A stretch of 64,000 nt of DNA from a virus. Positions within the stretch are counted from its first letter, which is position 1. The number at the start of each line of letters is the position of its first letter. The notes below the pieces were generated by a model, which was not told the origin of the DNA, searched no databases, and saw only the letters and a program-made list of their open reading frames with translations. The position numbers were made by a program, and so were the translations under genes. Positions 1 to 64,000 of the stretch are shown piece after piece. The stretch spans positions 1-64,000 of the IMG/VR virus record IMGVR_UViG_3300014836_000691; one strand, 5' to 3'.

Positions 1-203
1 AAGTGCCGTAAGCGAACCAGACAAGCCCTGTCTACACAGGGAGTATTCTTGCACCAAAGATTAGCCCTACTTTTTCTAGGGACGGATGGGATGTGGTGGC
101 GACAGGCGTGAGGGCTTGAACCTCACGGCTCTTACACGGAGCATCCAAGCGGAAATCGGAATAAGCCCCGCAGGGAAGCGAGGAAGTGTGTCTGTCGCAG
201 GAA

Positions 204-212
204 TGCTATAAT
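204..212 (+). promoter_or_regulatory. Extended -10 promoter (TGcTATAAT) in front of the tmRNA-like RNA
   Basis: TGCTATAAT at 204-212, 7 nt before GGGGGTG at 220. Confidence 0.65.
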
Positions 213-219
213 ATCTTAT

Positions 220-441
220 GGGGGTGTAGCGTCCCAGATGAAACCAATCACGCTGGCGAGTGTCGTAAGACAAGTCCTTGAATCCAAGACAGGTCGCTCC
301 GGCCTTGTAGAGCGTAAAAGGATGCTCGTAAATCAGCAACGCAGAGAATTGATTGTGGATTTGGAAGTTGCTATCCAAGAGTCACAGCCCGCTTAGCGGT
401 GGGCATCAATTTGAGTGTGGGTGCAAATCCCTCCACCCCCA
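220..441 (+). ncRNA. tmRNA-like RNA (minimal, non-canonical)
   Basis: Acceptor stem GGGGGTG(220-226)/CACCCCC-A(434-441); T-arm GTGGG-TGCAAAT-CCCTC (417-433); H-type pseudoknot CGCTC/GAGCG plus CCTT/AAGG (295-321); internal frame ending GCT TAG (394-396) inside a hairpin. Lacks G3.U70 and the canonical SmpB-contact motifs. Confidence 0.5.
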
Positions 442-646
442 CTATTTTCTGCAAGTTTGTAGAAACCTCGCTGGTATCCCAATGGGTATCGTCCTGTGTC
501 CAAAACAGGGAAAGAGACGGCGGGAGTGGAACGCTCCGACTGCAAACCCAAGATGTTCGTGCGGACAGCGTGGCTTGGAATAAGACGGAAGTCCCAAGGC
601 ACAAAGGCACGAAAGAATGAGGTCGTTGACAAGATACAACTTCAGT

Positions 647-892
647 ATGGCGGCTACAGGCATCTTAGTTGGTTTACCCAAAGAGACTATCGAGGCTATC
701 CGAGATAAGGCTGTCGCACTTATTTTGGAGGGTAAAACCGTGATGAGTTACGGAGATGGTGCTACGAATGCCAGCAAGACTTTTGCCCTTCCCCCTCAGC
801 AGATGCTACAGGAGGCTCAGTATGCCCTCCAGAGGCTGGAAGGTCGTGTCAGAGGACTCTACACGAACTACAATCGTCTTGTTGACCGCTAA
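647..892 (+). CDS. Head-tail joining protein (lambda gpW-like position)
   Basis: 81-aa ORF coupled (TAATG) to the portal; ATG 647 lies 21 nt after the TTGAC motif. Confidence 0.55.
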   Translation: MAATGILVGLPKETIEAIRDKAVALILEGKTVMSYGDGATNASKTFALPPQQMLQEAQYALQRLEGRVRGLYTNYNRLVDR

Positions 893-2676
893 TGCCTCCC
901 GAAAACCGACCCAAACCAACGACAGGTAATAAGGCTACTTCCTTTGTGGAACGCCTTAGAATCGGTCTTTCTAATCTGATTAAGCCAAAGGCTTATCAAG
1001 GCTCTTTCGAGTCCACACGCTATTCCGTTCATAGAACGAGAATTGATGCCCCTCAGCCAGATGACTTCAAGCGGGAGATGCAGGACGCTACGAGGCGGGA
1101 GATGGTTCGCCTGTCTCGCTGGCTCGAAAAGAACAACGGACTCTACAAGCAGATGTTCAAGGACACGGCCATTTATTCGGTTGGAGACGGTATCACGCTC
1201 CAAGCGGTAGGTGGCGACTACGAGTGGCAGACGCTGGTGGAAGCGGAATGGGAACAGGAGTGCGACAGCCCAGAAGTGTCGAATCGCTTTTCAATGACCG
1301 AATGCCAGTATATCGTGTGCGAGGCATTGGACAGAGACGGAGAGATTTTCGCCATCAAATGTCGCCGTGGTGGTCTTCCAAAGTTCCAACTCATTGAGAC
1401 GCACAGAGTTGAGACACCCCCAGATATGCTTGGACGACCCGACATTTCTGACGGCATCCGATACAGCAAGATTGGACAACCAATCGCTTATTATGTGAAG
1501 CAGTCTGAGGGCAAATACAGCGAGATTCCCGCCGACTCGATGATGCACATCTACGAGGCTGAATACGCCTCCCAGAGCCGTGCATACCCACCCCACCAAC
1601 ACGCTATCAATAATTTGCGTGATGAGATGGACTTGCTCTCGATGGAGAAAACGGCGGCCAAGGATAACGCCCGCACCTCCCGAATCCTCAAGGTTGAAGA
1701 TACCAAGATGGACTCGCTCGACCTAGGCATCGGTCAGCCGTTAGGCGAGGGCAACAGCACTAATGCGGCTACCGACCCAGATGTTCTTAACCGTGTCCTT
1801 GGTGGCGTTACGGCGGTCTTAAACACCAATGAGAATCTAATCCCCTACCAGTCGGCAAGACCTTCGTCTGCCTTTACTGGATTTATCGACCACCTTCGCA
1901 GAGATTCGGTGATGGGTGGTCTGCCCTACGAGTTTGTGGCCGACCCTACGAGGGCTGGCGGGGCCTCTGTTCGACTTGTGGTGGCAAAGGCGGGTAGATT
2001 CTTCGCCCAAAGACAGAGTGTCATTATCAATCGCTTCTTGAAACCCTACTTCAAGTTCTGGCTTGGCATCAAAATCCAGCGTAAGGAAATCGCATCTGCC
2101 CGCAACTGGTGGAAGTCCGAGTGGGTAACCCCTCGCTCCGTTACGGTTGATGCGGGTCGTGATGCCGCCAACGAGCGAGCAGATTTGGATATGGGGCGTA
2201 TGCCTCCGTCTGACGACTTCCAAGCCAGAGGGCTTGGCTTTGAAAAGACTATCCGTAAAACGGCTAGAGACTTTGCTTTTATTCAGAAGGTTGCCGAGGA
2301 AACTGGCGTTCCAGAGGAAAAACTGTGGCGTAAGTCGCCCGCAGGTGGTGGTGCAGGTGGCGTGGGCGGTATGCCTCCCCTTGCTGGGGCCCAAGGAACG
2401 CAAGGTATCCCGCAGATTCCAGATGGGACAGTCGGGTTTGTCGTGCCAGACGAAACTGGGGCCCCGCAGATTATTCCTATCGACGCCGCTATGCCCGAAG
2501 GTCAAGGTCAGCCCGAAGAAAAGCCCGATGCTACGACTAATACTGAGCCAGAACTTAGAACTCCGAGCATTCCAGATGGGGTCAAGCCGATGAACGATTT
2601 GACCAACGGCGTTGACAACCTGCCAAAGCAAAATCAAGGGCTTTCCAGAAGCCGTGAGCATCCCTATAACCGATGA
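892..2676 (+). CDS. Portal protein, lambda family, with low-complexity C-terminal extension
   Basis: Lambda-portal-like motifs (R.L..NN, VGDGI, DRDGE, DGI, G.PYE, W.TPR..VD); upstream of S49 protease. Confidence 0.85.
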   Translation: MPPENRPKPTTGNKATSFVERLRIGLSNLIKPKAYQGSFESTRYSVHRTRIDAPQPDDFKREMQDATRREMVRLSRWLEKNNGLYKQMFKDTAIYSVGDGITLQAVGGDYEWQTLVEAEWEQECDSPEVSNRFSMTECQYIVCEALDRDGEIFAIKCRRGGLPKFQLIETHRVETPPDMLGRPDISDGIRYSKIGQPIAYYVKQSEGKYSEIPADSMMHIYEAEYASQSRAYPPHQHAINNLRDEMDLLSMEKTAAKDNARTSRILKVEDTKMDSLDLGIGQPLGEGNSTNAATDPDVLNRVLGGVTAVLNTNENLIPYQSARPSSAFTGFIDHLRRDSVMGGLPYEFVADPTRAGGASVRLVVAKAGRFFAQRQSVIINRFLKPYFKFWLGIKIQRKEIASARNWWKSEWVTPRSVTVDAGRDAANERADLDMGRMPPSDDFQARGLGFEKTIRKTARDFAFIQKVAEETGVPEEKLWRKSPAGGGAGGVGGMPPLAGAQGTQGIPQIPDGTVGFVVPDETGAPQIIPIDAAMPEGQGQPEEKPDATTNTEPELRTPSIPDGVKPMNDLTNGVDNLPKQNQGLSRSREHPYNR

Positions 2677-3698
2677 TTAGAAACGACTTACATTACGCAT
2701 TAAATGCGGGGAAGCCACTCCTTATTGACCCCATCAAGGCTACCTCGTTTCTAAAGAACGCATCTTTAATTCTGAACAACCCCGATTTGGCTTATATGCT
2801 CTCGCAATTCACGCCAGAGCATTATGAGGCAAAGGCTCGCTCCGTTCGCAGACCAAGGGCTGATTTTGACGAGCCAACCACTTCTGACGAACTTTCCCCA
2901 GAGGCGAACGGCACAAATGTCTCCAAGGATTGCACTCCCTATGTGCGAGACAACATCGGTGTCATTCCTGTCTATGGCGTTATCGGCAAGGGTCTTACAA
3001 CCCTCGAAAAGATGCTTGGATGTGCAGATATTGATGTAATCACAAGAACGCTCAACGACTGGAAGGATAGAGATGACATTCACGAAGTCCTTTTCCATAT
3101 CGACTCTGGTGGCGGTTCTACGACTGGACTGGAAGAACTGGCTAAGAAGATTAGACTTTATGAAAAGCCGACCATCGGCTTCTCTGATTCCGACTGCGGT
3201 TCAGCCGCTTTCTGGATTGGCTCTCAATGTAAGAGACTGGTGGTTACCCCCTCCTCGTCCATCGGGGCCTGTGGTGTCTATGTAACGGTGAATGACGACT
3301 CTGAGAAATACGCCAAGGAAGGTCGCAAGGTTGTTGTAATCAAATCTGGCGAACACAAAGCGGCTGGTCTGGAAGGCACAACGCTGTCCGAAATCCAGAC
3401 GGCTGGTTTGCAGGGAGAAGTGAATGAGTTACACCGCCGTTTCATCCGAGATGTTCAGTCCGTCCGTCAGTTCGCCCAAATTGAAGACCTCCAAGGACAG
3501 TCCTTCTATGGCGACCAAGCCGCAAGCCGTGGCTTAGCCACAGGCGTAATCGACTCTTTTGAGGACTTAATCAAGGATATCAAGGAAACCCGCAAGTTCG
3601 CCCACTCGACACTCTATCCGTCAATGTATGGGTCTTCTAGCGGTTATACGCCCTTAATCCAACCCCTCTCAACCACCCCGACCCCTTACATTGGTTGA
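2673..3698 (+). CDS. Head maturation protease, S49 (SppA/lambda C) family
   Basis: IDSGGG, CGSAAFWIGSQC (catalytic Ser), SSIGACGV, KSGEHK, GQSFYGDQA..GL motifs. Confidence 0.9.
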   Translation: MIRNDLHYALNAGKPLLIDPIKATSFLKNASLILNNPDLAYMLSQFTPEHYEAKARSVRRPRADFDEPTTSDELSPEANGTNVSKDCTPYVRDNIGVIPVYGVIGKGLTTLEKMLGCADIDVITRTLNDWKDRDDIHEVLFHIDSGGGSTTGLEELAKKIRLYEKPTIGFSDSDCGSAAFWIGSQCKRLVVTPSSSIGACGVYVTVNDDSEKYAKEGRKVVVIKSGEHKAAGLEGTTLSEIQTAGLQGEVNELHRRFIRDVQSVRQFAQIEDLQGQSFYGDQAASRGLATGVIDSFEDLIKDIKETRKFAHSTLYPSMYGSSSGYTPLIQPLSTTPTPYIG

Positions 3699-3727
3699 CA
3701 AACAACTATTTACAAAGCCTAATATCT

Positions 3728-5272
3728 ATGAGCCAGAACAAAACCCCCGAAGAACGACTCAAAGAGGCAGTTGAAGCCTCCAAAATCGCCCTTGCTCTGA
3801 ACGAGCAGGTGGTTGCCCTTGCCGCTGAAAAGGAAGGACTCCTCAAGCGACTCGCAGAAGTCGAGAAGGCTGTTTCCACCCCGAAGGCTGAGTCCAATTC
3901 TATGAATGACGAAGTTAAGGTTCTTCTGGCGGCTCAGACTGCCACGATTTCCGAACTGAAGGCTCAAATCGAAGGCATCGCTACACAGGCTCGCAAGGCT
4001 AAGAACACCAAGGCAGACCTCAATGAGTATGTCCAGAAGCGTATCGAAGACGGCGAAGAAGGTAACACCCCCGCCGAAAAACAGCACAGAGACGCTGGTG
4101 TTGAGAGCGAAGAAGCCTGTGGCCCAGAGTGGAAGAAGTCCAAGAAGGGCAAAAAGGCTGAAATGCCAGAGTTTATCAAGGAAAAGATTGAAGAAGAAGA
4201 GGAAGAAGAAGGCGAAGAATCGTCCGCTTGGGACGAAGACCAGCCTGTTAAGTTCCCCCCTGTCGATACCCACGATGCCAAGAAGGTTGGCAAGAAAGCC
4301 TCCAAGAAGGCTGGATGGGATGAAGACGGCGACTTCGGTGACCTTGACGATGAAGAAGTCCAACTTATCAAGGAATACCGCCGTCAGAACGACTATTACT
4401 CCAAGAAGGGTAAGAAGGCTGACAGCAATCTGAAAAACCCCACCGTTGAAGAAGGTAAGAACTTCGACAAGGAACTCCCTCAGCCCGGCCTTGACCCCGA
4501 AAAGAACAATGTGAACGAAGACAACACCACTTCGCCTACGATGGCGAAAAAGGCTAAGAAGGCTTCGGTCAAGAAGGGTGAAACCGATGTTGAAGAAATT
4601 ATGGAATCGCCCGACAAGCAGGAAGAAGAAGGCGAAGAGCATACCCACGAAAAGACCCTCGCTGAGCCAGAAATGGGTGCTAAGAAGCACGGCAAGAAGG
4701 CTGAGAATATGGTCGAAGGCGTTAACCAGAAGGAAGTCACCCGCACCAAGGAAGAGTGCGAAGAAGAAGGTGAAGGCTCGTTCCTCGACAAGAAGGACGC
4801 TAAGAAGGGCAAGAAGGCTGATGAGTCTGAAGCCCCTACTCCTGTCGCCAAGTCCACGGACATTGTTGACGAAGCCGTTGCCAAACTGACCGCCCTCGCT
4901 CAAGCCAAGGTTCACGCCGAAGCCGAAGCCGTCAAGGTGAAGGAAATGCTCGCCTCTGAAACCAAGGCTAAGACCGAAGCGGTTGCCGCCGTGGAAGCCC
5001 TCCACAAGAAGTTTGAAGCCCTAATGAGCAAGGTGCAGGGTCTGGAATCTTCGGACAAGGCTCTTGAAGCCAAGGCCGCTAAGATTGTCGCCTCCCAAGC
5101 CGTTGAGCCTGTCGCCTCCGAAGTTGAGTCCGATGTGAAGCCAATGACTGACGGTGAAATCCTCGCCAAGTTTGAAAGCATCACGGACTCCAGAGAGAAA
5201 AACAAGTTCTTCAACTCTAACCGTATCGCTATCGAGAGAGCGGCTCACGCCACCCTCCGTCGCCGTTCCTAA
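3728..5272 (+). CDS. Scaffold-like protein, highly charged, with repeated KKxKKA(D/E) motifs
   Basis: E/K-rich with coiled-coil ends; between protease and capsid genes; ATG 3728 preferred over TTG 3695. Confidence 0.65.
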   Translation: MSQNKTPEERLKEAVEASKIALALNEQVVALAAEKEGLLKRLAEVEKAVSTPKAESNSMNDEVKVLLAAQTATISELKAQIEGIATQARKAKNTKADLNEYVQKRIEDGEEGNTPAEKQHRDAGVESEEACGPEWKKSKKGKKAEMPEFIKEKIEEEEEEEGEESSAWDEDQPVKFPPVDTHDAKKVGKKASKKAGWDEDGDFGDLDDEEVQLIKEYRRQNDYYSKKGKKADSNLKNPTVEEGKNFDKELPQPGLDPEKNNVNEDNTTSPTMAKKAKKASVKKGETDVEEIMESPDKQEEEGEEHTHEKTLAEPEMGAKKHGKKAENMVEGVNQKEVTRTKEECEEEGEGSFLDKKDAKKGKKADESEAPTPVAKSTDIVDEAVAKLTALAQAKVHAEAEAVKVKEMLASETKAKTEAVAAVEALHKKFEALMSKVQGLESSDKALEAKAAKIVASQAVEPVASEVESDVKPMTDGEILAKFESITDSREKNKFFNSNRIAIERAAHATLRRRS

Positions 5273-5293
5273 TCCCTAGTCTCTAAAAGACAA

Positions 5294-5944
5294 ATGGCTA
5301 CACGCAGACAGGCTGGTGCTGGAGTTGCTGAAGAACTCACTAATCAACCCCCTGCCGTCCGAGCAACGCTTGAAAAGGCGAGCCGTGAAGGTGGGGCGGC
5401 TGTTGGTGAAGGTATCGGTGCTATGAAGAATAGCGGTGGTGGCGAACTCCGCATCAAGGCGAGTGACGCTACTGGTCTGGGCATCCTCAAGAATATGCTT
5501 CCCAGCAACTTTTTGACTGATGAGAAGGGCAACCTCGCCCTTATTAACCCAGAGAACGAGATTAAGTTCTTCAATTCTGACGGTAAAGAAATCAAGGTCG
5601 GTAACACGATTACGGTGATGGTTACCGAAAACGGCATCGGCATCAAGAATATGGACTCGATGGGTCGTTTGATGCCCCCGAAGACCAAGGCTGAAATCAG
5701 CCCCGAACTGGCTCTCGCTATCAACAACGAGTTCAACAGAAGCGGTCAAGGTGTCCTTGGTGGAGGAGGCAAGACCTTCACCGTTCCTGCTGGAACTCTT
5801 CCCGACTTTGGCAGTATGGGTTCTGGCATCGCCAGCGACTTCTTCAACATCAAGGGAACTGGCAGAACCAAGGAAGAAAAAGAAGCCAAAACAGCCCGCC
5901 AGAAGGCCCGTGACCTTGGAATCGAAGGCATCGCCAACGACTAA
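5294..5944 (+). CDS. MATR-leader variant protein in the head operon (putative internal head protein)
   Basis: Begins MATRRQAGAG; between scaffold and capsid genes. Confidence 0.6.
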   Translation: MATRRQAGAGVAEELTNQPPAVRATLEKASREGGAAVGEGIGAMKNSGGGELRIKASDATGLGILKNMLPSNFLTDEKGNLALINPENEIKFFNSDGKEIKVGNTITVMVTENGIGIKNMDSMGRLMPPKTKAEISPELALAINNEFNRSGQGVLGGGGKTFTVPAGTLPDFGSMGSGIASDFFNIKGTGRTKEEKEAKTARQKARDLGIEGIAND

Positions 5945-6007
5945 CGGTTGACAAAAATCCAATTTCGTAAGTTTAAAACTTTTAACCCCCTAACCCCCTA
6001 AAATACT

Positions 6008-6898
6008 ATGGCAAATACCCTAGGAGGCATTAACCTCCAAGTTATCGCACAAGACTCGCTGACCACGCTTCTTGCTCAGTTCCCTCTGGTCAACCGTTTC
6101 ACCACCGACTTCGGTGGCGACATTCTCCAGCGTGGTGAGTCGGTGACGACCCGCCTTGCGGCTGGTGTGTCCGCTACGGATATCGCGGCCAGCGGCTACT
6201 CCAAGTCGAATGTCTCGTCCACCGCCAAGACCGTTACGCTGAACAAGCATAAGGGTTTCGTGATGGCCTTCACCGATGGCGAAGTCGCCAAGGGTGGCTA
6301 CGATGTTCTCCGCAGAACCTTCATCCGTCCTGCCGCCCACGCAGTCGTTAAGGCTGTTATGGACGATGTGTTCGGTCTTGTTACTGCCGCCAACTTCACC
6401 TCTGCTGGTTACACAGGCTCTATCGCCGCCTTCGATGCGGACGCTGTTGCCGACCTCTCGCAGACCCTCACGGATGCCAATGTCCCGATGGCGAATCGCT
6501 CGCTTATCCTGCGTCCTGCCCTCTACACCTCGCTGGCTAAGGACAACAGCATCCAAGCCCAGTATGCGTCTGGCACTAACGCTCCGCTTACGGAGAACCT
6601 CCTGCCTCGCATCCACGGCTTTGAAGTGAACCAATACTCGGCTCTCCCCGACAACTCGGAAGACCTCGTTGGTATCGCTACATCGCCAGAGGCGATTCTG
6701 ATTGCCGCCCGACTCCCGGCCACCCCGACCAACTGGTATGGTAATGTCGCCACCGCTACCGATGCGGAAAGCGGTCTGTCCATCCAAGTCCGTGAGTGGT
6801 ATGACGGTGACTCTGGCGAACAGAAACTGTCTATGTCCATCCTTTACGGTGTGGCTATCGGCAACGCTTCTTGCCTCTCTCGTATCGTCAACGACTAA
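6008..6898 (+). CDS. Major capsid protein
   Basis: 296 aa; HK97/P22-coat-like features (L..ANVP..NR.LIL.P, I.GF.V, S+LYG); strong codon bias; followed by terminator. Confidence 0.85.
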   Translation: MANTLGGINLQVIAQDSLTTLLAQFPLVNRFTTDFGGDILQRGESVTTRLAAGVSATDIAASGYSKSNVSSTAKTVTLNKHKGFVMAFTDGEVAKGGYDVLRRTFIRPAAHAVVKAVMDDVFGLVTAANFTSAGYTGSIAAFDADAVADLSQTLTDANVPMANRSLILRPALYTSLAKDNSIQAQYASGTNAPLTENLLPRIHGFEVNQYSALPDNSEDLVGIATSPEAILIAARLPATPTNWYGNVATATDAESGLSIQVREWYDGDSGEQKLSMSILYGVAIGNASCLSRIVND

Positions 6899-6920
6899 TC
6901 GGTTTCAACAACTGATAAAC

Positions 6921-6949
6921 AAGACCCTCTTAATCGGGGGTCTTTTTTT
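6921..6949 (+). terminator. Rho-independent terminator after the capsid gene
   Basis: AAGACCCTC-loop-GGGGGTCTT followed by a T-tract. Confidence 0.8.
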
Positions 6950-7002
6950 ACCCATTCTTGCAGACGGTTGACAATAGGCAAGCGATACAACCCCTTAACC
7001 CT

Positions 7003-7263
7003 ATGTCCTACTCCGGCCCTAATACCCCCTCCATCGTAATTCAAAACTGCGGTTCTCCCCAAGAAACCGTTACTGTCTTCCACTCTGCGGAAGAAGCCAA
7101 AGCCTTGTTTGCGACCCTTAATGCTGGCATCGGTGGCGACCCTGCTCACTATCTCTTCCTTGAGCCAACAGCCTCAAAGGAACTGAAGCCCGCTAAGTGG
7201 AGTGGCACATACACGGACGCTTACGGTGCTGTTCGTGTGGTCGGCACGAATGTCCTCGACTAA
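7003..7263 (+). CDS. Hypothetical virion-associated protein
   Basis: ATG after AACCCT leader and TTGAC-N6-CAA motif at 6968. Confidence 0.6.
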   Translation: MSYSGPNTPSIVIQNCGSPQETVTVFHSAEEAKALFATLNAGIGGDPAHYLFLEPTASKELKPAKWSGTYTDAYGAVRVVGTNVLD

Positions 7264-7309
7264 TTAGAGTTGCATTAGGCAATTCGCACGGCACAACACA
7301 CTTACCACT

Positions 7310-7657
7310 ATGTCTACACCCAAGTTCGCAATCATTATCGAAGTCAAGAATGGGAAGCCTGTCGCTACCGCCTTTAACAAGACGGACGCAGGTGATGCAG
7401 TCGAGCAGTTCATCAAACTGCGTGACGAAGGCAAGGAAGCCTATCTGTTCCAGCACCCTGTCGCTGACAAGCGTTCCAAGAGCAAGGAGCAGATGGATGC
7501 TACCTCCAAGGCTACCAATCAGTCTGAGTCTAAGCGTGAAGTCTCCAAGGCAGAGACGGCTAAGACCAAGGCTAAGGCTAATGAGGCAAAGGCTGAAAAG
7601 CCTGTCGCCAAGAACAGCATTGAAGGCGTTTCGATGGAAGCCGTAGACATTCAATAA
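7310..7657 (+). CDS. Hypothetical head-associated protein with K/A/E-rich tail
   Basis: ORF with high-expression codon usage in the head module. Confidence 0.6.
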   Translation: MSTPKFAIIIEVKNGKPVATAFNKTDAGDAVEQFIKLRDEGKEAYLFQHPVADKRSKSKEQMDATSKATNQSESKREVSKAETAKTKAKANEAKAEKPVAKNSIEGVSMEAVDIQ

Positions 7658-7683
7658 CTCACCCCTAACCCTCAAATACTATT

Positions 7684-7833
7684 ATGATTGAACTCCTCAT
7701 TGGACTGCTGGTTGGCTTTGTTGCTGGTGCATTAGTGTTCAGAAACAATGCTAAGAAGGGCGAAGCCCTTATCGCCAAGGTCGAAGAAGAAGCCAAGGAA
7801 CTTAAGGAAAAGGCTAAGTCCCTCCGTAAGTAA
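7684..7833 (+). CDS. Small membrane-anchored protein (49 aa, not in ORF track)
   Basis: Translated by hand: MIELLIGLLVGFVAGALVFRNNAKKGEALIAKVEEEAKELKEKAKSLRK. Confidence 0.7.
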   Translation: MIELLIGLLVGFVAGALVFRNNAKKGEALIAKVEEEAKELKEKAKSLRK

Positions 7834-7858
7834 TTTGGGCTGAAAGTTGACTCGAAAC

Positions 7859-7884
7859 AAGGGGTGCTAAAACACCCCTTTTTA
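7859..7884 (+). terminator. Rho-independent terminator overlapping the TTGAC-N6-CAA motif
   Basis: AAGGGGTG-CTAAAA-CACCCCTT-TTT. Confidence 0.7.
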
Positions 7885-7893
7885 TTTTACCAA

Positions 7894-8601
7894 ATGGCAA
7901 CGAGAGGAACATCTGAAAAGGCATTGAAATCTGATGCCCTTCCGTTGGACGAAAAGATTGGTCGTGAAAAGAGGGCTAAGATTTACCAGCGAGAACAAAA
8001 GGTGCTTTTAGACATAACCAAAAAGATAAACGACAACCCAGAGAAATATAAAAAGAAGATACAGGATTTCTATGCAGGGTTTATGGGTTATGTGGAAGTG
8101 GGGTATGGAACGATGGTTACCCTCCACGGTTCTGAGATAAGAGAGGAAATTAAAGATAAGTTGGTAAAAGCGTTCAACGCACTACCGAAGGAAATAAAGT
8201 CCTACCTTACGCTAAAGGGTGATGAAATACCTACGCTTTACAGGGGTGCAACAGAAAGGGAATCCGTTGGAAAAAATGATTTTCTTTCTTTTACTTCAAG
8301 TGAAGAGATTGCAAAGATGTTCAGCAGGGGAGGTAAGGTCAGTAAATTAGACGAATTAAAAGGATACGACTTCATCCTTTCGATTGATAAGGTTGCCGAT
8401 TTTGCCAAAGAGGTGGAAAGAGACGCTACGGATAGATGGGAAGAGAGCGTTTTGGGCAGAAATGCTCAAGGATACTTGAACGACTGGCCGGAAGAGGGGC
8501 TTCCATCAAGACCCTATGATACTTATTTTTGGTATAAAGAGCCAGAAACAAACGAAAGAGAATACTTCGTGTTTGGTGCTAAGTGGAAGTCCAAGGATTG
8601 A
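7894..8601 (+). CDS. MATR-leader protein, ADP-ribosyltransferase-like (R-S-E clade)
   Basis: MATRGTSEKALKSD leader; LYRG...FLSFTSS...NEREY. Confidence 0.65.
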   Translation: MATRGTSEKALKSDALPLDEKIGREKRAKIYQREQKVLLDITKKINDNPEKYKKKIQDFYAGFMGYVEVGYGTMVTLHGSEIREEIKDKLVKAFNALPKEIKSYLTLKGDEIPTLYRGATERESVGKNDFLSFTSSEEIAKMFSRGGKVSKLDELKGYDFILSIDKVADFAKEVERDATDRWEESVLGRNAQGYLNDWPEEGLPSRPYDTYFWYKEPETNEREYFVFGAKWKSKD

Positions 8602-8628
8602 TGGGTAGTTGACTTGGGGCAAAGAGAA

Positions 8629-8955
8629 ATGCCTTCACTTTGGGAAGAGATGGAGTCGGACGGCCCTGAGTTCTTAGAGACTTTTGGTCGCCCTATCGTA
8701 TTCCGAGGGCAGACCATCTCTGCTCTCATTGGCAGGTCTGCTGAAATGCAGAGCCTCACAGACGGTGGCTTTATTTACAGCGGTTCGTTTAATGTCCGCA
8801 TCTTCGCCCCCACAGGAACGCCGTTTGCGAATGAGTTGCCCGAACAAGGGGAGAGGATGGTTATCTGGGGCAAGGAATACACAATCACAGGGATTACGGC
8901 TCGCCCACCCGCCCCTTGGATTGACCTTCTGGTGGTAAATACAAATACCGTATGA
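8629..8955 (+). CDS. Head-tail adaptor/closure protein
   Basis: ~108 aa beta-rich protein; synteny; P.QGE.+.I.G..Y.I pattern. Confidence 0.6.
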   Translation: MPSLWEEMESDGPEFLETFGRPIVFRGQTISALIGRSAEMQSLTDGGFIYSGSFNVRIFAPTGTPFANELPEQGERMVIWGKEYTITGITARPPAPWIDLLVVNTNTV

Positions 8956-9851
8956 GTAATCCATCCGGCCCTAACGGAATTGAAATTACCGTTACGCACA
9001 ACATCCGAGACTTCGTTAACAACCTAGGTCTTGCCCAGAAGAAGATTGAGCAAAGGCTTCCAGCCTATGTGCGTCAATGCTGTGCGGATATTTGCACGGA
9101 CTTAATCAAGCACTCGTATCCTGCGGAGGGGAATGACATAAAGAGTGGCAAGGGTGGAACATACGCCGCCGTTAACCAAGGCTTTGAAAACATTAAGCGA
9201 GATGTTTGGCGTGGCTTCACGCACACAGGAAACATAAAGGCTGGCGATGCCATTATGCAACGCAACGCCGATTTGATTGCCAACTTGGGCAACCCTATCG
9301 TCTGGCAAAACGAAGGACTCAAGAAGGCTTGGGAATCAAGGAATGTCGATGTTCTCTACAAGGCGTTCAAACAGGCTGGATGGGAAGAGTCGGACGGTAA
9401 GATTCATTATGTCGATGTTCCCACGGTTTCGATTTACCAGAAGATGCGTGACCCGAACACAGGGGCTATCAAGGAAGCCTTGAAGCACAATAAAGCCCTG
9501 CGTATCCATACGCCCGACAAGTCCAAGGTTGACCAGATTATTGCCGAGAAGTTCAAGTCCGTTGGTAAGATGGCAGGTGGATGGGTTGAGTGCTTGAGGC
9601 AACTTTCCAGAATGTCGCCTATCGTGTATCCGTCCAAGAAGGGTTCGGGTAAGGTCTATGCCGTTGGGCAGGGGGCTGACTACGGCGTAATCGCCGTCAA
9701 CGAGTTTGGTGATTTCAATGGGATGGTTTCTAGGGAGAATATTATCGAACCGATTATGCAACAGCGTGGGCAAGCGTTCCTGCGAGATGTAGGCAATATG
9801 GTTCAGCGACTAATTGCGTGGGCGGCTAATCCTACGGCATACAATCCGTAA
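8952..9851 (+). CDS. Neck/tail completion protein (putative)
   Basis: Synteny between adaptor and tail terminator. Confidence 0.45.
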   Translation: MSNPSGPNGIEITVTHNIRDFVNNLGLAQKKIEQRLPAYVRQCCADICTDLIKHSYPAEGNDIKSGKGGTYAAVNQGFENIKRDVWRGFTHTGNIKAGDAIMQRNADLIANLGNPIVWQNEGLKKAWESRNVDVLYKAFKQAGWEESDGKIHYVDVPTVSIYQKMRDPNTGAIKEALKHNKALRIHTPDKSKVDQIIAEKFKSVGKMAGGWVECLRQLSRMSPIVYPSKKGSGKVYAVGQGADYGVIAVNEFGDFNGMVSRENIIEPIMQQRGQAFLRDVGNMVQRLIAWAANPTAYNP

Positions 9852-9875
9852 GCGTTGACGAATCACAAGAGGTGA

Positions 9876-10316
9876 ATGAGTAGCCTAAGACGAGCCGTTG
9901 AAGCCCACATCAAGTGGTGTCTTGACCCCTTCTTCGCTAACACGAAGCATCAAATCGTGGAGTCGATGCGACTTGAGGACAGAAATGTGAACACAGTCGT
10001 TATCGTAGGCGGTGCGGCTCGCCCTGCGTTCCCAGAATTGCCAACCTCAGAGGGCAACTGGAATGTTCCCATTACCGTTATGCTTATGTCCTCGATTGAC
10101 GATACAACGGTGGACTCGCACAACGAAATGTCCCACACGATTAGCAACGCCCTTGCCCGAAGCGATGCTAGGCACAAGTCCAAGGTGCAAGGCTTGGTGA
10201 TTTACGATGTGATACAGGGGTCGATGGGGGAAGAGAACGAGGGCAGAAAGTTCATCACCGTCCACAACTACGAGGTGCTGGTTAACTACCAGCCAACCCC
10301 TCCGCTGGCTGACTGA
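9876..10316 (+). CDS. Tail terminator-like protein (putative)
   Basis: 146 aa; synteny; preceded by TTGAC-N6-CAA at 9855. Confidence 0.45.
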   Translation: MSSLRRAVEAHIKWCLDPFFANTKHQIVESMRLEDRNVNTVVIVGGAARPAFPELPTSEGNWNVPITVMLMSSIDDTTVDSHNEMSHTISNALARSDARHKSKVQGLVIYDVIQGSMGEENEGRKFITVHNYEVLVNYQPTPPLAD

Positions 10317-10322
10317 GCCTCT

Positions 10323-10685
10323 TTAGAGGGGCTTCATACCCAGAGGGTAGACCTTGCCGTTAAAGTGGTCAGACACCCGCCCAGCGTAGGACAAATCGTC
10401 CTCCAGCGTCTTGCAGAGGATAGCCAACTCAGAGGCGAGCAGGATGTGGTCGGCTTCGACCCTTTCGAGCCTACGCTTGGCTTCATCCACGACCTCTTGT
10501 GACCCATCCTCGTCCTTGCTGTTGAGCAGGTCGAGTTCGTGTTCCAAGTCCTCACGGTAGAACTTGAGGTCTTTGTCGCAGTCTTGGTATTCCTTAGCCT
10601 TTTCGAGAGCCTTGTCCAAGGAGTGCTTGGAGGAGGCGAGGAAGGAAACGATTTTGTTGATGTTGGAGTCGGCTTGGGTTTTCAT
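10323..10685 (-). CDS. Hypothetical coiled-coil protein
   Basis: ATG after CACGACCT leader; sigma70-like TTGACA-16-CATACT upstream on the minus strand. Confidence 0.6.
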   Translation of the reverse strand: MKTQADSNINKIVSFLASSKHSLDKALEKAKEYQDCDKDLKFYREDLEHELDLLNSKDEDGSQEVVDEAKRRLERVEADHILLASELAILCKTLEDDLSYAGRVSDHFNGKVYPLGMKPL

Positions 10686-10748
10686 AGGTCGTGCTTGAAT
10701 ATAAGTCAGTATGGGCAACTTGGGGTTGGTGTCAATAGCAAAGACAAA

Positions 10749-10871
10749 TTAATTCTTCTTAGTCAGAAGCCAGTAAGCGAACCAGCCAGCCCCGATGCCA
10801 CAGACGATAGTATGGGCATTGTCGAGGAACACGCCGAGTTCAGCGTCCGTGAATGCGAGTAGGATATTCAT
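10749..10871 (-). CDS. Small membrane peptide (40 aa, not in ORF track)
   Basis: MNILLAFTDAELGVFLDNAHTIVCGIGAGWFAYWLLTKKN after ACACACACT leader. Confidence 0.5.
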   Translation of the reverse strand: MNILLAFTDAELGVFLDNAHTIVCGIGAGWFAYWLLTKKN

Positions 10872-10895
10872 AGTGTGTGTGTTGTTGGAGATTGA

Positions 10896-11126
10896 TTAGC
10901 CGATGCTGTTGAAGGCATCCACGATGGACTGAGCCAACTTGCGACAGCGGGAAGCCTCGTAGTGTTGACCCTTCTCATCATAGTTCTTGGCGGCTTCAAG
11001 GAAGCACTTGGAGGCGAAGGTGAGTTTGTTCCCACCGTCCTTGAGGATTTCCCAAGCCGTCTCCTTGTATGAATCGGCAACGGCGTTGCTCTTGGGGGTG
11101 AAGTCAGCCTCAGTCAGTTGTTTCAT
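10896..11126 (-). CDS. Hypothetical protein
   Basis: ATG after ACACGAACCT leader. Confidence 0.6.
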   Translation of the reverse strand: MKQLTEADFTPKSNAVADSYKETAWEILKDGGNKLTFASKCFLEAAKNYDEKGQHYEASRCRKLAQSIVDAFNSIG

Positions 11127-11238
11127 AGGTTCGTGTTTCATACCCATCACCCTAGACAATCTTTTGCGTAAGTCAACAAGATTTTGTCTATGCTATGTTT
11201 TTAGTTGAATCTCAACGGTTTATTGGAACGATAGGGGT

Positions 11239-11421
11239 ATGGAAAAGAACACGGTTATCAAGCAACTCAAAGACAGCCTTCGGGAAACCGAACAGCAAAA
11301 CACCTTCTTAAAGGAGAGGGTTGATATGCTGGAAAAGTCGAACGAGGAACATACGCAGTATTATCTTCGTCAGATTGACGACCTTAGAAGCCAATTGAAG
11401 AAGGCTTACAAGACCGCATAA
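11239..11421 (+). CDS. Small coiled-coil protein
   Basis: First of three abutting short heptad-rich ORFs. Confidence 0.55.
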   Translation: MEKNTVIKQLKDSLRETEQQNTFLKERVDMLEKSNEEHTQYYLRQIDDLRSQLKKAYKTA

Positions 11422-11425
11422 TCTT

Positions 11426-11614
11426 ATGCCCGAAACAACCCCGACAACTCAGAATATAACCATCCTGTCGTTTGAGCAGGTGTATGAGGTAAGCAGGATG
11501 CGTGAAACAATAACGGCTCTTGAAGCCGAGAACAAGGCTCTCTGGTCGATAGTCGAAGCCCAGAAAAGCCAAATCCATAACCTCAAAAACTACTCCACCG
11601 ATGGACAAGCCTAA
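11426..11614 (+). CDS. Small coiled-coil protein
   Basis: Abutting ORF. Confidence 0.55.
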   Translation: MPETTPTTQNITILSFEQVYEVSRMRETITALEAENKALWSIVEAQKSQIHNLKNYSTDGQA

Positions 11615-11819
11615 TAAACTGGATGAGGCTTTTGCTCTGCTGAGCAGGGAAGTCGAGGAATTGCGTAACGACAACGAGTCGCTTCGCACCCTTGTCAAAG
11701 GGCTTACAGCCCGCCTTGAGTCGGAGAAGAACGCAGATGCAGATAGGGAATGGGCTACGGAGTTGGCTCACCAAGTAGCGGAAGTTGTGGTGAAGCGTAT
11801 TTCTGGCTTGCAAAAGTAA
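11601..11819 (+). CDS. Small coiled-coil protein
   Basis: Overlapping ORF. Confidence 0.55.
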   Translation: MDKPNKLDEAFALLSREVEELRNDNESLRTLVKGLTARLESEKNADADREWATELAHQVAEVVVKRISGLQK

Positions 11820-11836
11820 AAGCGGTTGGCTATCCT
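11808..11836 (+). promoter_or_regulatory. Sigma70-type promoter
   Basis: TTGCAA-17-TATCCT. Confidence 0.55.
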
Positions 11837-11842
11837 GTCTCT

Positions 11843-11957
11843 ATGAATAAAGAACATTGAATGCCTGTGGCAAACCCGCCGAAGGCGTAAAGACTGGTGA
11901 CGACCAGTCGAGGGGCTAGTATCCACAGGGTTAGTGGGCTAGCCCCTTCTAATTTTT
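11843..11957 (+). ncRNA. Structured RNA / attenuator-like element
   Basis: Multiple hairpins with competing stems CCTGTGG/CCACAGG and AGGGGCTAG/CTAGCCCCT; T-tract at 3' end. Confidence 0.45.
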
Positions 11958-11994
11958 ACCTTGACCCAAACTAATCGAAACCTAAATTGATTGT

Positions 11995-12798
11995 ATGAAA
12001 GACAAAGACATTGATGGGCTACTTGCTAGCCTAGTTGAACTAGACGACTTGCGAGCCGAGAACGCCCGCCTAAAGGCCGAGGTCGAGCGGCTGAAGGAAG
12101 GCAACGACTGCCTCGACAAGATGCACGAAAAGGAAATGGAAAGGTCGGCTTACCTTTGCGAAGAAGTCAATCGCACCACCGCTTGGGGTCGTGGGCTTGA
12201 GTCCGACCTGTCCCACGCAAGGGTCGAAATCTCGTTCCTCAAAGCCGAGGTCGAGCGGCTCCGTGCCTCGTCCTTCGTGACCGCCGTCCCTGTCGAGGAA
12301 TATGAGAAACTCAAGGCCGAGGTCGAGCGGCTGAAGGCAGAGCGTGTTCACGACCTTAACCAGATTGGTGGCTTGCAGGAAGAGGTCGCCAGTCTTACCG
12401 AGAGCCTAAACAGGCATCGTGAGATAAATGACGAACTTGATGCTCGTTGCAATCAACTCAAAGCCGAGGTCGCTGAATTAAAGAACCAGCCAGACCCGCT
12501 GACCGCCTATCTTTACGCCGCCGAGTTAGGCAAGCAGGACAAGAAGATACTTAAGGCAGAAGTGGAGCGACTTAAAAACAACTGCGACTACCTTGACCAA
12601 AAACTGGATGAGGAAATCGACAAGTCTGCGATGCTTTGTGGGCAGGTTGAGCGACTCCGCAAGGCTGGGGATGCGGTTGCGTTGGACTACGCTGAACGCA
12701 TCGAGATTGAGGCAGGAGAAACAGCCAAGACGCTAATGAAGACCCTCCCTGTTCTGCGTGACTGGAACGCCGCCAAGGAGGGCAAGCCGAGCGTATGA
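11995..12798 (+). CDS. Modular coiled-coil protein with LKAEVERL repeats
   Basis: Six copies or variants of LKAEVERL. Confidence 0.7.
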   Translation: MKDKDIDGLLASLVELDDLRAENARLKAEVERLKEGNDCLDKMHEKEMERSAYLCEEVNRTTAWGRGLESDLSHARVEISFLKAEVERLRASSFVTAVPVEEYEKLKAEVERLKAERVHDLNQIGGLQEEVASLTESLNRHREINDELDARCNQLKAEVAELKNQPDPLTAYLYAAELGKQDKKILKAEVERLKNNCDYLDQKLDEEIDKSAMLCGQVERLRKAGDAVALDYAERIEIEAGETAKTLMKTLPVLRDWNAAKEGKPSV

Positions 12799-13019
12799 GC
12801 CTCAACATACCTAGGTATAAAATCAATACTCTGTGGGGCTTTTGGGGGTTCGTTCAAGACAACAAGGAAGGTAAGTTTTGCGAATACCGAGACTATGTTA
12901 GACTTCAGCGGGAGATGGATAAACAGCGTCTTGTGCTGGTTTCCCATCACGACTACGCAATCAGATTGGAAACTGAAAATCAGAAACTGAAAGAGGAACT
13001 TAAGAAATACAAGGTATGA
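12795..13019 (+). CDS. Hypothetical protein
   Basis: ATGA-coupled ORF. Confidence 0.5.
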   Translation: MSLNIPRYKINTLWGFWGFVQDNKEGKFCEYRDYVRLQREMDKQRLVLVSHHDYAIRLETENQKLKEELKKYKV

Positions 13020-13207
13020 AAACCAAGCCAGCAAAGAAGCGGACTTGGCAAAGACCAGCCCACGGCGGGGGAAATATTGTGGCTGGACTGAAGAATCAAA
13101 CACCCTCTGAGTTCGCCACGACACAGCGATACTTTACGGACGCTAAAGCCAGATGGGAATGGCTGTTTGACCCTGTTCGCAACAAGTGGAAGCCTCCTGT
13201 TAAGTAA
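13016..13207 (+). CDS. Hypothetical protein
   Basis: ATGA-coupled ORF. Confidence 0.5.
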   Translation: MKTKPAKKRTWQRPAHGGGNIVAGLKNQTPSEFATTQRYFTDAKARWEWLFDPVRNKWKPPVK

Positions 13208-14127
13208 TGCCAAAGGGAGTAGACATAGTTGCCAGAACCAAGTCCTACGACAAGGGGCATTGTTGGCAGTATGACATTCGGGTTAAGAACCGAAATAGGG
13301 ACTTGTTTGAGTCCGTTCTGACTGAGGGGGAGGTGTCGAAACTGAAGGTTTCCGATTTCATCTTTAAGCGTCTGACCTCAAAGGAGGAAAAGGAGGCGGC
13401 AACCGCCTTCATCCAACGCCACGAATGGTTGGGCAATTTGTCCCAATACACTACCCATTGGTTTGGTGCGTTCCTACACAATCCAAAGTCTGGTCTTTTC
13501 GGGGAGGATATTATGGCAGGGGTGATTTTGATGAATCTGCCAAACGCATTCTCCAAGTTGCTTGGCGAGGAAACCAGCGACCTTGAAAGACTCATTAGCC
13601 GTGGTGCTTGTGTTTCTTGGAGTCCGAAGAACTTGGCTAGTTCGTTCTTGATGTGGTGCGTCAATTGGATGGTCAAGAACACCCGCTACAGGCTCTTCAC
13701 CGCCTACTCCGACCCAACGGCAAAGGAACTTGGAACTATCTACCAAGCCTGTAATTTCTACTATCTTGGACAGGATGCGGGGACAATGAGTCGTTATGTG
13801 AATCCATACACAGGGAAGGTGGTTAGCGATAGGTTCTTCCGACAGCGTAGTGCCTACAAGAAGTTCGCCAAGGAACTTGGCATTTACTGGGAGAAAGAGT
13901 GGAGCGACAACAAGGGCGTTCTCTGGGCTAATATTCCGAAGGATGTTGAAACCGCCCTTCGCACCCATTCCAAGAAAAAGCAAGCCGAGTCCCAGCGTGT
14001 CTCAATGCCAAGTAAGCACAAATACGCTTTCGTGCTAGGCAAAAACAAGGCTGAAACAAAGCGTCTCAGAAAAGATTTCGAGCAACGCAACAAAGTGCTT
14101 CCCTTTCCCAAGGAGAGGGGTAAATGA
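13207..14127 (+). CDS. Mom-like GNAT-fold DNA adenine modification protein
   Basis: FIQRHEW; ISR...KN.AS; AYSDP...GTIYQACNFYYLG, typical of Mu Mom homologues. Confidence 0.75.
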   Translation: MPKGVDIVARTKSYDKGHCWQYDIRVKNRNRDLFESVLTEGEVSKLKVSDFIFKRLTSKEEKEAATAFIQRHEWLGNLSQYTTHWFGAFLHNPKSGLFGEDIMAGVILMNLPNAFSKLLGEETSDLERLISRGACVSWSPKNLASSFLMWCVNWMVKNTRYRLFTAYSDPTAKELGTIYQACNFYYLGQDAGTMSRYVNPYTGKVVSDRFFRQRSAYKKFAKELGIYWEKEWSDNKGVLWANIPKDVETALRTHSKKKQAESQRVSMPSKHKYAFVLGKNKAETKRLRKDFEQRNKVLPFPKERGK

Positions 14128-14133
14128 GGTCTT

Positions 14134-14340
14134 ATGATTTACGAGTTTCGCAATCCTATCCCAGTAAAGACCGCCATCGGCTATGGTTGGCTGATGTATG
14201 TCCGAGACGGAGGCACTTGGTCTAACGACATTTTCGCCGTGGTTCTAGAGAAGGATGGGGTAATTAGGCATATGCGAACTGACCAGTTTTCCGTCTTGCG
14301 GAACGACACCTTCGACATAGAAAACACGGAAGAATCTTAA
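14134..14340 (+). CDS. Hypothetical protein
   Basis: ORF in operon. Confidence 0.55.
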   Translation: MIYEFRNPIPVKTAIGYGWLMYVRDGGTWSNDIFAVVLEKDGVIRHMRTDQFSVLRNDTFDIENTEES

Positions 14341-14343
14341 CCT

Positions 14344-14535
14344 ATGGAAACACCAAACGCAGAAGAACTGGCTAAAAAGTGTGACGAGTTAACCAAGGAA
14401 GTCCGAGACTTACGGATTGAACTCAAGATTTCCTACCTTGAACGAACCGTCCTTCAGTTGAAGATGGAAAACAACTCCTTGATTGGTCAGAACAAGGCCT
14501 TGAAGGAACAACTTGAAAACCCTCCCCTCCGATGA
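14344..14535 (+). CDS. Small coiled-coil protein
   Basis: ORF in operon. Confidence 0.5.
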   Translation: METPNAEELAKKCDELTKEVRDLRIELKISYLERTVLQLKMENNSLIGQNKALKEQLENPPLR

Positions 14536-14867
14536 TTAATGCTGGATGGGTTCGTGGGAAGAGCAAGATTGGCTACGGCAAGACCAAGCAGACGGTCTTA
14601 GAGGCCTCCAAGAAAGGTCTTACATTGAAAGAGGTCGTAGCCCTTTCTGGGCTGACCGAGGCGGCTGTCAGAAGTGCCGCCGTAAAATACAAGGTGGTTA
14701 TCAAGACAGATTCTGGTCGTGGTAAATACGGCGTGTCTAAGGAGGCGGTAGAATGGGCGATAAAGAACAACGCATCCTGCAAGGAAGCCGCCAAGAAGTT
14801 CAAGGCTAAGGTGAACACGGTCTATCGTGTAGGTCTTGACTTAGGAGTGAAACTCCGCAAGATTTGA
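14532..14867 (+). CDS. Tandem HTH-like basic protein
   Basis: Two YG..K..V / HTH-like units. Confidence 0.5.
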   Translation: MINAGWVRGKSKIGYGKTKQTVLEASKKGLTLKEVVALSGLTEAAVRSAAVKYKVVIKTDSGRGKYGVSKEAVEWAIKNNASCKEAAKKFKAKVNTVYRVGLDLGVKLRKI

Positions 14868-14873
14868 ACGCTA

Positions 14874-15113
14874 ATGAAAATACGAGCAAAACACAAACAA
14901 GTCAAAAACGCAGTCCTCGACCACTACGAAACCCATACAGCCCCAGAGATTGCCGTTCTGACTGGATTGGATAAGCGTAGCATCTATATCGCCGCCAAGT
15001 ATCTTGGTGTCCAGATGAAGCCAGCGAAGCGTGGCGGTATCCGCATCAAGGGGCAGAAGTGTTCCTGTGGTGCAAATGGGGTATGCCAAGAATCGCAGGG
15101 CGAGGTCGTGTAA
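14874..15113 (+). CDS. HTH-like protein
   Basis: TAPEIAVLTGLDKRSIYIAAKYLGV. Confidence 0.5.
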   Translation: MKIRAKHKQVKNAVLDHYETHTAPEIAVLTGLDKRSIYIAAKYLGVQMKPAKRGGIRIKGQKCSCGANGVCQESQGEVV

Positions 15114-15469
15114 AGAAACTCTTAGAAGTCGCTAAGCGAAAGGGACAAACCATACAGTTTCTCCTTCGCAAGAATAGGTGGCTCACTAAGGGAAGCCTTT
15201 ACAAAAGCATCAGTTTCTACGGCATTCGGATTAAGTCTGAATCTGGAAGGGCTGACTATGGCTCAGCAAAAGAAGCCGTCTACGATGCCCATCAGCGGGG
15301 CATATCACTAGCCCACTATTCTAGGAAAAGCCGTTTTAGTTACAGCACCCTACGCTCGATTGCCAGCAGACTTGGCATCGAAACCGTTAACGCTTGGAAA
15401 TATAGCAGAGAGAATGGGATAAGGAGAACTAAAAGGTGGGGTATGGTTGACACACGCCAAAAATCGTGA
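15059..15469 (+). CDS. HTH-like paralog of 14532-14867 (start uncertain)
   Basis: IKSESGRADYGSAKEAV versus IKTDSGRGKYGVSKEAV. Confidence 0.45.
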   Translation: MFLWCKWGMPRIAGRGRVKKLLEVAKRKGQTIQFLLRKNRWLTKGSLYKSISFYGIRIKSESGRADYGSAKEAVYDAHQRGISLAHYSRKSRFSYSTLRSIASRLGIETVNAWKYSRENGIRRTKRWGMVDTRQKS

Positions 15470-15715
15470 GGCTTTCCAAATCCAAGGTTAACCTAATCCT
15501 TGCCAATGTAATCTGGAAGTTCGGTCATACCTTCTTCAAAATCGGTGATTTTGTGGGTGGTTACAGGTTGCTGTGCTGGCAACAGAAGGGATGGGATAAG
15601 GCGGGAGACTTCCTTATGAACCTTTCTGCCAAATACGCTCTTCGTGGTTATATGATTAAAAAGGGTCACAACGACTGGTAAGTTGACAAGCGTCCAAGGA
15701 AAACCGTAGACAACT

Positions 15716-16111
15716 ATGCCTAACCCTCCTACCCCGCTTACGCAGACTGACAGCCCTATCACCTACGGCACTATCTTACAGTATGGTCTTGGTGACCTCT
15801 CTGTTGCTGGCATTATCATCGACTCTTACAGACGAGATGGGTCGTATGCGGACACGCAGGAAGTTACCAACCAAGTTGGTCTTACGGTTGGCGTTCGTAT
15901 GCAGGATTTCCGAGCCAATGTCTCGCTTGATGGTCGAGTCCTTCAAGACACACCCTTCACGGTCAAGGCTGGTGCTACGCTGGAAGTGAATGGGGATACT
16001 ATTGTTATTACCCAAGTTTCCTACTCTGGACAGGCTAGAGGCTTCCACAGCCTCTCGATTTCTGGAACAGCCTACGAAGGTGTGACTGGACTTGAAGCCG
16101 CTGGCTTCTAA
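15716..16111 (+). CDS. Tail tube protein (putative)
   Basis: 131 aa beta-rich; precedes chaperone and tape measure; TTGAC-N7-CAA at 15683. Confidence 0.6.
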   Translation: MPNPPTPLTQTDSPITYGTILQYGLGDLSVAGIIIDSYRRDGSYADTQEVTNQVGLTVGVRMQDFRANVSLDGRVLQDTPFTVKAGATLEVNGDTIVITQVSYSGQARGFHSLSISGTAYEGVTGLEAAGF

Positions 16112-16125
16112 GCCTTAATCAAAAT

Positions 16126-16761
16126 ATGGACGGTCGATTTTTGACCGCCTTCGTCCTTCCTCCAGACAGGAAGATAATGGGATACAAGTTGAAGCCTTAC
16201 ACGCTTCGACATTCCCTTTATCTTATTGCTCTGCAACATCCTATGGTTGTGGGTAAGGAGAAGGAAACAAGTCCGCAGGACTTGCTCGCCTTCCTTCGTA
16301 TCTGCTCATCTGAGCGTCCAGACCTAGCCTTTCGGAAGCCGACTATTATGGACATTTGGAGGATAGCCAGAATGCAATCCGACATACGATACTTTTACAG
16401 GGCTATGAAGGACATACTTATTTATATGAATGAGTCGTGTTCGTCACCGCTGGTTTACACCAAGGAGGAGGGTAAGGAGAAAAAGAAGGACGGCATTCCT
16501 AGCCCTCTAGTTATGGCTACCGCCCTAATGTCCAGACTGCATATGACACCAGAAAGGGCTTGGAATACGCCTGTTGGACAGGCGGTCTGGTATCTTACCG
16601 CATTTTCAGCATCCGAAGGGGCAGACATTAAGATTCTGTCTACGGAAGATGAGCAACGAGCAGACTTTGAAAAGGAGTTCCTTCAGAAGTTACAAGCCGA
16701 AGAGTTGGCAAAACTCAAAGAGAAGATGCGTAACAAAATGAACAAGAAAGGAGGCGACTAA
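16126..16761 (+). CDS. Tail assembly chaperone (putative)
   Basis: Synteny; C-terminal MTPERAWNTP.G.A.W pattern. Confidence 0.55.
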   Translation: MDGRFLTAFVLPPDRKIMGYKLKPYTLRHSLYLIALQHPMVVGKEKETSPQDLLAFLRICSSERPDLAFRKPTIMDIWRIARMQSDIRYFYRAMKDILIYMNESCSSPLVYTKEEGKEKKKDGIPSPLVMATALMSRLHMTPERAWNTPVGQAVWYLTAFSASEGADIKILSTEDEQRADFEKEFLQKLQAEELAKLKEKMRNKMNKKGGD

Positions 16762-19412
16762 TGCCTCCCTCATCTGGCGGTGGTGCTGGCGGTGGCGGGC
16801 AGGTTACGGTCAATGTTAATGTCAATACACGCAACGCCCAACAGCAAATAACCTATCTTGGGGCTATGATGAACGAGTTTGGTCGCCAAGTGACCTCTCG
16901 TCTGACTAGTATGTTCTCCGCTGTCGCCGTAGTCACAATGGCGTTCCAGAAGGTGACGCAAGCGATGCAACAGAACATCGCCACGGCTAAGCAAATTGGT
17001 CAGTTGTCGGCTAAGTTCCATATCGACCCCAAGGAGGTGCATTCCCTGCTCCTGTCGGCTAATGACGCTGGAGTATCGGTTCGTGCCTTGCTTATGTCGA
17101 TGAAGCAACTTGGGGCGGCTGCTGGCAAGGCATCGTTCAGCAAGGATTTCCGTGAAACATTCAAGATGCTGGGCATTGATGCTTCCAAACTTTCTGAGAT
17201 GGCATCGAAGCCAGCCAAACACTTTGCGGAGGTTGCGAAGCAACTAATGCAGATTGGCTCTGAGACTACAAGAGGGGCAATGGGGGCGAGGCTTCTGGGA
17301 AGACAATACCAGAATATGCTTCCGCTTATCGAGAAACTTGGAAAATCCGAAGAAGAGCGACAGAAGTTCTTAAACAACGAGAACGCACTCGGTAAGCGTG
17401 AGGTCGATAGTGCAAAGGCTAACGCCAAGGCTCAAGCGGAGATGAATGAGTCTTTCAACAAGTTGATTGCGACATTGATGCCTCTTGGCACAATCCTTAC
17501 TAACCTCTTCCAATTGATTATCCTTGGGTTAAAGCGTATTGCCATCCAGTTTGGAGACTATGACGACAACCGAAAGGGGTCGGATAGTTTTGCCATAGGT
17601 GGAAGGAAGGCACAACTTGCTTCACTTGTTGAAGGGCATTTAAAATCCAAAGAAAGACCAGACATATACAAAGGCCATTCTTACGATGAACTGGTTTCAT
17701 CCTACGGAAAAGACGCAATCGACAAAGAAATTAAGTTGCAACAAGTCGGAGGTCTTCGCCTTGGTAACAAATTGAGTTTGGAGGGGCTTGGCCCTAACGA
17801 AGCAGCCTTTGCAAGAGGGATGGAAGGAGTGCATATGGGAATATATGCAACTCCTGGGGCCAGCGGAAGGGATGAATACAAATCTCTTTTTGAAAAACTT
17901 GGCTTAGAGGACGAAGGCAAGACTATGCACGCTGGCTTTTATAGACAACGACATAACGGACAAAATATTTTTGAAAATGAAGGCTTTGTTCAAGCCTATG
18001 TTAAGTTTTCTAAAACACTAGATGATGTTTCTGAAAAGAAAATTGCTTCTTTAACAAAAGATGAACGCAATATTTTAAATAGGTTAAAACAGTTAAAGTC
18101 AGCAAGCGGCAAGTTCAGCCTTTCTGCGAACTCTGCCATCAACTCTCCCCAAGAACAAATCGCTGGGAAACAGGAATTGATAAATTATAACATTCAAAGG
18201 CAAAGAGAGGCTGGTGCTACAATTGATGCCAAGGAGGATGCTGCTAATAGAAATGCGGTGGAAGTTCAAAAGGTAATAGCACAATTTAAAACCGCCGCCT
18301 CTGCGATGACTGATTCGCCAAAGAATTATAGGTTTAACGAAAAAACTGGCGAAGTGGAAGAGTTTGACCCCACTCAAGCCCGCCAAGGTGGGGCTTTACA
18401 GTTTTTCCGTGACCCTGCGGCAGAGGAGAAGGCAAAGAAAAAGCAAGAGAAGTTGGACAGAGCCGCAAGGCGGGCTGAAGCCGAACTTGAAATTGCTGGA
18501 TTAGACAGGGAAGACCCAACCTATCAGCAAAAGAAAATCGCAATCCAGATGGATTTGGCAAGCGAAGAGGAAGAGGATGCTCAAAAGGAGGCTACTAAGA
18601 AGCGTGATGAGTTGGAGGGCAACATAACTGGCGTAAGTATGTCTGCCAATGTAAAGAAACTTTACTCTCAGTTTGAGTATGCCAAGGTGATGCACGAACA
18701 GGATTTGGGTAGCGAAGAAAAAGCAAACAGAGCGTCACAGGCGTATGACGCTTACCTTACGGCAGTTCAAGCGTTAGAAACAACTACGGCTGAAGTCTCT
18801 CAGCACGAAACCAATGTTACCAAGGCTAAGGCTAAGCAGTTAGAACTGGCTGAGCAACTTAAGCAGGTTGAGGAAAAGCGTTTTTGGAAGAATAAAAAGG
18901 AGAATGAGGAAATTGCCAAGGACGACAACGACAGAAAGCGAAAGACCCACGAACGGAAAATCAAGGATATGAAACTTGAGGGGAAGAGCCAAAAGGAAAT
19001 CGACAAGGCTAACTTTGATTTCGAGGTCGAGGAACTTGAGCGTCTTGCCGAAGAACACGACAAGGCGTTGCTGGAGGCAAACGAAGATGGGAAGATAACA
19101 GACGAGGAGCGAGCCGATGTTCGCTCCAAGGAGGAGGCTGTGGACGCTCAATACGATAGGGTTCAAGATTCCATATACGCTATGGCAAACAAGGGAACTG
19201 GTGCTGTTTCCGACCTCAGAAAAGTGGGTGGCGGTGGTCTTGCTTATGCAATCGCAGACGATGTGGCTAAGCAGGAGTTGGATGAGGTGCGTAGGCAGAC
19301 AGGTATTCTTGGCAAGATTGAGGCGAATACTGCGGTTGGCGAAAGAGGTCAGCGTGGTCTTAAGGGTCTTATTGATAAAGGAGTCTATGGCGACGACAAT
19401 ACTCCCGACTAA
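16761..19412 (+). CDS. Tail tape measure protein
   Basis: 883 aa, helical; TMP-like N-terminus (F..LGI, LLGR....+LP+) and charged coiled-coil C-terminus. Confidence 0.8.
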   Translation: MPPSSGGGAGGGGQVTVNVNVNTRNAQQQITYLGAMMNEFGRQVTSRLTSMFSAVAVVTMAFQKVTQAMQQNIATAKQIGQLSAKFHIDPKEVHSLLLSANDAGVSVRALLMSMKQLGAAAGKASFSKDFRETFKMLGIDASKLSEMASKPAKHFAEVAKQLMQIGSETTRGAMGARLLGRQYQNMLPLIEKLGKSEEERQKFLNNENALGKREVDSAKANAKAQAEMNESFNKLIATLMPLGTILTNLFQLIILGLKRIAIQFGDYDDNRKGSDSFAIGGRKAQLASLVEGHLKSKERPDIYKGHSYDELVSSYGKDAIDKEIKLQQVGGLRLGNKLSLEGLGPNEAAFARGMEGVHMGIYATPGASGRDEYKSLFEKLGLEDEGKTMHAGFYRQRHNGQNIFENEGFVQAYVKFSKTLDDVSEKKIASLTKDERNILNRLKQLKSASGKFSLSANSAINSPQEQIAGKQELINYNIQRQREAGATIDAKEDAANRNAVEVQKVIAQFKTAASAMTDSPKNYRFNEKTGEVEEFDPTQARQGGALQFFRDPAAEEKAKKKQEKLDRAARRAEAELEIAGLDREDPTYQQKKIAIQMDLASEEEEDAQKEATKKRDELEGNITGVSMSANVKKLYSQFEYAKVMHEQDLGSEEKANRASQAYDAYLTAVQALETTTAEVSQHETNVTKAKAKQLELAEQLKQVEEKRFWKNKKENEEIAKDDNDRKRKTHERKIKDMKLEGKSQKEIDKANFDFEVEELERLAEEHDKALLEANEDGKITDEERADVRSKEEAVDAQYDRVQDSIYAMANKGTGAVSDLRKVGGGGLAYAIADDVAKQELDEVRRQTGILGKIEANTAVGERGQRGLKGLIDKGVYGDDNTPD

Positions 19413-19443
19413 CCCCATTAGAGGCTGACAAAAACACAATAGT

Positions 19444-20241
19444 ATGGCTGACGAAACTAAGAAAGTCGAAGCGTATGGTGGCCTGCTCACTTACGGCGTG
19501 ATAGGGGCCCCAGAAGCCCAACCAGATTGGACGATGAGTGTGGATGTGAGAGGCTTGCTTGAGGGCAACTTCAAGCAATACTACCCCACGCTTCAGAAAA
19601 ACACAGCCGCCCCCCAGAAGGGCGACCCGCATCCTATGGATGCTCGGCTTAGATGCTACAAGTCTTCTGCCCAGTTTACGAAGATGAATGGGGCATACAT
19701 TACGGCTGATTATATCGGTCTTTCCAAAGACCCCACCGAAGCGGAGTGGGAGGTCACTTCCGCTACTTCGGAAACCAGCATTATCTTTCACCCGCAGTTC
19801 CCACTATGGACTTTTTCTCAGTTTCCGACCAAGGAGAATAAGTATCAGTTCCGATACAACGAGAAATATGTCGAAACTGACCCCAATGACTCGTTGAAGT
19901 TCGTCCGATTCAAACTTTCCGCACCCTACGGCTTTGGCGGTGTCGAATCCTACTTCGTCCCAAGAGGCACTATCAGAGCGACCTTTTACACAGGCAAGAA
20001 GTCGCTGGTTGGCGACATACTTGGAAACCTCGGCAAGTGGCGTAAGACCCCATTATATGTCCCCGAAGATGTGCTTCCCAAGGCTGGTGACGCATCTTGG
20101 CTTTTGGTTAACGCTGGCATCACCGAATACGGCCCAGTCTACAAAGTCCAAACAGAGTGGATGCAGTCCGAACACGGACAGCCTTGGAACATTTACATCT
20201 ACTCGGAATACGAAAGCACCTTTAAACCAAGACCTCTCTAA
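19444..20241 (+). CDS. Distal tail/baseplate-type protein
   Basis: Immediately after TMP. Confidence 0.5.
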   Translation: MADETKKVEAYGGLLTYGVIGAPEAQPDWTMSVDVRGLLEGNFKQYYPTLQKNTAAPQKGDPHPMDARLRCYKSSAQFTKMNGAYITADYIGLSKDPTEAEWEVTSATSETSIIFHPQFPLWTFSQFPTKENKYQFRYNEKYVETDPNDSLKFVRFKLSAPYGFGGVESYFVPRGTIRATFYTGKKSLVGDILGNLGKWRKTPLYVPEDVLPKAGDASWLLVNAGITEYGPVYKVQTEWMQSEHGQPWNIYIYSEYESTFKPRPL

Positions 20242-21446
20242 TGTCTGCATCCCCATTTGGTAGCGGTAGAGTCCCCTCCAATCATATCTCGCCTAGGGTT
20301 GGCGGTGGTCAATCCATTAAGCCCAGCCACATCAACAAACTATCTGAGGCTGTAGACAGGTCTGCAATCAGCGGTGGTAAGGGGATTCGGGTGTCAAAGA
20401 CACCCCTCTCCACCAGTATTGTAATTCCCGAAAAGACTAACCTTTCTTCCGTTTCTTGGTATGCTAGACGAGCCGATGAAAAAATCGTCTTCAATGTGGG
20501 CAAGTTTTTTTACGGTGATGGAGATTCCAATGGGAACAGCCAGAACCAATGGTTTTCTAACAAGTTCTACAACTGGTCTGCCACCAGATACTACGAAAAT
20601 CCTACTACGGACGGTGAGCATATGCAGGGTGCTGAAATCTTTTTTGACCTCCCAGAAGCCAACTATCTGACCAACACGCAGATTAAGAATGGGTCTATCC
20701 CCTTGGAGTGTAAGTTACAGCAAGGTCTTTACTACATCGAGGTATCGGCGTGGTCTGGTAAGCAAATGACCAATCCGTTTGCTGGCGTTGAGAATAAGAC
20801 GGACAATATGAACGATTTTATCAACGAACTTCCAGAGTGGAACTCCCACTCGCAGGAAATGAGTGGTGAAAATGTGCCTATTTTGAAATACGCCCCAAAA
20901 GACAAGATGAAGACGCTGGGGAATGCAGTTTACCCAATCTGCACGGTAGACCAAGACGGCTTTGTTTTCAGAGGGATAACCACGGACATTTTTGCCAATT
21001 CGTCCAGCAACAAGCACCCCTACAAACTGACGGTCTACAAGTATGATGACACTTGGTATATTGATGTGGCTTTTGGCACGGTTAATAACAAAATCCCAAC
21101 ATATGAAGACGGCTATGAAGTCGGAGATTTTGATGGCGGTATTGAAATCGGAAGTGGAAACACTCTTTCCGAGACTACCCACAATGTCATTCTTCAACTT
21201 GATTATGTCGAGGAAGAACCGTTCCCCTCGCCCCCCTCTACGGTCTTTGCAAGCGAAGAGGATGTTGAAGACAACACGGACGACACAGGCTATGTTCTTA
21301 TTGGGCGTGTCACGGTGGCTATGGAGGGCCAAGGGCAGGAAGCCCGCCCAGTATTCGATATTGAGCAAGCGGTCACAGGGTCGCTATGGGTTGAGAGATT
21401 CAAGTGTGGTAAAGAAGACGCACTTTACTGGACTACTCGCATTTAA
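20241..21446 (+). CDS. Tail tip protein (putative)
   Basis: TAATG-coupled in tail module. Confidence 0.5.
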   Translation: MSASPFGSGRVPSNHISPRVGGGQSIKPSHINKLSEAVDRSAISGGKGIRVSKTPLSTSIVIPEKTNLSSVSWYARRADEKIVFNVGKFFYGDGDSNGNSQNQWFSNKFYNWSATRYYENPTTDGEHMQGAEIFFDLPEANYLTNTQIKNGSIPLECKLQQGLYYIEVSAWSGKQMTNPFAGVENKTDNMNDFINELPEWNSHSQEMSGENVPILKYAPKDKMKTLGNAVYPICTVDQDGFVFRGITTDIFANSSSNKHPYKLTVYKYDDTWYIDVAFGTVNNKIPTYEDGYEVGDFDGGIEIGSGNTLSETTHNVILQLDYVEEEPFPSPPSTVFASEEDVEDNTDDTGYVLIGRVTVAMEGQGQEARPVFDIEQAVTGSLWVERFKCGKEDALYWTTRI

Positions 21447-23281
21447 TGGCTGACGAAAATTACATTCACGAAGGAATCCCCCTTCGGGTTGGTGCTACAC
21501 GCTGTGTCCTTGGGACACTCAGAAGCGACCCAGATACGGTTGAGGCTACGAACGAAACTACGGACTACGAGCAAGTCACAGGGTGTTCTCCTAGAAACCC
21601 TAAGCACGAAATCTTGACGGACGACACGGACGATAAGGTAACGCAAATGGGGTGCTGGCTTTCCTATCCAGCAAAACTCCCACAGTCTTTGGAGAATCCA
21701 GATACGCACTTGGTGATTAAGGCGAGAGGGCCTTTGACGCTTGATGATGAAGGAGAGTGGATACTTCCTAAAATAACTCTTACTTTAAGACCCCTAAAGT
21801 CAGCCTTGGACTACAAGTGGGTTAGAGACTTTACATCTCAGATGCCAGTTGCACCTGTTTATTGGTATGGTGCGGAGAATAAGCATTCTACATACGCTGA
21901 AAATAGTGATGGGGAAATGGTTGTAAACGATTTTGTAATCAACTACGATTATTACGGCGAAACACACCCTCCAGCAACGCTTGTAAGTGATGGAAATGGT
22001 CGCTGGATTCCATCTGACACTTATTATGCGGGAATTGATGGCTACTACACCAACCAAGGGATAGCCGCTAACGCATTTGACGAAACTGGTGCTGGCAGTC
22101 CAATGTATCTTAAGGCAGACTTTTACTGGAAAACTGAGGATAAGCCCTCCACTATCCCATCGCACTACGCCCCGCCCCTTCAGCCAGAGGAGATAGACTT
22201 GACGCTTTACCCAAGGGCTGAGGGCGAGGAAGCCTATGATTTTAAGAGAAATGAGTCTTGGGATTTGCGTTATCGCTTTCCTTATTGGTGGCAAACGAGG
22301 GGTGGTTATCCTTGGTTAAATACGGATAGGGACAAATACATCTGGAACGCCCCTACCGATTCAATGTTGAACAACCCCTTTAACCAATCCTTTTTTATTG
22401 GTGGTTTACCAGAAACCCTAGTGCCTGTCGGAAAGTTTATGCGGGTGCGTGACCCATCTGCCTTTCCAATTTCAATAGGAACAGACCCCAGAGAGAAGTT
22501 TTACAAAATCAGAAACCTCTTTGCCTTAAAGCAAATCGAGTCCTGCACCAAAATCCGCAAGCGATACCCATATTCCTTTTCAATTTATCCCGCACTTTAC
22601 AACAGGCGTATCGTTTCGGTTATAGACTGGAATCCAGAAAATTACAGCGAGTATGAAGAGCCGCCTTTTGGCGACAGCACTACATACACCAAGGGAACTT
22701 CATACGACCAATATACGGTCACTTACCCTGCCGAAAAAGACCCGCCTTGGGGAAACGAAGAGGCTGCTCCGCACTACAAGTGTGACTCTTGGTGGCGTAT
22801 GGAAATCGAACTAAATAAGTGCGAATGGAACTTCTCCGAGTCGCTTGATAAAGGCTGGAAGATTAAGGGCATTATTAAGTATGGGAGTAAGCAAGTAATT
22901 GGAACTGTTAGCGAGGCCCCAAATTACAACCTTGGTTGGCGATGGACAGGGGAGGGGCAAATAAGCCCCTTCAATCAAAATAATCCCACAAGCAACTATT
23001 ACATAAGAAATGGGATATGGATGAACCAATGTTTTGGCTTCAATTCAAACACCGACGAACCAGACTCTTTTGAAGATGCTGGTCAGACGGAGTTTGAGGT
23101 TGAGGTGACGACAAGAAATGCGAAGGGTAAAAAAATAAAAGTTCTCGACTTCCCCATTGGTGGCAAAGCCATCGCACCTTGGAACGAAGAGGAGGTTCAG
23201 TTTGGCAACGAACCAAACTCTAGCATCAACTTTATCACCGACTTTTACATAACAGAAATCATCCCGCCATCAGCGGAGTGA
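21446..23281 (+). CDS. Tail tip protein (putative)
   Basis: 611 aa aromatic-rich; tail module. Confidence 0.5.
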   Translation: MADENYIHEGIPLRVGATRCVLGTLRSDPDTVEATNETTDYEQVTGCSPRNPKHEILTDDTDDKVTQMGCWLSYPAKLPQSLENPDTHLVIKARGPLTLDDEGEWILPKITLTLRPLKSALDYKWVRDFTSQMPVAPVYWYGAENKHSTYAENSDGEMVVNDFVINYDYYGETHPPATLVSDGNGRWIPSDTYYAGIDGYYTNQGIAANAFDETGAGSPMYLKADFYWKTEDKPSTIPSHYAPPLQPEEIDLTLYPRAEGEEAYDFKRNESWDLRYRFPYWWQTRGGYPWLNTDRDKYIWNAPTDSMLNNPFNQSFFIGGLPETLVPVGKFMRVRDPSAFPISIGTDPREKFYKIRNLFALKQIESCTKIRKRYPYSFSIYPALYNRRIVSVIDWNPENYSEYEEPPFGDSTTYTKGTSYDQYTVTYPAEKDPPWGNEEAAPHYKCDSWWRMEIELNKCEWNFSESLDKGWKIKGIIKYGSKQVIGTVSEAPNYNLGWRWTGEGQISPFNQNNPTSNYYIRNGIWMNQCFGFNSNTDEPDSFEDAGQTEFEVEVTTRNAKGKKIKVLDFPIGGKAIAPWNEEEVQFGNEPNSSINFITDFYITEIIPPSAE

Positions 23282-23325
23282 GATAAATGGGGCTTGGGCA
23301 TCGTTGACAAGAAGCCAAAGACAAG

Positions 23326-25845
23326 ATGCCTTCGCCCTCGCTAGTCCTTTGGGTTGACTCCGCAAAATCCAACTTTGTTGCCGAATGGCAGTCCACTTTG
23401 GATGCCGCCGACCTTACCCTACGCCAAGGCGACAATCTTGGCATCGAACTCCATTGGGTCAAGCGAGTCTCCACGACAGGTAGCATTATGGACGAGGTGG
23501 AATGGCCTGCCTCTGCCAATATCACTATGGCTGTGGGTCGCCTCGATGCCCCGCCCACCGCTGGCACATTCGCTCTCTCATACGCCTCTGAGACGACTTC
23601 TGAATTGCCCTATAACGCTACGGCTCAACAGGTAGAAGATGCCTTAAATCTCCTCACAGGCATCTCTACGGATGGTGGCGTAACGGTCACCAAGATTGCG
23701 ACCACTTATAGAATCGTATGGGATGAGGACGGTGTGCCTTCCAGCACTCTTACGGTTGATTCCAACGACCTTACGCCAACCAGCACCGTTGCCATCGGCA
23801 ACGCCAGAACTGGCACTTCTACGCTTCGCCAGATTTATCAGATTCACATCAAGCAGTCCCCTGTTGCCGTTTGCACAGAATGGGAGAATCAGACGGAAGC
23901 CTCGGTGAGCATCGAGCAGACCCACATCCCCGCCTATTCGGGTGATTACAGGGTCTGGAGAATGACTATTGAGCCAGCACCTAAGTCTGGTTCGTTCAGA
24001 ATTGGCAAAACGGTCAATTCCACGGTTGTTTGGTCTACTCCGATTATCGCCACCAGCATCGGGGCTGGAACGCTTGAGACGGCACTAGGAATGAGTGTCA
24101 CGCAGGTCGCTCCATACAAGTTCGACATTTTCCAAACGCAACTTACTGGCGATATCACTAATGTTACCGCCCTTCAAGCGGACGACAGCGGTATTATCAG
24201 TTTCTCGGCTAAGTATGGGGTTCTTAATCTTAACACGCTGGACTTAGAACTTCTGCTTGGCGGTGCGGCTTCTGCCAAGGCTAAGATTGAAATCGAGGTC
24301 GAAGTGAACGGTGCAAGACAGACGATTGTCCAAAAGGAGATTACCATTGTAAACGACCTTATCGACACAGATGCTTATGAATTGGTGGAATGGGGAGATG
24401 TGATTCCTGCGGATTCTGTGGTTCGCTTTGATACCAGCCAAGCCCTTACAAACCCTCAGAAACTTCAAGCCAGAACCAATATCGGGGCTATTTCGTTGAA
24501 TGAGGTTGGGGATATTACCGACACCACGGACGACCACGAATCTCGCATTCTTACATTAGAGACAACCACCCTTACATCCAACCAAAAGGCGGCTGTTGCA
24601 GGTGCTTCCACTCCCTCTGGCTCTAATGTATTAATCAGCACTTCGGCTCTCACAAGTGCATTGGCTGGGTATAGCCCGACAGGGCATAGCCATACAATCG
24701 CTGATGTTACTGGTCTTCAAACGGCGTTAAATGGGAAGGCAAGCACAACGCACACACACGCTATTGAGGACATTACCGACCTCGCCACCGAACTGTCCGA
24801 CCTTTCACTTGAACTTACTGGCAAGGCAAACACATCGCATACTCACACGCTCTTAAATATTACGGACTGGGCTTCTACCTACACCTCAATCAATAATGCT
24901 ATCGCTGAAAAGGCTGATGAGATTCATACCCACGCCGTTTCCGACATTTCTGGGCTTCAAACAGCCATAAACGGCATTAATAGCGACATTTCTGGCTTAG
25001 ATAGCAGGGTTGTGAGCCTTGAAAACACCTTGTATGTCACCGAAGCACCAATAGATGGTCTTTCTTACGCAAGAGTAGATGGGAATTGGACTAATTCTCC
25101 GACTTTTGATTCTATTATCTTTGGTGATTTGAGCGAACAAACTTCCGCCGCAGTTCCCGCCACAGGCGGTTCTTTCTCTGGTCGTGTGGGAATTAACGGC
25201 CCTGTTCCAACAAACGCCAACTACGCACTTGGGGTTTTTGACGGTCACATTGTGACGACTAATGGGTATGGCGTGGCGTTTGGTGACGGCACGACTCAAA
25301 TCACGGCTGGCATTCCGCTTACTGGCGGGACTGCTACTGGGAAAGTTAATTTCACTTCCGTAAGCGGAGCCGCAGGATTGAACATCGGTATCGGTGGAAC
25401 AAGCACTTCGTCTACTACCGCTGGCGATATGTGGATTTCGACTGGCGGTGTTCTCATCAATTATCGTGATGGAAACGGCACTTGGCGAAGCCTTGCGGCA
25501 TTAAACAATGGAAACACCTTTACTGCAAATCAAGTAATTGCCGCCGCCACTACTGGTGCTTTGCTTCGTGTTACCCAGACAGGCACAGGTAACGCATTGG
25601 TAGTCGAGGATACTAACAATCCAGACACTACTCCGTTTGTGATTGATGCCCACGGTAGAGTTGGCGTTGGTATCACCCCAGACGCAACAGCCGCAATTAC
25701 CGTGGACTCCGCTGGCATCAAGTTCGGGGCTAACGCCACGGTTCAATCCGTATCGGCGGTGGTTACCGCAACAGGCACATACAATAGAGAAATCCCTATT
25801 ACAATTGATGGGGTGAATTATAGAATCTCCTGCCGACAAGTCTAA
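23326..25845 (+). CDS. Tail fibre with HTH.I.D+.GL repeats
   Basis: Four H-T/S-H-x-I/L/V-x-D/N repeats; QKLQARTNIGA; EAPIDG; T/G-rich distal part. Confidence 0.75.
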   Translation: MPSPSLVLWVDSAKSNFVAEWQSTLDAADLTLRQGDNLGIELHWVKRVSTTGSIMDEVEWPASANITMAVGRLDAPPTAGTFALSYASETTSELPYNATAQQVEDALNLLTGISTDGGVTVTKIATTYRIVWDEDGVPSSTLTVDSNDLTPTSTVAIGNARTGTSTLRQIYQIHIKQSPVAVCTEWENQTEASVSIEQTHIPAYSGDYRVWRMTIEPAPKSGSFRIGKTVNSTVVWSTPIIATSIGAGTLETALGMSVTQVAPYKFDIFQTQLTGDITNVTALQADDSGIISFSAKYGVLNLNTLDLELLLGGAASAKAKIEIEVEVNGARQTIVQKEITIVNDLIDTDAYELVEWGDVIPADSVVRFDTSQALTNPQKLQARTNIGAISLNEVGDITDTTDDHESRILTLETTTLTSNQKAAVAGASTPSGSNVLISTSALTSALAGYSPTGHSHTIADVTGLQTALNGKASTTHTHAIEDITDLATELSDLSLELTGKANTSHTHTLLNITDWASTYTSINNAIAEKADEIHTHAVSDISGLQTAINGINSDISGLDSRVVSLENTLYVTEAPIDGLSYARVDGNWTNSPTFDSIIFGDLSEQTSAAVPATGGSFSGRVGINGPVPTNANYALGVFDGHIVTTNGYGVAFGDGTTQITAGIPLTGGTATGKVNFTSVSGAAGLNIGIGGTSTSSTTAGDMWISTGGVLINYRDGNGTWRSLAALNNGNTFTANQVIAAATTGALLRVTQTGTGNALVVEDTNNPDTTPFVIDAHGRVGVGITPDATAAITVDSAGIKFGANATVQSVSAVVTATGTYNREIPITIDGVNYRISCRQV

Positions 25846-27080
25846 TGTCCAATACCAGACTAGTTCTTTGGATAGAGCCTAGCGAAAACCAACTCTATGC
25901 CGACTGGCAGGTGAACAACTTTGCTGAAGCCCCTGTGTTCAAACAGGGTGATGATGTAGAAGTTGAACTGCATTTAGTCCGAAGGCTTGCCAGCCAGTTT
26001 GGTATTATGGAGGAAATCCCCTTCCCAGCGGGGTGCAATATTCGCTTGGCGATTGGTCAGCAGGACAAGAGTCCGACTGCTGGAACATTTACCGTGGCGT
26101 ATGATGGGGAAGTGGCTACGCTGAACTATAACTCGACTGCCCTTGAGGTTCAGACGGCTCTCAATTCGCTATCTACAATCACAGCCGCTGGTGGAGTTGT
26201 GGTGAGCAAGGTTAACACGGTCACCTACAAGGTGGATTTCAACACCGCTGGCGAGAACGAGGCATTACTGGTTAACACCTCCGCACTTGTTCCCCCATCA
26301 GCCAATAAACTAGTCACGCTTCGTGCTGGCTCGTTAAGTCTTTCTGGCTCTTACCTAATCAAAGTCTACCGTTCTCCGTGTGTCTGGCAAGACACTTGGA
26401 CTGACTTAGATACCCCCCAAGCAGTCATTACTGAACTGACTCCAAACAGGGTAAAGCGTGTCACCATATCGCCTCGCCCCAAGGGTGGAAGTTGGTTACT
26501 AACTAGCACCGCCAATATCACCCCGAAGGTCTTAGATGCTGGGGACGAGGACGACCTCGCAACCTACTGGTCTGAGAGCATAACCCATTCCTTCTCCCCC
26601 ACCGCCAAGGATTCCTCGTTCCTCTACGGACAGGACGAGAGCGTATCCTCAAACGCCATCGGAAAGAGTCGCTACCAAGCGACAGCAAGCCTTGTTGATG
26701 CCTACACTTGGGACTTCCAACTCAGAGATGATTATGACATTCCAGTTGGCTACGCATTTCCCTTCACGGTGGACGATGGCGGTCTGATTGGTTTTAACGG
26801 CAAGACGGCATCCCTCAACCTTAACACGGTAGAAATCGACTATTTGCTGAATGGGGCATCGTCTACGACTGCCGTTATCGAAATCGAACTGGATGTTGGC
26901 GGCAAGAAGTGGACGGTATTGCAAAGGACTTGCACTATCATCAACGATTTAATCGACCAAGAAACCTTCTCTCCTATCTCCTACCAAAACGCCGTCCAAG
27001 AAGCACCTATTGACGGAAAGCAATATGTGCGTAGGGATGGAAACTGGTATGAACTCGAAATTGATGGAGGAACTTTCTAA
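25845..27080 (+). CDS. Tail protein paralogous to the N-terminal part of 23326-25845
   Basis: Shared LVLW, QGD...ELH.V, PTAGTF, LNLNT, I.NDLID and EAPIDG motifs. Confidence 0.7.
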   Translation: MSNTRLVLWIEPSENQLYADWQVNNFAEAPVFKQGDDVEVELHLVRRLASQFGIMEEIPFPAGCNIRLAIGQQDKSPTAGTFTVAYDGEVATLNYNSTALEVQTALNSLSTITAAGGVVVSKVNTVTYKVDFNTAGENEALLVNTSALVPPSANKLVTLRAGSLSLSGSYLIKVYRSPCVWQDTWTDLDTPQAVITELTPNRVKRVTISPRPKGGSWLLTSTANITPKVLDAGDEDDLATYWSESITHSFSPTAKDSSFLYGQDESVSSNAIGKSRYQATASLVDAYTWDFQLRDDYDIPVGYAFPFTVDDGGLIGFNGKTASLNLNTVEIDYLLNGASSTTAVIEIELDVGGKKWTVLQRTCTIINDLIDQETFSPISYQNAVQEAPIDGKQYVRRDGNWYELEIDGGTF

Positions 27081-27419
27081 ATGAGCATTGATAAACAGTC
27101 TGATAAAAAATTGCCGTTCAAGAACGGCGGGACATTCAAACTTACCTTCAAACTCAAGACCAAGAAGGGGACTATCAACTCGTTTGACGGTCTTACCATC
27201 AAGGGGTCTATCAGACTGGCAAATGGGTTCAAATGGAACTTGGTTATCGAAGTCGCTGACGATGGACGCTCGTTTACGGCGACCTACAACGGCTCTACCA
27301 ATCTCTGGGCGACAGGGGATGCCGAAATGGACTTACTGTTCATCCGTCAGTCGGATGGGTTAATGCGTCACTCAACAACCCTTCCAGTCAAAATTGGCAA
27401 GGGAATCACCCTCAACTAA
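27081..27419 (+). CDS. Small tail/baseplate-upper-type protein
   Basis: Beta-rich 112 aa in fibre module. Confidence 0.45.
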   Translation: MSIDKQSDKKLPFKNGGTFKLTFKLKTKKGTINSFDGLTIKGSIRLANGFKWNLVIEVADDGRSFTATYNGSTNLWATGDAEMDLLFIRQSDGLMRHSTTLPVKIGKGITLN

Positions 27420-27565
27420 TGCTCGTAGTAAGCCAAGAACTTTACTTTGAATTGCTGGTGTCCCAAGACGGATACGAGTATGGTCAGATTGTTATGACTG
27501 TCGGGGACGGCAAAACTTTTGACCTTTCGCTTAACGAAGAAGGAGGGGCAAACCGCAACTAACCT

Positions 27566-29095
27566 ATGACCGTCATACGCCTTAAAAGAGGAACTACAGA
27601 GCCTACAGCCGCCGACTTGGTGACTGGCGAACTCGCCATCAACACCTCTGATGGAAGCGTCTACACGATTACTGACGCTGGGGATGTGGTAAGCATTAAA
27701 GGCTCTACCGCCACGGCATTAGTGGCTACGGTGAGAAATGGGACAGGAGCAACGCTGACAAAGGGAACTGTGGTTTACATCACAGGGGCGAGTGGCAACA
27801 AGCCCTTAGTGGGGAAGGCACAGGCTAACGCCGAATCCACATCGGCACGAACCTACGGCATCCTGCAAGCAGACATACTTACCAATCATAATGGGACAGC
27901 GGTGCTGGCTGGTCTTTTAAGCGGTCTTGATACATCCTCTTACGCAGAAGGAACGCAACTTTACCTTTCTCCGACTGTGGCTGGTGGCATCGCCACCACA
28001 AAGCCGTCTGCCCCTAACCACATAGTTTATATTGGCGTAATCTCACGCTCACACGCAAACCAAGGGCAAATTGAAGTCCATATAAGCAATGGGTTTGAAT
28101 TGGAGGAACTCCATAATGTCTCGATTTCGAGCGTTGCGAACAACAACCTTCTTTCATACGAGTCTTCGACCAGCCTCTGGAAGAACAAGACTTTTGCCCA
28201 ACTTGGGCTGGCTACCTTAGCAAGTCCGACTTTCACAGGTTCTCCCATTGCCCCCACGCAAACAACTTCAACTAGTGGAAACACGATTGCGAACCTGTCG
28301 TATGTCTACAATGCGATTCAAGCCTACGCAGTAACACCAACCTCTCAAGGGTTTTCGGTAGGCCCTGAGTCTTACATCACCCTAACAAACAATTTAATTG
28401 CCCAAATCTCTATGACTGAGGGGGTTGAATATGGTTCGGTAAACTTCAATTACGGTTCAATGTCTGGTGTGAGTGTTGCTACGGTGATTCAAGTTTCGGA
28501 CGGCAAGATAATTTTTCCTCCCTCCTCGCACCTGCCTAGGTGGGATGCAAGGGCTATGACTGCTGGAACGAACGCCGTTGTTGAAATTAAAAAGATTGGC
28601 GGTTCTATTTACATTAGTGGCGACCTAACATTCTACCCCTATGGATACACTCTGTTTAATGCCTGTGTTGAAAATGTAGACTTGATGGATAATTACGGCA
28701 ATCTCTGGACTGGCTACTTCACCCACAGAGAAGTTGTTGCTGATGGGAACGGAGGAGAAATTACTACCGATAATCCAAACTCCAACGGATGCTGGCATCC
28801 TTACGGATTCAACTATTCCTACGAGCAGACCGATGTTCAATCCTTCAATTGGGTGGCTTACGACAATCTTGGGAACGACATTGGAAACGGCATCTTTAAC
28901 TACTCATACAGTTACACAAGCACTTTTGCTGACGGTTCTGGTGGTTCTACAAGCACAGGCGAAACCTATGGTGCTTCGGCTGGAGACGAGATTTATACCA
29001 CAAGTTACTGGGATTCCGCTGGTCAGCAATACATTTACATCAGAGTCTTATACAATGGGTATGCTTCATACTACCAAGAACAATACACTATTTAA
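27566..29095 (+). CDS. Tail fibre / receptor-binding protein
   Basis: N-terminal IRLKRG...GELAIN..DG; RN.TG..+.KG..VY; LASPTFTG.P.APT motifs. Confidence 0.75.
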   Translation: MTVIRLKRGTTEPTAADLVTGELAINTSDGSVYTITDAGDVVSIKGSTATALVATVRNGTGATLTKGTVVYITGASGNKPLVGKAQANAESTSARTYGILQADILTNHNGTAVLAGLLSGLDTSSYAEGTQLYLSPTVAGGIATTKPSAPNHIVYIGVISRSHANQGQIEVHISNGFELEELHNVSISSVANNNLLSYESSTSLWKNKTFAQLGLATLASPTFTGSPIAPTQTTSTSGNTIANLSYVYNAIQAYAVTPTSQGFSVGPESYITLTNNLIAQISMTEGVEYGSVNFNYGSMSGVSVATVIQVSDGKIIFPPSSHLPRWDARAMTAGTNAVVEIKKIGGSIYISGDLTFYPYGYTLFNACVENVDLMDNYGNLWTGYFTHREVVADGNGGEITTDNPNSNGCWHPYGFNYSYEQTDVQSFNWVAYDNLGNDIGNGIFNYSYSYTSTFADGSGGSTSTGETYGASAGDEIYTTSYWDSAGQQYIYIRVLYNGYASYYQEQYTI

Positions 29096-29098
29096 CTT

Positions 29099-29326
29099 AT
29101 GGACACACTACCTCCACTCAAAGAGTTTCCAATCCCGCAGGGATGGAACGCCCTGCTTAACCACGAAAGAAAGACCGCCCTTTTTCTGGGGAGTGTGGTT
29201 AACCCTAACGCCAAGGCAAAGAGCAGACTGGAACTGATTACTAAGGCTACGGAGAATGAGTTAAGAAGTTACATCGCTGAACTTAAATACGAACTTCTCA
29301 CGCTTCCCAAGCAAAAGCAGGTCTGA
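29099..29326 (+). CDS. Hypothetical protein (possible fibre chaperone)
   Basis: Follows fibre gene. Confidence 0.45.
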   Translation: MDTLPPLKEFPIPQGWNALLNHERKTALFLGSVVNPNAKAKSRLELITKATENELRSYIAELKYELLTLPKQKQV

Positions 29327-29360
29327 CAACCGCTAGGGGTGGACAAGCGTCCACAGATGT

Positions 29361-30161
29361 ATGCGGAGGTTGTCCACACTACTCACAGGGTTACTCACAG
29401 TCCTATTGGTAGGATGCGGCACACCCAAGAAGGAACTCCCTCCACTCCCAGAGCCAGCGGTGACGAATGGGCTTGCTGGTGCGGAGCAAGTCTTGGATAA
29501 GGCTACGGCAGAACGCCTGTCGAAAGCAGCCGCATCTGTCGGGGTCGCACACATCCTTGCGAAGAAGAACCCTCAATCTAAAAACAATGATGTGTTAGTT
29601 AACGAACTTGGACTAGCCAAGTCTCTGACTGGACACGCAGAACCGAAAGACTGGGATGAAGCCAAGAAGCGTTCTGAAGCCGCCATCGGCGGTGACCTTA
29701 CCCAAGTCTATGCCAAACTCAATGAGGAAGCCGTTGCCCTTCGCCAAAAACTGGCAGAAGCGGACAAAAAATACGAAACGGAGAAGGCGAAAAAACAAGC
29801 GGAATACGAAGCCAAACTCAAAGAGAGCGACCAGAAGATTAAGCAGGAGCAGGAAATGCGTAGGCTGGAAGCGGAAGAAGCAAGGAAAGACAAGTTCCTT
29901 TACTTGGGGGGACTTGTTTGCCTTATTGCGGCGGGTATCTTCGTCTTCGGTTCTAAGCAAGATGGGGTTGAAGCCTTCCTTGCTGGCTCGGCAATAGCCT
30001 CCCTTGGCTTCATTTGGGGACACCCCTACTTTATCTACATTGTCGGAGCGTTTGCGTTCTTGGCTTTTATCAAGGTCGCTCTCTTGCTCTTCAAGCATAA
30101 GAAGAAGAAGTCAGACTGCACGAATGGGGCATCCCAAGAGGTCAAGGAGGAGGGTAAGTGA
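29361..30161 (+). CDS. Lipoprotein with coiled coil and C-terminal TM segments (spanin-like)
   Basis: Lipobox LLVG-C; helical middle; hydrophobic C-terminal segments. Confidence 0.55.
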   Translation: MRRLSTLLTGLLTVLLVGCGTPKKELPPLPEPAVTNGLAGAEQVLDKATAERLSKAAASVGVAHILAKKNPQSKNNDVLVNELGLAKSLTGHAEPKDWDEAKKRSEAAIGGDLTQVYAKLNEEAVALRQKLAEADKKYETEKAKKQAEYEAKLKESDQKIKQEQEMRRLEAEEARKDKFLYLGGLVCLIAAGIFVFGSKQDGVEAFLAGSAIASLGFIWGHPYFIYIVGAFAFLAFIKVALLLFKHKKKKSDCTNGASQEVKEEGK

Positions 30162-30526
30162 GTCCTCCCCCTCCAACGCAACTTAACCCGAACGACCTGC
30201 CTCCAGAGGTCAAAGATGGACTTCTTGGTGCTATCCTAGGCGGGCTGGGGATGGCGGCTCGTATGCTTCTCTCCACAGAGCCTGTGTCATTAGGCTTTGT
30301 TGTTCGCCGTTTCTTAGCCGCCAGCATTACGGCTATGTTTGTGGGACTGGCTACCAAAGACCACTTCCAATCCACAGGACTCTGGTTAGCCACCGCAGGT
30401 GGTAGCGGTTACGCCGCACCAGAAGTCACCGATTACCTCATACGCTATGTAAAGGCTAAGGGGGAAGCAAAAATCAAAGAGGCAAAAGGTCGTGTCAAAA
30501 CGAAATCCAAAAGAGGACGCAAATAA
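30158..30526 (+). CDS. Holin (putative)
   Basis: 2-3 hydrophobic segments, GGSGY.A.E motif, highly basic C-terminus. Confidence 0.65.
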   Translation: MSPPPPTQLNPNDLPPEVKDGLLGAILGGLGMAARMLLSTEPVSLGFVVRRFLAASITAMFVGLATKDHFQSTGLWLATAGGSGYAAPEVTDYLIRYVKAKGEAKIKEAKGRVKTKSKRGRK

Positions 30527-30818
30527 CAACCTGCTGTGGATAATCTCCACGCTTATCTTTATCTCTCTCATCTCTTCTGGCTTCACCGCCTACGCCTGTG
30601 ATTATGTCCTCAGTTCTTTCCAGAACAGCAATACGATGGTTCTGCTTATCACCGATGCTGGCCTCAAGTCTGATGATGCTAATCTTGAACGCCAACTTAC
30701 TACGGCTACTAAATCGCTTATTTTTCTTCGGGATATCGCTCTTGCGGTCTTAGTCGGAACGGCTATGGTGATTACCACGATGGGGCTTAGGGTGTGGAAA
30801 TCCAAGTCCCAAGGTTGA
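30492..30818 (+). CDS. Two-TM membrane protein, lysis cluster
   Basis: Two hydrophobic helices. Confidence 0.55.
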   Translation: MSKRNPKEDANNNLLWIISTLIFISLISSGFTAYACDYVLSSFQNSNTMVLLITDAGLKSDDANLERQLTTATKSLIFLRDIALAVLVGTAMVITTMGLRVWKSKSQG

Positions 30819-30832
30819 CACGCCCCAAAAGG

Positions 30833-30918
30833 CGTTAGTCGTTTGTGTGTTGTGTCGTGTAAACGGACTAGTCGTGCAGTCCTGTTATGTAGCCGCCGCA
30901 GGGCGGCTGCTTTTTTTT
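30833..30918 (+). ncRNA. Putative small RNA with GU-rich loop
   Basis: TTGAC-N6-CAA at 30814; hairpin TAGTCGTTT/AAACGGACTA; terminator at 3' end; no credible ORF. Confidence 0.5.
30889..30918 (+). terminator. Rho-independent terminator
   Basis: GTAGCCGCC-GCAG-GGCGGCTGC-T8. Confidence 0.85.
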
Positions 30919-31234
30919 AACGCTTCAAGATTCCCCAAGCCACCTCATTATGCTGGTGCGAGGCTTCGATGTGAACCTTGGCGTGAGCCAGCGAACCAGT
31001 CCGCAGGGCTTCCGTTAAGTCCATCTCTGCCTTGGTCAGACGAGCGAACAGAACATCCTGCTGGTCGTCCGAGGGGGCGAACTTGTTGGCGTTCTCCAAA
31101 GCCCATCTAGCATTGTCTGCTTCTTCGGTGATTGCGTAAAGGTTCTGTAGAGCCTTCTTCGCAAGTTCAGCACTCTCAGCCGCCTGTGCGACTGCGATGT
31201 ATGCCTCCTTGATTTGGGCTGATGTTATTTTCAT
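30917..31234 (-). CDS. Hypothetical helical protein
   Basis: ORF with plausible composition. Confidence 0.6.
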   Translation of the reverse strand: MKITSAQIKEAYIAVAQAAESAELAKKALQNLYAITEEADNARWALENANKFAPSDDQQDVLFARLTKAEMDLTEALRTGSLAHAKVHIEASHQHNEVAWGILKR

Positions 31235-31278
31235 ACGCTTGGGTATTTGTCAACTTGTAGCCGTTTTGTTCAGTCGAG

Positions 31279-31671
31279 TCAAGCCCTTGGTTTGGCAACC
31301 AGACTCTGTGCTTCCTCTACGGACATTTGGCAGTCCTGCATATACCCATTCGTCTTACGCCCTGTGATTAGCATATCACCATAGATAGGAGTAAGCGTCC
31401 CTGCGATACGGCAGAAGGAAACAGGCAGGGGGAAATACTCGTTGAACTGGTCGTCAGAGAACCACAGACGCTCCCCATTCCCTACTTCGTGGCAGTCTAG
31501 GTCTTCATACTCTCCCTTGTTCTTGAACCAGCGTAGCACGAACCTCTGTGCTTGGTCTTCCTTCATCCAGCGGGTGTCGATGATTACTTCCTCAGCCGTC
31601 TTGGTTTCCCCATTGATGTAGATACACCTAGTGGTCTTGAGTTCGTGTGCGGGTCGTCCTCCTTTGGGCAT
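31279..31671 (-). CDS. Hypothetical protein
   Basis: ACGACT-ATG leader. Confidence 0.6.
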   Translation of the reverse strand: MPKGGRPAHELKTTRCIYINGETKTAEEVIIDTRWMKEDQAQRFVLRWFKNKGEYEDLDCHEVGNGERLWFSDDQFNEYFPLPVSFCRIAGTLTPIYGDMLITGRKTNGYMQDCQMSVEEAQSLVAKPRA

Positions 31672-31682
31672 AGTCGTAAGGG

Positions 31683-32012
31683 TTACTTGTTCTGGGCGAG
31701 CCAGAGTTCAATCGCTTCCGTGAGGGCTTGGCGAAGGGTCGTGTCGTTGACCTTGATAGTGTTCTTGAACTCAGCCACAAGGTCGTTGGGCAGAGGGCTA
31801 GCAACCGTGGTAAGGTTGTTTCGCTTCTTCCACTCCAGTTGGCGAAGGGAGTTCACGGTGGAGGCTTCGCCCGCATCAGCCCTAGACTTTGCGGTTAGCC
31901 CATTAGCCATCCTAGCCCCTTCGTCTTTACCTTTGCTGTAGCCCGCCATATAGGAGTGCTGGCTAGCGTAGAGTCGGGATTCGGGATTTTTGCGGAGGTC
32001 GATTTTTTCCAT
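31683..32012 (-). CDS. Ribbon-helix-helix-like protein
   Basis: C-terminal VASPLPNDLVAEFK...LRQALTEAIELW. Confidence 0.5.
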   Translation of the reverse strand: MEKIDLRKNPESRLYASQHSYMAGYSKGKDEGARMANGLTAKSRADAGEASTVNSLRQLEWKKRNNLTTVASPLPNDLVAEFKNTIKVNDTTLRQALTEAIELWLAQNK

Positions 32013-32057
32013 AGGTCGTGTCTATGCTTTATGTTCTATCCGAAGGGTGAACATATG

Positions 32058-32744
32058 TCAAGCATCAATTTCTCCAATGGCTTCCTTACGCTCTTTGGTG
32101 AGTCGATAGACAGTCCAACTTGAAACATCGTAGTCCTCAGAAATCTCTTTGACGGAGCATCCGTCTACCTCACGGAGACGAATCCACTCGTCTACGACTT
32201 CTGGCTTAACTTGGTTATGCCCATTCACAAACTCGTAAATGTCCTGCACCTTGGCAATCTTACCCCAAGCCCGCCCGCCGAGGTTAGGGATAGGCGAGCC
32301 AGCCTTACGGCAACGCTTGATGTTGCCCCAGATAGTTGCCACAGGCAGACCGTAGCGTTCAGAGAGGGTGTCCACGCCATCCCCATTCACAAACTGATGA
32401 AGCAGGGTGTCGAACATCTGACCGAACTCCTTGGTTTGCTGTTCTTCGTGCGTAGCAGGAACAACCCAATACTTGTAACCACTAGCGGGGTCAAACTTGT
32501 TGGACTTAAAGCCCCCATTCTTAGCAGGGATAACCAGTCCCACTCTACGCAGGTAGCGTTTGACGCTATCGAACGACTTTTCGTTCACGCCGTGCATACG
32601 GCAAGCCTCCGAGTGCATCTTACCGTTGTCGATAATATCAATCAGAACAAGGTCGTAAGCCTTGGCTCGCTCTTGATTGAAGCCCCGCCAATCCTGCAAG
32701 GCAAGGGGAGGCATTTGGAAGTATTTGTATTGTGTGTCGTGCAT
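32058..32744 (-). CDS. Multi-HTH DNA-binding protein
   Basis: HTH-like units (EACRMHGVN; LSERYGLP; ISEDYDVSSWTVYRL). Confidence 0.6.
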   Translation of the reverse strand: MHDTQYKYFQMPPLALQDWRGFNQERAKAYDLVLIDIIDNGKMHSEACRMHGVNEKSFDSVKRYLRRVGLVIPAKNGGFKSNKFDPASGYKYWVVPATHEEQQTKEFGQMFDTLLHQFVNGDGVDTLSERYGLPVATIWGNIKRCRKAGSPIPNLGGRAWGKIAKVQDIYEFVNGHNQVKPEVVDEWIRLREVDGCSVKEISEDYDVSSWTVYRLTKERKEAIGEIDA

Positions 32745-33076
32745 CGGGTTATGTTATGAATGGGTAGTGAACGCCTGTCAACTTAATTCTTGTGGCACAG
32801 ATGCCACCAGCCGTTTTTGGCTACACACCAGCGAGCGAGAGCCACGACCATCCGTCCACCCTTCCCATCGTCCGCACAGACGACAGCAGAGGGCGACAGG
32901 GGCATCAGCCCCTTCGGGGTGAGCGTGTGAACCTTTCCTTGGAAACCAAGGACGACAGGCATCGGGTTGAATAGTCTAAGGTGCTTCATTACCCATTACT
33001 CTATCACAAACATTTGTCTTTGCAACAACTATTTCTGAACGCTTGTATTTTTTATCGTTGACTTCTCAACCTGCTT

Positions 33077-33382
33077 GTGAATGCTAGGTCTACTGTGACC
33101 TTCCTAATCAAAACGGCTATCTTCGATTCGACCTCTCCCGCCCCCTTCACGAACAAGGAGGACGGACGCAACTTTGTGGTAGATGCTGATACCTATGACC
33201 ACGCCTTTGTCAAGGTAACTGCCTTCCTTACGGCTAACCAGCCCGCCCTTGCTAGGAATAATCTGGATGGGGAGAAGATTGAGTTCCCTATTTACGACTC
33301 TAACGCCGAGGCGTTCATCAACGCCAGCCACGCCATCTTGGAGATTGCCGAGGACAAGCGTTGCGAAAACATCCGACTCTGA
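33077..33382 (+). CDS. Hypothetical protein
   Basis: First ORF of rightward early block (start uncertain). Confidence 0.5.
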   Translation: MNARSTVTFLIKTAIFDSTSPAPFTNKEDGRNFVVDADTYDHAFVKVTAFLTANQPALARNNLDGEKIEFPIYDSNAEAFINASHAILEIAEDKRCENIRL

Positions 33383-33395
33383 CCACAAGACACAA

Positions 33396-33623
33396 ATGAC
33401 CATCGAACAAGCCAACAAAGTCGCACAGACCGCCAGTCGCCTCGCCAGCCTTCTGCAAGTCTGGGAGCAGGTGAACGGAATCAATAAGAGTCTTAGGGCT
33501 GACGCTTCCCCTGCTACCCATCAGCAATCCGTTACCCTCTTGGCTTCCATCTGTGGCGACATTATCAAGACCAAGGATGAACTCGACTCGCTTGAAGGCA
33601 GGAAAGAAGAAAAGGACGCTTGA
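33396..33623 (+). CDS. Hypothetical protein
   Basis: ATG after AC-rich leader. Confidence 0.5.
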   Translation: MTIEQANKVAQTASRLASLLQVWEQVNGINKSLRADASPATHQQSVTLLASICGDIIKTKDELDSLEGRKEEKDA

Positions 33624-33846
33624 CAAAGCCAAGAGGTTGCATAGGATACATCGTATGAAAGCAAAAATCTCCAACGCCGAAGTTGCTAAAAGCATTCGCA
33701 AGATGGGTAACCGTCCTTCTATTGCCTTTACCTCTAAGGTCAAAAAGTTCAACCGCACCGCTTGGAAGCGGGAAGCCGAGTGAGCGAGTTTGTCTGTGCA
33801 TTACTAACCGTCCTTCTATTCTACAAAATCTTCCGTATATAACCAA

Positions 33847-34035
33847 ATGAGCAAAGCACTATACCGCCGTCTCCACACCTTCAAAAAGGCTTACCACCTT
33901 GCGAAGCACCACGCCAAGAACGCCGTCAACGATGCCTACGACCAGCGACAGATGGAATACTACAAGTCGCTCGCCAAGGCTTGGGCTAAGTCCCCATCCG
34001 AACTGGCAAAGGTCGAGGCTCTTGTTGTCGCCTAA
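33847..34035 (+). CDS. Hypothetical protein
   Basis: ORF with phage codon usage. Confidence 0.55.
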   Translation: MSKALYRRLHTFKKAYHLAKHHAKNAVNDAYDQRQMEYYKSLAKAWAKSPSELAKVEALVVA

Positions 34036-34059
34036 TTTTCCAACCCAAACACACACACA

Positions 34060-34314
34060 ATGAAAAAGAAGCAAGTCAACGAAGTCGTATCCATCAAGCG
34101 ATACATCAAGTCGGTTAAGTCCAAACTGAAGGTCGCTAAGGTGGTTCGCAAGCACCGCCCCGCCATCCTCCTCATTCGCTTCAAGGCGGGTGAAGAAGCC
34201 TACAAGGTTCGGAACTTCCTGTCCGAAATCCGCAACCGTGGTGGTCGCAAGGTGTCCGCACACTTCCTTCGCCAAGCGGTTTTCGAGGCTATCGAGAAGG
34301 TCAAGGCTCTCTGA
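34060..34314 (+). CDS. Basic hypothetical protein
   Basis: ATG after ACACACACA. Confidence 0.55.
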   Translation: MKKKQVNEVVSIKRYIKSVKSKLKVAKVVRKHRPAILLIRFKAGEEAYKVRNFLSEIRNRGGRKVSAHFLRQAVFEAIEKVKAL

Positions 34315-34395
34315 GCCTACCTTCCGTAGTCCAGTCAATGCAATGGGGCTTGCAGGGTGGTTGACACTTTGCAAGCACTTGCAAACACACACGCT

Positions 34396-34602
34396 ATGAA
34401 AAAGTCTCTTAGAGATACCGAAAAGACCGAAGCCCAAAAGGAAGCCATCCGCAAGGCGGCTAAAATCCTTGGTCGAATGGGTGGTATGGCTGGCACAGGT
34501 GAAGCCAAGCGTAGACCTTCCGAGGTCTGCCGAGCCGCCGTCAATAAGCGGTGGGATGCTTACCGCCTCCAAAAAGGAAACAGCGACAAGATTAAGTCCT
34601 AA
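34396..34602 (+). CDS. Small basic protein, AA..LGR.GG...AA..RW type
   Basis: AAKILGRMGG...RAAVNKRW. Confidence 0.55.
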   Translation: MKKSLRDTEKTEAQKEAIRKAAKILGRMGGMAGTGEAKRRPSEVCRAAVNKRWDAYRLQKGNSDKIKS

Positions 34603-34832
34603 TGTATATCTGGGATGTATTCTGTCAAATCGCCTTGGCGATTGGCTTAACCACCTTTCTCTTGGTTTCTGTAATGGGGGTTATCTACACGATATCCGTC
34701 TGGAAGTCCTACCTTGAACTGTGGAAGGCTCGAAAGATTTGGATTAGATTCACCAAGCAGGACGAAAGATTCCAGCAACACGCACGATACAATGACGCAG
34801 ACGAAGAAGAAAGAGCGAGTAAGAAAGATTAA
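34602..34832 (+). CDS. Small membrane protein
   Basis: N-terminal TM helix. Confidence 0.5.
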   Translation: MYIWDVFCQIALAIGLTTFLLVSVMGVIYTISVWKSYLELWKARKIWIRFTKQDERFQQHARYNDADEEERASKKD

Positions 34833-35182
34833 GGAGTCCGCTAGGGCTTATGGATACTGGTTGGTTAACCCAACCTTCTCCAAGACCGAAGTTTGCAACT
34901 TCTTCAAGGTTCAGTTGGACGACCTTGCCTACTGGATGAAGGTGAATGGGAAGCCACGCCCAGACGGTAAGGTTGTCGGTAAGGGGTCGCCTAGGCAGGT
35001 CGCCCTTCGCCACGCCTACGAGTCTGCAATCGAGCAGAAACAGGACTTGGAATGGGCATTGGCATTAGCCAAGAAGTCCTTTAGTTCTATCAGTAGAGGC
35101 GATATCTGCTACTACTGGATTAAGAACGAACTCGCACCACTTCCCGAAGGCACTCGCCTCAACCGACTTTCCGCAACAAAAT

Positions 35183-35506
35183 ATGGCTAATACAAACGAA
35201 GACCCCGCAAACAATGATGTATTCACGCAGGGCGGTGAACACGGCTTCATTGGCAAACCAGTAATCGCCTACAACATTATCTTTGATGAGGAGGCAGAAC
35301 TTAAGACATTCTACGCCTTTATCAGAGCGTTGAAAAAGCGTTACCCGCAGACGAGGATTATTGGTTCTCGCATCAACCAGTATCTCAAGGACGAGTTCTT
35401 TAAGGAACAAGCCCAAGACCTCATTCCTGCAACCCCGAAGAAGCGTGGTCGCAAGCCCAAGGTCGTGGAGGCTACTGAGCCAGCCGAAGAACCCTCTCAG
35501 CCGTGA
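35183..35506 (+). CDS. Hypothetical protein
   Basis: ORF with PKKRGRKPK (AT-hook-like) tail. Confidence 0.55.
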   Translation: MANTNEDPANNDVFTQGGEHGFIGKPVIAYNIIFDEEAELKTFYAFIRALKKRYPQTRIIGSRINQYLKDEFFKEQAQDLIPATPKKRGRKPKVVEATEPAEEPSQP

Positions 35507-35754
35507 GCGACAACCTTCAGCGGATGAAGGAAGCCCAGTATGAATGGGCTATGAAGGAGAATGTTAGGCTCAACGAAACTCGCCACAAGTGGGAGAAGCG
35601 TGTTGAAAGTCTCCTTGAGGCTGGCAACTCCCTTGCCCTGCGACTGCAAGACTTTGAGCCAGACAATCCCGCTATTCAGATGTGGATTAGATTCGCATCT
35701 GGCGAACAGAAACCCATTGACAATAACCATCATAACAACTAAAACCTTAGCACG

Positions 35755-35973
35755 ATGAACAGACGACCAATCACGCAACGCCAAATCGTTGCTCTTGAAG
35801 TAATCAAGAATTACACCCAGAAGAAGGGATACCCGCCCTCTGTGCGTGATATCTGTGAGCAAATGGGTAATATTTCGCCCAACGCCGTCCAGAAATATCT
35901 GGTTGGCTTGGAGCAAATCGGCAAGATTCGCCGTAGCCCCAAGATTGCTCGCTCCATCGTTGTCGTTTCTTAA
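35755..35973 (+). CDS. LexA-type winged-HTH DNA-binding domain (no peptidase domain)
   Basis: T.RQ...L..I......GYPPSVRDI...G..SPNAV..YL..LE..G.IRR....ARSI. Confidence 0.85.
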   Translation: MNRRPITQRQIVALEVIKNYTQKKGYPPSVRDICEQMGNISPNAVQKYLVGLEQIGKIRRSPKIARSIVVVS

Positions 35974-36272
35974 TGGACACCGTTCAGAAGAGACAACAAA
36001 AGTTTGGACAGCAAAAGGATGGACTTGAGTCCAAGTTGCTGGAGAGCAGTTTTGTGAATGGGGGTTCTTACAAGGACTACCAAATGTTTTTTAAGCCGTT
36101 CTACGGAGAGGGCGAAAGCCCTACCGTGACCTATTGCTGGGTCGCCTTTAACTACGATAGGATGGAGCGTTTTGAACGCTTCGTAAATTGTGGGAGCAAC
36201 ACCAACACCGTCCACAACGAGGGATTGGTGTATGGGGACTTTTTCCGAACCATAAATAATAAAATCCAATGA
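35973..36272 (+). CDS. Hypothetical protein
   Basis: TAATG-coupled. Confidence 0.5.
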   Translation: MDTVQKRQQKFGQQKDGLESKLLESSFVNGGSYKDYQMFFKPFYGEGESPTVTYCWVAFNYDRMERFERFVNCGSNTNTVHNEGLVYGDFFRTINNKIQ

Positions 36273-36510
36273 ACGAAAATCCCGAATACAAAGATTCCAT
36301 CAAAACCCCCTACAACAAGATGCAAAAGTTCAAGGAATACAATGAGTTCAGAGAGCCTTCCTTTTCGGACAAGTTCCGCATCAGAGAGCGACTCTTTACC
36401 TTCCTGCATTTCGTTATCGGCTTCTACATCGGCAATAACTTCGACCAACTGAAGTCGAACTGGGAACTCATCGCCCTTGCCGTTGTGTCCTCGCTTTACG
36501 CACAGAAGTT

Positions 36511-36918
36511 GTGGAAGTAAGCCCAGACCGTAAAAGGTTCTGGGGTTTTATAAAAAAGCGTATGCTCAAGTGGAACTTTAAAACTCAACTTGAGAATGGG
36601 GTGGAGTATGTTCAAGTGGAAGAAGCCGATGCTGTGGTTAACAGGCTTATCGAACTTGGTGACGCTATGTCGCTAGAGATGATGACTGCTATGCTACAGG
36701 GTTACATCGAGCCACGCTTCGTTTCAGCCCACGACCAATACCAGAAGTTTGTGTATTCTGAGGGCTTTGTAAAAGCCCCCTCCCCCAAAACGCTACCTCC
36801 TTTCTCAATTAAAAAGAAATCAACCAACCCCATCAATGTCTCCAAAGGAATACCAACCCAAAACAACAGGAATAGACCGTCTAAGGCGGTCAGTAGGCGT
36901 ATCGACAAGAAGGCTTAA
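36511..36918 (+). CDS. Hypothetical protein
   Basis: ORF in operon. Confidence 0.45.
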   Translation: MEVSPDRKRFWGFIKKRMLKWNFKTQLENGVEYVQVEEADAVVNRLIELGDAMSLEMMTAMLQGYIEPRFVSAHDQYQKFVYSEGFVKAPSPKTLPPFSIKKKSTNPINVSKGIPTQNNRNRPSKAVSRRIDKKA

Positions 36919-37152
36919 AAAGAATCCTAACGGATACGGCGACAACTGGAATGTCTGTATGCCCCATTCAGCCGCCGAAGAAGCCGTCCGTGAGGTGGAC
37001 GAACTGAACAATCGCATCAAGAACTTGAAGGTTCTTGGGAACATCCTTTGGACACACCTCGCCAACCTACCCGAACCCCAAATTAACGAACAGATGAAAT
37101 GGGACTTGAAGTATTGGGTAGAACTGTGCAATAAACGCTAACCAACCCTACT

Positions 37153-38253
37153 ATGGCTCGATACAAACAGTTTGTCGGAAAGAATGTCCTTGATGCCGCC
37201 AAGGAGCGACTGCACCACATACACGATATCTTCGATACGCCTGTGGTTTGCTTCTCTGGGGGCAAGGATAGCCAAGCCCTAATCCACCTTGCGTGGGAGG
37301 TAGCCCAAGAGCGAGGGCTGAAGTATGTTAATGCAATTTACTATCACGAAGAGTTTACGATGAATGAGATAGTCGGTGTGGTTAGGCATTATGCCGCTAT
37401 GCCGTGGGTGCGTATGCACCACTTGTGCATCCCTGTTCCCTCTACGGTGATGATTTTCAACAAGCAGATTCAATACACGATGTGGGATAAGAATCGTGAG
37501 ACTATTCGACCTCTGCCCGATTACTCCATTCGTCCAGATGCGGCGAACTGGAATCGCAATTGGTATGCCGAAGAAATCGAAGAATACCAGACCCAGTTTT
37601 TCCGTGGCAAGGTAGCCCTAATGACAGGCATACGGTCACAGGAAAGCAGAATGCGTTGGCGAGCCAGCGTATGCAAACTGGTGGAGAACTACATCAACAA
37701 GTCGGCTCACAAGAAGAGCCAGATTTGCAAGCCCATCTACGACTGGCTAGAGAAGGATGTTCTGAAATACCTTTACGACAACAAGATTCCCTACGCCAAG
37801 GTCTACGACTCGCTTCTGTTCTGTAAGCGTAAGTTGAGAACTGGTGCGTTTATGAACCCGCAGACACAGGATGGGTTGCAGTTCCTTCGTAGAATTGACC
37901 CTGTGTTCTACGACCAGATGCTTAAGATTTTCCCAGAGCAAATGCTTTCCGAGAAATACAGCAAGCACTTGGACAGGGATGCCTTGGTAGAGAAGTATGG
38001 GCATTCAATTGCTGGCATTGAGCAATACATCAAGGAGCATTACCAAGAAGGTCGCCCTCGCATTATCGCCCTCAACAGGCTCTACGAAATCTACAAGATG
38101 AAGCAAGCCGACCAGCACAAGTCGGCAAATGTAATCTCAGAGGAGGGCAGTTTCCCCCTCTGGTATGTCCTTCGCTACTTCATCCGTGGCAACACAGCCC
38201 ATCGCCTCCTGTCCTGTCCCAAGAACTTGGCAAAGTTCAAGGGGATGGTTTGA
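37153..38253 (+). CDS. PAPS reductase-family (IbrA-like) protein
   Basis: NV.DAA.ERL; FSGGKDS PP-loop; GIR.QES..R; KPIYDW...DV..Y. Confidence 0.85.
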   Translation: MARYKQFVGKNVLDAAKERLHHIHDIFDTPVVCFSGGKDSQALIHLAWEVAQERGLKYVNAIYYHEEFTMNEIVGVVRHYAAMPWVRMHHLCIPVPSTVMIFNKQIQYTMWDKNRETIRPLPDYSIRPDAANWNRNWYAEEIEEYQTQFFRGKVALMTGIRSQESRMRWRASVCKLVENYINKSAHKKSQICKPIYDWLEKDVLKYLYDNKIPYAKVYDSLLFCKRKLRTGAFMNPQTQDGLQFLRRIDPVFYDQMLKIFPEQMLSEKYSKHLDRDALVEKYGHSIAGIEQYIKEHYQEGRPRIIALNRLYEIYKMKQADQHKSANVISEEGSFPLWYVLRYFIRGNTAHRLLSCPKNLAKFKGMV

Positions 38254-38293
38254 GCGTTGACAAAACCTCAATTTTAAGGCTCTATTGCTAAAT

Positions 38294-38364
38294 AGACCTG
38301 TGGTGTAACGGTAGCACAAGTGATTTTGGTTCACTTTGTCTAGGTTCAAATCCTAGCAGGTCTA
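38294..38364 (+). tRNA. tRNA-Gln(TTG)
   Basis: Cloverleaf; AGTGA-TTTTGGT-TCACT. Confidence 0.9.
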
Positions 38365-38390
38365 TGGGGGTCTTTGACAGTCTGTCTTTT

Positions 38391-38462
38391 GCCTTGGTAG
38401 CACAATGGTTGTGCGTCTGTTTTGTAAACAGGTGGCTGTCGGTTCAACTCCGACCCAAGGCT
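38391..38462 (+). tRNA. tRNA-Thr(TGT)
   Basis: Cloverleaf; TCTGT-TTTGTAA-ACAGG. Confidence 0.9.
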
Positions 38463-38470
38463 CGTTTGTA

Positions 38471-38544
38471 GGGGGCTTCTTTCAATGGTAGGAAACCTCG
38501 TTTGCACCGAGGCAATGGGAGTTCGATTCTCCCCGCCTCCACCA
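38471..38544 (+). tRNA. tRNA-Ala(TGC)
   Basis: Cloverleaf, G3.U70, encoded CCA. Confidence 0.9.
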
Positions 38545-38548
38545 ATTT

Positions 38549-38623
38549 GGGATTGTAGTTAAACGGTTATAACACACGGTTTTCATCCGTGTATTCGGAG
38601 TTCGATTCTCCGCAGTCCCGCCA
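38549..38623 (+). tRNA. tRNA-Glu(TTC)
   Basis: Cloverleaf, encoded CCA. Confidence 0.9.
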
Positions 38624-38634
38624 GTTTTGACAGA

Positions 38635-38705
38635 TGGGAAGAAGTGTTACGGTAGCACAGAAGTCTCCAAATCTTCGGGCGTGGGTTCGACTCCCTCCTT
38701 CCCAG
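38635..38705 (+). tRNA. tRNA-Trp(CCA)
   Basis: Cloverleaf; GAAGT-CTCCAAA-TCTTC (some mismatches). Confidence 0.8.
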
Positions 38706-38712
38706 CATTTTT

Positions 38713-38785
38713 ACGATGGTAACTCAGTTGGTAGAGTGCTTGACTGTTACTCAAGTTGTCGGTGGTTCGACCCCACCCCATCGTG
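38713..38785 (+). tRNA. tRNA-Asn(GTT)
   Basis: Cloverleaf; CTTGA-CTGTTAC-TCAAG. Confidence 0.9.
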
Positions 38786-38792
38786 CCTTGCC

Positions 38793-38865
38793 CAGCCAGT
38801 ATCTCAATTGGTAGAGTCCCTGCTTTGGGAGCAGGGTGTTGCAGGTTCAAGTCCTGTCTGGCTGA
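38793..38865 (+). tRNA. tRNA-Pro(TGG)
   Basis: Cloverleaf; CCTGC-TTTGGGA-GCAGG. Confidence 0.9.
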
Positions 38866-38870
38866 TTTAC

Positions 38871-38945
38871 GCACCTGTAGTTCAACGGATAGAACACCCG
38901 CCTTCTAAGCGGGTTATCTAGGTTCGATTCCTAGCAGGTGTGCCA
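38871..38945 (+). tRNA. tRNA-Arg(TCT)
   Basis: Cloverleaf, encoded CCA. Confidence 0.9.
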
Positions 38946-38949
38946 CTTC

Positions 38950-39022
38950 GGGGGTGTAACTCAATGGTTAGAGTAGTCGCCTTTTAAGCGATTGGTTCTG
39001 GGTTCAAATCCCAGCACCCCCA
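38950..39022 (+). tRNA. tRNA-Lys(TTT)
   Basis: Cloverleaf; GTCGC-CTTTTAA-GCGAT. Confidence 0.9.
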
Positions 39023-39027
39023 TTCCT

Positions 39028-39108
39028 GCGGATGTGGTGAAACGGTAAACACGACTGACTTAAAATCAGTTGCCCTACGGCTTGCGGGTTCAAGTCCCGC
39101 CTTCCGCA
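39028..39108 (+). tRNA. tRNA-Leu(TAA)
   Basis: Cloverleaf with long variable arm. Confidence 0.9.
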
Positions 39109-39115
39109 CCCTTTC

Positions 39116-39188
39116 TGGCGTGTAGTTCAAAGGTTAGAACACTCTGCTCATAACGGAAGAAACGCTGGTTCAAATCCAGCCACGCCAA
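39116..39188 (+). tRNA. tRNA-Met(CAT) (Met/fMet/Ile2 identity unresolved)
   Basis: Cloverleaf; CTCATAA loop. Confidence 0.85.
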
Positions 39189-39247
39189 CTTTCTAGTTGC
39201 ATCGAAAAACTAAAACCAAACAGTTGTATGGGTAACGCACCGCAACT

Positions 39248-39871
39248 ATGAACAAACCCCTAGAGCCAGTAGAAAACATTAAGTGGATTGACGCTTCTGA
39301 ACTGAAGGCGAACCACTACAATCCGAACCGAGTGATGAACGCCGAGATGAACCTCATCGAGCGTTCCATCCTAAAGACAGGCTGGATTCAACCGATTCTG
39401 GTGAACGCCAACAATGTAATCATAGACGGCTTCCACCGATGGACGCTCTCTCAAGTCTCTCATCAACTTAAAGAGAAGTATCACGGCAAAGTTCCGTGCT
39501 GTGTTCTTAATGTCTCCGACATTGAGGCGATGGTTATCACCGTCCGCATTAATCGTGCAAAGGGAACGCACTTGGCATTCCGAATGAGCGAGTATGTGAG
39601 AGAACTTGTCGAGAAGCACAGAGTCCCACTTGAGCAACTCGCTACGGACATTGGTGCTACCGTGGACGAGGTGATGCTTCTGATGAAGGCAGATGTGTTT
39701 GAAGCCAAGGACATTCAGAACTGGGCATACAGCGAGTCTTGGATTCCCGCTGAGTCTGGTCGGACGAGAGTCCCGACCCTGTTCGACTTCGTGGACGGCA
39801 AGGAGATTATCAACAACAAGGAAAAGCAAACCTTGATGACTGATAAGTTCTTCGACAACGAAGAGGACTAA
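39248..39871 (+). CDS. ParB-like nuclease-domain (IbrB-like) protein
   Basis: AN.YNPN; SI...GW.QPI; IIDGFHR; TVR.NRA.G.H. Confidence 0.85.
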   Translation: MNKPLEPVENIKWIDASELKANHYNPNRVMNAEMNLIERSILKTGWIQPILVNANNVIIDGFHRWTLSQVSHQLKEKYHGKVPCCVLNVSDIEAMVITVRINRAKGTHLAFRMSEYVRELVEKHRVPLEQLATDIGATVDEVMLLMKADVFEAKDIQNWAYSESWIPAESGRTRVPTLFDFVDGKEIINNKEKQTLMTDKFFDNEED

Positions 39872-40098
39872 GACTTCTTACGCTTCACCTTAATCGGAAC
39901 GACAGGCGTGTAGGCGTTTGTCTCACCGATTCCAAGCCACAGGTTCTTGAAGCACCTCTCTGCCTCATCAGAGAATCTACGCTTCTTTTCCAAGTAGTGA
40001 AAGAACACCTCTTGGATAACATCCCAATCGTGAGGGTCGATTTCCACGCTCTGGGCTTTCGTTATGAAAGTCCTAGGGACTTCGTTCTTAGGAGGCAT
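39868..40098 (-). CDS. Hypothetical protein
   Basis: Part of leftward mini-operon. Confidence 0.5.
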   Translation of the reverse strand: MPPKNEVPRTFITKAQSVEIDPHDWDVIQEVFFHYLEKKRRFSDEAERCFKNLWLGIGETNAYTPVVPIKVKRKKS

Positions 40099-40285
40099 TG
40101 TCGATTTGAAAACAAAAATCTAAGACCTTCTGGTTATCCCATTCAGCAATCTTTGGCAGTTGGTTGCGGAAGTGGTTGATTGCTTCCGCTACCCGCAAGG
40201 GGTGGGCGTTCTTCTGTCGAGCCAACTGGACGACCCAAGTCGCCATCCGCTTTATCTCATTCCTCTTCTCAGACAGACTTGCCAT
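40088..40285 (-). CDS. Hypothetical protein
   Basis: Part of leftward mini-operon. Confidence 0.5.
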   Translation of the reverse strand: MASLSEKRNEIKRMATWVVQLARQKNAHPLRVAEAINHFRNQLPKIAEWDNQKVLDFCFQIDNAS

Positions 40286-40481
40286 CTGGATTGATGTTCA
40301 GTTCATCGCACTTCGCTCGATACACGGCAGAGGCGATAACCAGTTGCTCTTTGATGCGATTAACTTCCAACCCATTCTTGTTGCCCACCGTGCCTCCTTG
40401 CGAAAGCATATGCTCCAACGATTGGATGTAGGTGTGGAGTTCGTCAATGTCCCGCAGGGACGATTCGTCTTGGTTGCTCAT
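40269..40481 (-). CDS. Hypothetical protein
   Basis: Part of leftward mini-operon. Confidence 0.5.
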   Translation of the reverse strand: MSNQDESSLRDIDELHTYIQSLEHMLSQGGTVGNKNGLEVNRIKEQLVIASAVYRAKCDELNINPDGKSV

Positions 40482-40825
40482 TAGCCCTGTATGCCCTCTT
40501 TGTTGCTCTGGTCAACTACGGACTGCCTGTCGCCATCAGAAAGCACCTTAGAGAACATTATGAAGTCTTTGACAAGGGGGTTACACCCCTTGAACTTCAC
40601 TTTGCGACCCTCAGCGATTTCGCTCCAGATAGGAACAAAGAAAGCGTGGCAGAAAGAATCCGTCATAGATTCTATCCCATTCATATCTATCTCCAAGGCT
40701 AGTTCCTTGTCGGCATCCAACAGAGGCTTAACGGAGTTGCGGAAGAATGCACCAGAGCGAGAGCCATCGCCCCCGAAGGACATTCCCTCGTTGAACTCCA
40801 ACATATTAATCGTGTGTGTTTTCAT
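40481..40825 (-). CDS. STAS-like (DUF4325-type) protein
   Basis: SGAFFR...+.IDM.GI..MTDSF...FF pattern. Confidence 0.6.
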   Translation of the reverse strand: MKTHTINMLEFNEGMSFGGDGSRSGAFFRNSVKPLLDADKELALEIDMNGIESMTDSFCHAFFVPIWSEIAEGRKVKFKGCNPLVKDFIMFSKVLSDGDRQSVVDQSNKEGIQG

Positions 40826-41381
40826 ACCTGCTTAAGTTCCAACTCCTTGATTTTGTTTTGGACGGCAACGAGGTTTGCACGGAGCGTGATGCCCATAGCG
40901 ATTGCTTCTGGGGCGAGAGCCGTATCCAAAAGGGCAATCGACTTGGTGAGTCGCTCGGCGTGAGCCGTGAGATTTTTGATTTCCGAAGATTCAGTATTCA
41001 TACTTTTTGTTTATGTAAAAATAAAACTGTATTGCAAGCAAAATCTTTGTGCTTGGACTAAAATGCACTACCGCAAGGCGTTGTGGAATGAGGCTTTTAG
41101 CGAGGTTGTCAGAAGGTTGACACCCTTACAGACCGCCGACTATGAAACCCTTTAACTGCACTATTACAGCCGCCGCATACTCACTTGGTGTTAGCCCCGA
41201 AGAACTCGCCCTTTGGGTTGAGCAAAAGAATCCGACCATCAAGGCGAAGCCCCAGACGGTAAATGATGTTGGCGAAGAGATGGCGAAGGTCTTAGAATCG
41301 ACCAATCCACTTCTTGCACATCGCTGGAGACTGGTTAGCGTCAGCGGTCTTCCTAGACCCCAAGCCTCCTAATCTCCGAAT

Positions 41382-41615
41382 ATGATTATCCCCCAAACCT
41401 GCCCATACTGTAAATCTGACTTGAAGGGGGATTTAATCAAGGACGAGGAAAGAGCCTTGGTCTATGACGACAAATCCTTCTGGAGTAGGGTCAAGGTGGT
41501 CGTTGACGACAACAAGCCAGCCGCTTGGATGTGTCCAGATTGTGGTAAGGAATGGGCTATTGGATGGCTGAGCAAACCACTCTCTTCCGAACAGGATAAG
41601 CACCTTACGGATTAG
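41382..41615 (+). CDS. Zinc-ribbon protein
   Basis: CPYC...WMCPDC. Confidence 0.6.
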   Translation: MIIPQTCPYCKSDLKGDLIKDEERALVYDDKSFWSRVKVVVDDNKPAAWMCPDCGKEWAIGWLSKPLSSEQDKHLTD

Positions 41616-41649
41616 TTGACAGCCCTCAAAGGGCATCTGAACCGCATCA

Positions 41650-42372
41650 ATGGCTACGAGAAGCACCAAAGCCTCTGCTGGTAGTGTCCAAGACACTATT
41701 ACCGCAGAAAAGAATGTAAGAACCGACTTTGATACATACGAAGGTCGCTTCAATGTTTCGGCGGCTAATGCGTATGACTTCACAAAGACAGACCCCAAGG
41801 AAGGCATCGAAGCCGTTGCTAAGAGAGACGGTCAAGCCCCTACTAGGGAAGAAGTTACGATTGCTGAGCGTGTCTTTGATGGGGTTTCCTCTCTAGTTGA
41901 TAAGGGACTTCTCAAGTCCCACGCTGACGAGACTACCAATACGGATATTGGCAACGGCACTCGCCCCCAAATCTACAGCAGAGAGATTAATGGGGGTAGA
42001 GATGTTGAGTTTTACGCCGTTCAGATGGAAAAGAACCCTATCGCTGGTAGAGCCGTTATGGATAAGGCTTACTTCCTGTTCAAGATTCCGAACACGAAGT
42101 TCAGCCAAGACGATATGGTTTCTACGCCACAATGGGTGGAGGGGGTGGCAAACGAAGTTCTCTTCTCTGCCTCCAAGACCGCCTCGACCACACAGGCTAA
42201 TATCCCGAATCGAACCCCAGATTACATCGACAAGGTTGAGAGAGCCAGACAGACGGCTATCAGCCTTGATACAAACAGAGCAAGGAATGAGGGTGCAAGT
42301 GACGACTTCTTTGCCGACAGAAATCGTGAATTGAATCTTTCCAAGGTTCGCCAAAGACAACTCGCTGGTTAA
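41650..42372 (+). CDS. MATRS-leader protein (variant leader), unknown cargo
   Basis: MATRSTKASAGSVQD; TTGAC-N6-CAA at 41616. Confidence 0.7.
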   Translation: MATRSTKASAGSVQDTITAEKNVRTDFDTYEGRFNVSAANAYDFTKTDPKEGIEAVAKRDGQAPTREEVTIAERVFDGVSSLVDKGLLKSHADETTNTDIGNGTRPQIYSREINGGRDVEFYAVQMEKNPIAGRAVMDKAYFLFKIPNTKFSQDDMVSTPQWVEGVANEVLFSASKTASTTQANIPNRTPDYIDKVERARQTAISLDTNRARNEGASDDFFADRNRELNLSKVRQRQLAG

Positions 42373-42380
42373 CTACATTT

Positions 42381-43055
42381 ATGGCTACTCGTTCTACAGG
42401 TCAAACAACAGGGCAGGGACTGCAAAGCGATGTTCAGTATCGAAGAGGCAACCCCGCTTTTGACAATCTTCCCCAAAGTCCGTTGGATAAGATTTCTGAC
42501 CGCATTCCCCAAAAAGCCAATCTTATGAGCAAGGAAGAATACGATTCTATGCCCAAAGACTACAAGGCTACCATAGATGGGAAGAAGTTTGTTCTGGTTA
42601 TGGATTCTAGGGGCGGTGCGGCTCTCGCTCCTTGGATTGAGCGTGATGCTCGCATTCCCAAGGGCAAGTCCGCTTGGGACATTGGTCGTGATGAAGGTAG
42701 ACAGTATGGACTGGACGATGAAGCCCTCCAGAATGCCCAGCGACTTGAGGCTGGTGGTCTTGGCAACGGACTTCTTACCGTCAATTCCTCGATGGGCGAC
42801 CCAGAGTTTGGTGGTTTCAAGGTTCGCTATCCAGACGCTTACCAACAGGCATACGACAGTTTCTTAATTGATAGCCGAAACCCAAAGAGCGTCAAACTCG
42901 CCGCCGTCGAAGCCCTCGATAAACTTAGCCGTAAGAATATTGATGGGATGAGTAGCACCCAAATCCAGACTGCCGTTACAGAGTATGTCCAAGATAAACT
43001 TGGAGCGAAGTTTAAGGGCAGGGTTAAGTGGAATATGAAGTCTTACCCAGACTAA
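42381..43055 (+). CDS. MATRS-leader protein, unknown cargo
   Basis: MATRSTGQTTGQGLQSD. Confidence 0.75.
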   Translation: MATRSTGQTTGQGLQSDVQYRRGNPAFDNLPQSPLDKISDRIPQKANLMSKEEYDSMPKDYKATIDGKKFVLVMDSRGGAALAPWIERDARIPKGKSAWDIGRDEGRQYGLDDEALQNAQRLEAGGLGNGLLTVNSSMGDPEFGGFKVRYPDAYQQAYDSFLIDSRNPKSVKLAAVEALDKLSRKNIDGMSSTQIQTAVTEYVQDKLGAKFKGRVKWNMKSYPD

Positions 43056-43311
43056 CCCCTGTGAATGTGGACTTGCCACACTCCGAAAACCTAGGAGGCG
43101 GGCTTATTATTATGGATATAGCCCCTGCGAGGGGCTGTCTTGAGTGTGGTAAGTGTGAATGGGGCTTTTCGTTGATGGATACAAATGAAAGGTTCGATTT
43201 ACTTACTAACAAGCCCTTAAAGTTCTGGAATGCTAGGTCTGACTGCCTATCGTGCGGAACGGAATACAGATGGAAAGTAGACCCCGATAAACCTTACCCC
43301 GAATCCTACAA

Positions 43312-43572
43312 ATGACACCTTCACAATCCAAACGAATCCAAAACATCTTCAACCTTGTTCAAAACATCCGTAGGGCGTTAGACAAGGAAGCCTCCACAGG
43401 AGGCATCGGTGGAGTTGCAAAAGACTTCGGAACTCATATCGACTTAGACGATGCTATCTTTGGTATCCTCTACACCGAAAAAGCCCTCTCCAGAATCTAC
43501 GAGAGAGAGTCCTTCATCCGTGAACTCCCAGAGCGAAGCAAAGCCCGCTTAAAAGTCATTAAGCATATCTAG
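43312..43572 (+). CDS. Hypothetical protein
   Basis: ORF in operon. Confidence 0.5.
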   Translation: MTPSQSKRIQNIFNLVQNIRRALDKEASTGGIGGVAKDFGTHIDLDDAIFGILYTEKALSRIYERESFIRELPERSKARLKVIKHI

Positions 43573-43578
43573 CCTATT

Positions 43579-43908
43579 ATGCCTCGCCGTAAACCAAAGC
43601 CTCGGATTATAGAACGAAAACTCGGAAAGGAACAAGCGTGGGGACAGGCATTCCCCCATTCCTCCCGCCCGAAGATTGAGATAGACCCCCGCCTATCGGC
43701 ACAAAGACACCTTGAGGTGATGTGCCACGAAGCCCTCCATATCGCCCTGCCAGACCTCGTAGGCAAGAAGGGTGAGGCAGAGGTAGACCGCATCGGTAAG
43801 GTAGTCAGCGATGCCCTCTGGCGTGGCTCATACAGGAAAGTCGTCCTGCACAACCCGCACACGACTCCTGTTCGCATTTCCCGCAAATCCAAAAAGAAAA
43901 ACAGATGA
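43579..43908 (+). CDS. Small zincin-like metallopeptidase domain
   Basis: IEIDPRL...HEALH (HEXXH). Confidence 0.6.
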   Translation: MPRRKPKPRIIERKLGKEQAWGQAFPHSSRPKIEIDPRLSAQRHLEVMCHEALHIALPDLVGKKGEAEVDRIGKVVSDALWRGSYRKVVLHNPHTTPVRISRKSKKKNR

Positions 43909-44165
43909 CAGCAAAAGAACTGATTGATAATGCCGTAAAGGGTGCTATCGTCCTTGAACCACAATCTACATTCAACACCGCCCTTGTGGGTGTGTCGAGC
44001 GATGGCAGACTGGTTTACTCCGAAGACAAAATCCTAATCGCCCTCCAAGAGAAAGACGGAATGGACTATGAAGAAGCCCTTGAGTGGTATCAATACAACA
44101 CGGTCAGAACGCTCGACTACCAGAAGGGGCGTTACGCCCCGATTATCCTTACGCACACCCTGTAA
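43905..44165 (+). CDS. Hypothetical phage protein
   Basis: LVYS...GM.YEEA.EW..YN pattern. Confidence 0.6.
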   Translation: MTAKELIDNAVKGAIVLEPQSTFNTALVGVSSDGRLVYSEDKILIALQEKDGMDYEEALEWYQYNTVRTLDYQKGRYAPIILTHTL

Positions 44166-44436
44166 GGTAGAGTTCTTCGATTGTGTTACGAGGTTCTTGG
44201 TTTCCTCCGAATCAAGACCAGATGAGGTGCATCTAGTTGACTTAGATGCGGACGACAGGGGACGCTACGAGTGTTCCTGCGAAGACTTCACCTTCCGTAA
44301 CCCAGACTGGACGCTAGCCCAAGTCTTCTACGAGTGTAAGCACATCCACGCCGCCAAGCAGTTCGTGCTAGCGGAGGCTAGCAAGTGTCCTAAGTTCAGA
44401 TTAAAGTCCGCACCAGACTTTCAAGACGAGTTGTAA
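44068..44436 (+). CDS. SWIM zinc-finger protein (start uncertain)
   Basis: CSCEDF...CKH. Confidence 0.6.
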   Translation: MKKPLSGINTTRSERSTTRRGVTPRLSLRTPCKVEFFDCVTRFLVSSESRPDEVHLVDLDADDRGRYECSCEDFTFRNPDWTLAQVFYECKHIHAAKQFVLAEASKCPKFRLKSAPDFQDEL

Positions 44437-44528
44437 GTCGTTGCCCATCAGTCGTTTGTAAAAGTTTTGCCTTTGGTGTTGACTTATGTCCACCAATCAG
44501 TAAAACATTAGGAACAGACACGACCTAT

Positions 44529-44795
44529 ATGCACGACCTCAACGCACTCAAACAGTCCGCTAAGGACACCCTCGCCAGCCGAGGCATCGACCCTAACAGT
44601 AAGTCCGCTTACGAAGTCTGGTTTCGCCACTTTGAAAGCGACACTAAGGATATCCTCGCCTACGCCGAACAGCACAATGGGGACATTCTGCCGTGGCTCT
44701 ACGACACGGCTGATATCTACGCTGACCCCTCCACCAACTACGCCGAACCCTCTGGTCGCCGTATCGCCCGCAAACTCGTCAAACAGTTCTCCTAA
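44529..44795 (+). CDS. Hypothetical early protein
   Basis: ACACGACCT leader; upstream TTGACT promoter-like site. Confidence 0.6.
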   Translation: MHDLNALKQSAKDTLASRGIDPNSKSAYEVWFRHFESDTKDILAYAEQHNGDILPWLYDTADIYADPSTNYAEPSGRRIARKLVKQFS

Positions 44796-44799
44796 TCTT

Positions 44800-45219
44800 A
44801 TGGACGCACAACCCGAACCCACCCCTACTCCCGCCCCTGTCCGCACGACTAGGGCTGAGAAGCACAGGCTGTATATGCAGACCTACAACCGAAAGTATAT
44901 CCGCAAGTCTGAGCAGAAGCGAACCCTTGAAGGGCAGACCTACGACAGCATCTACAAACTTGCGAAGGCTACGGCTGACCGCAGGGCGGCTAACGGAGGT
45001 TCGCTCAAGCGGGAGAATGGGGTAATCACTAGCCCCGACACTCTCCGCTACAAGGAGTATCTCGCCCGCCACAACCGCAAGGCGTTCATCACCCACATTG
45101 ACGCTGAGATTCGCAAGGCGTTCACCGATGCTTGCAAGGAAAGCGGTGAACCCATCAACAAGGTCGTGGAGCATCTGATGGAAAAGTATATCGGTAGCAA
45201 AGTGAAAAAAGAAGGTTGA
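44800..45219 (+). CDS. Hypothetical protein with RHH-like C-terminus
   Basis: FITHIDAEIRKAF..AC...G..INKVVE.LM. Confidence 0.5.
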   Translation: MDAQPEPTPTPAPVRTTRAEKHRLYMQTYNRKYIRKSEQKRTLEGQTYDSIYKLAKATADRRAANGGSLKRENGVITSPDTLRYKEYLARHNRKAFITHIDAEIRKAFTDACKESGEPINKVVEHLMEKYIGSKVKKEG

Positions 45220-45291
45220 CATACTCAACCGACTGACTAAATTGTAGAGCATAAGGTAAATCCTTAGCCAACCACAACACCACCCAACACT

Positions 45292-45600
45292 ATGCGTATC
45301 GACTATTACAGCCGTCCGAATCACGCCACCTCGCTTGCCGAGTTGCTTGACCTCGCCCGCCTCAATCGGGAGAACATCAACTACGCTCGCAAGTATTGCC
45401 GTAAGAACGAGGGCAACCTCTCTAGGGCTTACGAGATGCAGAATATGCGGGAAGTGATTTGCGACAACCGAGTTCACTACTCCAGCATCCTGCGGAACAT
45501 TGACCGCCTCCTTGCGGAAGGCTGTCCCGACAAGCGGTCTGCCCGCCTTGCTAGGGCTATCTGCGAGAAGGGCTACAACTCCAACCCTCACGCCCGCTAA
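45292..45600 (+). CDS. Hypothetical early protein
   Basis: TTGACA-16-TAAATT upstream; AC-rich leader. Confidence 0.6.
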   Translation: MRIDYYSRPNHATSLAELLDLARLNRENINYARKYCRKNEGNLSRAYEMQNMREVICDNRVHYSSILRNIDRLLAEGCPDKRSARLARAICEKGYNSNPHAR

Positions 45601-45601
45601 T

Positions 45602-45955
45602 ATGAACGCTGAGTTCGACAACATCGAGGTCGATGGACGCTACTTCTCTGCCGAAGTTGACTTCGATGTTGAATGGGATAACGATGGTATTGGCTCTTAC
45701 GAATACTGGGGTGCTAAGGGCTTTGACAAGGGACACGACTACGCTGTGCTAGGCGACTATGGTGCGACCATCACGGAGCATCTGGTTGACGGCACGGAAG
45801 TCGAAATCCCAGAGTCCGACCCTATCTACAAGTCCGTCCTGTCCGCTGTGGAATCCAAACTGGATAAGCACATCGAGAACCTTGAACTGGATAAGGATGA
45901 TGGGGACTATGACGACCCTAGGGACTACGACCCGCCCGAACCCGACTACGACTAA
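45602..45955 (+). CDS. Acidic hypothetical protein
   Basis: NDGIGSYEYWG motif; very acidic. Confidence 0.6.
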   Translation: MNAEFDNIEVDGRYFSAEVDFDVEWDNDGIGSYEYWGAKGFDKGHDYAVLGDYGATITEHLVDGTEVEIPESDPIYKSVLSAVESKLDKHIENLELDKDDGDYDDPRDYDPPEPDYD

Positions 45956-46634
45956 TCTCCGCAAACTTGCGGACTTTAACCTCCGCTAATCTCCGCACAA
46001 TCTCCACACGATGAAATCAATCCTAATGCAAGAAGGCGACCACAAGTTCACCTTGGAGGTCTTTGACGACAACGGTGTTTGGCTGATGGGCATCAAGCAT
46101 ACGCCCGAAGCCGACTTCACCTCTGACCTTGAACGCCAAGCGTCTCAATGGAAGAAGACCGACCCAGACATTTACGAAGCCATCCGAAAGGAAATCGCAA
46201 AGGCTTACTTCACTCTCCACAAACACTATGAGTAATAATATGAAGAAAATCACAATCAAGGACTGCACCACAAAGGGCGGTCGAGTCTATCACGATGGCT
46301 GTGTCGCCGTCTTGGTTTCAAGAGGCTACGGTGCTGGCTGGTATACTTGGAATCAAAACACCCCATCTATGCTCTTCTGCCCGAAGATGGTCGAAGCCGT
46401 CCTCGATGAAAAGTCCACAGACGAATTGGTAGACCTCGCCAACGCTCTCTACCCAGATGCCTACGCTGGAGGCGTTGACAGCCTTGATGTTCAATGGGTC
46501 AAAGAGGGAGGCAAGTTCCGAGTCCACGAATACGATGGAGCAGAGAGCATCTACCTTCTGGAAGAAGAAAAGTGGTTTGTCGCTTGACAACCTCTTGCCT
46601 ATCTGACAACCTGCTATCCAACAACAAAACGACT

Positions 46635-46919
46635 ATGCCCGAATACACCAAAGAAGAACACGAAGAAGTCAGCCAGATGCTCGCCAGCCAACTCATCGAA
46701 GAGAAGGCTGAATGGGACGAACAGGCGAAGTATATCGCCAACCTTCTGGAAGACCTCCTCGAAACCAAAGTGCCTCTCAAGGTTCTCGCTGAACCCGACA
46801 TTGATGCGTTCGGTAAGATTATGCATAAGTTAGACCACCTCTACCACGCCCGCCGTGCCGTCCTGTTCACCGAAAACGAAATCAAGATGCACAAGAAGGT
46901 CGTCCCTACGGACGCTTAA
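46635..46919 (+). CDS. Hypothetical protein
   Basis: AAACGACT-ATG leader. Confidence 0.55.
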   Translation: MPEYTKEEHEEVSQMLASQLIEEKAEWDEQAKYIANLLEDLLETKVPLKVLAEPDIDAFGKIMHKLDHLYHARRAVLFTENEIKMHKKVVPTDA

Positions 46920-46951
46920 CACCCTCTCACTAACACAACACAACTACGACT

Positions 46952-47566
46952 ATGACGACTCAACCCGAACTGGACTTGGTTAACGGACTCAAGACCCTCA
47001 CGCCTGTTAAGCAGGAAGATGGGGAGTTGGCTCTGGAGGTCTGTCAGACCTTCAACAACCCTGCGTCCAAGTGCCGTATCACGAAGATTGAACTCCGTAG
47101 CCAACCTTGGAGCAAGAAGGGTCGCACGACCCTTAGCATCTGGATTGACCATAAGGACAAGGAGAAGAACAGCGTTATCGCCCAGTATGCGGCTCGCCAT
47201 CTCGACTCGATGGACGGACGGATGCAGGAGTATCGCTCGCAGTTCCCCGCCATCGTGAAGACGCTGTGGGCGAATGGGCAACTGGATGCAAGCAAGTGGC
47301 AGGGCAAGTCCCGCCCGACCATCACGCTAGCCGATATGGACACCGCCAAGGGCTTCCGCTGGGGGCAGAAGGCTGGTTGCCGATGCGGATGCTCGCCCGC
47401 CTTCTATGTGCCTCAATGGGTCGAAGAGCAGTTGCCCCTCTGGGTCAACCATATCAGCGTCACCTTGGAGGAGGTCGAGGAGGTCGCCCTTGCGGTCAAC
47501 CCAGACCGCCTCAAGTCGGTCACGCAGAACTTCCCCTCGCTGGTCGGTCAGCAAATCACGGCTTGA
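46952..47566 (+). CDS. Hypothetical protein with W.QKAGC.CGCSP motif
   Basis: Cys motif; AC-rich leader. Confidence 0.6.
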   Translation: MTTQPELDLVNGLKTLTPVKQEDGELALEVCQTFNNPASKCRITKIELRSQPWSKKGRTTLSIWIDHKDKEKNSVIAQYAARHLDSMDGRMQEYRSQFPAIVKTLWANGQLDASKWQGKSRPTITLADMDTAKGFRWGQKAGCRCGCSPAFYVPQWVEEQLPLWVNHISVTLEEVEEVALAVNPDRLKSVTQNFPSLVGQQITA

Positions 47567-47599
47567 CGAAACCCCATTCATCTGCTATAACATCTTCCT

Positions 47600-47803
47600 A
47601 TGTCCAACACCAAACTGAACTACATCAAGTCTAGCACCATCCGCAAGTTCGTCAAACTGCACGGCAAGCGAACCTCCAAGGATTTCCTTGAAGCCCTTGA
47701 CCGCTACATCGAGGCGAAACTTCTGGTTGCCACACAGGAACACAACGCTGGCAAGAAGACCCTCGATTCGGGTGTCGCTGGTTACATCTTCGGCAACCGC
47801 TAA
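47600..47803 (+). CDS. Histone-fold protein (bacterial-histone-like)
   Basis: IKSSTIRKFVK-HGKRTSKDFLEALD...A...NAGKKTLD: a1-L1(R.S)-a2-L2(KKTL); promoter TTGACG-17-TATAAC upstream. Confidence 0.65.
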   Translation: MSNTKLNYIKSSTIRKFVKLHGKRTSKDFLEALDRYIEAKLLVATQEHNAGKKTLDSGVAGYIFGNR

Positions 47804-48007
47804 TGGGTTGCTAGGGGATGGTAAGACGCAACAGGCTAGGCTGGGGGCTGACAAAGGAAGTTGTCTTGGTTGCCAAGATGAACGACCTGTCAGTTGCCCA
47901 AGCCTCCTATCTTTATCAATGCTCCAAGTCTTCGGTAAGCCGTAGGGCAAGGCAAATGGGCATCGTGCTTAAGGGGTCGGACTCCAAGTTGACTCAACGC
48001 CAAGGGC

Positions 48008-48556
48008 GTGGAGCAACATAACCTTAAGATAGACCTAGAGTGGTCGGCTGTAAGAGCCGAAGACTACCCTGTGTCTAGGACGGTCAAGGTCTACCGAGAC
48101 ATTATCTATCGGGACTTTGACGATGCGATGCTCAGCAGGGATAAATGGGTAAGCCCAGACTACTTCACCGCATCCAGTTACGATGCCGAGGTGGAAACCA
48201 AAGCGGAGTTGCTGTCCATCGCCAGCGACAGGCAGTTCAAGATGTTCAACTGGCTGAACGCCAATCGCCAGTATCCGCAAGTCATTCCCTACTTTGGCAA
48301 CCCAGAGCAAGCCACCAAGCGTATCTTTGACCTTATGGATTCCTTTGGTCGAGCCTTACGGTCAGCGTCCGAGCCAGTCGAGAAGAGAGAGCGACTGGTT
48401 AACGACTTCTTAGAGCGACTGAGAAACGATTTAACCCAATGGGGAACTTGGTGGTCTTTGAAGACCGACCTTATGGCATCCGTTGAGGATGCACACGCCG
48501 TAGCACACAAAGATTGGCACGGAGTCCCAAAGAAAACCAACGAGCCGTTGACATAA
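48008..48556 (+). CDS. Hypothetical protein
   Basis: Long ORF. Confidence 0.55.
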   Translation: MEQHNLKIDLEWSAVRAEDYPVSRTVKVYRDIIYRDFDDAMLSRDKWVSPDYFTASSYDAEVETKAELLSIASDRQFKMFNWLNANRQYPQVIPYFGNPEQATKRIFDLMDSFGRALRSASEPVEKRERLVNDFLERLRNDLTQWGTWWSLKTDLMASVEDAHAVAHKDWHGVPKKTNEPLT

Positions 48557-48570
48557 CCCCACCTAAAACT

Positions 48571-49182
48571 ATGAGCAAAGTCTGCGAACGCTGTGGCGAC
48601 CCCGAATGCACCTGCCCCGAAGGTGAGTGCAAATGCACCCCCAAGGCGGCTAAGACCCAGCCTTCGGACAAGTATTTGCCCAAGCAGAACAAAGATGACA
48701 TTAAGGATGGTTTCCTTATCGGAACTGCCGTGAATCCCTATAAGCCGAAAACCTGCCCTATGCAGGGCGAAACCTACGCCGAACTGGAGAAGAAGGCTGG
48801 CACATCCATTTCTAGCCTCGCTGAAGAGGAAGTGGTCAAGCAGGGTGTTCAGAACATCCAAGAGTATTTTGCCTACGCACAGGAGAATGCGAATGAGTTA
48901 AATAAGTTCTCGTTCGGTCAATGCTTCACCTCCAGAGCGAGAGACGGCTACTACGACAATCGTTATCAGTATTCGATGGAGCATATCCAGCCTTTCGCTA
49001 CCCACTCCCAATTTGGGAATGAGGAAAGAAAGTTCCAGTCGAGCGTGTTCAAGCAACACGACTTTATCGTTTCGAGACACAGGGACGAGGTTTCTGCCCG
49101 ATTAGCCTGTGCTGACTATAACATTTTTCTTGCAGTTAAGCCCGCTGGGGCTGACCATCCTGTTCTCAAACTTCGCAAATAA
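48571..49182 (+). CDS. Hypothetical protein with Cys-rich N-terminus; first gene of the MATRS array operon
   Basis: MSKVCERCGDPECTC; TTGAC motif at 48548. Confidence 0.6.
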   Translation: MSKVCERCGDPECTCPEGECKCTPKAAKTQPSDKYLPKQNKDDIKDGFLIGTAVNPYKPKTCPMQGETYAELEKKAGTSISSLAEEEVVKQGVQNIQEYFAYAQENANELNKFSFGQCFTSRARDGYYDNRYQYSMEHIQPFATHSQFGNEERKFQSSVFKQHDFIVSRHRDEVSARLACADYNIFLAVKPAGADHPVLKLRK

Positions 49183-49189
49183 TACAACT

Positions 49190-49879
49190 ATGGCTACTCG
49201 CTCTTCTTCTCAAGGACTCGCCTCTGATGCCGTCGGAGGTGGTTACACCCCCAAGTTTAAAGGATGGGAGGCAGGTCTTAACGCTGCTCACAATCGTAGC
49301 ATTGAAAAGGCTGACGAAAGATATGAAAAGGCACAAGACAACCGCTACGATGCGGCTGGCTCTGAGGATGAACATATGAAATCGAAGAGCATCGCCAATT
49401 ACGCATACAATCTTGCGGTAGATGCCTCTAGACTGAACGAAAAGGCAGAAAACGACTACATCCGTGGTGATGGGTCTACAGATGCGATTAAGGGAAGAGT
49501 CTTCAAGGATGCCTTAGACCAACTTTTGGGTTCTGACTTAAAGGATAAAGACGGCCCTAGAACCTTCGATTCCGAACGGCAAACGCTTATGTCTGCTTAC
49601 AGACGAAGTGCTGGTAGTGCAACTGACGAACAGGTTGAAACGGCATTCAATGATGAGGTGCTTACTGTCGTCCAAAGATTTGCTACTCAAATTGATGCTG
49701 TCTTAACGGCGAGGAAGCCTAGTGCAGATGCGTATCAAGATTTCAGAGGGGCTGTTAGTGCTTCTTGGGATGAATCTTTTGACAATGACTACAACGAAGG
49801 CGTAGTCCAAGCCGCATTAAGCATTATCGAAAAGACTTTCAAACTTACTAACGCAAAACTCACAGGAGAAGCACTCTAA
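49190..49879 (+). CDS. MATRS-leader protein
   Basis: MATRSSSQGLASD. Confidence 0.8.
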   Translation: MATRSSSQGLASDAVGGGYTPKFKGWEAGLNAAHNRSIEKADERYEKAQDNRYDAAGSEDEHMKSKSIANYAYNLAVDASRLNEKAENDYIRGDGSTDAIKGRVFKDALDQLLGSDLKDKDGPRTFDSERQTLMSAYRRSAGSATDEQVETAFNDEVLTVVQRFATQIDAVLTARKPSADAYQDFRGAVSASWDESFDNDYNEGVVQAALSIIEKTFKLTNAKLTGEAL

Positions 49880-49882
49880 CCT

Positions 49883-50683
49883 ATGGCTACTCGTTCCAAC
49901 AAGCAGGGCTTAGCCTCTGATATTTCAAACTACGAAAAAAGCGATGCCTCGTCTGCCCTTATGGGCAACTCGCTCTCTGCTGGAACTCAAGCCGCTGAGT
50001 TGCTGAGTGCCGACTCCAGTTCCAGAAGATATCGTGAGTCTCTGAGAGAGGCTGAGGTTGAAGCCGAAAACGGTAGCGAGTTTGAATACCTTGCCACCAC
50101 CGCCCTTAGAGATTACATCAAGGAGCAGGGGCTTGAGAACCAACTGTCGTCTGAAACAAAGGCGAAGATTAAAAAGTTTGATGAGATGGTTGAGAAGGGA
50201 CAAATGTCTTCTTCTACTGGTGGCTTAGAGCCTAGAGGCTTTGACAGGGTTGGAAACAACTTCTCCGTTTTTTCCAGAGATGTGGCTGACTCAATCAAAC
50301 TGGATACCCGCCACTTTATGAACAAGTCGCTCAGCAAATTGACGGGCTACAAGGAAGATGAGGCTAAGGGCTACGACCCTGTTGAAAGCCTTGGTAGGTT
50401 CTACCTTGGCAAGCGTGTTGCCCTTGTCGCCACAAGAGACGATGGCGTGAAGGCTGTTATTATGGATGAGAGCAGAGGCGAATCCAAGTTCAAGAAGGGC
50501 GATATCGTTGGCAACGCTGATTCCGGCCCTAACAACAGAGGCTGGACTGGCTCGGTTGTGAAAGTCATAAACTTTACCCCGCAAGACGCTCGGTTAGTTA
50601 TGGACAAATACAAGGCTGAGTGGTTTACTGACCCCTATCCCACCGTCAGAGACGGCAAGACAACCTTAGATACTACAGACTAA
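49883..50683 (+). CDS. MATRS-leader protein
   Basis: MATRSNKQGLASD. Confidence 0.8.
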   Translation: MATRSNKQGLASDISNYEKSDASSALMGNSLSAGTQAAELLSADSSSRRYRESLREAEVEAENGSEFEYLATTALRDYIKEQGLENQLSSETKAKIKKFDEMVEKGQMSSSTGGLEPRGFDRVGNNFSVFSRDVADSIKLDTRHFMNKSLSKLTGYKEDEAKGYDPVESLGRFYLGKRVALVATRDDGVKAVIMDESRGESKFKKGDIVGNADSGPNNRGWTGSVVKVINFTPQDARLVMDKYKAEWFTDPYPTVRDGKTTLDTTD

Positions 50684-50686
50684 TTT

Positions 50687-51400
50687 ATGGCAACTCGCTC
50701 TTCCAACCAAGGCACAGCCGCTTCCCTCGGAAGCGATTACAACTATGCCCAGTCGCAAAGACTTGAAAATAGAACTAATGAGGTGTTCAATGCCGAAGAC
50801 TTCCCGAAGTCGGCTAACGCCCCTACGATGAAGGCTTACAAGAACATCGCCACGAACATCGCCAAGTTCAGATTTGAGGGCGTTCCTAACGATGCTGAGG
50901 CTATGGAGCGATTCTTGGGCGAATGGCCTGCCGTCTTGAAGAGCCTTCAGATGGTCAGCCCCGATTTAAAACCAGATGAGGCTTTGTTTGCCTTCGGAAA
51001 TATTAACAAGGAACTTGGCAACACGGTTCGTAATGTCGAGGGTGCTAAGAACGGACAAGTGGTTTATGTTGGCGACAACATCAAATACAACGCAGGCCCA
51101 AAGGGTTCTGGTCTTAGACAGGGCATCTCGACCAAAAAGGATGCTGTGGTTGTCGCACAGGCGACTTCTGCCAACGGAGATAAATGGGTCAAAGTTGTTT
51201 CCAACACTCGGTTTTATATCGAAGACGGCAGAGAGCAGTCTTCCTCCGTCCTGTGGATTAGCGACAAGGGACAGGCTTTAACAAGCACCCTTGAAGCCGA
51301 AAAACTTAATCTTGAGGGTGATGGCAAGAAGACTCCTACGGCTGAGTTTGTTCAGTCCTTCTTTGAGTTCCATAAGCCGAAGGTTTGGCAAATCGGTTGA
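50687..51400 (+). CDS. MATRS-leader protein
   Basis: MATRSSNQGTAASLGSD. Confidence 0.8.
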   Translation: MATRSSNQGTAASLGSDYNYAQSQRLENRTNEVFNAEDFPKSANAPTMKAYKNIATNIAKFRFEGVPNDAEAMERFLGEWPAVLKSLQMVSPDLKPDEALFAFGNINKELGNTVRNVEGAKNGQVVYVGDNIKYNAGPKGSGLRQGISTKKDAVVVAQATSANGDKWVKVVSNTRFYIEDGREQSSSVLWISDKGQALTSTLEAEKLNLEGDGKKTPTAEFVQSFFEFHKPKVWQIG

Positions 51401-51408
51401 AAAACTGA

Positions 51409-52251
51409 ATGGCTACGAGAAGCAAGTCGAGTGGCAAACTTGAGTCGGACGATGATAAGTTGACCCGCTTGCTTGCGGGCGATGTTGAAGCCATCTTGGA
51501 GAAGAGTCTGAAGGGTGGCAATCTTTCGGACAAGCAACTGGCAAAGTATTTTGGCGTTTCCGAAGCGGAAATTGCCAAGGCTAAGTCCGACTTGGAGGCT
51601 TGGAAGAAGCAGAATGAGGGAAAGCAAGTGCCTCCGATGCCCGATGCGGGACAAGATTTTAATAATCTTTTAGACGGACAGGGCGTGGTTGCCGTTTGGA
51701 ACGAGTTATACGGTAAGACGCATAATCCAGATGGGACTCCAAAGACGGCAGGTTCTCAACCCGCTGGACAAACCCCTGCGACAGCCCCGCAAACCAATCC
51801 AGTCACACAGGCTACCCAGACTAAGGGTCAGCCTACAACCCCAGCCCAAGCAGCCGCCCAAGCCCAACAACAGGCTTCTGGTGCTAAGCCCGCCAAAGCG
51901 GGCAAGGGTGGTAAAGGCGGTAAGGGTGGTAAAGGTGATGAGGCTCAAGCGAAGGGTGAAAAGAAGTCCATCCCTTGGTATATGAAGCGAGGCTCTGGCT
52001 TTGCTCGTCTTGTTTTTGGCGGTGGTCGTGGTTCTGTTGACCCGCTTTATTCGACCTACGGAACATCTGGCGGTGGCTCTGGTGTCATTGCTGGCGGTGC
52101 GGCTTCCCTTCCAGAATCCGTCCAAGCCCTTATTGACAAGGGCAGAAGGCGTAGGGGCGGTTCTCCGTCCAAACCCTCCGCACCCTCCGCACCCGCTTCT
52201 GGTGGTGGTGGTGGTGGCTCAGCCCCTTCGGGCGGTGGCGGTTCTAAGTAA
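51409..52251 (+). CDS. MATRS-leader protein, G/P/Q low-complexity
   Basis: MATRSKSSGKLESD. Confidence 0.8.
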   Translation: MATRSKSSGKLESDDDKLTRLLAGDVEAILEKSLKGGNLSDKQLAKYFGVSEAEIAKAKSDLEAWKKQNEGKQVPPMPDAGQDFNNLLDGQGVVAVWNELYGKTHNPDGTPKTAGSQPAGQTPATAPQTNPVTQATQTKGQPTTPAQAAAQAQQQASGAKPAKAGKGGKGGKGGKGDEAQAKGEKKSIPWYMKRGSGFARLVFGGGRGSVDPLYSTYGTSGGGSGVIAGGAASLPESVQALIDKGRRRRGGSPSKPSAPSAPASGGGGGGSAPSGGGGSK

Positions 52252-52288
52252 GCCCCATTAGTCCTGTTGACAACGAGCAACATTACAA

Positions 52289-52702
52289 ATGGAAGCCTGT
52301 TCGGAAGCCACGGAACATATCCTTAACCTTACCCACACGGTGGCTAGGTTGAAGCAACTTGCCAGCACGGAGCAAATCCAGCGTGGCAAGATTATCGACA
52401 TTGGAGAAGATATGCTGAAGGCTTGGATGAACGGCGAACCGTATTCCGAAGTCTATCACGCTAGATGGGCTGAGGCAACTGACCCGAAGTCGCTCGAAAA
52501 GAAGTTCAAGCAAATCAACAAAGAGTTCGACAGGAAAGAACAGGAACAGCGTGAGCAGATGCAGATGACTGCTGAACAGAAGGCTAATCAGCAGAAGGAA
52601 AAGGAAGCAGAGGCGATTAACGCCGATGCCAAACTTCAGAAGGCTAAGAACTCGCTCAAGGACGCTGAGGACAAGGCTAACAAGAAGAAAGAGGGCAAGT
52701 AA
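52289..52702 (+). CDS. Hypothetical coiled-coil protein
   Basis: TTGAC-N6-CAA at 52267. Confidence 0.6.
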   Translation: MEACSEATEHILNLTHTVARLKQLASTEQIQRGKIIDIGEDMLKAWMNGEPYSEVYHARWAEATDPKSLEKKFKQINKEFDRKEQEQREQMQMTAEQKANQQKEKEAEAINADAKLQKAKNSLKDAEDKANKKKEGK

Positions 52703-52704
52703 TC

Positions 52705-53628
52705 GTGGCTACAAGAGGCACATCCGCATCAATGGGGTCGGCGGTAACTCTTGCTTCTGATGCCAAATCGCTAGGCAAGGTGGTTGGCGATTACACCAAG
52801 TCCAAGGACTTGTTTGACCAATTTATTGCTAGGCAGGAAAAGATTGAGGAACGCAAACTGAACAAGGGCGAAGTCCTTAAAATCTTAGGCAACATCCTAG
52901 AGGATATCGACAATCACGAAGATAGGATGGAAAGATGGGAAAAGGAACTGAGAGACACCAAGTTTTACAACGATTACACCCGCAAGGAGGGTAGAGGGGG
53001 TAAGGACATTCCCGAAAGCGAATGGAAGCCCGCCAAGCCCCTCCCGACTAAGCCAGAACCGCTTTCTGGGACTGTTGCAGAGGTGGCTGATAAACTTAAT
53101 GAGTTCTTGGGTCGAGTCGCACACCACCAGTCTAACGATTCATCTTTCGCCAAGAATCCAGACGCTTTGGTTGAGGCTTTCAACGACCTCCCAGAAGTGA
53201 TTAAGCCGTTCGTGTTAGCCCCTAGGGGGCTGATTAAGAGGCTGTATAGGGGTGATGAGGCTGGCAAGTCTGAGATTGTGCAGGGTAGAGGGGTGGCATC
53301 CTTTGCTACCACGCCTCGAAATGTAGGCTTCTGGGGTAGGTATGTTTATAAAGGCTCAGATATAGAGTCATTTGCTGGCATCATCGACACAGGTCGTATC
53401 GTCAAGAACTTCGACTCTTACTCCAAGATTGGCGAACTGCTTGGCACTATCGCTAGAAACTCTATCGAAATAGGGGATGATGAGGACGAGAAGATTGTGT
53501 TTGGCATTAAGTGGAAGAAGAATGTCGGTGACCGAGATTGGATGGACAAAAACGGCAGAAAATCCGACACTTTTAAGGAAAAATACTACGAAAATCCAAG
53601 GTTAAAGGAAAACAGGTTTGACGACTGA
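52705..53628 (+). CDS. MATR-leader protein, ADP-ribosyltransferase-like
   Basis: MATRGTSASMGSAVTLASD; LYRG...VASFAT...DEDEKIV. Confidence 0.65.
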   Translation: MATRGTSASMGSAVTLASDAKSLGKVVGDYTKSKDLFDQFIARQEKIEERKLNKGEVLKILGNILEDIDNHEDRMERWEKELRDTKFYNDYTRKEGRGGKDIPESEWKPAKPLPTKPEPLSGTVAEVADKLNEFLGRVAHHQSNDSSFAKNPDALVEAFNDLPEVIKPFVLAPRGLIKRLYRGDEAGKSEIVQGRGVASFATTPRNVGFWGRYVYKGSDIESFAGIIDTGRIVKNFDSYSKIGELLGTIARNSIEIGDDEDEKIVFGIKWKKNVGDRDWMDKNGRKSDTFKEKYYENPRLKENRFDD

Positions 53629-53634
53629 TGAATG

Positions 53635-53661
53635 GGGGCGTGAAAAACGCCCCTTCTTTTT
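53635..53661 (+). terminator. Rho-independent terminator
   Basis: GGGGCG-TGAAAAA-CGCCCC-TTCTTTTT. Confidence 0.75.
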
Positions 53662-53701
53662 GCTCGTTGACAAACATTCAAAGATAACCACTATTTTAGT
53701 T

Positions 53702-54442
53702 ATGGCAACTCGCTCAACCAATGCTGGATTAGGTTCTGATTTTAGACCTAGAGGCTCTTTTTCCTACGGAACAGGAATCGCCGCACAGGTCGAGGCTGGC
53801 ATCGACAAGGCACACAAGAACCGTGTTGGTGCAGATTCTTACGCTAAGTCCCTTTCGGACGATGCTCTTGCTAAGGCGTGGGAGGCTACAAGCAGAGAGT
53901 ATGATAGAATGTCTAGGGGTGCGGACGAGTTTGATAAGGAGAACCCCGAAGCGGGCAACTTTGGCTCTGCTGACTCGTATGTAAGAATGGGTGCGGACAG
54001 TTACCACGACACCTACTACAAGCCAATCATCAATGAACTTTCTCGCAGATGGCTCAACACAGACGGAAAGCCCTTCTGGTTGGAATCTAGCGAACAGAAG
54101 AAATACAAAAGCCAAGGGGTTCAATACAGCGGTGAAAAACCTTGGGATTTACTACAGTATTATATGAACTATGAGGTGTCCCCTTCCGTTTCAATTAGTA
54201 TGCGAAGAGATGTTTCCAGAGGGTCTGGAAGCAAGGTTGATTTTAGCGGAGTCAGCGATGAAATTATCGCTAGGTCTGTCAAGATAGCCGAACAGGGGCT
54301 TGATGAGATTCGTAGAGAGTCGATTGAGCGTGATAAAAAGATTGGCAAAGACAACTATTACGAATCCAATTACCCCAAGGATTGGAAAGAGAACATCCTC
54401 GACCCTCTGGTTAACGAACTTAACAGACGCAAAAACAAATAA
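53702..54442 (+). CDS. MATRS-leader protein
   Basis: MATRSTNAGLGSD; internal duplication (D..LA.A ... P+.NEL.RR twice). Confidence 0.8.
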   Translation: MATRSTNAGLGSDFRPRGSFSYGTGIAAQVEAGIDKAHKNRVGADSYAKSLSDDALAKAWEATSREYDRMSRGADEFDKENPEAGNFGSADSYVRMGADSYHDTYYKPIINELSRRWLNTDGKPFWLESSEQKKYKSQGVQYSGEKPWDLLQYYMNYEVSPSVSISMRRDVSRGSGSKVDFSGVSDEIIARSVKIAEQGLDEIRRESIERDKKIGKDNYYESNYPKDWKENILDPLVNELNRRKNK

Positions 54443-54449
54443 TTAATTT

Positions 54450-55202
54450 ATGGCTACTCGCTCTCCAAAGGCTTCCACAGCCGCAGAACTTGGTTCGGAC
54501 ATTCCTCGTAAGTCCGGCCCTGAGAACTTCAATGAGAACATTGAATATATGAAGAAGCGTTACTTTGGCGAAAACCAAGGTGCTTCCGCAAAGAAGGCTA
54601 CCGCTATCGTGGAAGGCATTGATGTTTCGTCTAAGACGAATGTTGACCTTAACCCCCTTCTTTACGCTAAGGCTATTACCAGAGTCCTTATGGACGACCT
54701 TGAGACGAAGAGTGGCAGAAATGTAGAACCTAATGGGCTAGTGGAAGTTGACGCTGAAGCGATGAAATACAATGTTGATATGATTTACACTAGCAGAATC
54801 CACAATCAACTGGCTTCCAGCCTTGCTTTCAAGTTAACCACCGAACTTTTCAATACCGTTGGTGGCAATCAAAAGGAGGACAGTCCGTTTGCTATTGCTC
54901 CTTACAAGGAGAATGGGGTTAGAGTTGACCCGATGCAGATGTATCAAGACATTAGAAGCGTCCTTATGCAGTATGCGTCCGTCCACAGGGTTGTCAACAA
55001 CCTTGGCTTTGACGAGGGAGAGGACTCCGATAACAATCCAGTCCAGTTTGCCAGAGATACGATGCAACGCATCTACCAAGAGGTGAACAACTACGGTCAA
55101 TACGGTAAGGGTCAATTTGCTGAGATGTTCGATAAGGCTATGACTTCGTTCAAGTCCACACTTGAAAGCCCCGACTTCGACAGGAGAATCGGCAACGCTT
55201 AA
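54450..55202 (+). CDS. MATRS-leader protein
   Basis: MATRSPKASTAAELGSD. Confidence 0.8.
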   Translation: MATRSPKASTAAELGSDIPRKSGPENFNENIEYMKKRYFGENQGASAKKATAIVEGIDVSSKTNVDLNPLLYAKAITRVLMDDLETKSGRNVEPNGLVEVDAEAMKYNVDMIYTSRIHNQLASSLAFKLTTELFNTVGGNQKEDSPFAIAPYKENGVRVDPMQMYQDIRSVLMQYASVHRVVNNLGFDEGEDSDNNPVQFARDTMQRIYQEVNNYGQYGKGQFAEMFDKAMTSFKSTLESPDFDRRIGNA

Positions 55203-55211
55203 TGCAACTTT

Positions 55212-55904
55212 ATGGCAACTCGTTCCAATAAACAGGGTCTGGCTTCCGATGTTTCCTCGACTGGTCGAGGTGGCTTCTCCGCTGGTCGTGACCAAGCCGA
55301 ATTGCTTGGCTCTATCACTCAAGCAAATGGGGCTAAGGACAAGGAAAGGACAAACATTTTCCGTGAAATTAGGGCTGGTCAAAGCGACAGAGTGTTTGAA
55401 AGCGTGACTTTCCCACAGGCGGTCACAAAACTGCTTGGCGACAACCTTGCATTTGAGGACTACGGCTACATTCTACAGTCTTTAAACTCTAGCGAAAGAA
55501 TGGGAAGTGGCACAGGCTATCAAGACAACGCATTAAATAGCGATGATTTTGAAGTAATCCTCAAACAAAGAGACAAATCTCTTGGACTGGTTGAAAACTT
55601 GCTCGATTATAACAACGGAAACATTGGTTATTCCGTTATTACGGATGCGGGAGCGTTTCCAAAGGGAGGCAATCCCAACAACGAGGCATCTGCCAAGGTC
55701 AGAAATGCCTTGTTTGATATGTATGAGGCTGGACAAAAAATGGAAAAGGCTATTAAAACCTACGAAGAGGTCAGAGATATGTCGGAAAGCCAGAAACTCA
55801 GAAGGGCAGACGGAACAGCCCTTTGGGGCAGGGCAAGAAAAGACCTTGCAAACGCATTAATTGATTTCAGAGAGGCAAGAAACTCCGTTAAGGAACAAGC
55901 GTAA
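55212..55904 (+). CDS. MATRS-leader protein
   Basis: MATRSNKQGLASD. Confidence 0.8.
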   Translation: MATRSNKQGLASDVSSTGRGGFSAGRDQAELLGSITQANGAKDKERTNIFREIRAGQSDRVFESVTFPQAVTKLLGDNLAFEDYGYILQSLNSSERMGSGTGYQDNALNSDDFEVILKQRDKSLGLVENLLDYNNGNIGYSVITDAGAFPKGGNPNNEASAKVRNALFDMYEAGQKMEKAIKTYEEVRDMSESQKLRRADGTALWGRARKDLANALIDFREARNSVKEQA

Positions 55905-55908
55905 TTTT

Positions 55909-56523
55909 ATGGCAACTCGTTCTAATAAGCAAAGTTTGGCATCTGATTCCGGCCCTTACGGTGGGGCTGAGTGGCGGGCTATGGAGGCTAAGCGTAGCGG
56001 TAGCGTTCCAGATTTCTCCGTTGCTGATATTCGTGAAATCGTAAGATTTTCCGATAGGCGTGAACAGGATAATTTTGAGGGGGTTGCCAACGAAATCAAA
56101 AACACCACCGCAAAAACAAGCCAAGATTTGCTGGATAATTTCTTGCATAGCGATTTTGCCAACAAGCAGTATAATTACCGTAAGGGATTCGGGGCCCTTG
56201 ATTCCTACGATGTTTTCAACGGAACACAGGAAAACTACAATGTCCTTCTGGCATACAGGGACTTGCTTGCAAATGGGAACAGCAACTCTGGGACTGCGTT
56301 TGTGAAGTCCAAGGAAGAGATTGCTCAACTTGACGAAGCAATACTCAACTATGCTGAAAAAGCACGAACCGCCTATGAAGCCCTTGAGTATGGTCGTAGC
56401 GGAACTGAAGGCTCTGCCGAAGCACTTGAAAACTATAACAGGGCTGTTGCCTATGTGAGAAATACCTTTGCTGACATTATTCTCCCAACTAAGCGTGGCC
56501 CTAGAGTTGGCAGAGTGGAATAA
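55909..56523 (+). CDS. MATRS-leader protein
   Basis: MATRSNKQSLASD. Confidence 0.8.
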   Translation: MATRSNKQSLASDSGPYGGAEWRAMEAKRSGSVPDFSVADIREIVRFSDRREQDNFEGVANEIKNTTAKTSQDLLDNFLHSDFANKQYNYRKGFGALDSYDVFNGTQENYNVLLAYRDLLANGNSNSGTAFVKSKEEIAQLDEAILNYAEKARTAYEALEYGRSGTEGSAEALENYNRAVAYVRNTFADIILPTKRGPRVGRVE

Positions 56524-56526
56524 CCT

Positions 56527-57276
56527 ATGGCTACTCGCTCAACAGTCCAAGGTCTTCAGAGCGACCTTTCTAGAAAACTCAGAGACAAGGCTTCTGCACT
56601 TAGAGAAGAAAATGAGAAGGAAAAGCAGGAGGTAGCCAAGACCGAGCAGGAATACAACGATACGGTTGAACAGGAGCGTATTCGCATTGAGGAAGAAGTG
56701 ATGAAGGAGATGAAAGACCGTAAGTGGTCTGTTGATAGAGAAGCCCAAGAAAAGCGAGAAGCGGAAGCGAAACTGGCTGAAGAACAGGCAGTCGCAGAGG
56801 AAAAGCGTGAGCGTGAATTGAAATACAAATGGGAGGGGATGGTGGAGGGCATCGAAAGCAAGATTAAGAAAAACAATAATAAGATTAAGGAAGACTTCCT
56901 TACATTTGGAAGTAAAAACCTCCTTAATAAAGAATTAAAGTTCCCTATCGCTTGGAGTGATACTTTTATGAGAAAAGTTATGAAGGATGTTCCCGATGAA
57001 ATAAGGAGTGCTGTGTCCCACTTATTTGAATCAACTTCTGAAGACCGCTTTGATTTTTCTAAGGCTTCTCAAATTGCTTACGCTAATGGGTCTGGAAAAT
57101 CAACGAGCCTTGACGAGCGTATTGAAAACCTTTCCGAGAAGGATGTTCCTTCGGCAGAGGAACACAAAGCAGGTCTTAAGAGCGTCCAAACCTTTGAAAA
57201 GTTCGTTCGTAAGATGCTTGCGTCCACCAAGGAGAAGGATTTGGCTTGGGACGAGGACGGCAATTACAGAGACTAA
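56527..57276 (+). CDS. MATRS-leader protein with charged coiled coil
   Basis: MATRSTVQGLQSD. Confidence 0.8.
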   Translation: MATRSTVQGLQSDLSRKLRDKASALREENEKEKQEVAKTEQEYNDTVEQERIRIEEEVMKEMKDRKWSVDREAQEKREAEAKLAEEQAVAEEKRERELKYKWEGMVEGIESKIKKNNNKIKEDFLTFGSKNLLNKELKFPIAWSDTFMRKVMKDVPDEIRSAVSHLFESTSEDRFDFSKASQIAYANGSGKSTSLDERIENLSEKDVPSAEEHKAGLKSVQTFEKFVRKMLASTKEKDLAWDEDGNYRD

Positions 57277-57280
57277 GTAA

Positions 57281-57562
57281 ATGATGGGCAACAAGACGGT
57301 AGAGCGTCTAAGAGGTATGAACAACAGCGAGTTGAACGCCGTTAGGCGTTCTCTTTCTGAGGTTGTAGCCGAACTCAAACTGGTAGAAAAGAACCTTCGG
57401 GTTTTGGTTAACCAGAACACCCTTGACTTGACACCCACCCTTCTCTCTCATCAAGATACTGGCAAACAAGAACGGCAACACGCCGCCGAGCAGACCTACG
57501 AGGGCGTTCTAAGAGTCCGAGAGCAGGTCAAGGCACTCCTTATTGACAATCCACAACAATAA
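57281..57562 (+). CDS. Hypothetical protein
   Basis: ORF in array lacking the leader. Confidence 0.5.
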   Translation: MMGNKTVERLRGMNNSELNAVRRSLSEVVAELKLVEKNLRVLVNQNTLDLTPTLLSHQDTGKQERQHAAEQTYEGVLRVREQVKALLIDNPQQ

Positions 57563-57569
57563 ATACACA

Positions 57570-57707
57570 ATGAGCAAAAAGAAAGACAACGGCGACAAGA
57601 CTCGCTATGTGATTGACGACACCTCTATCACAAACATCCAAAAAATCCTCAAGGCTATCCAAGAGGGCGTTAAGTCCCCGCCCAAGCCCGACAAGCCCAA
57701 GAAGTAA
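57570..57707 (+). CDS. Small basic protein (45 aa, not in ORF track)
   Basis: MSKKKDNGDKTRYVIDD...; TTGAC-N6-CAA at 57543. Confidence 0.5.
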   Translation: MSKKKDNGDKTRYVIDDTSITNIQKILKAIQEGVKSPPKPDKPKK

Positions 57708-57741
57708 GCGAGGAGCGTCTGGTTGACTAAGCACCAAAAAG

Positions 57742-58809
57742 ATGGCGACCAGAGGCGTTAAAACATCATTCTCTATCCCCAATGTCTTGGCTTCGGATAC
57801 CGTCCAGCCCAAGGACATTAAGGATATGTCGTGGAAAGAGTGGAGTGCCTTAAAGAAGAGTATGGAAGGTCGAGTCTGGCTCGACTATCCCAGCCCCGAT
57901 AATCCCGACCAACAGAAGGCTAGAATGGATGCCTTCAATAAAATTGAGAAAATGGACAGGGAATGGGAGAAGGCAAAGCGTGATAAGGAGAAAGCCGAGA
58001 AAGCGGCTAGAAAGGCTGAGCGTGAGGGCAAGAAGAACGCCAAGGAGCAGGAGCGTAACCGCATCGAGAACCTTGGTAAGACGCTCTCCGAAGAACTGCT
58101 ACCCAACGAGGTGGCGTTATCCCAGAACTATTACGACTATCATAAGGGTCAGCAGAGATACTTTGAAGGCACAGTCAGCGATTTAGGAAACGACAGCGTT
58201 AGCAAGGAAGTCAGAGAAAAACTCTATGTAGGGAGCAAATACGGCAATCATACCTACAAGGATAAGGACGGCAATCCTGTCCGTGAAATAATGTATGAGG
58301 TAAGACCCGGCCTCAAAGACTGGTTTGATGTTCAGCCCGATGGAGGCTTTTCGGGTAAACTGAGCAGGGAAGAATTAGCGGCAAAAGCCAAGTCCGCAGG
58401 AATGGAACTGGTTTACCACTATGGTCGTGATTACTATGCCATAATTACCAAGTTGCCGAATGGGACAATACAGAAGGAACTATTCCCGCCAGAAACTTTC
58501 ACAAAGAACCAGAAGAAGAGCGATGTTCAAATCGCCCAAGAAGCGGACAGGGACGCCGCAATCAATGTGCAGATGTTCGTGAACAAACTTATCAGCAAGA
58601 CCGAAGAACTGGCTGGTAAGGGCGAGAAGGTTGGCTCAGTCAGATGGGTCGGAGCAGATTCGGGCGACCCTTGGGACGAAAGCACTATCCAAATCGAACT
58701 GAACGATAAGCGAGTCACTTGGAAGACCAAGATGATTGATAATCGCTCCAAACTGGACAATCACTTTAACCAATGGCCGACCAGACTGGTTGGCGTATCG
58801 GAGATTTAA
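57742..58809 (+). CDS. MATR-leader protein
   Basis: MATRGVKTSFSIPNVLASD; C-terminal N.SKL...FNQWPTR. Confidence 0.75.
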   Translation: MATRGVKTSFSIPNVLASDTVQPKDIKDMSWKEWSALKKSMEGRVWLDYPSPDNPDQQKARMDAFNKIEKMDREWEKAKRDKEKAEKAARKAEREGKKNAKEQERNRIENLGKTLSEELLPNEVALSQNYYDYHKGQQRYFEGTVSDLGNDSVSKEVREKLYVGSKYGNHTYKDKDGNPVREIMYEVRPGLKDWFDVQPDGGFSGKLSREELAAKAKSAGMELVYHYGRDYYAIITKLPNGTIQKELFPPETFTKNQKKSDVQIAQEADRDAAINVQMFVNKLISKTEELAGKGEKVGSVRWVGADSGDPWDESTIQIELNDKRVTWKTKMIDNRSKLDNHFNQWPTRLVGVSEI

Positions 58810-58812
58810 TAA

Positions 58813-59679
58813 ATGGCATCGAGAAGTTCATCGTCAACCTTAGCGTCTGATGTTCGTGAAGAGCAGAACAAGAATCCTGCTATTCAGAAAATGCGGAACG
58901 CATTTAGCACCGTCTTGGGCGAAAAGGATACCGAGGGTAATCGCAACGGTAGGCTGACGGTAAAGATGAGTGCGGAGGAGAGGACTGGTAATCCTAGTTG
59001 GTATCCAGACTCTGATTTGATGGAAAAGGAGTTAGGAGGCGAAATCAAGCCCCTCACCAACCCGAACTTCAAGAATGAGGGCGAGGATTCTATGCACAAA
59101 CTCGCTATGTCTTGGCGAAAGAACGAGTTTGAAAGCATCGCATTTTTCACGAAGGACGGAAAGTTCCTAGGTAAGACGCAATCGGCGTTTGACGACCCTC
59201 ATCGGGTCGAAGTTCCCAATCGTCTTGCTTACCGTCTGAGCAAGGAGGACGGCGTTTCCATCCACAACCACCCGCAGAGCGACCTTTCGTTCTCGCACAC
59301 GGACATTCAGACTTGGCTTCAAGAGAATGTAAGTGAAATGATGGTTGTGAGTAAGAACTTTATTTATTCCATCCGACAGAAGGAAGACAACTCTGGTCGT
59401 GGGGCCCCTGTGGGCAAGCGAGACACCGGCCCTAGACCCTACCAGATTGCCAAAGAGTTTATCGACTCTCTGGGTGACGAGGCTGAAATCCGTAAGACGG
59501 TAGACTCTATTGCTAGGGCTGGCTGGATTGAAAAGGGCAAGAAGGTGTATGGGGACGAGGGTGGTGTCCCCAAGCAGATTGTGCCTTTCGCACATTGGAA
59601 CAGAATGTTGCAGAACCTTTCTGAGAAGCACGGCTTCGTCTACAAGGTCTACAGACTGCCCAAAGAACAGCCCGCCTAA
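58813..59679 (+). CDS. MASRS-leader protein with JAB/MPN domain
   Basis: MASRSSSSTLASD; upstream E, HNHP....FS..D. Confidence 0.7.
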   Translation: MASRSSSSTLASDVREEQNKNPAIQKMRNAFSTVLGEKDTEGNRNGRLTVKMSAEERTGNPSWYPDSDLMEKELGGEIKPLTNPNFKNEGEDSMHKLAMSWRKNEFESIAFFTKDGKFLGKTQSAFDDPHRVEVPNRLAYRLSKEDGVSIHNHPQSDLSFSHTDIQTWLQENVSEMMVVSKNFIYSIRQKEDNSGRGAPVGKRDTGPRPYQIAKEFIDSLGDEAEIRKTVDSIARAGWIEKGKKVYGDEGGVPKQIVPFAHWNRMLQNLSEKHGFVYKVYRLPKEQPA

Positions 59680-59740
59680 GCACCTCATTGGTGCTTCTTT
59701 GCTCTATTGACAAGAACCAAAGGGCAAACCAGCATTCTTT

Positions 59741-60469
59741 ATGGCAACCCGAAGCACAGGTCAAAGTCTTGCGAGCGACATTGGTGGTCTTAACTACACC
59801 AAGAAATACGAAGATAATCCGTATTCGTCTCCCAGAACCAATACGATTATGCGTATTGCTAGGGCTTCTGACGGTCTTACCCTTGGAAATACGGCGTATG
59901 ACGCTAGAGGAAATCGGGTAGGTTTTATTCGTGAGGATGGAACGATTGATAGTTCCGTTGCCGTCCCCCAGCAATCCCCGAAGGAGTTTGCGGCTACCGA
60001 CAAGGCTATCAAGGCTATGGCTGGCTCGTTTGTGGCTCTAGATAAGGGGATGAGGGTTGGAACACCTCTGGAATTACAGAAACTTGCGGTCAAACTGGCT
60101 AACGATTCTCAGAAGGTCTTGAGAAGCCTTGGATACGGTCTTGATACGGTTTCTTGGAACGACCCTCAGAGTGCTTCGGACTTTATCGCAAGGGTTAACA
60201 GAGACGGCTTTACCTATGCAAAGGAGGCTTTGAGAAATTACTTTTGGTCGCAAGCAACAGGTCACGCGGCTTACGGACGAGAAATCTATGATGAGCAAGA
60301 GAAGAGTGTAACATTGGCTTCTGGTGCAGGGTCGGCAAGCGACCCAGAGGGTAATGTTGAAATCTACGAAAGCACAATCAACAATCCCAAGGCTAGAGCC
60401 GAGTATGAGTCTACCGTAAGACAGCAAAAGAAGTTCAACAACTACCGAGGTATGGTCAAGGAGGACTAA
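59741..60469 (+). CDS. MATRS-leader protein
   Basis: MATRSTGQSLASD. Confidence 0.8.
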   Translation: MATRSTGQSLASDIGGLNYTKKYEDNPYSSPRTNTIMRIARASDGLTLGNTAYDARGNRVGFIREDGTIDSSVAVPQQSPKEFAATDKAIKAMAGSFVALDKGMRVGTPLELQKLAVKLANDSQKVLRSLGYGLDTVSWNDPQSASDFIARVNRDGFTYAKEALRNYFWSQATGHAAYGREIYDEQEKSVTLASGAGSASDPEGNVEIYESTINNPKARAEYESTVRQQKKFNNYRGMVKED

Positions 60470-60472
60470 CCT

Positions 60473-61117
60473 ATGGCAACCCGAAGCACACCACAGGCTT
60501 TAGCAAGTGATGCCGTTCCACGGCAACCAAAGGAAAAGAAGATTTCCGTAGCAGAAAAGCGTCTGGCTTTCAAAAAGATGTATGACTTTTCTGGCGACAA
60601 GGAAACGCAGGGGGTCGCACAAAAACTTGCGGAAGCACCTCAGTCCGAAAGAAAGTTGTTTGTTGATTTCGTCAAAACCATCAAAGCCTATCAAGGCGAC
60701 CAGCATTTCAGAAAGAAGGGGTATCTTGAACGCCGTGAGGCTATTTACAAGGCATACGATGCCCTCCCCCAGTATGCCAAAGATGTCATTGGTAGACCCG
60801 AAGAATCCATAAAAGATTTGGTTCGTGGTGCTACCACAAAGGCTGAGGCTGGATTAAACGGAAAGGTTAACGCTTCTTTTGAGTTAAAGATTACATCCAC
60901 AGGTGTATGGGGCAACGACACAGGAACTCGAAAGGAATACACCGCTAACGAAATCAAATCTTTTGACGATATTATTTCCTTCCACAAGGCTTGGGAAATA
61001 GCCAGCAATCTAAGTGATACAAGAGTGGTAAAGGGCAGTTCTCTGGACAGAACTGACGAATCTTACCAAAACGAGTTCTTGGTTACCAACATCAAGTGGA
61101 AAGACGGAGTTGTGTAA
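60473..61117 (+). CDS. MATRS-leader protein, ADP-ribosyltransferase-like
   Basis: MATRSTPQALASD; LVRG...NASF...QNEFLV. Confidence 0.6.
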   Translation: MATRSTPQALASDAVPRQPKEKKISVAEKRLAFKKMYDFSGDKETQGVAQKLAEAPQSERKLFVDFVKTIKAYQGDQHFRKKGYLERREAIYKAYDALPQYAKDVIGRPEESIKDLVRGATTKAEAGLNGKVNASFELKITSTGVWGNDTGTRKEYTANEIKSFDDIISFHKAWEIASNLSDTRVVKGSSLDRTDESYQNEFLVTNIKWKDGVV

Positions 61118-61120
61118 TTT

Positions 61121-61792
61121 ATGGCTACCCGAAGCACAAACAAGTCGCTTCAATCTGACATTCAAGAACCCATCAGACTTACAGGCAGGTTTGTTCATAG
61201 AACAGTAGGCGAAGAGCCTAACAGAAATGCCGAGCAAGCCGTCAGAACAGATAACGCAATTAGCGAGTTGGAGTCATTAGGCACTCCTAACCCAAACATT
61301 TCCGCTGAAGACTACGGCAAGCACTTTGATTTTTACACGGAAGACGGCTCTAAGGCTACCTTTGCCGTATCTCGTAATGCGTGGGATGACTCTTTCTATC
61401 TGAGAACAATTGAAAGCGTATCTGGTAAGGGGGCAGGAACTGCCTTTATGAAAAAGATGGTAGAGATTGCCGACAAATACAATGTCCCGATTAGCCTTAA
61501 TGTAGAGCCGTTTACTAGAGATAGAAATGTTGAATCCACTCAAAAAGCCAGAGAAAGGGCTAATGAGGCTATAAAAAAGAACCGTGAAGAAGCGAAGGCT
61601 AGGGGCGAACTCCCCAAGCCGATGAAAATAGATTTTTCTGGTGGAGTAAAGGTAGTCTCCACGCCTTCATTTGATAAGATTGTAGCGTTCTACGAGCGTT
61701 TTGGCTTTAAGCACACGCCAAAAAGCAAAACTAAGGTGTCTGGCGACTATGTTATGATTCGCCAGCCTAATGGGGGCGAGGAAGAGGCTTGA
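61121..61792 (+). CDS. MATRS-leader protein, GNAT acetyltransferase
   Basis: MATRSTNKSLQSD; GKGAGT..MK.+...AD; FYERFGF. Confidence 0.75.
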   Translation: MATRSTNKSLQSDIQEPIRLTGRFVHRTVGEEPNRNAEQAVRTDNAISELESLGTPNPNISAEDYGKHFDFYTEDGSKATFAVSRNAWDDSFYLRTIESVSGKGAGTAFMKKMVEIADKYNVPISLNVEPFTRDRNVESTQKARERANEAIKKNREEAKARGELPKPMKIDFSGGVKVVSTPSFDKIVAFYERFGFKHTPKSKTKVSGDYVMIRQPNGGEEEA

Positions 61793-62280
61793 TGGCGACA
61801 CGAAGCACACAGGCTAACTTGCTCCGTTCGGACATTAAGGGCTTTGATGCAGTCCCAGTAGAGCGAGGAACATCCAAGGTGAAAGACGGCTATGTAAGGG
61901 TCTATCACCAAACATCCCCAGAGAACATAGAGTCTATTCGCAAGACTGGTTTGCTTGTGGAGAAATCAAGGTCGTCCTCCGAATCCAGAGGAGTTTCCGT
62001 ATCTGACACCCCATTCTACGGAAATAACCCTAATCTTGTTACTATCGAACTTCAAATCCCAAAGGAAGTTAAGGCAAAATCCCAAGGTCTTGCCCTTCAG
62101 CAAGACATTCCAGCAAGCGACATACTGGCTATTCACGAACCTTGGCACGACAAGGTTAGATACATTGAACAGAATCCAGTTACGCTGAAAGAAGTTCTAA
62201 ACGGAGACTTTGACTATCTTCTTAATGACGAAGAATATGGCAGGGCTGTTCGTTATATTAAAGGAAAGGAACAGGCTTAA
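61792..62280 (+). CDS. MATRS-leader protein, H-x-T-type ADP-ribosyltransferase-like
   Basis: MATRSTQANLLRSD; VYHQTSPENIESIRKTGL...IP..DI. Confidence 0.6.
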   Translation: MATRSTQANLLRSDIKGFDAVPVERGTSKVKDGYVRVYHQTSPENIESIRKTGLLVEKSRSSSESRGVSVSDTPFYGNNPNLVTIELQIPKEVKAKSQGLALQQDIPASDILAIHEPWHDKVRYIEQNPVTLKEVLNGDFDYLLNDEEYGRAVRYIKGKEQA

Positions 62281-62915
62281 TGGCGACCAGAAGCACAAGC
62301 AAATCCCTCAATTCCGACCTTCCTAGTTCTGGGAGTGAAACATTGTTCAATCTGGCAAACGCAGTTTATTTACACATAAGGGGCAACTGGGGGTATAGAA
62401 CACAGGCAAACCTAGATAGGTTAATCGAAAACAAAAAGGACATAGTGAGGCTGTTCAAGCAACTTCCAGAAGACATAAAGAAGGCGTGTTCTGGCGAAGC
62501 GGATGGGAAGCCTCTTTATCGTGGCGTGAGCGTGGATACCCTTAAAGAGTTTGGGGAGTGGAATAACGGAAAGTTTGTTTATGGATTCACGGACAGCCTT
62601 AACACGGCTAGAAGGTTTGCCAACGGACACACGGAAAACGGCTCAAGAGTCCTTACATTTGACGACATAGACTCGTATGGGGGCGTTATTGACCTCAAAA
62701 AACTGTCGAATGTAATCAAAGACTACAACAAAGATAAGCCGTTAGGCGACCATATCAAGGATTTTGGTGGATTTTCCGATGCCTACGGAGAGACTGAATA
62801 CTTGGTTTACGACATTAAGTTTAAGACCAGACCAGACGGCAAGTTCTACTCAGATAAACCGTATGAGCAAGGGGCTTGGGATAACTACGAAAGGTTCAAC
62901 CCCTTGAACGCTTGA
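62280..62915 (+). CDS. MATRS-leader protein, ADP-ribosyltransferase-like
   Basis: MATRSTSKSLNSD; LYRG...YGFTDS...A..F...GETEYLV. Confidence 0.65.
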   Translation: MATRSTSKSLNSDLPSSGSETLFNLANAVYLHIRGNWGYRTQANLDRLIENKKDIVRLFKQLPEDIKKACSGEADGKPLYRGVSVDTLKEFGEWNNGKFVYGFTDSLNTARRFANGHTENGSRVLTFDDIDSYGGVIDLKKLSNVIKDYNKDKPLGDHIKDFGGFSDAYGETEYLVYDIKFKTRPDGKFYSDKPYEQGAWDNYERFNPLNA

Positions 62916-62918
62916 TTT

Positions 62919-63548
62919 ATGGCGACTAGAAGCGGGAACAGAAACGGAAGCGAGTCCCTTCGCTCTGACCTTTCTCAAGGCGGTGACTCGGATGCAAGGA
63001 TGAGAGAGCGAGTGCTTCGTTCTGCAATAGGTAGCAAGGCTGAGGCTAAGAGCATTAGCGACTTCACCAAGGAACTGGAATACTACCAGTCCAACCGCAG
63101 AAACAGGGATAAAAGCCGTGTTATTAAGGCTTTCAATGAACTCCCATCAGCCGTTCAGAAATACATTTCTGAGCCAGCCAATAAGATTAAAGAACTCTAC
63201 CGTGGCTTTGACAATAATCCCGACAGGCAGGGCGTAGCGTCCTTTACGGACAACTACCAAGCGGCTCTCAACTTCGGAAGCAAGGTCATTAGGTCAAAAG
63301 ACTTAGAAAAGTTTGACGGAATAATCAACACGCAGAAGTTTATGAAACTGCTGGATACGAGTGGCAAGGCGGGCGGTTCGCTTGCCGATTTGGTCGCCCC
63401 AGAGCATAGGTTGCGTAGGGACGAGGGTGAATATATAGTGTATGGGGGAGTATATAAAAAGAACATTGGAGACAAAGACTGGATGGAAGAAAACTCCCGC
63501 TTTATGATGGAAAACTACGGCGTTAAAACCCCAAAGGTTAAGCCGTAG
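62919..63548 (+). CDS. MATRS-leader protein, ADP-ribosyltransferase-like
   Basis: MATRSGNRNGSESLRSD; LYRG...VASFTD...A..F...DEGEYIV. Confidence 0.7.
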   Translation: MATRSGNRNGSESLRSDLSQGGDSDARMRERVLRSAIGSKAEAKSISDFTKELEYYQSNRRNRDKSRVIKAFNELPSAVQKYISEPANKIKELYRGFDNNPDRQGVASFTDNYQAALNFGSKVIRSKDLEKFDGIINTQKFMKLLDTSGKAGGSLADLVAPEHRLRRDEGEYIVYGGVYKKNIGDKDWMEENSRFMMENYGVKTPKVKP

Positions 63549-63999
63549 GCAACTTCCGCAGTAGCGGGTTGTGGACATTGAAATACCAGTCGGCTAGCAG
63601 GAGTGCGTCTGCGGTCTGACCAGTCAAGTCCTTCCGAACCCCATATGTCTGCTTGGCGTATTCCGTAAGGAGACGCTTCCACTCGCTGTGCTTCATCTCG
63701 CCACGCTTAATGCCCTTCTCGTCTCTTATGTGCCGTTGCCAGTCCTGCGGGGTAACCTCGATAGGCTTAATGTCCTTAGCCGCCAGATAGCCCAAGGTGA
63801 TGCCAAAGGCTTCAAACAAGACCGCTATGCGGGAAGACGGAATCATAGTCCCCATAAACCTTGGGGGACGCTCGATAACCACGCTACTGATTTCTTTGGT
63901 TTCCGCAAAATGCCTGTCCAAGACAGGCTTCAAGGTTTCCATCGTATCCCCTGTGAGTTTCTCTAAGACGAACTTATTGGTTTCCAAGTCCCAGACACA
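63538..63999 (-). CDS. RuvC-like Holliday junction resolvase (5' end outside window)
   Basis: VVIE; FG...G; V.PQ.WQ; ADALLLA; frame open to the window edge. Confidence 0.75.
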   Translation of the reverse strand, partial: CVWDLETNKFVLEKLTGDTMETLKPVLDRHFAETKEISSVVIERPPRFMGTMIPSSRIAVLFEAFGITLGYLAAKDIKPIEVTPQDWQRHIRDEKGIKRGEMKHSEWKRLLTEYAKQTYGVRKDLTGQTADALLLADWYFNVHNPLLRKLPTA

Positions 64000-64000
64000 G

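Follow-up and report, generated by a model that had tools for sequence, protein, structure and literature searches.

The window analysed here is a 64,000-nt stretch of DNA, bases 1-64000 of the 73,999-base IMG/VR record IMGVR_UViG_3300014836_000691 (72% complete according to CheckV), and the genome represented by this record is referred to below as G000, with gene starts taken from a simple codon-usage caller of our own. The plus-strand genes encode a portal protein, a protease and the major head protein, followed by tail genes, and end in a membrane-protein pair (30158..30526 and 30492..30818); a short minus-strand block (30917..32744) converges on these genes of the lysis end. The element under study is placed after the last gene of the lysis cassette, at the convergent junction, where it fills the 98-nt gap separating the two convergent stop codons. 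A helix-turn-helix protein is encoded nearby (32058..32744), with weak matches to Mor, sigma-70 region 4 and helix-turn-helix families that all fall below the Pfam cut-offs, and neither PHROGs nor Pfam provided a function for the flanking small proteins or for gene 7310, which is discussed below. No deposited phage resembling the region was recovered when the surrounding 4-5.5 kb were searched against phage databases for near as well as distant matches.

The only mechanical open reading frame in the stretch (30847..31110, 87 aa, GTG start) runs antisense into the convergent gene 30917..31234 and was not picked by the codon-usage caller, and no open reading frame within the element is common to the relatives. 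The absence of a credible open reading frame, as stated in the original prediction for this locus, therefore holds. Elsewhere in the window, approximately 20 genes (e.g. 5294, 7894, 41650, 42381 and 49190-62919) open with the near-identical codons ATGGC(T/A)AC(T/C)CG, forming a large paralogous set with the N-terminal peptide M-A-T-R in common.

The features of the element are collected in Table 1. Its first bases overlap the upstream coding sequence, such that the GTTGAC at 30814-30819 contains the TGA stop codon (30816-30818) of the open reading frame 30492..30818, and the CCAAAAGG that follows lies within a small hairpin (ACGCC/GGCGT, 30820-30835). Positions 30836-30855, which read TAGTCGTTTGTGTGTTGTGT, belong to a GU-rich tract (30834-30860). 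No other intergenic tract in the 74-kb record reaches this GT content (at least 20 of 22 bases) unless it is the back of a leader. The sequence AGTCGTTTGT, identical to the start of this tract, is also present at 44447-44460 on the plus strand, in the gap before gene 44529. At the 3' end, the plus strand combines a GC-rich hairpin with a U-run, as in Rho-independent terminators, and this arrangement is kept in the closest relatives; the hairpin has no U-run after it on the minus strand, so that the terminator acts on transcripts of the plus strand only. The strong terminator that had been noted at this position is thus borne out, whereas the hairpin proposed along with it (TAGTCGTTT/AAACGGACTA) is possible but is neither the minimum-free-energy structure of the isolated RNA nor conserved.

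Table 1. Positions of the element, of its predicted targets in the window and of the structured leader RNA of related genomes (window coordinates unless a genome is named).
Feature	Position	Strand	Basis or remark
Promoter-like motif GTTGACA-N4-CCAAAAGG	30814..30835	+	Read from sequence; putative promoter function
GU-rich tract, proposed seed, GTTAGTCGTTTGTGTGTTGTGTCGTGT	30834..30860	+	Unpaired in consensus fold; complementarity statistics
16-nt part of the seed, continuous helix with the gene 7310 leader (14 Watson-Crick and 2 G-U pairs)	30845..30860	+	Duplex computation
Hairpin GGACU / loop AGUCGUGC / AGUCC, possible second seed in the loop	30865..30882	+	Consensus fold
Intrinsic terminator: 9-bp GC-rich stem (30889-30897 with 30902-30910), loop GCAG, U8 (30911-30918)	30889..30918	+	Sequence and folds
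Predicted target: leader of gene 7310..7657 (115 aa, no family match), segment ending 8 nt before ATG	7286..7301	+	-33.6 kcal/mol, second of 127
Predicted target: leader of gene 46952..47566	46933..46952	+	17/20 match
9-nt match AAACGACTA at the start of gene 46635..46919	46627..46635	+	Also 15/20 in shuffle comparison
Structured leader RNA, ~130 nt	G001 ~24930-24760; G002 ~36795-36640; G004 ~35890-35700; G005 ~48190-48000	-	Loci L062, L066, L207, L211

None of the 4227 families of Rfam 15 is significant in this region: eight weak matches were obtained for 30760-30960 at E<=5, the best at E 0.17 with 15 bits against the 52 needed, and across the window only 11 tRNAs pass the gathering threshold. 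The anatomy of the element is that of a small RNA gene, with a predicted 5' seed, a 3' scaffold and a terminator. A layout that echoes it (motif, short RNA, terminator) is present at window 7846-7893, where a TTGAC motif is directly followed by a terminator-like hairpin and U-run (AAGGGGTG..CACCCCTTTTT) and then by the start of an M-A-T-R gene.

To collect relatives, protein-anchored scans were made with the neighbouring holin-like protein, yielding 33 viral loci, 24 metagenome loci and one contig from a metagenome-assembled genome (MAG). The anatomy is conserved, with the same layout found in 17 loci representing approximately ten distinct sequences from related freshwater phage contigs. In 11 of these loci the stop codon of the 108-aa gene lies inside GTTGAC and is followed by the GU tract, the hairpins and a U-run, and in the six others the whole unit, motif included, is located approximately 250-500 nt further on, behind an inserted minus-strand gene. 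The idea that the unit is absent where the stop codon occurs without GTTGAC was therefore ruled out, the unit being displaced downstream. Because motif, tract and hairpins stay intact when displaced from the stop codon, the unit travels as a whole. A pattern scan of viral contigs for TTGTGT..CGTGTAAA was unspecific, returning at least 120 stretches with, among the matches listed, one near GTTGAC in an unrelated context, and a scan anchored on the alignment of the 108-aa protein gave no new element sequences. One of the collected contigs, the 32-kb L069 (RGCW01000008.1), which carries the holin-like gene and the small-RNA unit, was assigned to a MAG with the title Candidatus Aquidulcis, which gives a weak hint as to the host unless the binning is at fault; two protein queries found no orthologue of gene 7310 in that MAG.

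The unit carries two or three hairpins, and a U-run (at least three T on the same strand) is present in every related locus printed through the last hairpin. There are three 3' scaffolds among the relatives, and the stems covary within two of them: 5 of the 14 consensus pairs are changed on both sides among the four closest sequences, as are 6 of 21 among the six sequences of the type-C scaffold, which also contains invariant G-U pairs that can form on the plus strand only. Covariation in relatives, which had been named as a check on the original prediction, is thus found in the 3' stems. The consensus of the four closest sequences keeps the terminator and the GGACU-loop-AGUCC hairpin (30865-30882), in which four of the five consensus pairs have changes on both sides and the loop AGTCGTG is invariant; the same loop, AGUCGUG, also occurs in the terminator hairpin of G002 (locus L004). 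The GU tract, present in all 17 loci, is unpaired in both consensus folds (four closest sequences and six of type C), while in a single-sequence fold the isolated RNA can partly self-pair, GU tract included.

The TTGAC motif precedes the GU tract in 17 of 17 related loci, with CAA(A)G-like bases next in most. Many genes of the window have TTGAC-N-CAAAG in front of them too, frequently at just 14-23 nt from the ATG and with no -10 box, and a promoter role for the TTGAC..CAAAGG motif is a guess. The 'late' timing originally assigned to the element depends on just this reading of a motif with no recognisable -10 box, and so stays presumptive. Two other occurrences were observed. At window 38256-38293, TTGACA is found 36 nt before the first base of the 11-tRNA array, a spacing that fits a classical -35 box, unlike that of most other copies, and in G001 (46170-46118, minus strand) the 5' leader of an 80-aa gene contains a second TTGACA motif accompanied by a GU-rich tract (GGGTTGTGTTAGTGTGTGTGTCC), in this case not before a terminator.

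Four RNA-labelled runs were compared over 29400-32800 as assembled contigs, from which no ends, strand or level are readable. The region is covered in metatranscriptome X15, by two adjoining 151-nt contigs with perfect matches (30773-30923 and 30925-31075) and a third piece (31751-31907); X16 and X19 contain diverged relatives that may be DNA, and X22 contains nothing. The X15 contigs start 41 nt upstream of the motif and run past the terminator, and are thus as compatible with RNA from read-through, or with carried-over DNA, as with a small RNA.

In G000 and in the two relatives that were fully fetched (G001 and G002), start codons follow G-poor, AC-rich sequence ending in ..ACT or ..CCT, often beginning directly after the upstream stop codon, and no Shine-Dalgarno motif was found before the start codons of these three genomes, which suggests a host capable of initiating translation without a Shine-Dalgarno sequence. 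A GU-rich RNA is complementary to such leaders in general, making composition-matched controls essential. The energies reported here ignore accessibility, a GU-rich RNA pairs promiscuously, and G-U-tolerant helix searches of whole genomes, which gave many spurious 14-18 bp matches for a GU-rich query, were used as leads only.

The originally reported complementarity of 30836-30855 to the gene 46952 leader, at 17 of 20 positions, was reproduced, and both 9-nt matches are present (AAACGACTA before gene 46635 and CACGACACA in the first codons of gene 32744). Against the 127 start regions of G000, 17/20 was reached by 1 of 60 dinucleotide shuffles of 30834-30892; five start regions reach at least 15/20, compared with a shuffle mean of 0.78, and none of the 60 shuffles reached five. 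The mean duplex energy of the window tract over the 127 start regions was -14.06 as against -13.03 in 200 shuffles (fraction 0.035 as good; 0.02 of 100 shuffles in a second run), the ten best start regions averaged -25.1 as against -22.2 in shuffles (fraction 0.02), and for the single best the fraction was 0.005. An enrichment of targets over shuffled controls, a further check that had been proposed, is thus seen in the best matches of G000.

For the hairpin loop AGUCGUG, a complement of at least 6 nt occurs in 10 of the 127 start regions of G000, mostly in the ACGAC(C)TATG genes named in the original prediction, and in 6 of 54 in G002. Permuted loops averaged 2.1 in G000, where approximately 1% of 500 reached 10, with approximately 1% likewise for the G002 count, and the rate at start regions is about four times that in coding windows. 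Further, ACGAC is found at most 12 nt from the start in six start regions of G000 (1.3 expected) and in five of G002 (0.7 expected). These counts are a weak but consistent indication that the loop may be a second, multi-target short seed.

In G000 the exonuclease gene at 65948, which lies outside the window, has the highest-scoring leader of all start regions, followed by that of the head-module gene 7310. The exonuclease leader is not a conserved target, the orthologue in G001 being without an AC-rich leader. In contrast, the leaders orthologous to that of gene 7310 rank first in both relatives (gene 16417..16692, of 108 start regions in G001; gene 26056..26325, of 54 in G002), the three genes being orthologues with 46-52% amino-acid identity, the same place in the head module and no family match. 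The paired leader segment ends 8-10 nt before the ATG in all three genomes. Within a genome, seed and leader pair at -33.6 kcal/mol over an uninterrupted helix of 16 bp (G000), at -36.2 over 16 bp (G001) and at -29.2 over 11 bp (G002), compared with -17.5 to -28.3 kcal/mol and 8-12 bp for the cross-genome pairs, so that the 3x3 matrix, which represents three lineages only, is strongest on its diagonal. The sequences themselves differ by genome (ACGACAGACGA in G002 as against CAACACAC in G001), and because seeds and leaders differ between genomes yet own pairs match, complementarity has persisted through changes on both sides. Of 100 shuffles per genome, 0 (G000), 0 (G001) and 1 (G002) equalled the best start region of the genome itself, whereas the best start regions of none of the six cross-genome combinations of these genomes beat shuffles notably. 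In two further genomes, G004 and G005, no start region beats shuffles (fraction 0.75 of 100 with an equal or better minimum), and the prediction of the 7310-orthologue leader as a target there failed, the leader not being complementary. Directly upstream of the AC-rich target segment of the 7310-orthologue leaders of G001 (16693-16740) and G002 (26326-26372) there is a conserved palindrome, AACGC-TT-GCGTT, which may be a protein-binding site.

The relatives have a second partner, an intergenic site that the tract matches with its 5' half (15 nt in G001 and 17 of 18 nt in G002). This site sits in a conserved structured RNA, behind a sigma-70-like promoter and upstream of tRNA genes and the virion block. 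In this leader RNA, for which there is no Rfam match, CCGUAAG is invariant, one hairpin covaries and the AC-rich segment is variable; a closing stem and AAAAGAC are also present. As a test, G004 and G005 were compared too: both have this leader RNA, but with another AC segment, and it is their own tract, likewise different, that this segment matches. The energies of own tract and AC segment are -39.3, -36.2, -34.8 and -35.3 in G001, G002, G004 and G005, each reached by 0 of 300 shuffles, as against -22.2 to -30.9 across lineages, and the 5x4 matrix of tracts and leader RNAs is block-diagonal, again for three lineages only. Complementarity therefore tracks sequence change across genomes at this site as well, and 7 of 8 substitutions between the partners, read by eye from the printed pairs, keep a G-U pair. 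A pattern scan for the leader RNA returned 61 stretches, among them five family members, namely those of G001, G004 and G005 and of two new contigs (L237 and L275) with the same AC segment as G004, so that no new lineages were added; G002, with one base different, was missed by the pattern.

On the window's own contig the leader RNA is absent. Window 97-198 matches the DNA directly upstream of the leader RNA in G001 and G002, which places an RNA at window 204-444, unrelated in sequence, in the leader RNA's syntenic slot, and window 1-233 matches DNA approximately 700 nt downstream of the leader RNA in G004 and G005. The leader-RNA partner of this phage may thus lie beyond the contig start, or may have been replaced. 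Pairing of the window tract with the 204-444 RNA was considered and rejected (-17.0, with a fraction of 0.32 of 300 shuffles as good).

The interpretation to which these sequence comparisons give somewhat better than even odds is that the stretch encodes a base-pairing small non-coding RNA of approximately 85 nt, representing a new family in uncultured freshwater phages, with specific partners that change in step with it. The RNA would be made from the plus strand, with presumed ends directly after the TTGAC..CAAAGG motif and at the U8 terminator, and may in addition be present as the 3' end of the mRNA of the lysis cassette. The GU-rich tract on the 5' side of the small RNA would be an antisense seed for AC-rich, G-poor leaders without a Shine-Dalgarno sequence, approximately 9-25 nt upstream of the start codon, the candidate targets in G000 being foremost gene 7310 and the exonuclease gene 65948 and then gene 46952, and the loop AGUCGUG may be another, short seed, for leaders of the ACGAC(C)U-AUG type. 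By pairing, the RNA would either cover the site where ribosomes land or provide a substrate for RNase, and expression would presumably fall. More tentatively, and with some doubt, the small RNA from the end of the virion/lysis block may form a two-RNA circuit by pairing with both the structured leader RNA and the start region of the head gene.

The original prediction of a small RNA antisense to initiation regions therefore stands insofar as there is a conserved non-coding unit whose complementarity to leaders goes beyond composition, but not in its broader form, in which one late small RNA represses many early genes sharing an ACGAC(C)TATG leader, as a global switch from early to late expression. 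That form accommodates the five start regions with at least 15/20 matches and the enrichment of loop complements and of ACGAC near starts in G000 and G002, although matches of six nucleotides are weak. It is nevertheless quite unlikely, given that the mean over all start regions is only slightly better than in shuffles in G000 and no better in G001, G002, G004 and G005, that the partners which are conserved and covary are not early genes but a head-module gene's leader and, in the relatives, the structured leader RNA, and that AC-rich, G-poor leaders without a Shine-Dalgarno sequence are general in these phages, virion genes included, and so do not mark early genes. A purely passive 3' untranslated region, i.e. 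the end of the mRNA of the lysis cassette, folded into hairpins that stabilise it and a terminator, in which the tract is an inverted copy of a leader without a role in trans, would explain why the terminator is common to the element and the upstream operon, why the contig from the RNA library begins inside the upstream gene, and why the reverse complement of the tract is leader-like along its whole length, as far as an ACTAAC where leaders have ACTATG. Such a region would not, however, keep its complementarity to an orthologous leader and a leader RNA while both sides change, and the TTGAC motif moves with the tract when the unit leaves the stop codon, making this explanation unlikely.

The same changes in step could alternatively arise at the level of DNA, if the tract, the 7310 leader and the leader-RNA segment were copies of a site for a phage DNA-binding protein that change between genomes as heteroimmune operators do. 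Consistent with this, each genome has two or three copies of a 15-20 bp word that differs between genomes, and a helix-turn-helix protein gene is next door (32058..32744, with the sub-cut-off Pfam matches given above). The copies are not palindromic, though, and every one is oriented such that the transcribed strands are complementary; the retention of G-U pairs at 7 of 8 partner substitutions, as read by eye, and the location of both partners in RNAs with covarying stems likewise favour pairing between RNAs, and the operator explanation is considered improbable. The element might also function on the minus strand, either as the decayed leader of a lost gene or as a C-rich, G-poor Rho loading site that ends the convergent operon 30917..32744, which has no obvious intrinsic terminator because the terminator hairpin has no U-run in that direction; the reverse complement is leader-like and continues into an ACG in frame with the open reading frame 30602..30805. 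Nevertheless, no relative has an ATG after it, the G-U pairs of the covarying stems exist on the plus strand only, and the motif and U-run are oriented for the plus strand in all loci. Neither a rut site nor a dead leader need track the sequence of another locus, and a minus-strand function is very improbable indeed.

Taking the locus as a base-pairing small RNA, several known systems provide comparisons. In phage P4, the small CI immunity RNA base-pairs with the leader of an operon of the phage, at sequences complementary to it, which resembles the pairing of tract and structured leader RNA in G001, G002, G004 and G005; however, the leader under the control of CI is also the transcript from which CI is cut, and the outcome is premature termination, whereas the RNA described here would be encoded tens of kilobases from the leader. 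Small RNAs of bacteria that derive from 3' untranslated regions lie directly after a stop codon, have the terminator of the upstream mRNA in common and may have an internal promoter, and the window unit likewise directly follows a stop codon and has its terminator in common with the upstream mRNA, with a possible internal promoter overlapping the coding end. The c4 antisense RNA of phages P1 and P7 is a trans-acting phage RNA that pairs near the ribosome-binding region of a phage mRNA (PMC12197685). The likeness to c4 lies in exposed sequences that pair near that region of the mRNA, and in a recognition sequence and target that change together. The c4 RNA differs in lying upstream of its target in the same operon and controlling an antirepressor; the window unit comes after the lysis genes, its predicted targets are 16-35 kb away, and no antirepressor was identified. 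Moreover, the window unit has no sequence or structure match to c4 (Rfam), it has a leader in the head module and a leader RNA as conserved partners, its seed is GU-rich and the leaders have no Shine-Dalgarno sequence. The sar RNA of P22 and the OOP RNA of lambda are short phage antisense RNAs that lower the translation or stability of phage mRNA (PMC12197685), but these are encoded in cis on the opposite strand with full complementarity, unlike the window unit, which is encoded in trans and has partial matches of 11-20 nt. The candidate most likely works like the trans-acting c4 antisense RNAs while belonging to no described family, and none of the papers listed in a literature search on phage small RNAs describes such an RNA in its title or abstract opening.

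Phage regulatory RNAs are, to our knowledge, known from a handful of enterobacterial model phages and almost never from uncultured phages. The present element is a candidate phage small-RNA family found by comparison alone, with predicted partners that change in step in several genomes, and seed 30845-30860 together with leader 7286-7301 is a concrete pair. The element is of interest, too, for the regulation of start regions without a Shine-Dalgarno sequence, in that a GU-rich RNA could mask leaders that are AC-rich and G-poor. If the two-RNA circuit is real, the divergence of the seed together with its partners between lineages would represent a sequence-coded specificity or timing device, for which the partner leader RNA of the window phage would lie beyond the contig edge or have been replaced. 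Such a circuit would be comparable to the RNA-based immunity of P1/P7 or P4, the difference being that it would suit hosts whose translation begins on AC-rich leaders lacking a Shine-Dalgarno sequence.

Follow-up and report, generated by a model that had tools for sequence, protein, structure and literature searches.

A shared N-terminal peptide on diverse proteins of an uncultured tailed phage is most likely a tag for loading proteins into the virus head

The internal proteins of phage T4 are diverse and, as PMC3012670 describes them, have as their common feature only the capsid-targeting sequence (CTS). According to that account and to PMC5694885, the CTS directs internal proteins to the scaffolding core and is removed by the head protease with a cut after an acidic residue; T4 Alt is described as a packaged ADP-ribosyltransferase (ART) (PMC5512222). 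For phage P1, the account in PMC9024508 gives the N-terminal 30 residues of DarB as sufficient for capsid targeting and concerns one signal on one very large protein, not a tag on many genes. The phiKZ-like giant phage SPN3US is described as having many head proteins and large paralog families, with N-terminal propeptides that are cleaved at a short Glu-terminated motif and with identical N-termini in two paralogs (PMC5694885). In MuF fusions and polyvalent proteins, a head-associated module is described as the route by which effector-type domains are delivered along with the DNA (PMC5512222).

The window analysed here comprises the first 64,000 nucleotides of the 73,999-bp IMG/VR virus record IMGVR_UViG_3300014836_000691 (G000), in which many genes begin with the same short tag. 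The locus resembles T4 (CTS of IPI-III and Alt) in that a short N-terminal peptide is common to otherwise unrelated proteins of one phage, and may resemble T4 Alt, as one tagged family may be ART-like. It differs from T4 in its tag sequence and grammar, which run from MA(T)R.. to x-S-D/E, in its lineage-specific tag variants, and in having at least 25 tagged genes in one 74-kb record. The likeness to P1 would be an N-terminal stretch serving as a capsid-loading signal. The phiKZ-like phages are giant myoviruses with a T4-type protease, and the common N-termini described there are on paralogs, whereas here they are on unrelated bodies. In MuF systems the effectors are fused with MuF or portal, whereas here they are separate genes with a tag of 13–19 residues; MuF and minor-capsid clusters are among the structural look-alikes of one tagged protein (58813). 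Encapsulins use a short terminal peptide to direct cargo of diverse kinds into an HK97-fold shell; these peptides, mostly C-terminal, stay on the cargo, encapsulins are not virions, and there is no sequence similarity to the tag here.

The head module lies on the + strand and includes a lambda-family portal protein (892..2676; Pfam PF05136, 4.5e-36; phrog_21), followed by an S49 prohead protease, the candidate leader peptidase (2673..3698; Pfam PF01343, 2.4e-15; phrog_53, head maturation protease, 1e-51). The protease shows 23% identity to lambda gpC over 224 aa (E 2e-12); its Ser177 and Lys229 pair with residues of gpC in the alignment and do not vary among 10 relatives. The next gene (3695..5272), whose TTG start overlaps the protease stop, encodes a coiled-coil-like, K/E-rich protein of 525 aa with a basic C-terminus, for which no Pfam or PHROG family was found; its position and composition suggest that it is the scaffolding protein. 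This gene was found in 25 of 27 portal loci, these being the ones whose sequence continues long enough beyond the protease. Immediately before the coat gene lies 5294..5944, encoding a further head-module protein that starts with MATRR. Its predicted model has a pLDDT of 67 and gave no fold match at E<=1e-3 in a structure search. The gene sits where lambda has an external decoration gene, and such a protein would need no interior targeting. The major capsid protein (6008..6898; phrog_283, 2.9e-30) matches Pfam P22_CoatProtein (PF11651, 1.6e-9); across the 23 loci holding the gene, coat identity is 82–86% in 16 and 66–69% in the other 7. The lambda-type head proposed in the initial annotation therefore stands for portal (PF05136) and protease (PF01343) and falls for the coat, and a full lambda-type head module is ruled out because the coat matches PF11651 and is not gpE-type. 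A gp21-type protease with T4-like head genes is likewise ruled out by the Peptidase_S49 protease, which is of the lambda gpC kind, the lambda-family portal and the P22-like coat, all of which set this locus apart from T4.

The initial annotation had listed 22 + strand genes of the window with an MA(T/S)R(S/G/R) start, and translation of every listed start bore this out: all 22 N-termini read M/V-A-(T/S)-R-(S/G/R), with ATG as start codon in 21 and GTG in one (52705). L-x-S-D follows within 13–19 residues in 20 of the 22 and, again as claimed, is lacking in the variants 5294 and 41650 (41650..42372). A six-frame search of the window for MA[TS]R returned the same 21 ATG starts and one − strand ORF at 47200 (94 aa, no LxSD), which is probably a chance match. 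Among 730 candidate starts in the whole record (ATG or GTG with >=80 codons before a stop), MATR is the N-terminal 4-mer of 24, and the next commonest 4-mer occurs 3 times. Four further tagged genes lie outside the window, at record positions 67860, 68787, 69573 and 72204, and the tagged set is larger than first reported; leaving out 5294, 25 tagged genes total 18,774 nt, or 25% of the 74-kb record. The earlier statement that the payload is far larger than that of T4 holds in gene number only.

The tagged genes, all on the + strand, are closely packed, a stop codon being followed by ~3 nt and then ATG. The gene at 42381..43055 carries MATRSTGQTTGQGLQSD; those at 49190..49879, 49883..50683 and 51409..52251 have singleton bodies. 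Others of the set lie at 54450..55202, 55212..55904, 55909..56523, 59741..60469 and 61792..62280, and at 53702..54442, which is preceded by a terminator-like hairpin and a TTGAC-N7-CAA motif. Across the sequence this motif is in excess, with 16 occurrences of TTGAC-N6-CAA observed against 2.7 expected and 11 of TTGAC-N7-CAA against 3.2, and copies stand 5–45 nt ahead of eight tagged genes, of the coat gene, of a tail gene and of the tRNA array. It is not late-gene-specific, because that array and some small genes with non-structural products are preceded by it as well.

Behind the tag the bodies are mostly unrelated, as had been claimed: when the 22 bodies were compared all-versus-all with BLASTP, E<1e-3 was reached only within one five-member group (52705, 62919, 60473, 62280 and 7894), the sole paralog family among them. 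Body sizes agree with the range of 150–335 aa given earlier, total protein lengths being 162–355 aa. None of the 20 tagged proteins submitted to Pfam (all but 5294 and 7894) matched a family at E<=0.01, and 2 of the 20 submitted had a PHROG match; the product of 57742..58809 belongs to phrog_4687, of unknown function.

The paralog family (7894..8601, 52705..53628, 60473..61117, 62280..62915 and 62919..63548) may be ART-like. In an alignment of 21 sequences, R95 (in LYRG) and E171 are invariant and S108 (in ASF) and E169 nearly so, which we take to be the R-S-E triad of ADP-ribosyltransferases; the Arg, Ser(-x-Ser/Thr) and Glu-x-Glu motifs follow one another in R-S-E order in the family of these five genes. 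Pfam returned no family at E<=0.01 for 52705, 60473, 62280 and 62919 (7894 was not sent), and the family profile had no match below E 0.4 among PDB sequences. With the model of the 62919 protein, the best Foldseek match had an E of 0.14; the best 40 rows from VIA-align were all ART-fold, but with Z values of only 3.6–5.0, over 64–125 aligned residues and at rmsd 2.1–5.1. The tag is absent from 84 of 144 ART-like cluster representatives, and a search found no longer fused forms of the family, which weighs little as evidence. A second cargo family may be GNAT acetyltransferase-like. The protein encoded at 61121..61792 has no Pfam family at E<=0.01, but GNAT families make up all 10 of the best family-bearing matches among its Atlas feature look-alikes (scores 0.90–0.93), and a ..GKGAG.. 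segment, presumably the acetyl-CoA binding motif of GNAT, is kept in the alignment. Its homologs in the relatives G006 and G008 are without the leader. A third family is possibly related to MuF minor-capsid proteins: the product of 58813..59679, also without a Pfam family at E<=0.01, has Atlas structural look-alikes (TM 0.5–0.57), among them, at TM 0.54 and 0.57, clusters with PF04233 or PF06152, which is a lead only.

Relatives with the same head module, which throughout the clade consists of lambda-family portal, S49 protease, coiled-coil scaffold and P22-like coat, hold similar gene sets under other tags, namely MARGYSQSRSE, MARGsNs..ARSE, MARSY..RSD and MPTRNG..SLRS[DE]. The N-terminal 4-mer MARG, for example, is found at 22 of 953 starts in G001 and 15 of 658 in G004. 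When the G000 bodies were used in tblastn, 33 of 36 matches in other records were under the tag of the resident genome; two of the remaining three are cut by contig ends, one has its tag behind a non-ATG start, and MATRS was found on none of the 36. The body of 50687..51400 has a 72%-identical ortholog under MPTRNG..SLRSD, that of 60473 a 71–72%-identical one under MPTRNG, and that of 56527..57276 an ortholog in L022 under MARGS..ARSE. In four ortholog pairs with bodies 67–72% identical, the leaders share only 3–8 of 12–22 columns; among nine unrelated proteins of G000 whose leaders are 13 residues long, a mean of 8.3 of 12 leader residues is shared. Within a genome the tag is uniform, between related genomes it is replaced whole, and body families have been reshuffled among genomes and slots. 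The portal relatives G002, G006, G008 and G009 showed no tag set of the MA(T)R type; in G006, two proteins have another leader in common. The sole coat relative among cultured phages is that of Verrucomicrobia phage P8625 (35.5% identity), where none of 52 CDS bears such a tag; the ART-like 7894 protein had no match among GenBank phages, and, as judged from these comparisons, no cultured phage has the tag system. Host hints point faintly to Verrucomicrobiota.

The start of the tag co-varies with a gene of the head module. In all seven lineages where both are known, the gene immediately upstream of the coat starts with the first 3–5 residues of the tag: pre-coat gene and tag read MATRR and MATRS in G000, MATRG and MPTRS in L011, MARSY and MARSY in G007, MARGF and MARGY in G001, and MARGG and MARG in G003, G004 and L022. 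Because the MARG lineages are related, the number of independent tag types behind this co-variation is about three. In G008 the pre-coat gene starts with MPGSN, and no tagged gene was found there. A tagged gene also lies 1–1.5 kb past the coat gene in G000, L011, L022 and L014/G004, and this slot holds three body families: the ART-like family in G000 (7894..8601, MATRGTSEKALKSD) and L011, the 56527 family in L022 and the GNAT-like family in L014/G004. The clade in which tag sets occur is defined by a single portal–S49–scaffold–coat module. The tag, an element at the level of the peptide, can be carried by different bodies, and its start is also that of a head-module protein.

The general form of the tag is M-[A/P]-(T)-R-[S/G/N], a polar/basic linker and [L/R/A]-x-S-[D/E]; its most conserved part is the first 4–5 residues. 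The leader is polar and S/T-rich and is predicted to be disordered, with pLDDT <50 at residues 1–21 of the 62919 model, and a variable linker of 30–60 residues follows the 13-residue leader. It has no hydrophobic core, in agreement with the initial annotation: the longest hydrophobic run within the first 25 residues is <=4, which rules out a Sec signal peptide (~10 or more residues needed), and a Tat signal peptide is ruled out by the single Arg, with no twin-arginine motif, and the missing core. A host could read the tag, as a mimic of host N-terminal processing or sorting signals or as a non-classical secretion signal, and there is precedent in staphylococcal phage 80alpha, whose capsid and scaffold proteins imitate the leader of ribosomal protein L27, which the host protease Prp cleaves. 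Tag variants would then track host lineage, and host switching accounts for the tag differences between related phages with ~70%-identical bodies as well as a phage-encoded partner does; a polar, disordered, S/T-rich leader is also compatible with such a role. We consider host reading unlikely, since the phage encodes an S49 head protease of its own in which the aligned Ser and Lys are conserved, the tag start is common to a head-module gene, tagged genes lie inside the head module, and neither a hydrophobic core nor a twin-arginine motif is present.

The tag terminates in the acidic residue of a conserved x-S-[D/E], which resembles the cleavage motifs described for T4 and phiKZ-type head proteases (PMC5694885). 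A literature search turned up no paper on the cleavage specificity of S49 prohead proteases. The record of lambda, an S49-protease phage, annotates a 22-residue portal leader peptide as removed, but this ends in ..REYA and not in S-[D/E]. S-[D/E] is not enriched in the scaffold, the 7 SD/SE dipeptides in the 525-residue G000 protein (p525) being about the number expected by a hand estimate from composition counts. The conserved S-[D/E] end ahead of enzyme-like bodies, and a strictly conserved module boundary that fits a cleavage site, would also suit a propeptide with no targeting role, which would keep dangerous ART-like enzymes inactive until a protease, be it the head protease or another, is made and removes it. 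This is improbable, as a disordered peptide of 13 residues followed by a long variable linker is unlikely to inhibit unrelated folds, and both the top conservation of the first 4–5 residues and their sharing with a head-module protein are left unexplained. A role as N-terminal degron or timing signal that limits protein lifetime in the infected cell is very unlikely: a short, disordered, genome-uniform and portable N-terminal tag would suit it, but the terminal L-x-S-D and the head-module links remain unaccounted for and nothing points to a protease adaptor.

The codons of the leader bear on the level at which it is conserved, which the initial annotation had rightly placed at the peptide. The leaders of 49883 and 55212 have the same 13 residues, and their DNA differs synonymously at 8 of 39 bases, 7 of these at third codon positions. 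Across 21 leaders, the codon families of Arg and Ser switch as reported, Arg4 being encoded by AGA (8), CGT (4), CGC (5) or CGA (4) and Ser5 by TCN (9) or AGY (9), and in leader codons 2–5 the mismatch fraction is 0.64 at third positions versus 0.22 at first and second positions. Selection is on the leader peptide rather than on leader DNA. Conservation as a DNA or RNA element, whether for translation initiation or as recombination homology for cassette exchange, with the peptide as by-product, fits the tight gene packing and the shuffling of body families across genomes and slots, but it is already disfavoured and hardly credible given the same peptide despite these base differences, the third-position excess and the codon-family switches.

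The shared peptide is most likely a tag that loads proteins into the virus head. The capsid-targeting reading of the initial annotation is supported in part, the comparative evidence favouring a modular address or propeptide tied to head assembly: the tag is genome-uniform, is swapped whole and has a start that co-varies with a head-module gene, tagged genes occupy the post-coat slot in several lineages, and tag sets occur in a one-module clade. The particular steps put forward there, in which MATRS would bind the prohead or scaffold, the S49 protease would cut LxSD and about 20 proteins would be injected, are conjectural; we infer that the proteins are packaged, cleaved at S-[D/E] and injected. 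With its start, the tag would dock the protein on a phage-encoded procapsid component, which may be the scaffold, the coat interior, the portal or the protease, and the S49 protease would remove the tag after its terminal acidic residue. The mature enzymes, which would include the ART-like, GNAT-like and MuF-like proteins, would remain inside the head and pass into the host together with the DNA. With docking, cleavage and injection included, we put at about even the chance that a clade of uncultured tailed phages uses such a modular N-terminal address and propeptide.

The source record is linear, with a length of 73,999 bp and an estimated completeness of 72%, and the window comprises its first 64,000 bases. 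The initial annotation had listed 22 gene starts encoding MA(T/S)R(S/G/R), most of them leading on to L-x-S-D; all 22 translate as claimed, and L-x-S-D is reached within 13-19 residues by 20 of them. Over the whole record, MATR is the first 4-mer at 24 of 730 candidate starts and every other 4-mer is found at three at most. Four further tagged genes lie past the window end, and the 25 tagged genes (leaving out the MATRR gene at 5294) occupy 25% of the record. The bodies behind the leaders are mostly unrelated, as had been proposed, with BLASTP similarity confined to a single five-member family (7894, 52705, 60473, 62280, and 62919). None of 20 submitted tagged proteins matched Pfam at E ≤ 0.01, and two of the 20 matched PHROG, both to families of unknown function. 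The earlier description of the leaders as conserved at the peptide level and devoid of a hydrophobic core also holds: mismatch is 0.64 at third codon positions compared with 0.22 at first and second positions, and a hydrophobic core is absent from every leader. Arg4 and Ser5 each draw on two codon families, and of the 39 bases that encode each of two identical 13-residue leaders, 8 differ.

The five-member family, aligned over 21 sequences, has an invariant Arg (LYRG), a kept Ser (ASF), and a D-E-x-E segment. Its model has a pLDDT of 78, with leader residues 1-21 below 50. A Foldseek search with this model gave no significant match, the weak matches being mostly ADP-ribosyltransferases (ARTs), and the top 40 rows of a VIA-align comparison are all ART-fold proteins, with Z values of 3.6-5.0. 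PDB sequences searched with a family profile gave nothing below E 0.4, and a search for longer or fused forms found none, which is weak evidence. The family is described here as ART-like rather than as ART. Atlas look-ups, to be taken as leads only, showed that 61121 resembles GNAT clusters and that 58813 resembles clusters with MuF and minor-capsid families (TM 0.5-0.57).

The head module of the record begins with a lambda-family portal gene (892-2676), followed by an S49 protease gene (2673-3698). The protease aligns with lambda gpC, with conservation of the aligned Ser and Lys, which we take to be the catalytic pair. The next gene (3695-5272), with a TTG start overlapping the protease stop, encodes a 525-aa coiled-coil, K/E-rich protein that is read as the scaffold. 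This protein contains repeated KKGKKA/KKAKKA-type segments separated by acidic runs, and both of its ends, unlike the middle, are conserved in relatives. A 216-aa protein is encoded between the putative scaffold and coat genes (5294-5944), and the coat protein (6008-6898) matches P22_CoatProtein. The window also contains a tail region with weak tail-family matches, many small plus-strand genes, and a tight array of 11 tRNA genes at 38293-39189 (Gln, Thr, Ala, Glu, Trp, Asn, Pro, Arg, Lys, Leu, and Met), besides which an Rfam search returned nothing. A Mom-like DNA modification gene (13207-14127; phrog_1384, 7.9e-16), a PAPS-reductase-like gene (37153-38253; phrog_2302, 4.2e-79), and a ParB-like gene (39248-39871; phrog_2159, 6.5e-63) together suggest functions in DNA hypermodification.

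Portals 57-76% identical to that of the present record (G000) are found in 27 IMG/VR loci, all with the same module order; among these loci the coat gene is the most conserved and the 5294-like gene the least, and none of the 27 holds a MATRS array. An unbiased count of N-terminal 4-mers over whole records gave 22 MARG starts for G001 and 15 for G004, both records of portal relatives. The tag reads MATRS..LxSD in G000, MARGYSQSRSE in G001, MARGsNs..GRaARSE in G004, MARGxSRxxSE on two genes of G003, and MARSY..(V/A)RSD in G007. Short metagenome contigs, which were recovered via the ART-like family and are syntenic with the 3' part of G000, carry MARGxSRAxSE (L038/L039) or MPTRNGxS..SLRS[D/E] (L037/L040/L041). 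In G006 and the locus L028, two proteins of ~480 aa encoded beside the portal have a leader of 17-20 residues, MPTEEGDKR..AS[D/E]. All tags follow a common grammar of M, a small residue, an optional T, R, G/S/N, a polar/basic linker, and x-S-[D/E]. The MPTEEGDKR pair belongs to a more distant relative by portal (62% identity) and is located at 33932 and 35612 (minus strand) in G006 and at 227-1672 and 1889-3322 in L028, just upstream of the portal gene in the latter; both proteins contain an H-T-H-P segment. In another relative (G002, 38855-44174), four small ORFs of 91-127 aa have the N-terminus MHT(V/D)S in common and could be either a further tag or a small family of paralogs with no connection to the tags. 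In IMG/VR, a degenerate DNA pattern built on the MPTRNG tag gave 22 single matches, which were judged to be chance because none opens an ORF of at least 50 codons starting MPTR[NSGT]. IMG/VR scans with the single protein 52705 and with a profile returned no relatives, the pattern method being insensitive enough to miss a family member in G001, and megablast of window parts against GenBank phages gave no match.

The tag follows the genome and not the body. A curated set of 93 tagged ORFs from 11 records falls into 50 body families, 19 of which have more than one member; as this set was picked with genome-specific patterns, the unbiased test is a tblastn search with the G000 bodies. Against the other records this search gave 36 matches, none with MATRS and 33 with the tag of the resident genome; two of the other three are cut by contig ends and one has its tag behind a non-ATG start. 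For four G000 bodies, identity to the MPTRNG-lineage orthologs is 67-72%, yet the leaders agree at only 3-8 of 12-22 aligned columns. Conversely, nine unrelated G000 proteins with 13-residue leaders have a mean of 8.3 of 12 leader residues in common, and 19 G001 leaders have 7.7 of 10. These comparisons show that the tag is a portable module, and its uniformity within each genome together with its replacement as a whole unit between genomes points to one common recognition partner per lineage.

Derivation of the tagged genes from a single ancestor by divergence of paralogs was rejected, on account of leaderless homologs of two body families and the differing fold leads among the bodies. Untagged forms of the GNAT-like body (61121 family), which miss the first 50-70 residues, are present in G006 (26609-26884, minus strand) and G008 (14067-14420, minus strand). 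These relatives show no MA(T)R-type tag set, and the family is thus used with a tag as well as without one. Out of 1.84 billion cluster representatives, a profile of the ART-like family retrieved 148 (E ≤ 0.001), and 144 were inspected after leaving out four already seen. A tag of the common grammar is present on 60 of the 144 (52 MARG, 6 MPTR, and 2 MARS), so that the system appears widespread in environmental phages; the remaining 84 are untagged, many being short forms that start near the conserved core.

Besides being modular and genome-uniform, the tag is linked to the head. In all seven lineages where both are known, the gene immediately preceding the coat gene opens with the first 3-5 residues of the tag (coat-adjacent gene/tag starts MATRR/MATRS, MATRG/MPTRS, MARSY/MARSY, MARGF/MARGY, and, three times, MARGG/MARG), a co-variation that represents about three independent tag types. 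In the 36.7-kb record G008 no tagged gene was found, and the coat-adjacent gene starts MPGSN. In distant relatives, stretches of the coat-adjacent protein are rich in Pro and Lys and its C-terminal tail is very basic, a composition that would suit an internal protein. The 5294 protein was modelled at pLDDT 67, and Foldseek returned nothing for it at E ≤ 1e-3. In G000 and three other lineages or loci, a tagged gene also follows the coat gene at a distance of 1-1.5 kb, and the slot is filled by three body families: ART-like (G000 and L011), the 56527 family (L022), and GNAT-like (L014/G004). In G001, three tagged genes are found ~5 kb after the coat gene.

A motif, (G)TTGAC-N6/7-CAA, is enriched on the plus strand between 626 and 59720, with 16 N6 forms compared with 2.7 expected and 11 N7 forms compared with 3.2 (examples at 5948, 7847, 23304, 38257, 41616, 53667, 57723, and 59707). 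Copies precede the coat gene, a tail gene, the tRNA array (N7 form at 38257), and eight tagged genes at a distance of 5-45 nt, with terminator-like hairpins ahead of the motif at 53634 and 59678. The motif is not specific to virion genes and thus suggests shared regulation only weakly. A sigma-70 -35 element would sit farther from the ATG, so the motif may be a processing site or a compact promoter peculiar to the phage. Within 47000-64000, sigma-70-like promoters (20 versus 15.0 expected) and terminator-like sites (21 versus 19.2 expected) are not enriched. Two ORFs in the tagged array are untagged, 52289-52702 (137 aa, directly behind an N6 motif) and 57281-57562 (93 aa), and could encode partner, immunity, or chaperone proteins.

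The tag is best read as an address resembling the T4 capsid-targeting sequence (CTS) combined with a propeptide. Tagged proteins would dock onto the assembling head, the tag would be cut after S-[D/E], and the bodies would be retained and then injected. The diverse internal proteins of T4 are described as having only the CTS in common, which brings them to the scaffolding core (PMC3012670), and T4 gp21 as removing N-terminal propeptides (PMC5694885). For P1 DarB, the N-terminal 30 residues are reported to be enough for loading (PMC9024508), and packaged ARTs and MuF fusions are presented as established delivery routes (PMC5512222). The G000 clade differs from T4 in its S49-type protease, lambda-type portal, and P22-like coat. 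Lambda shows N-terminal removal in an S49-protease phage, as proposed for the tags, with a 22-residue leader peptide annotated on portal protein B (337-402 of the lambda RefSeq record). However, this leader ends ..REYA, unlike S-[D/E], and therefore gives no support for S-[D/E] cutting; it was dropped as a pointer to what S49 proteases cut. The scaffold shows no enrichment of S-[D/E] sites by count, and a few positions recur between lineages. A complex prediction for the S49 protease and a leader segment of 40 residues, run without controls, scored 0.00 and argues neither for nor against binding. We consider it rather unlikely that the clade loads a large, rapidly exchangeable kit of separate enzymes, ART-like and acetyltransferase-like ones included, into an S49-matured capsid for injection via a short lineage-specific N-terminal code, with tag and phage-encoded receptor/protease co-evolving and each lineage loading only its own cargo.

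Among GenBank phages, Verrucomicrobia phage P8625 comes closest in coat and portal (35.5 and 24.8% identity, respectively), and none of its 52 CDS is tagged. In GTDB the sole match (34%) falls on a 6.5-kb contig from a Chthoniobacterales MAG, and Verrucomicrobiota is a weak guess for the host; the clade is known from uncultured members only. A search of the openly accessible literature found no account of the tag, nor of any CTS-like system spanning many genes in phages with an S49 protease. The principle of N-terminal head loading is already known from T4 and P1. What appears to be new is the combination of a tag set with an S49/lambda-portal/P22-coat head, its scale relative to genome size, the set of tag variants that differ by lineage and are replaced in concert, and the way the tag co-varies with a head-module gene. 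If the tag loads the head, the injected proteins of a phage would be recognisable directly from its sequence, and the tag would mark proteins without family assignment that make up a quarter of the genome. The T4 capsid-targeting principle would then extend to a different head maturation, and the address would be replaceable as a unit across dozens of genes. The tag would also be a compact programmable packaging handle for non-T4 or engineered capsids, and the cargo set, with its ART-like and GNAT-like members and numerous uncharacterised ones, would offer a wealth of functions in host takeover and counter-defence.
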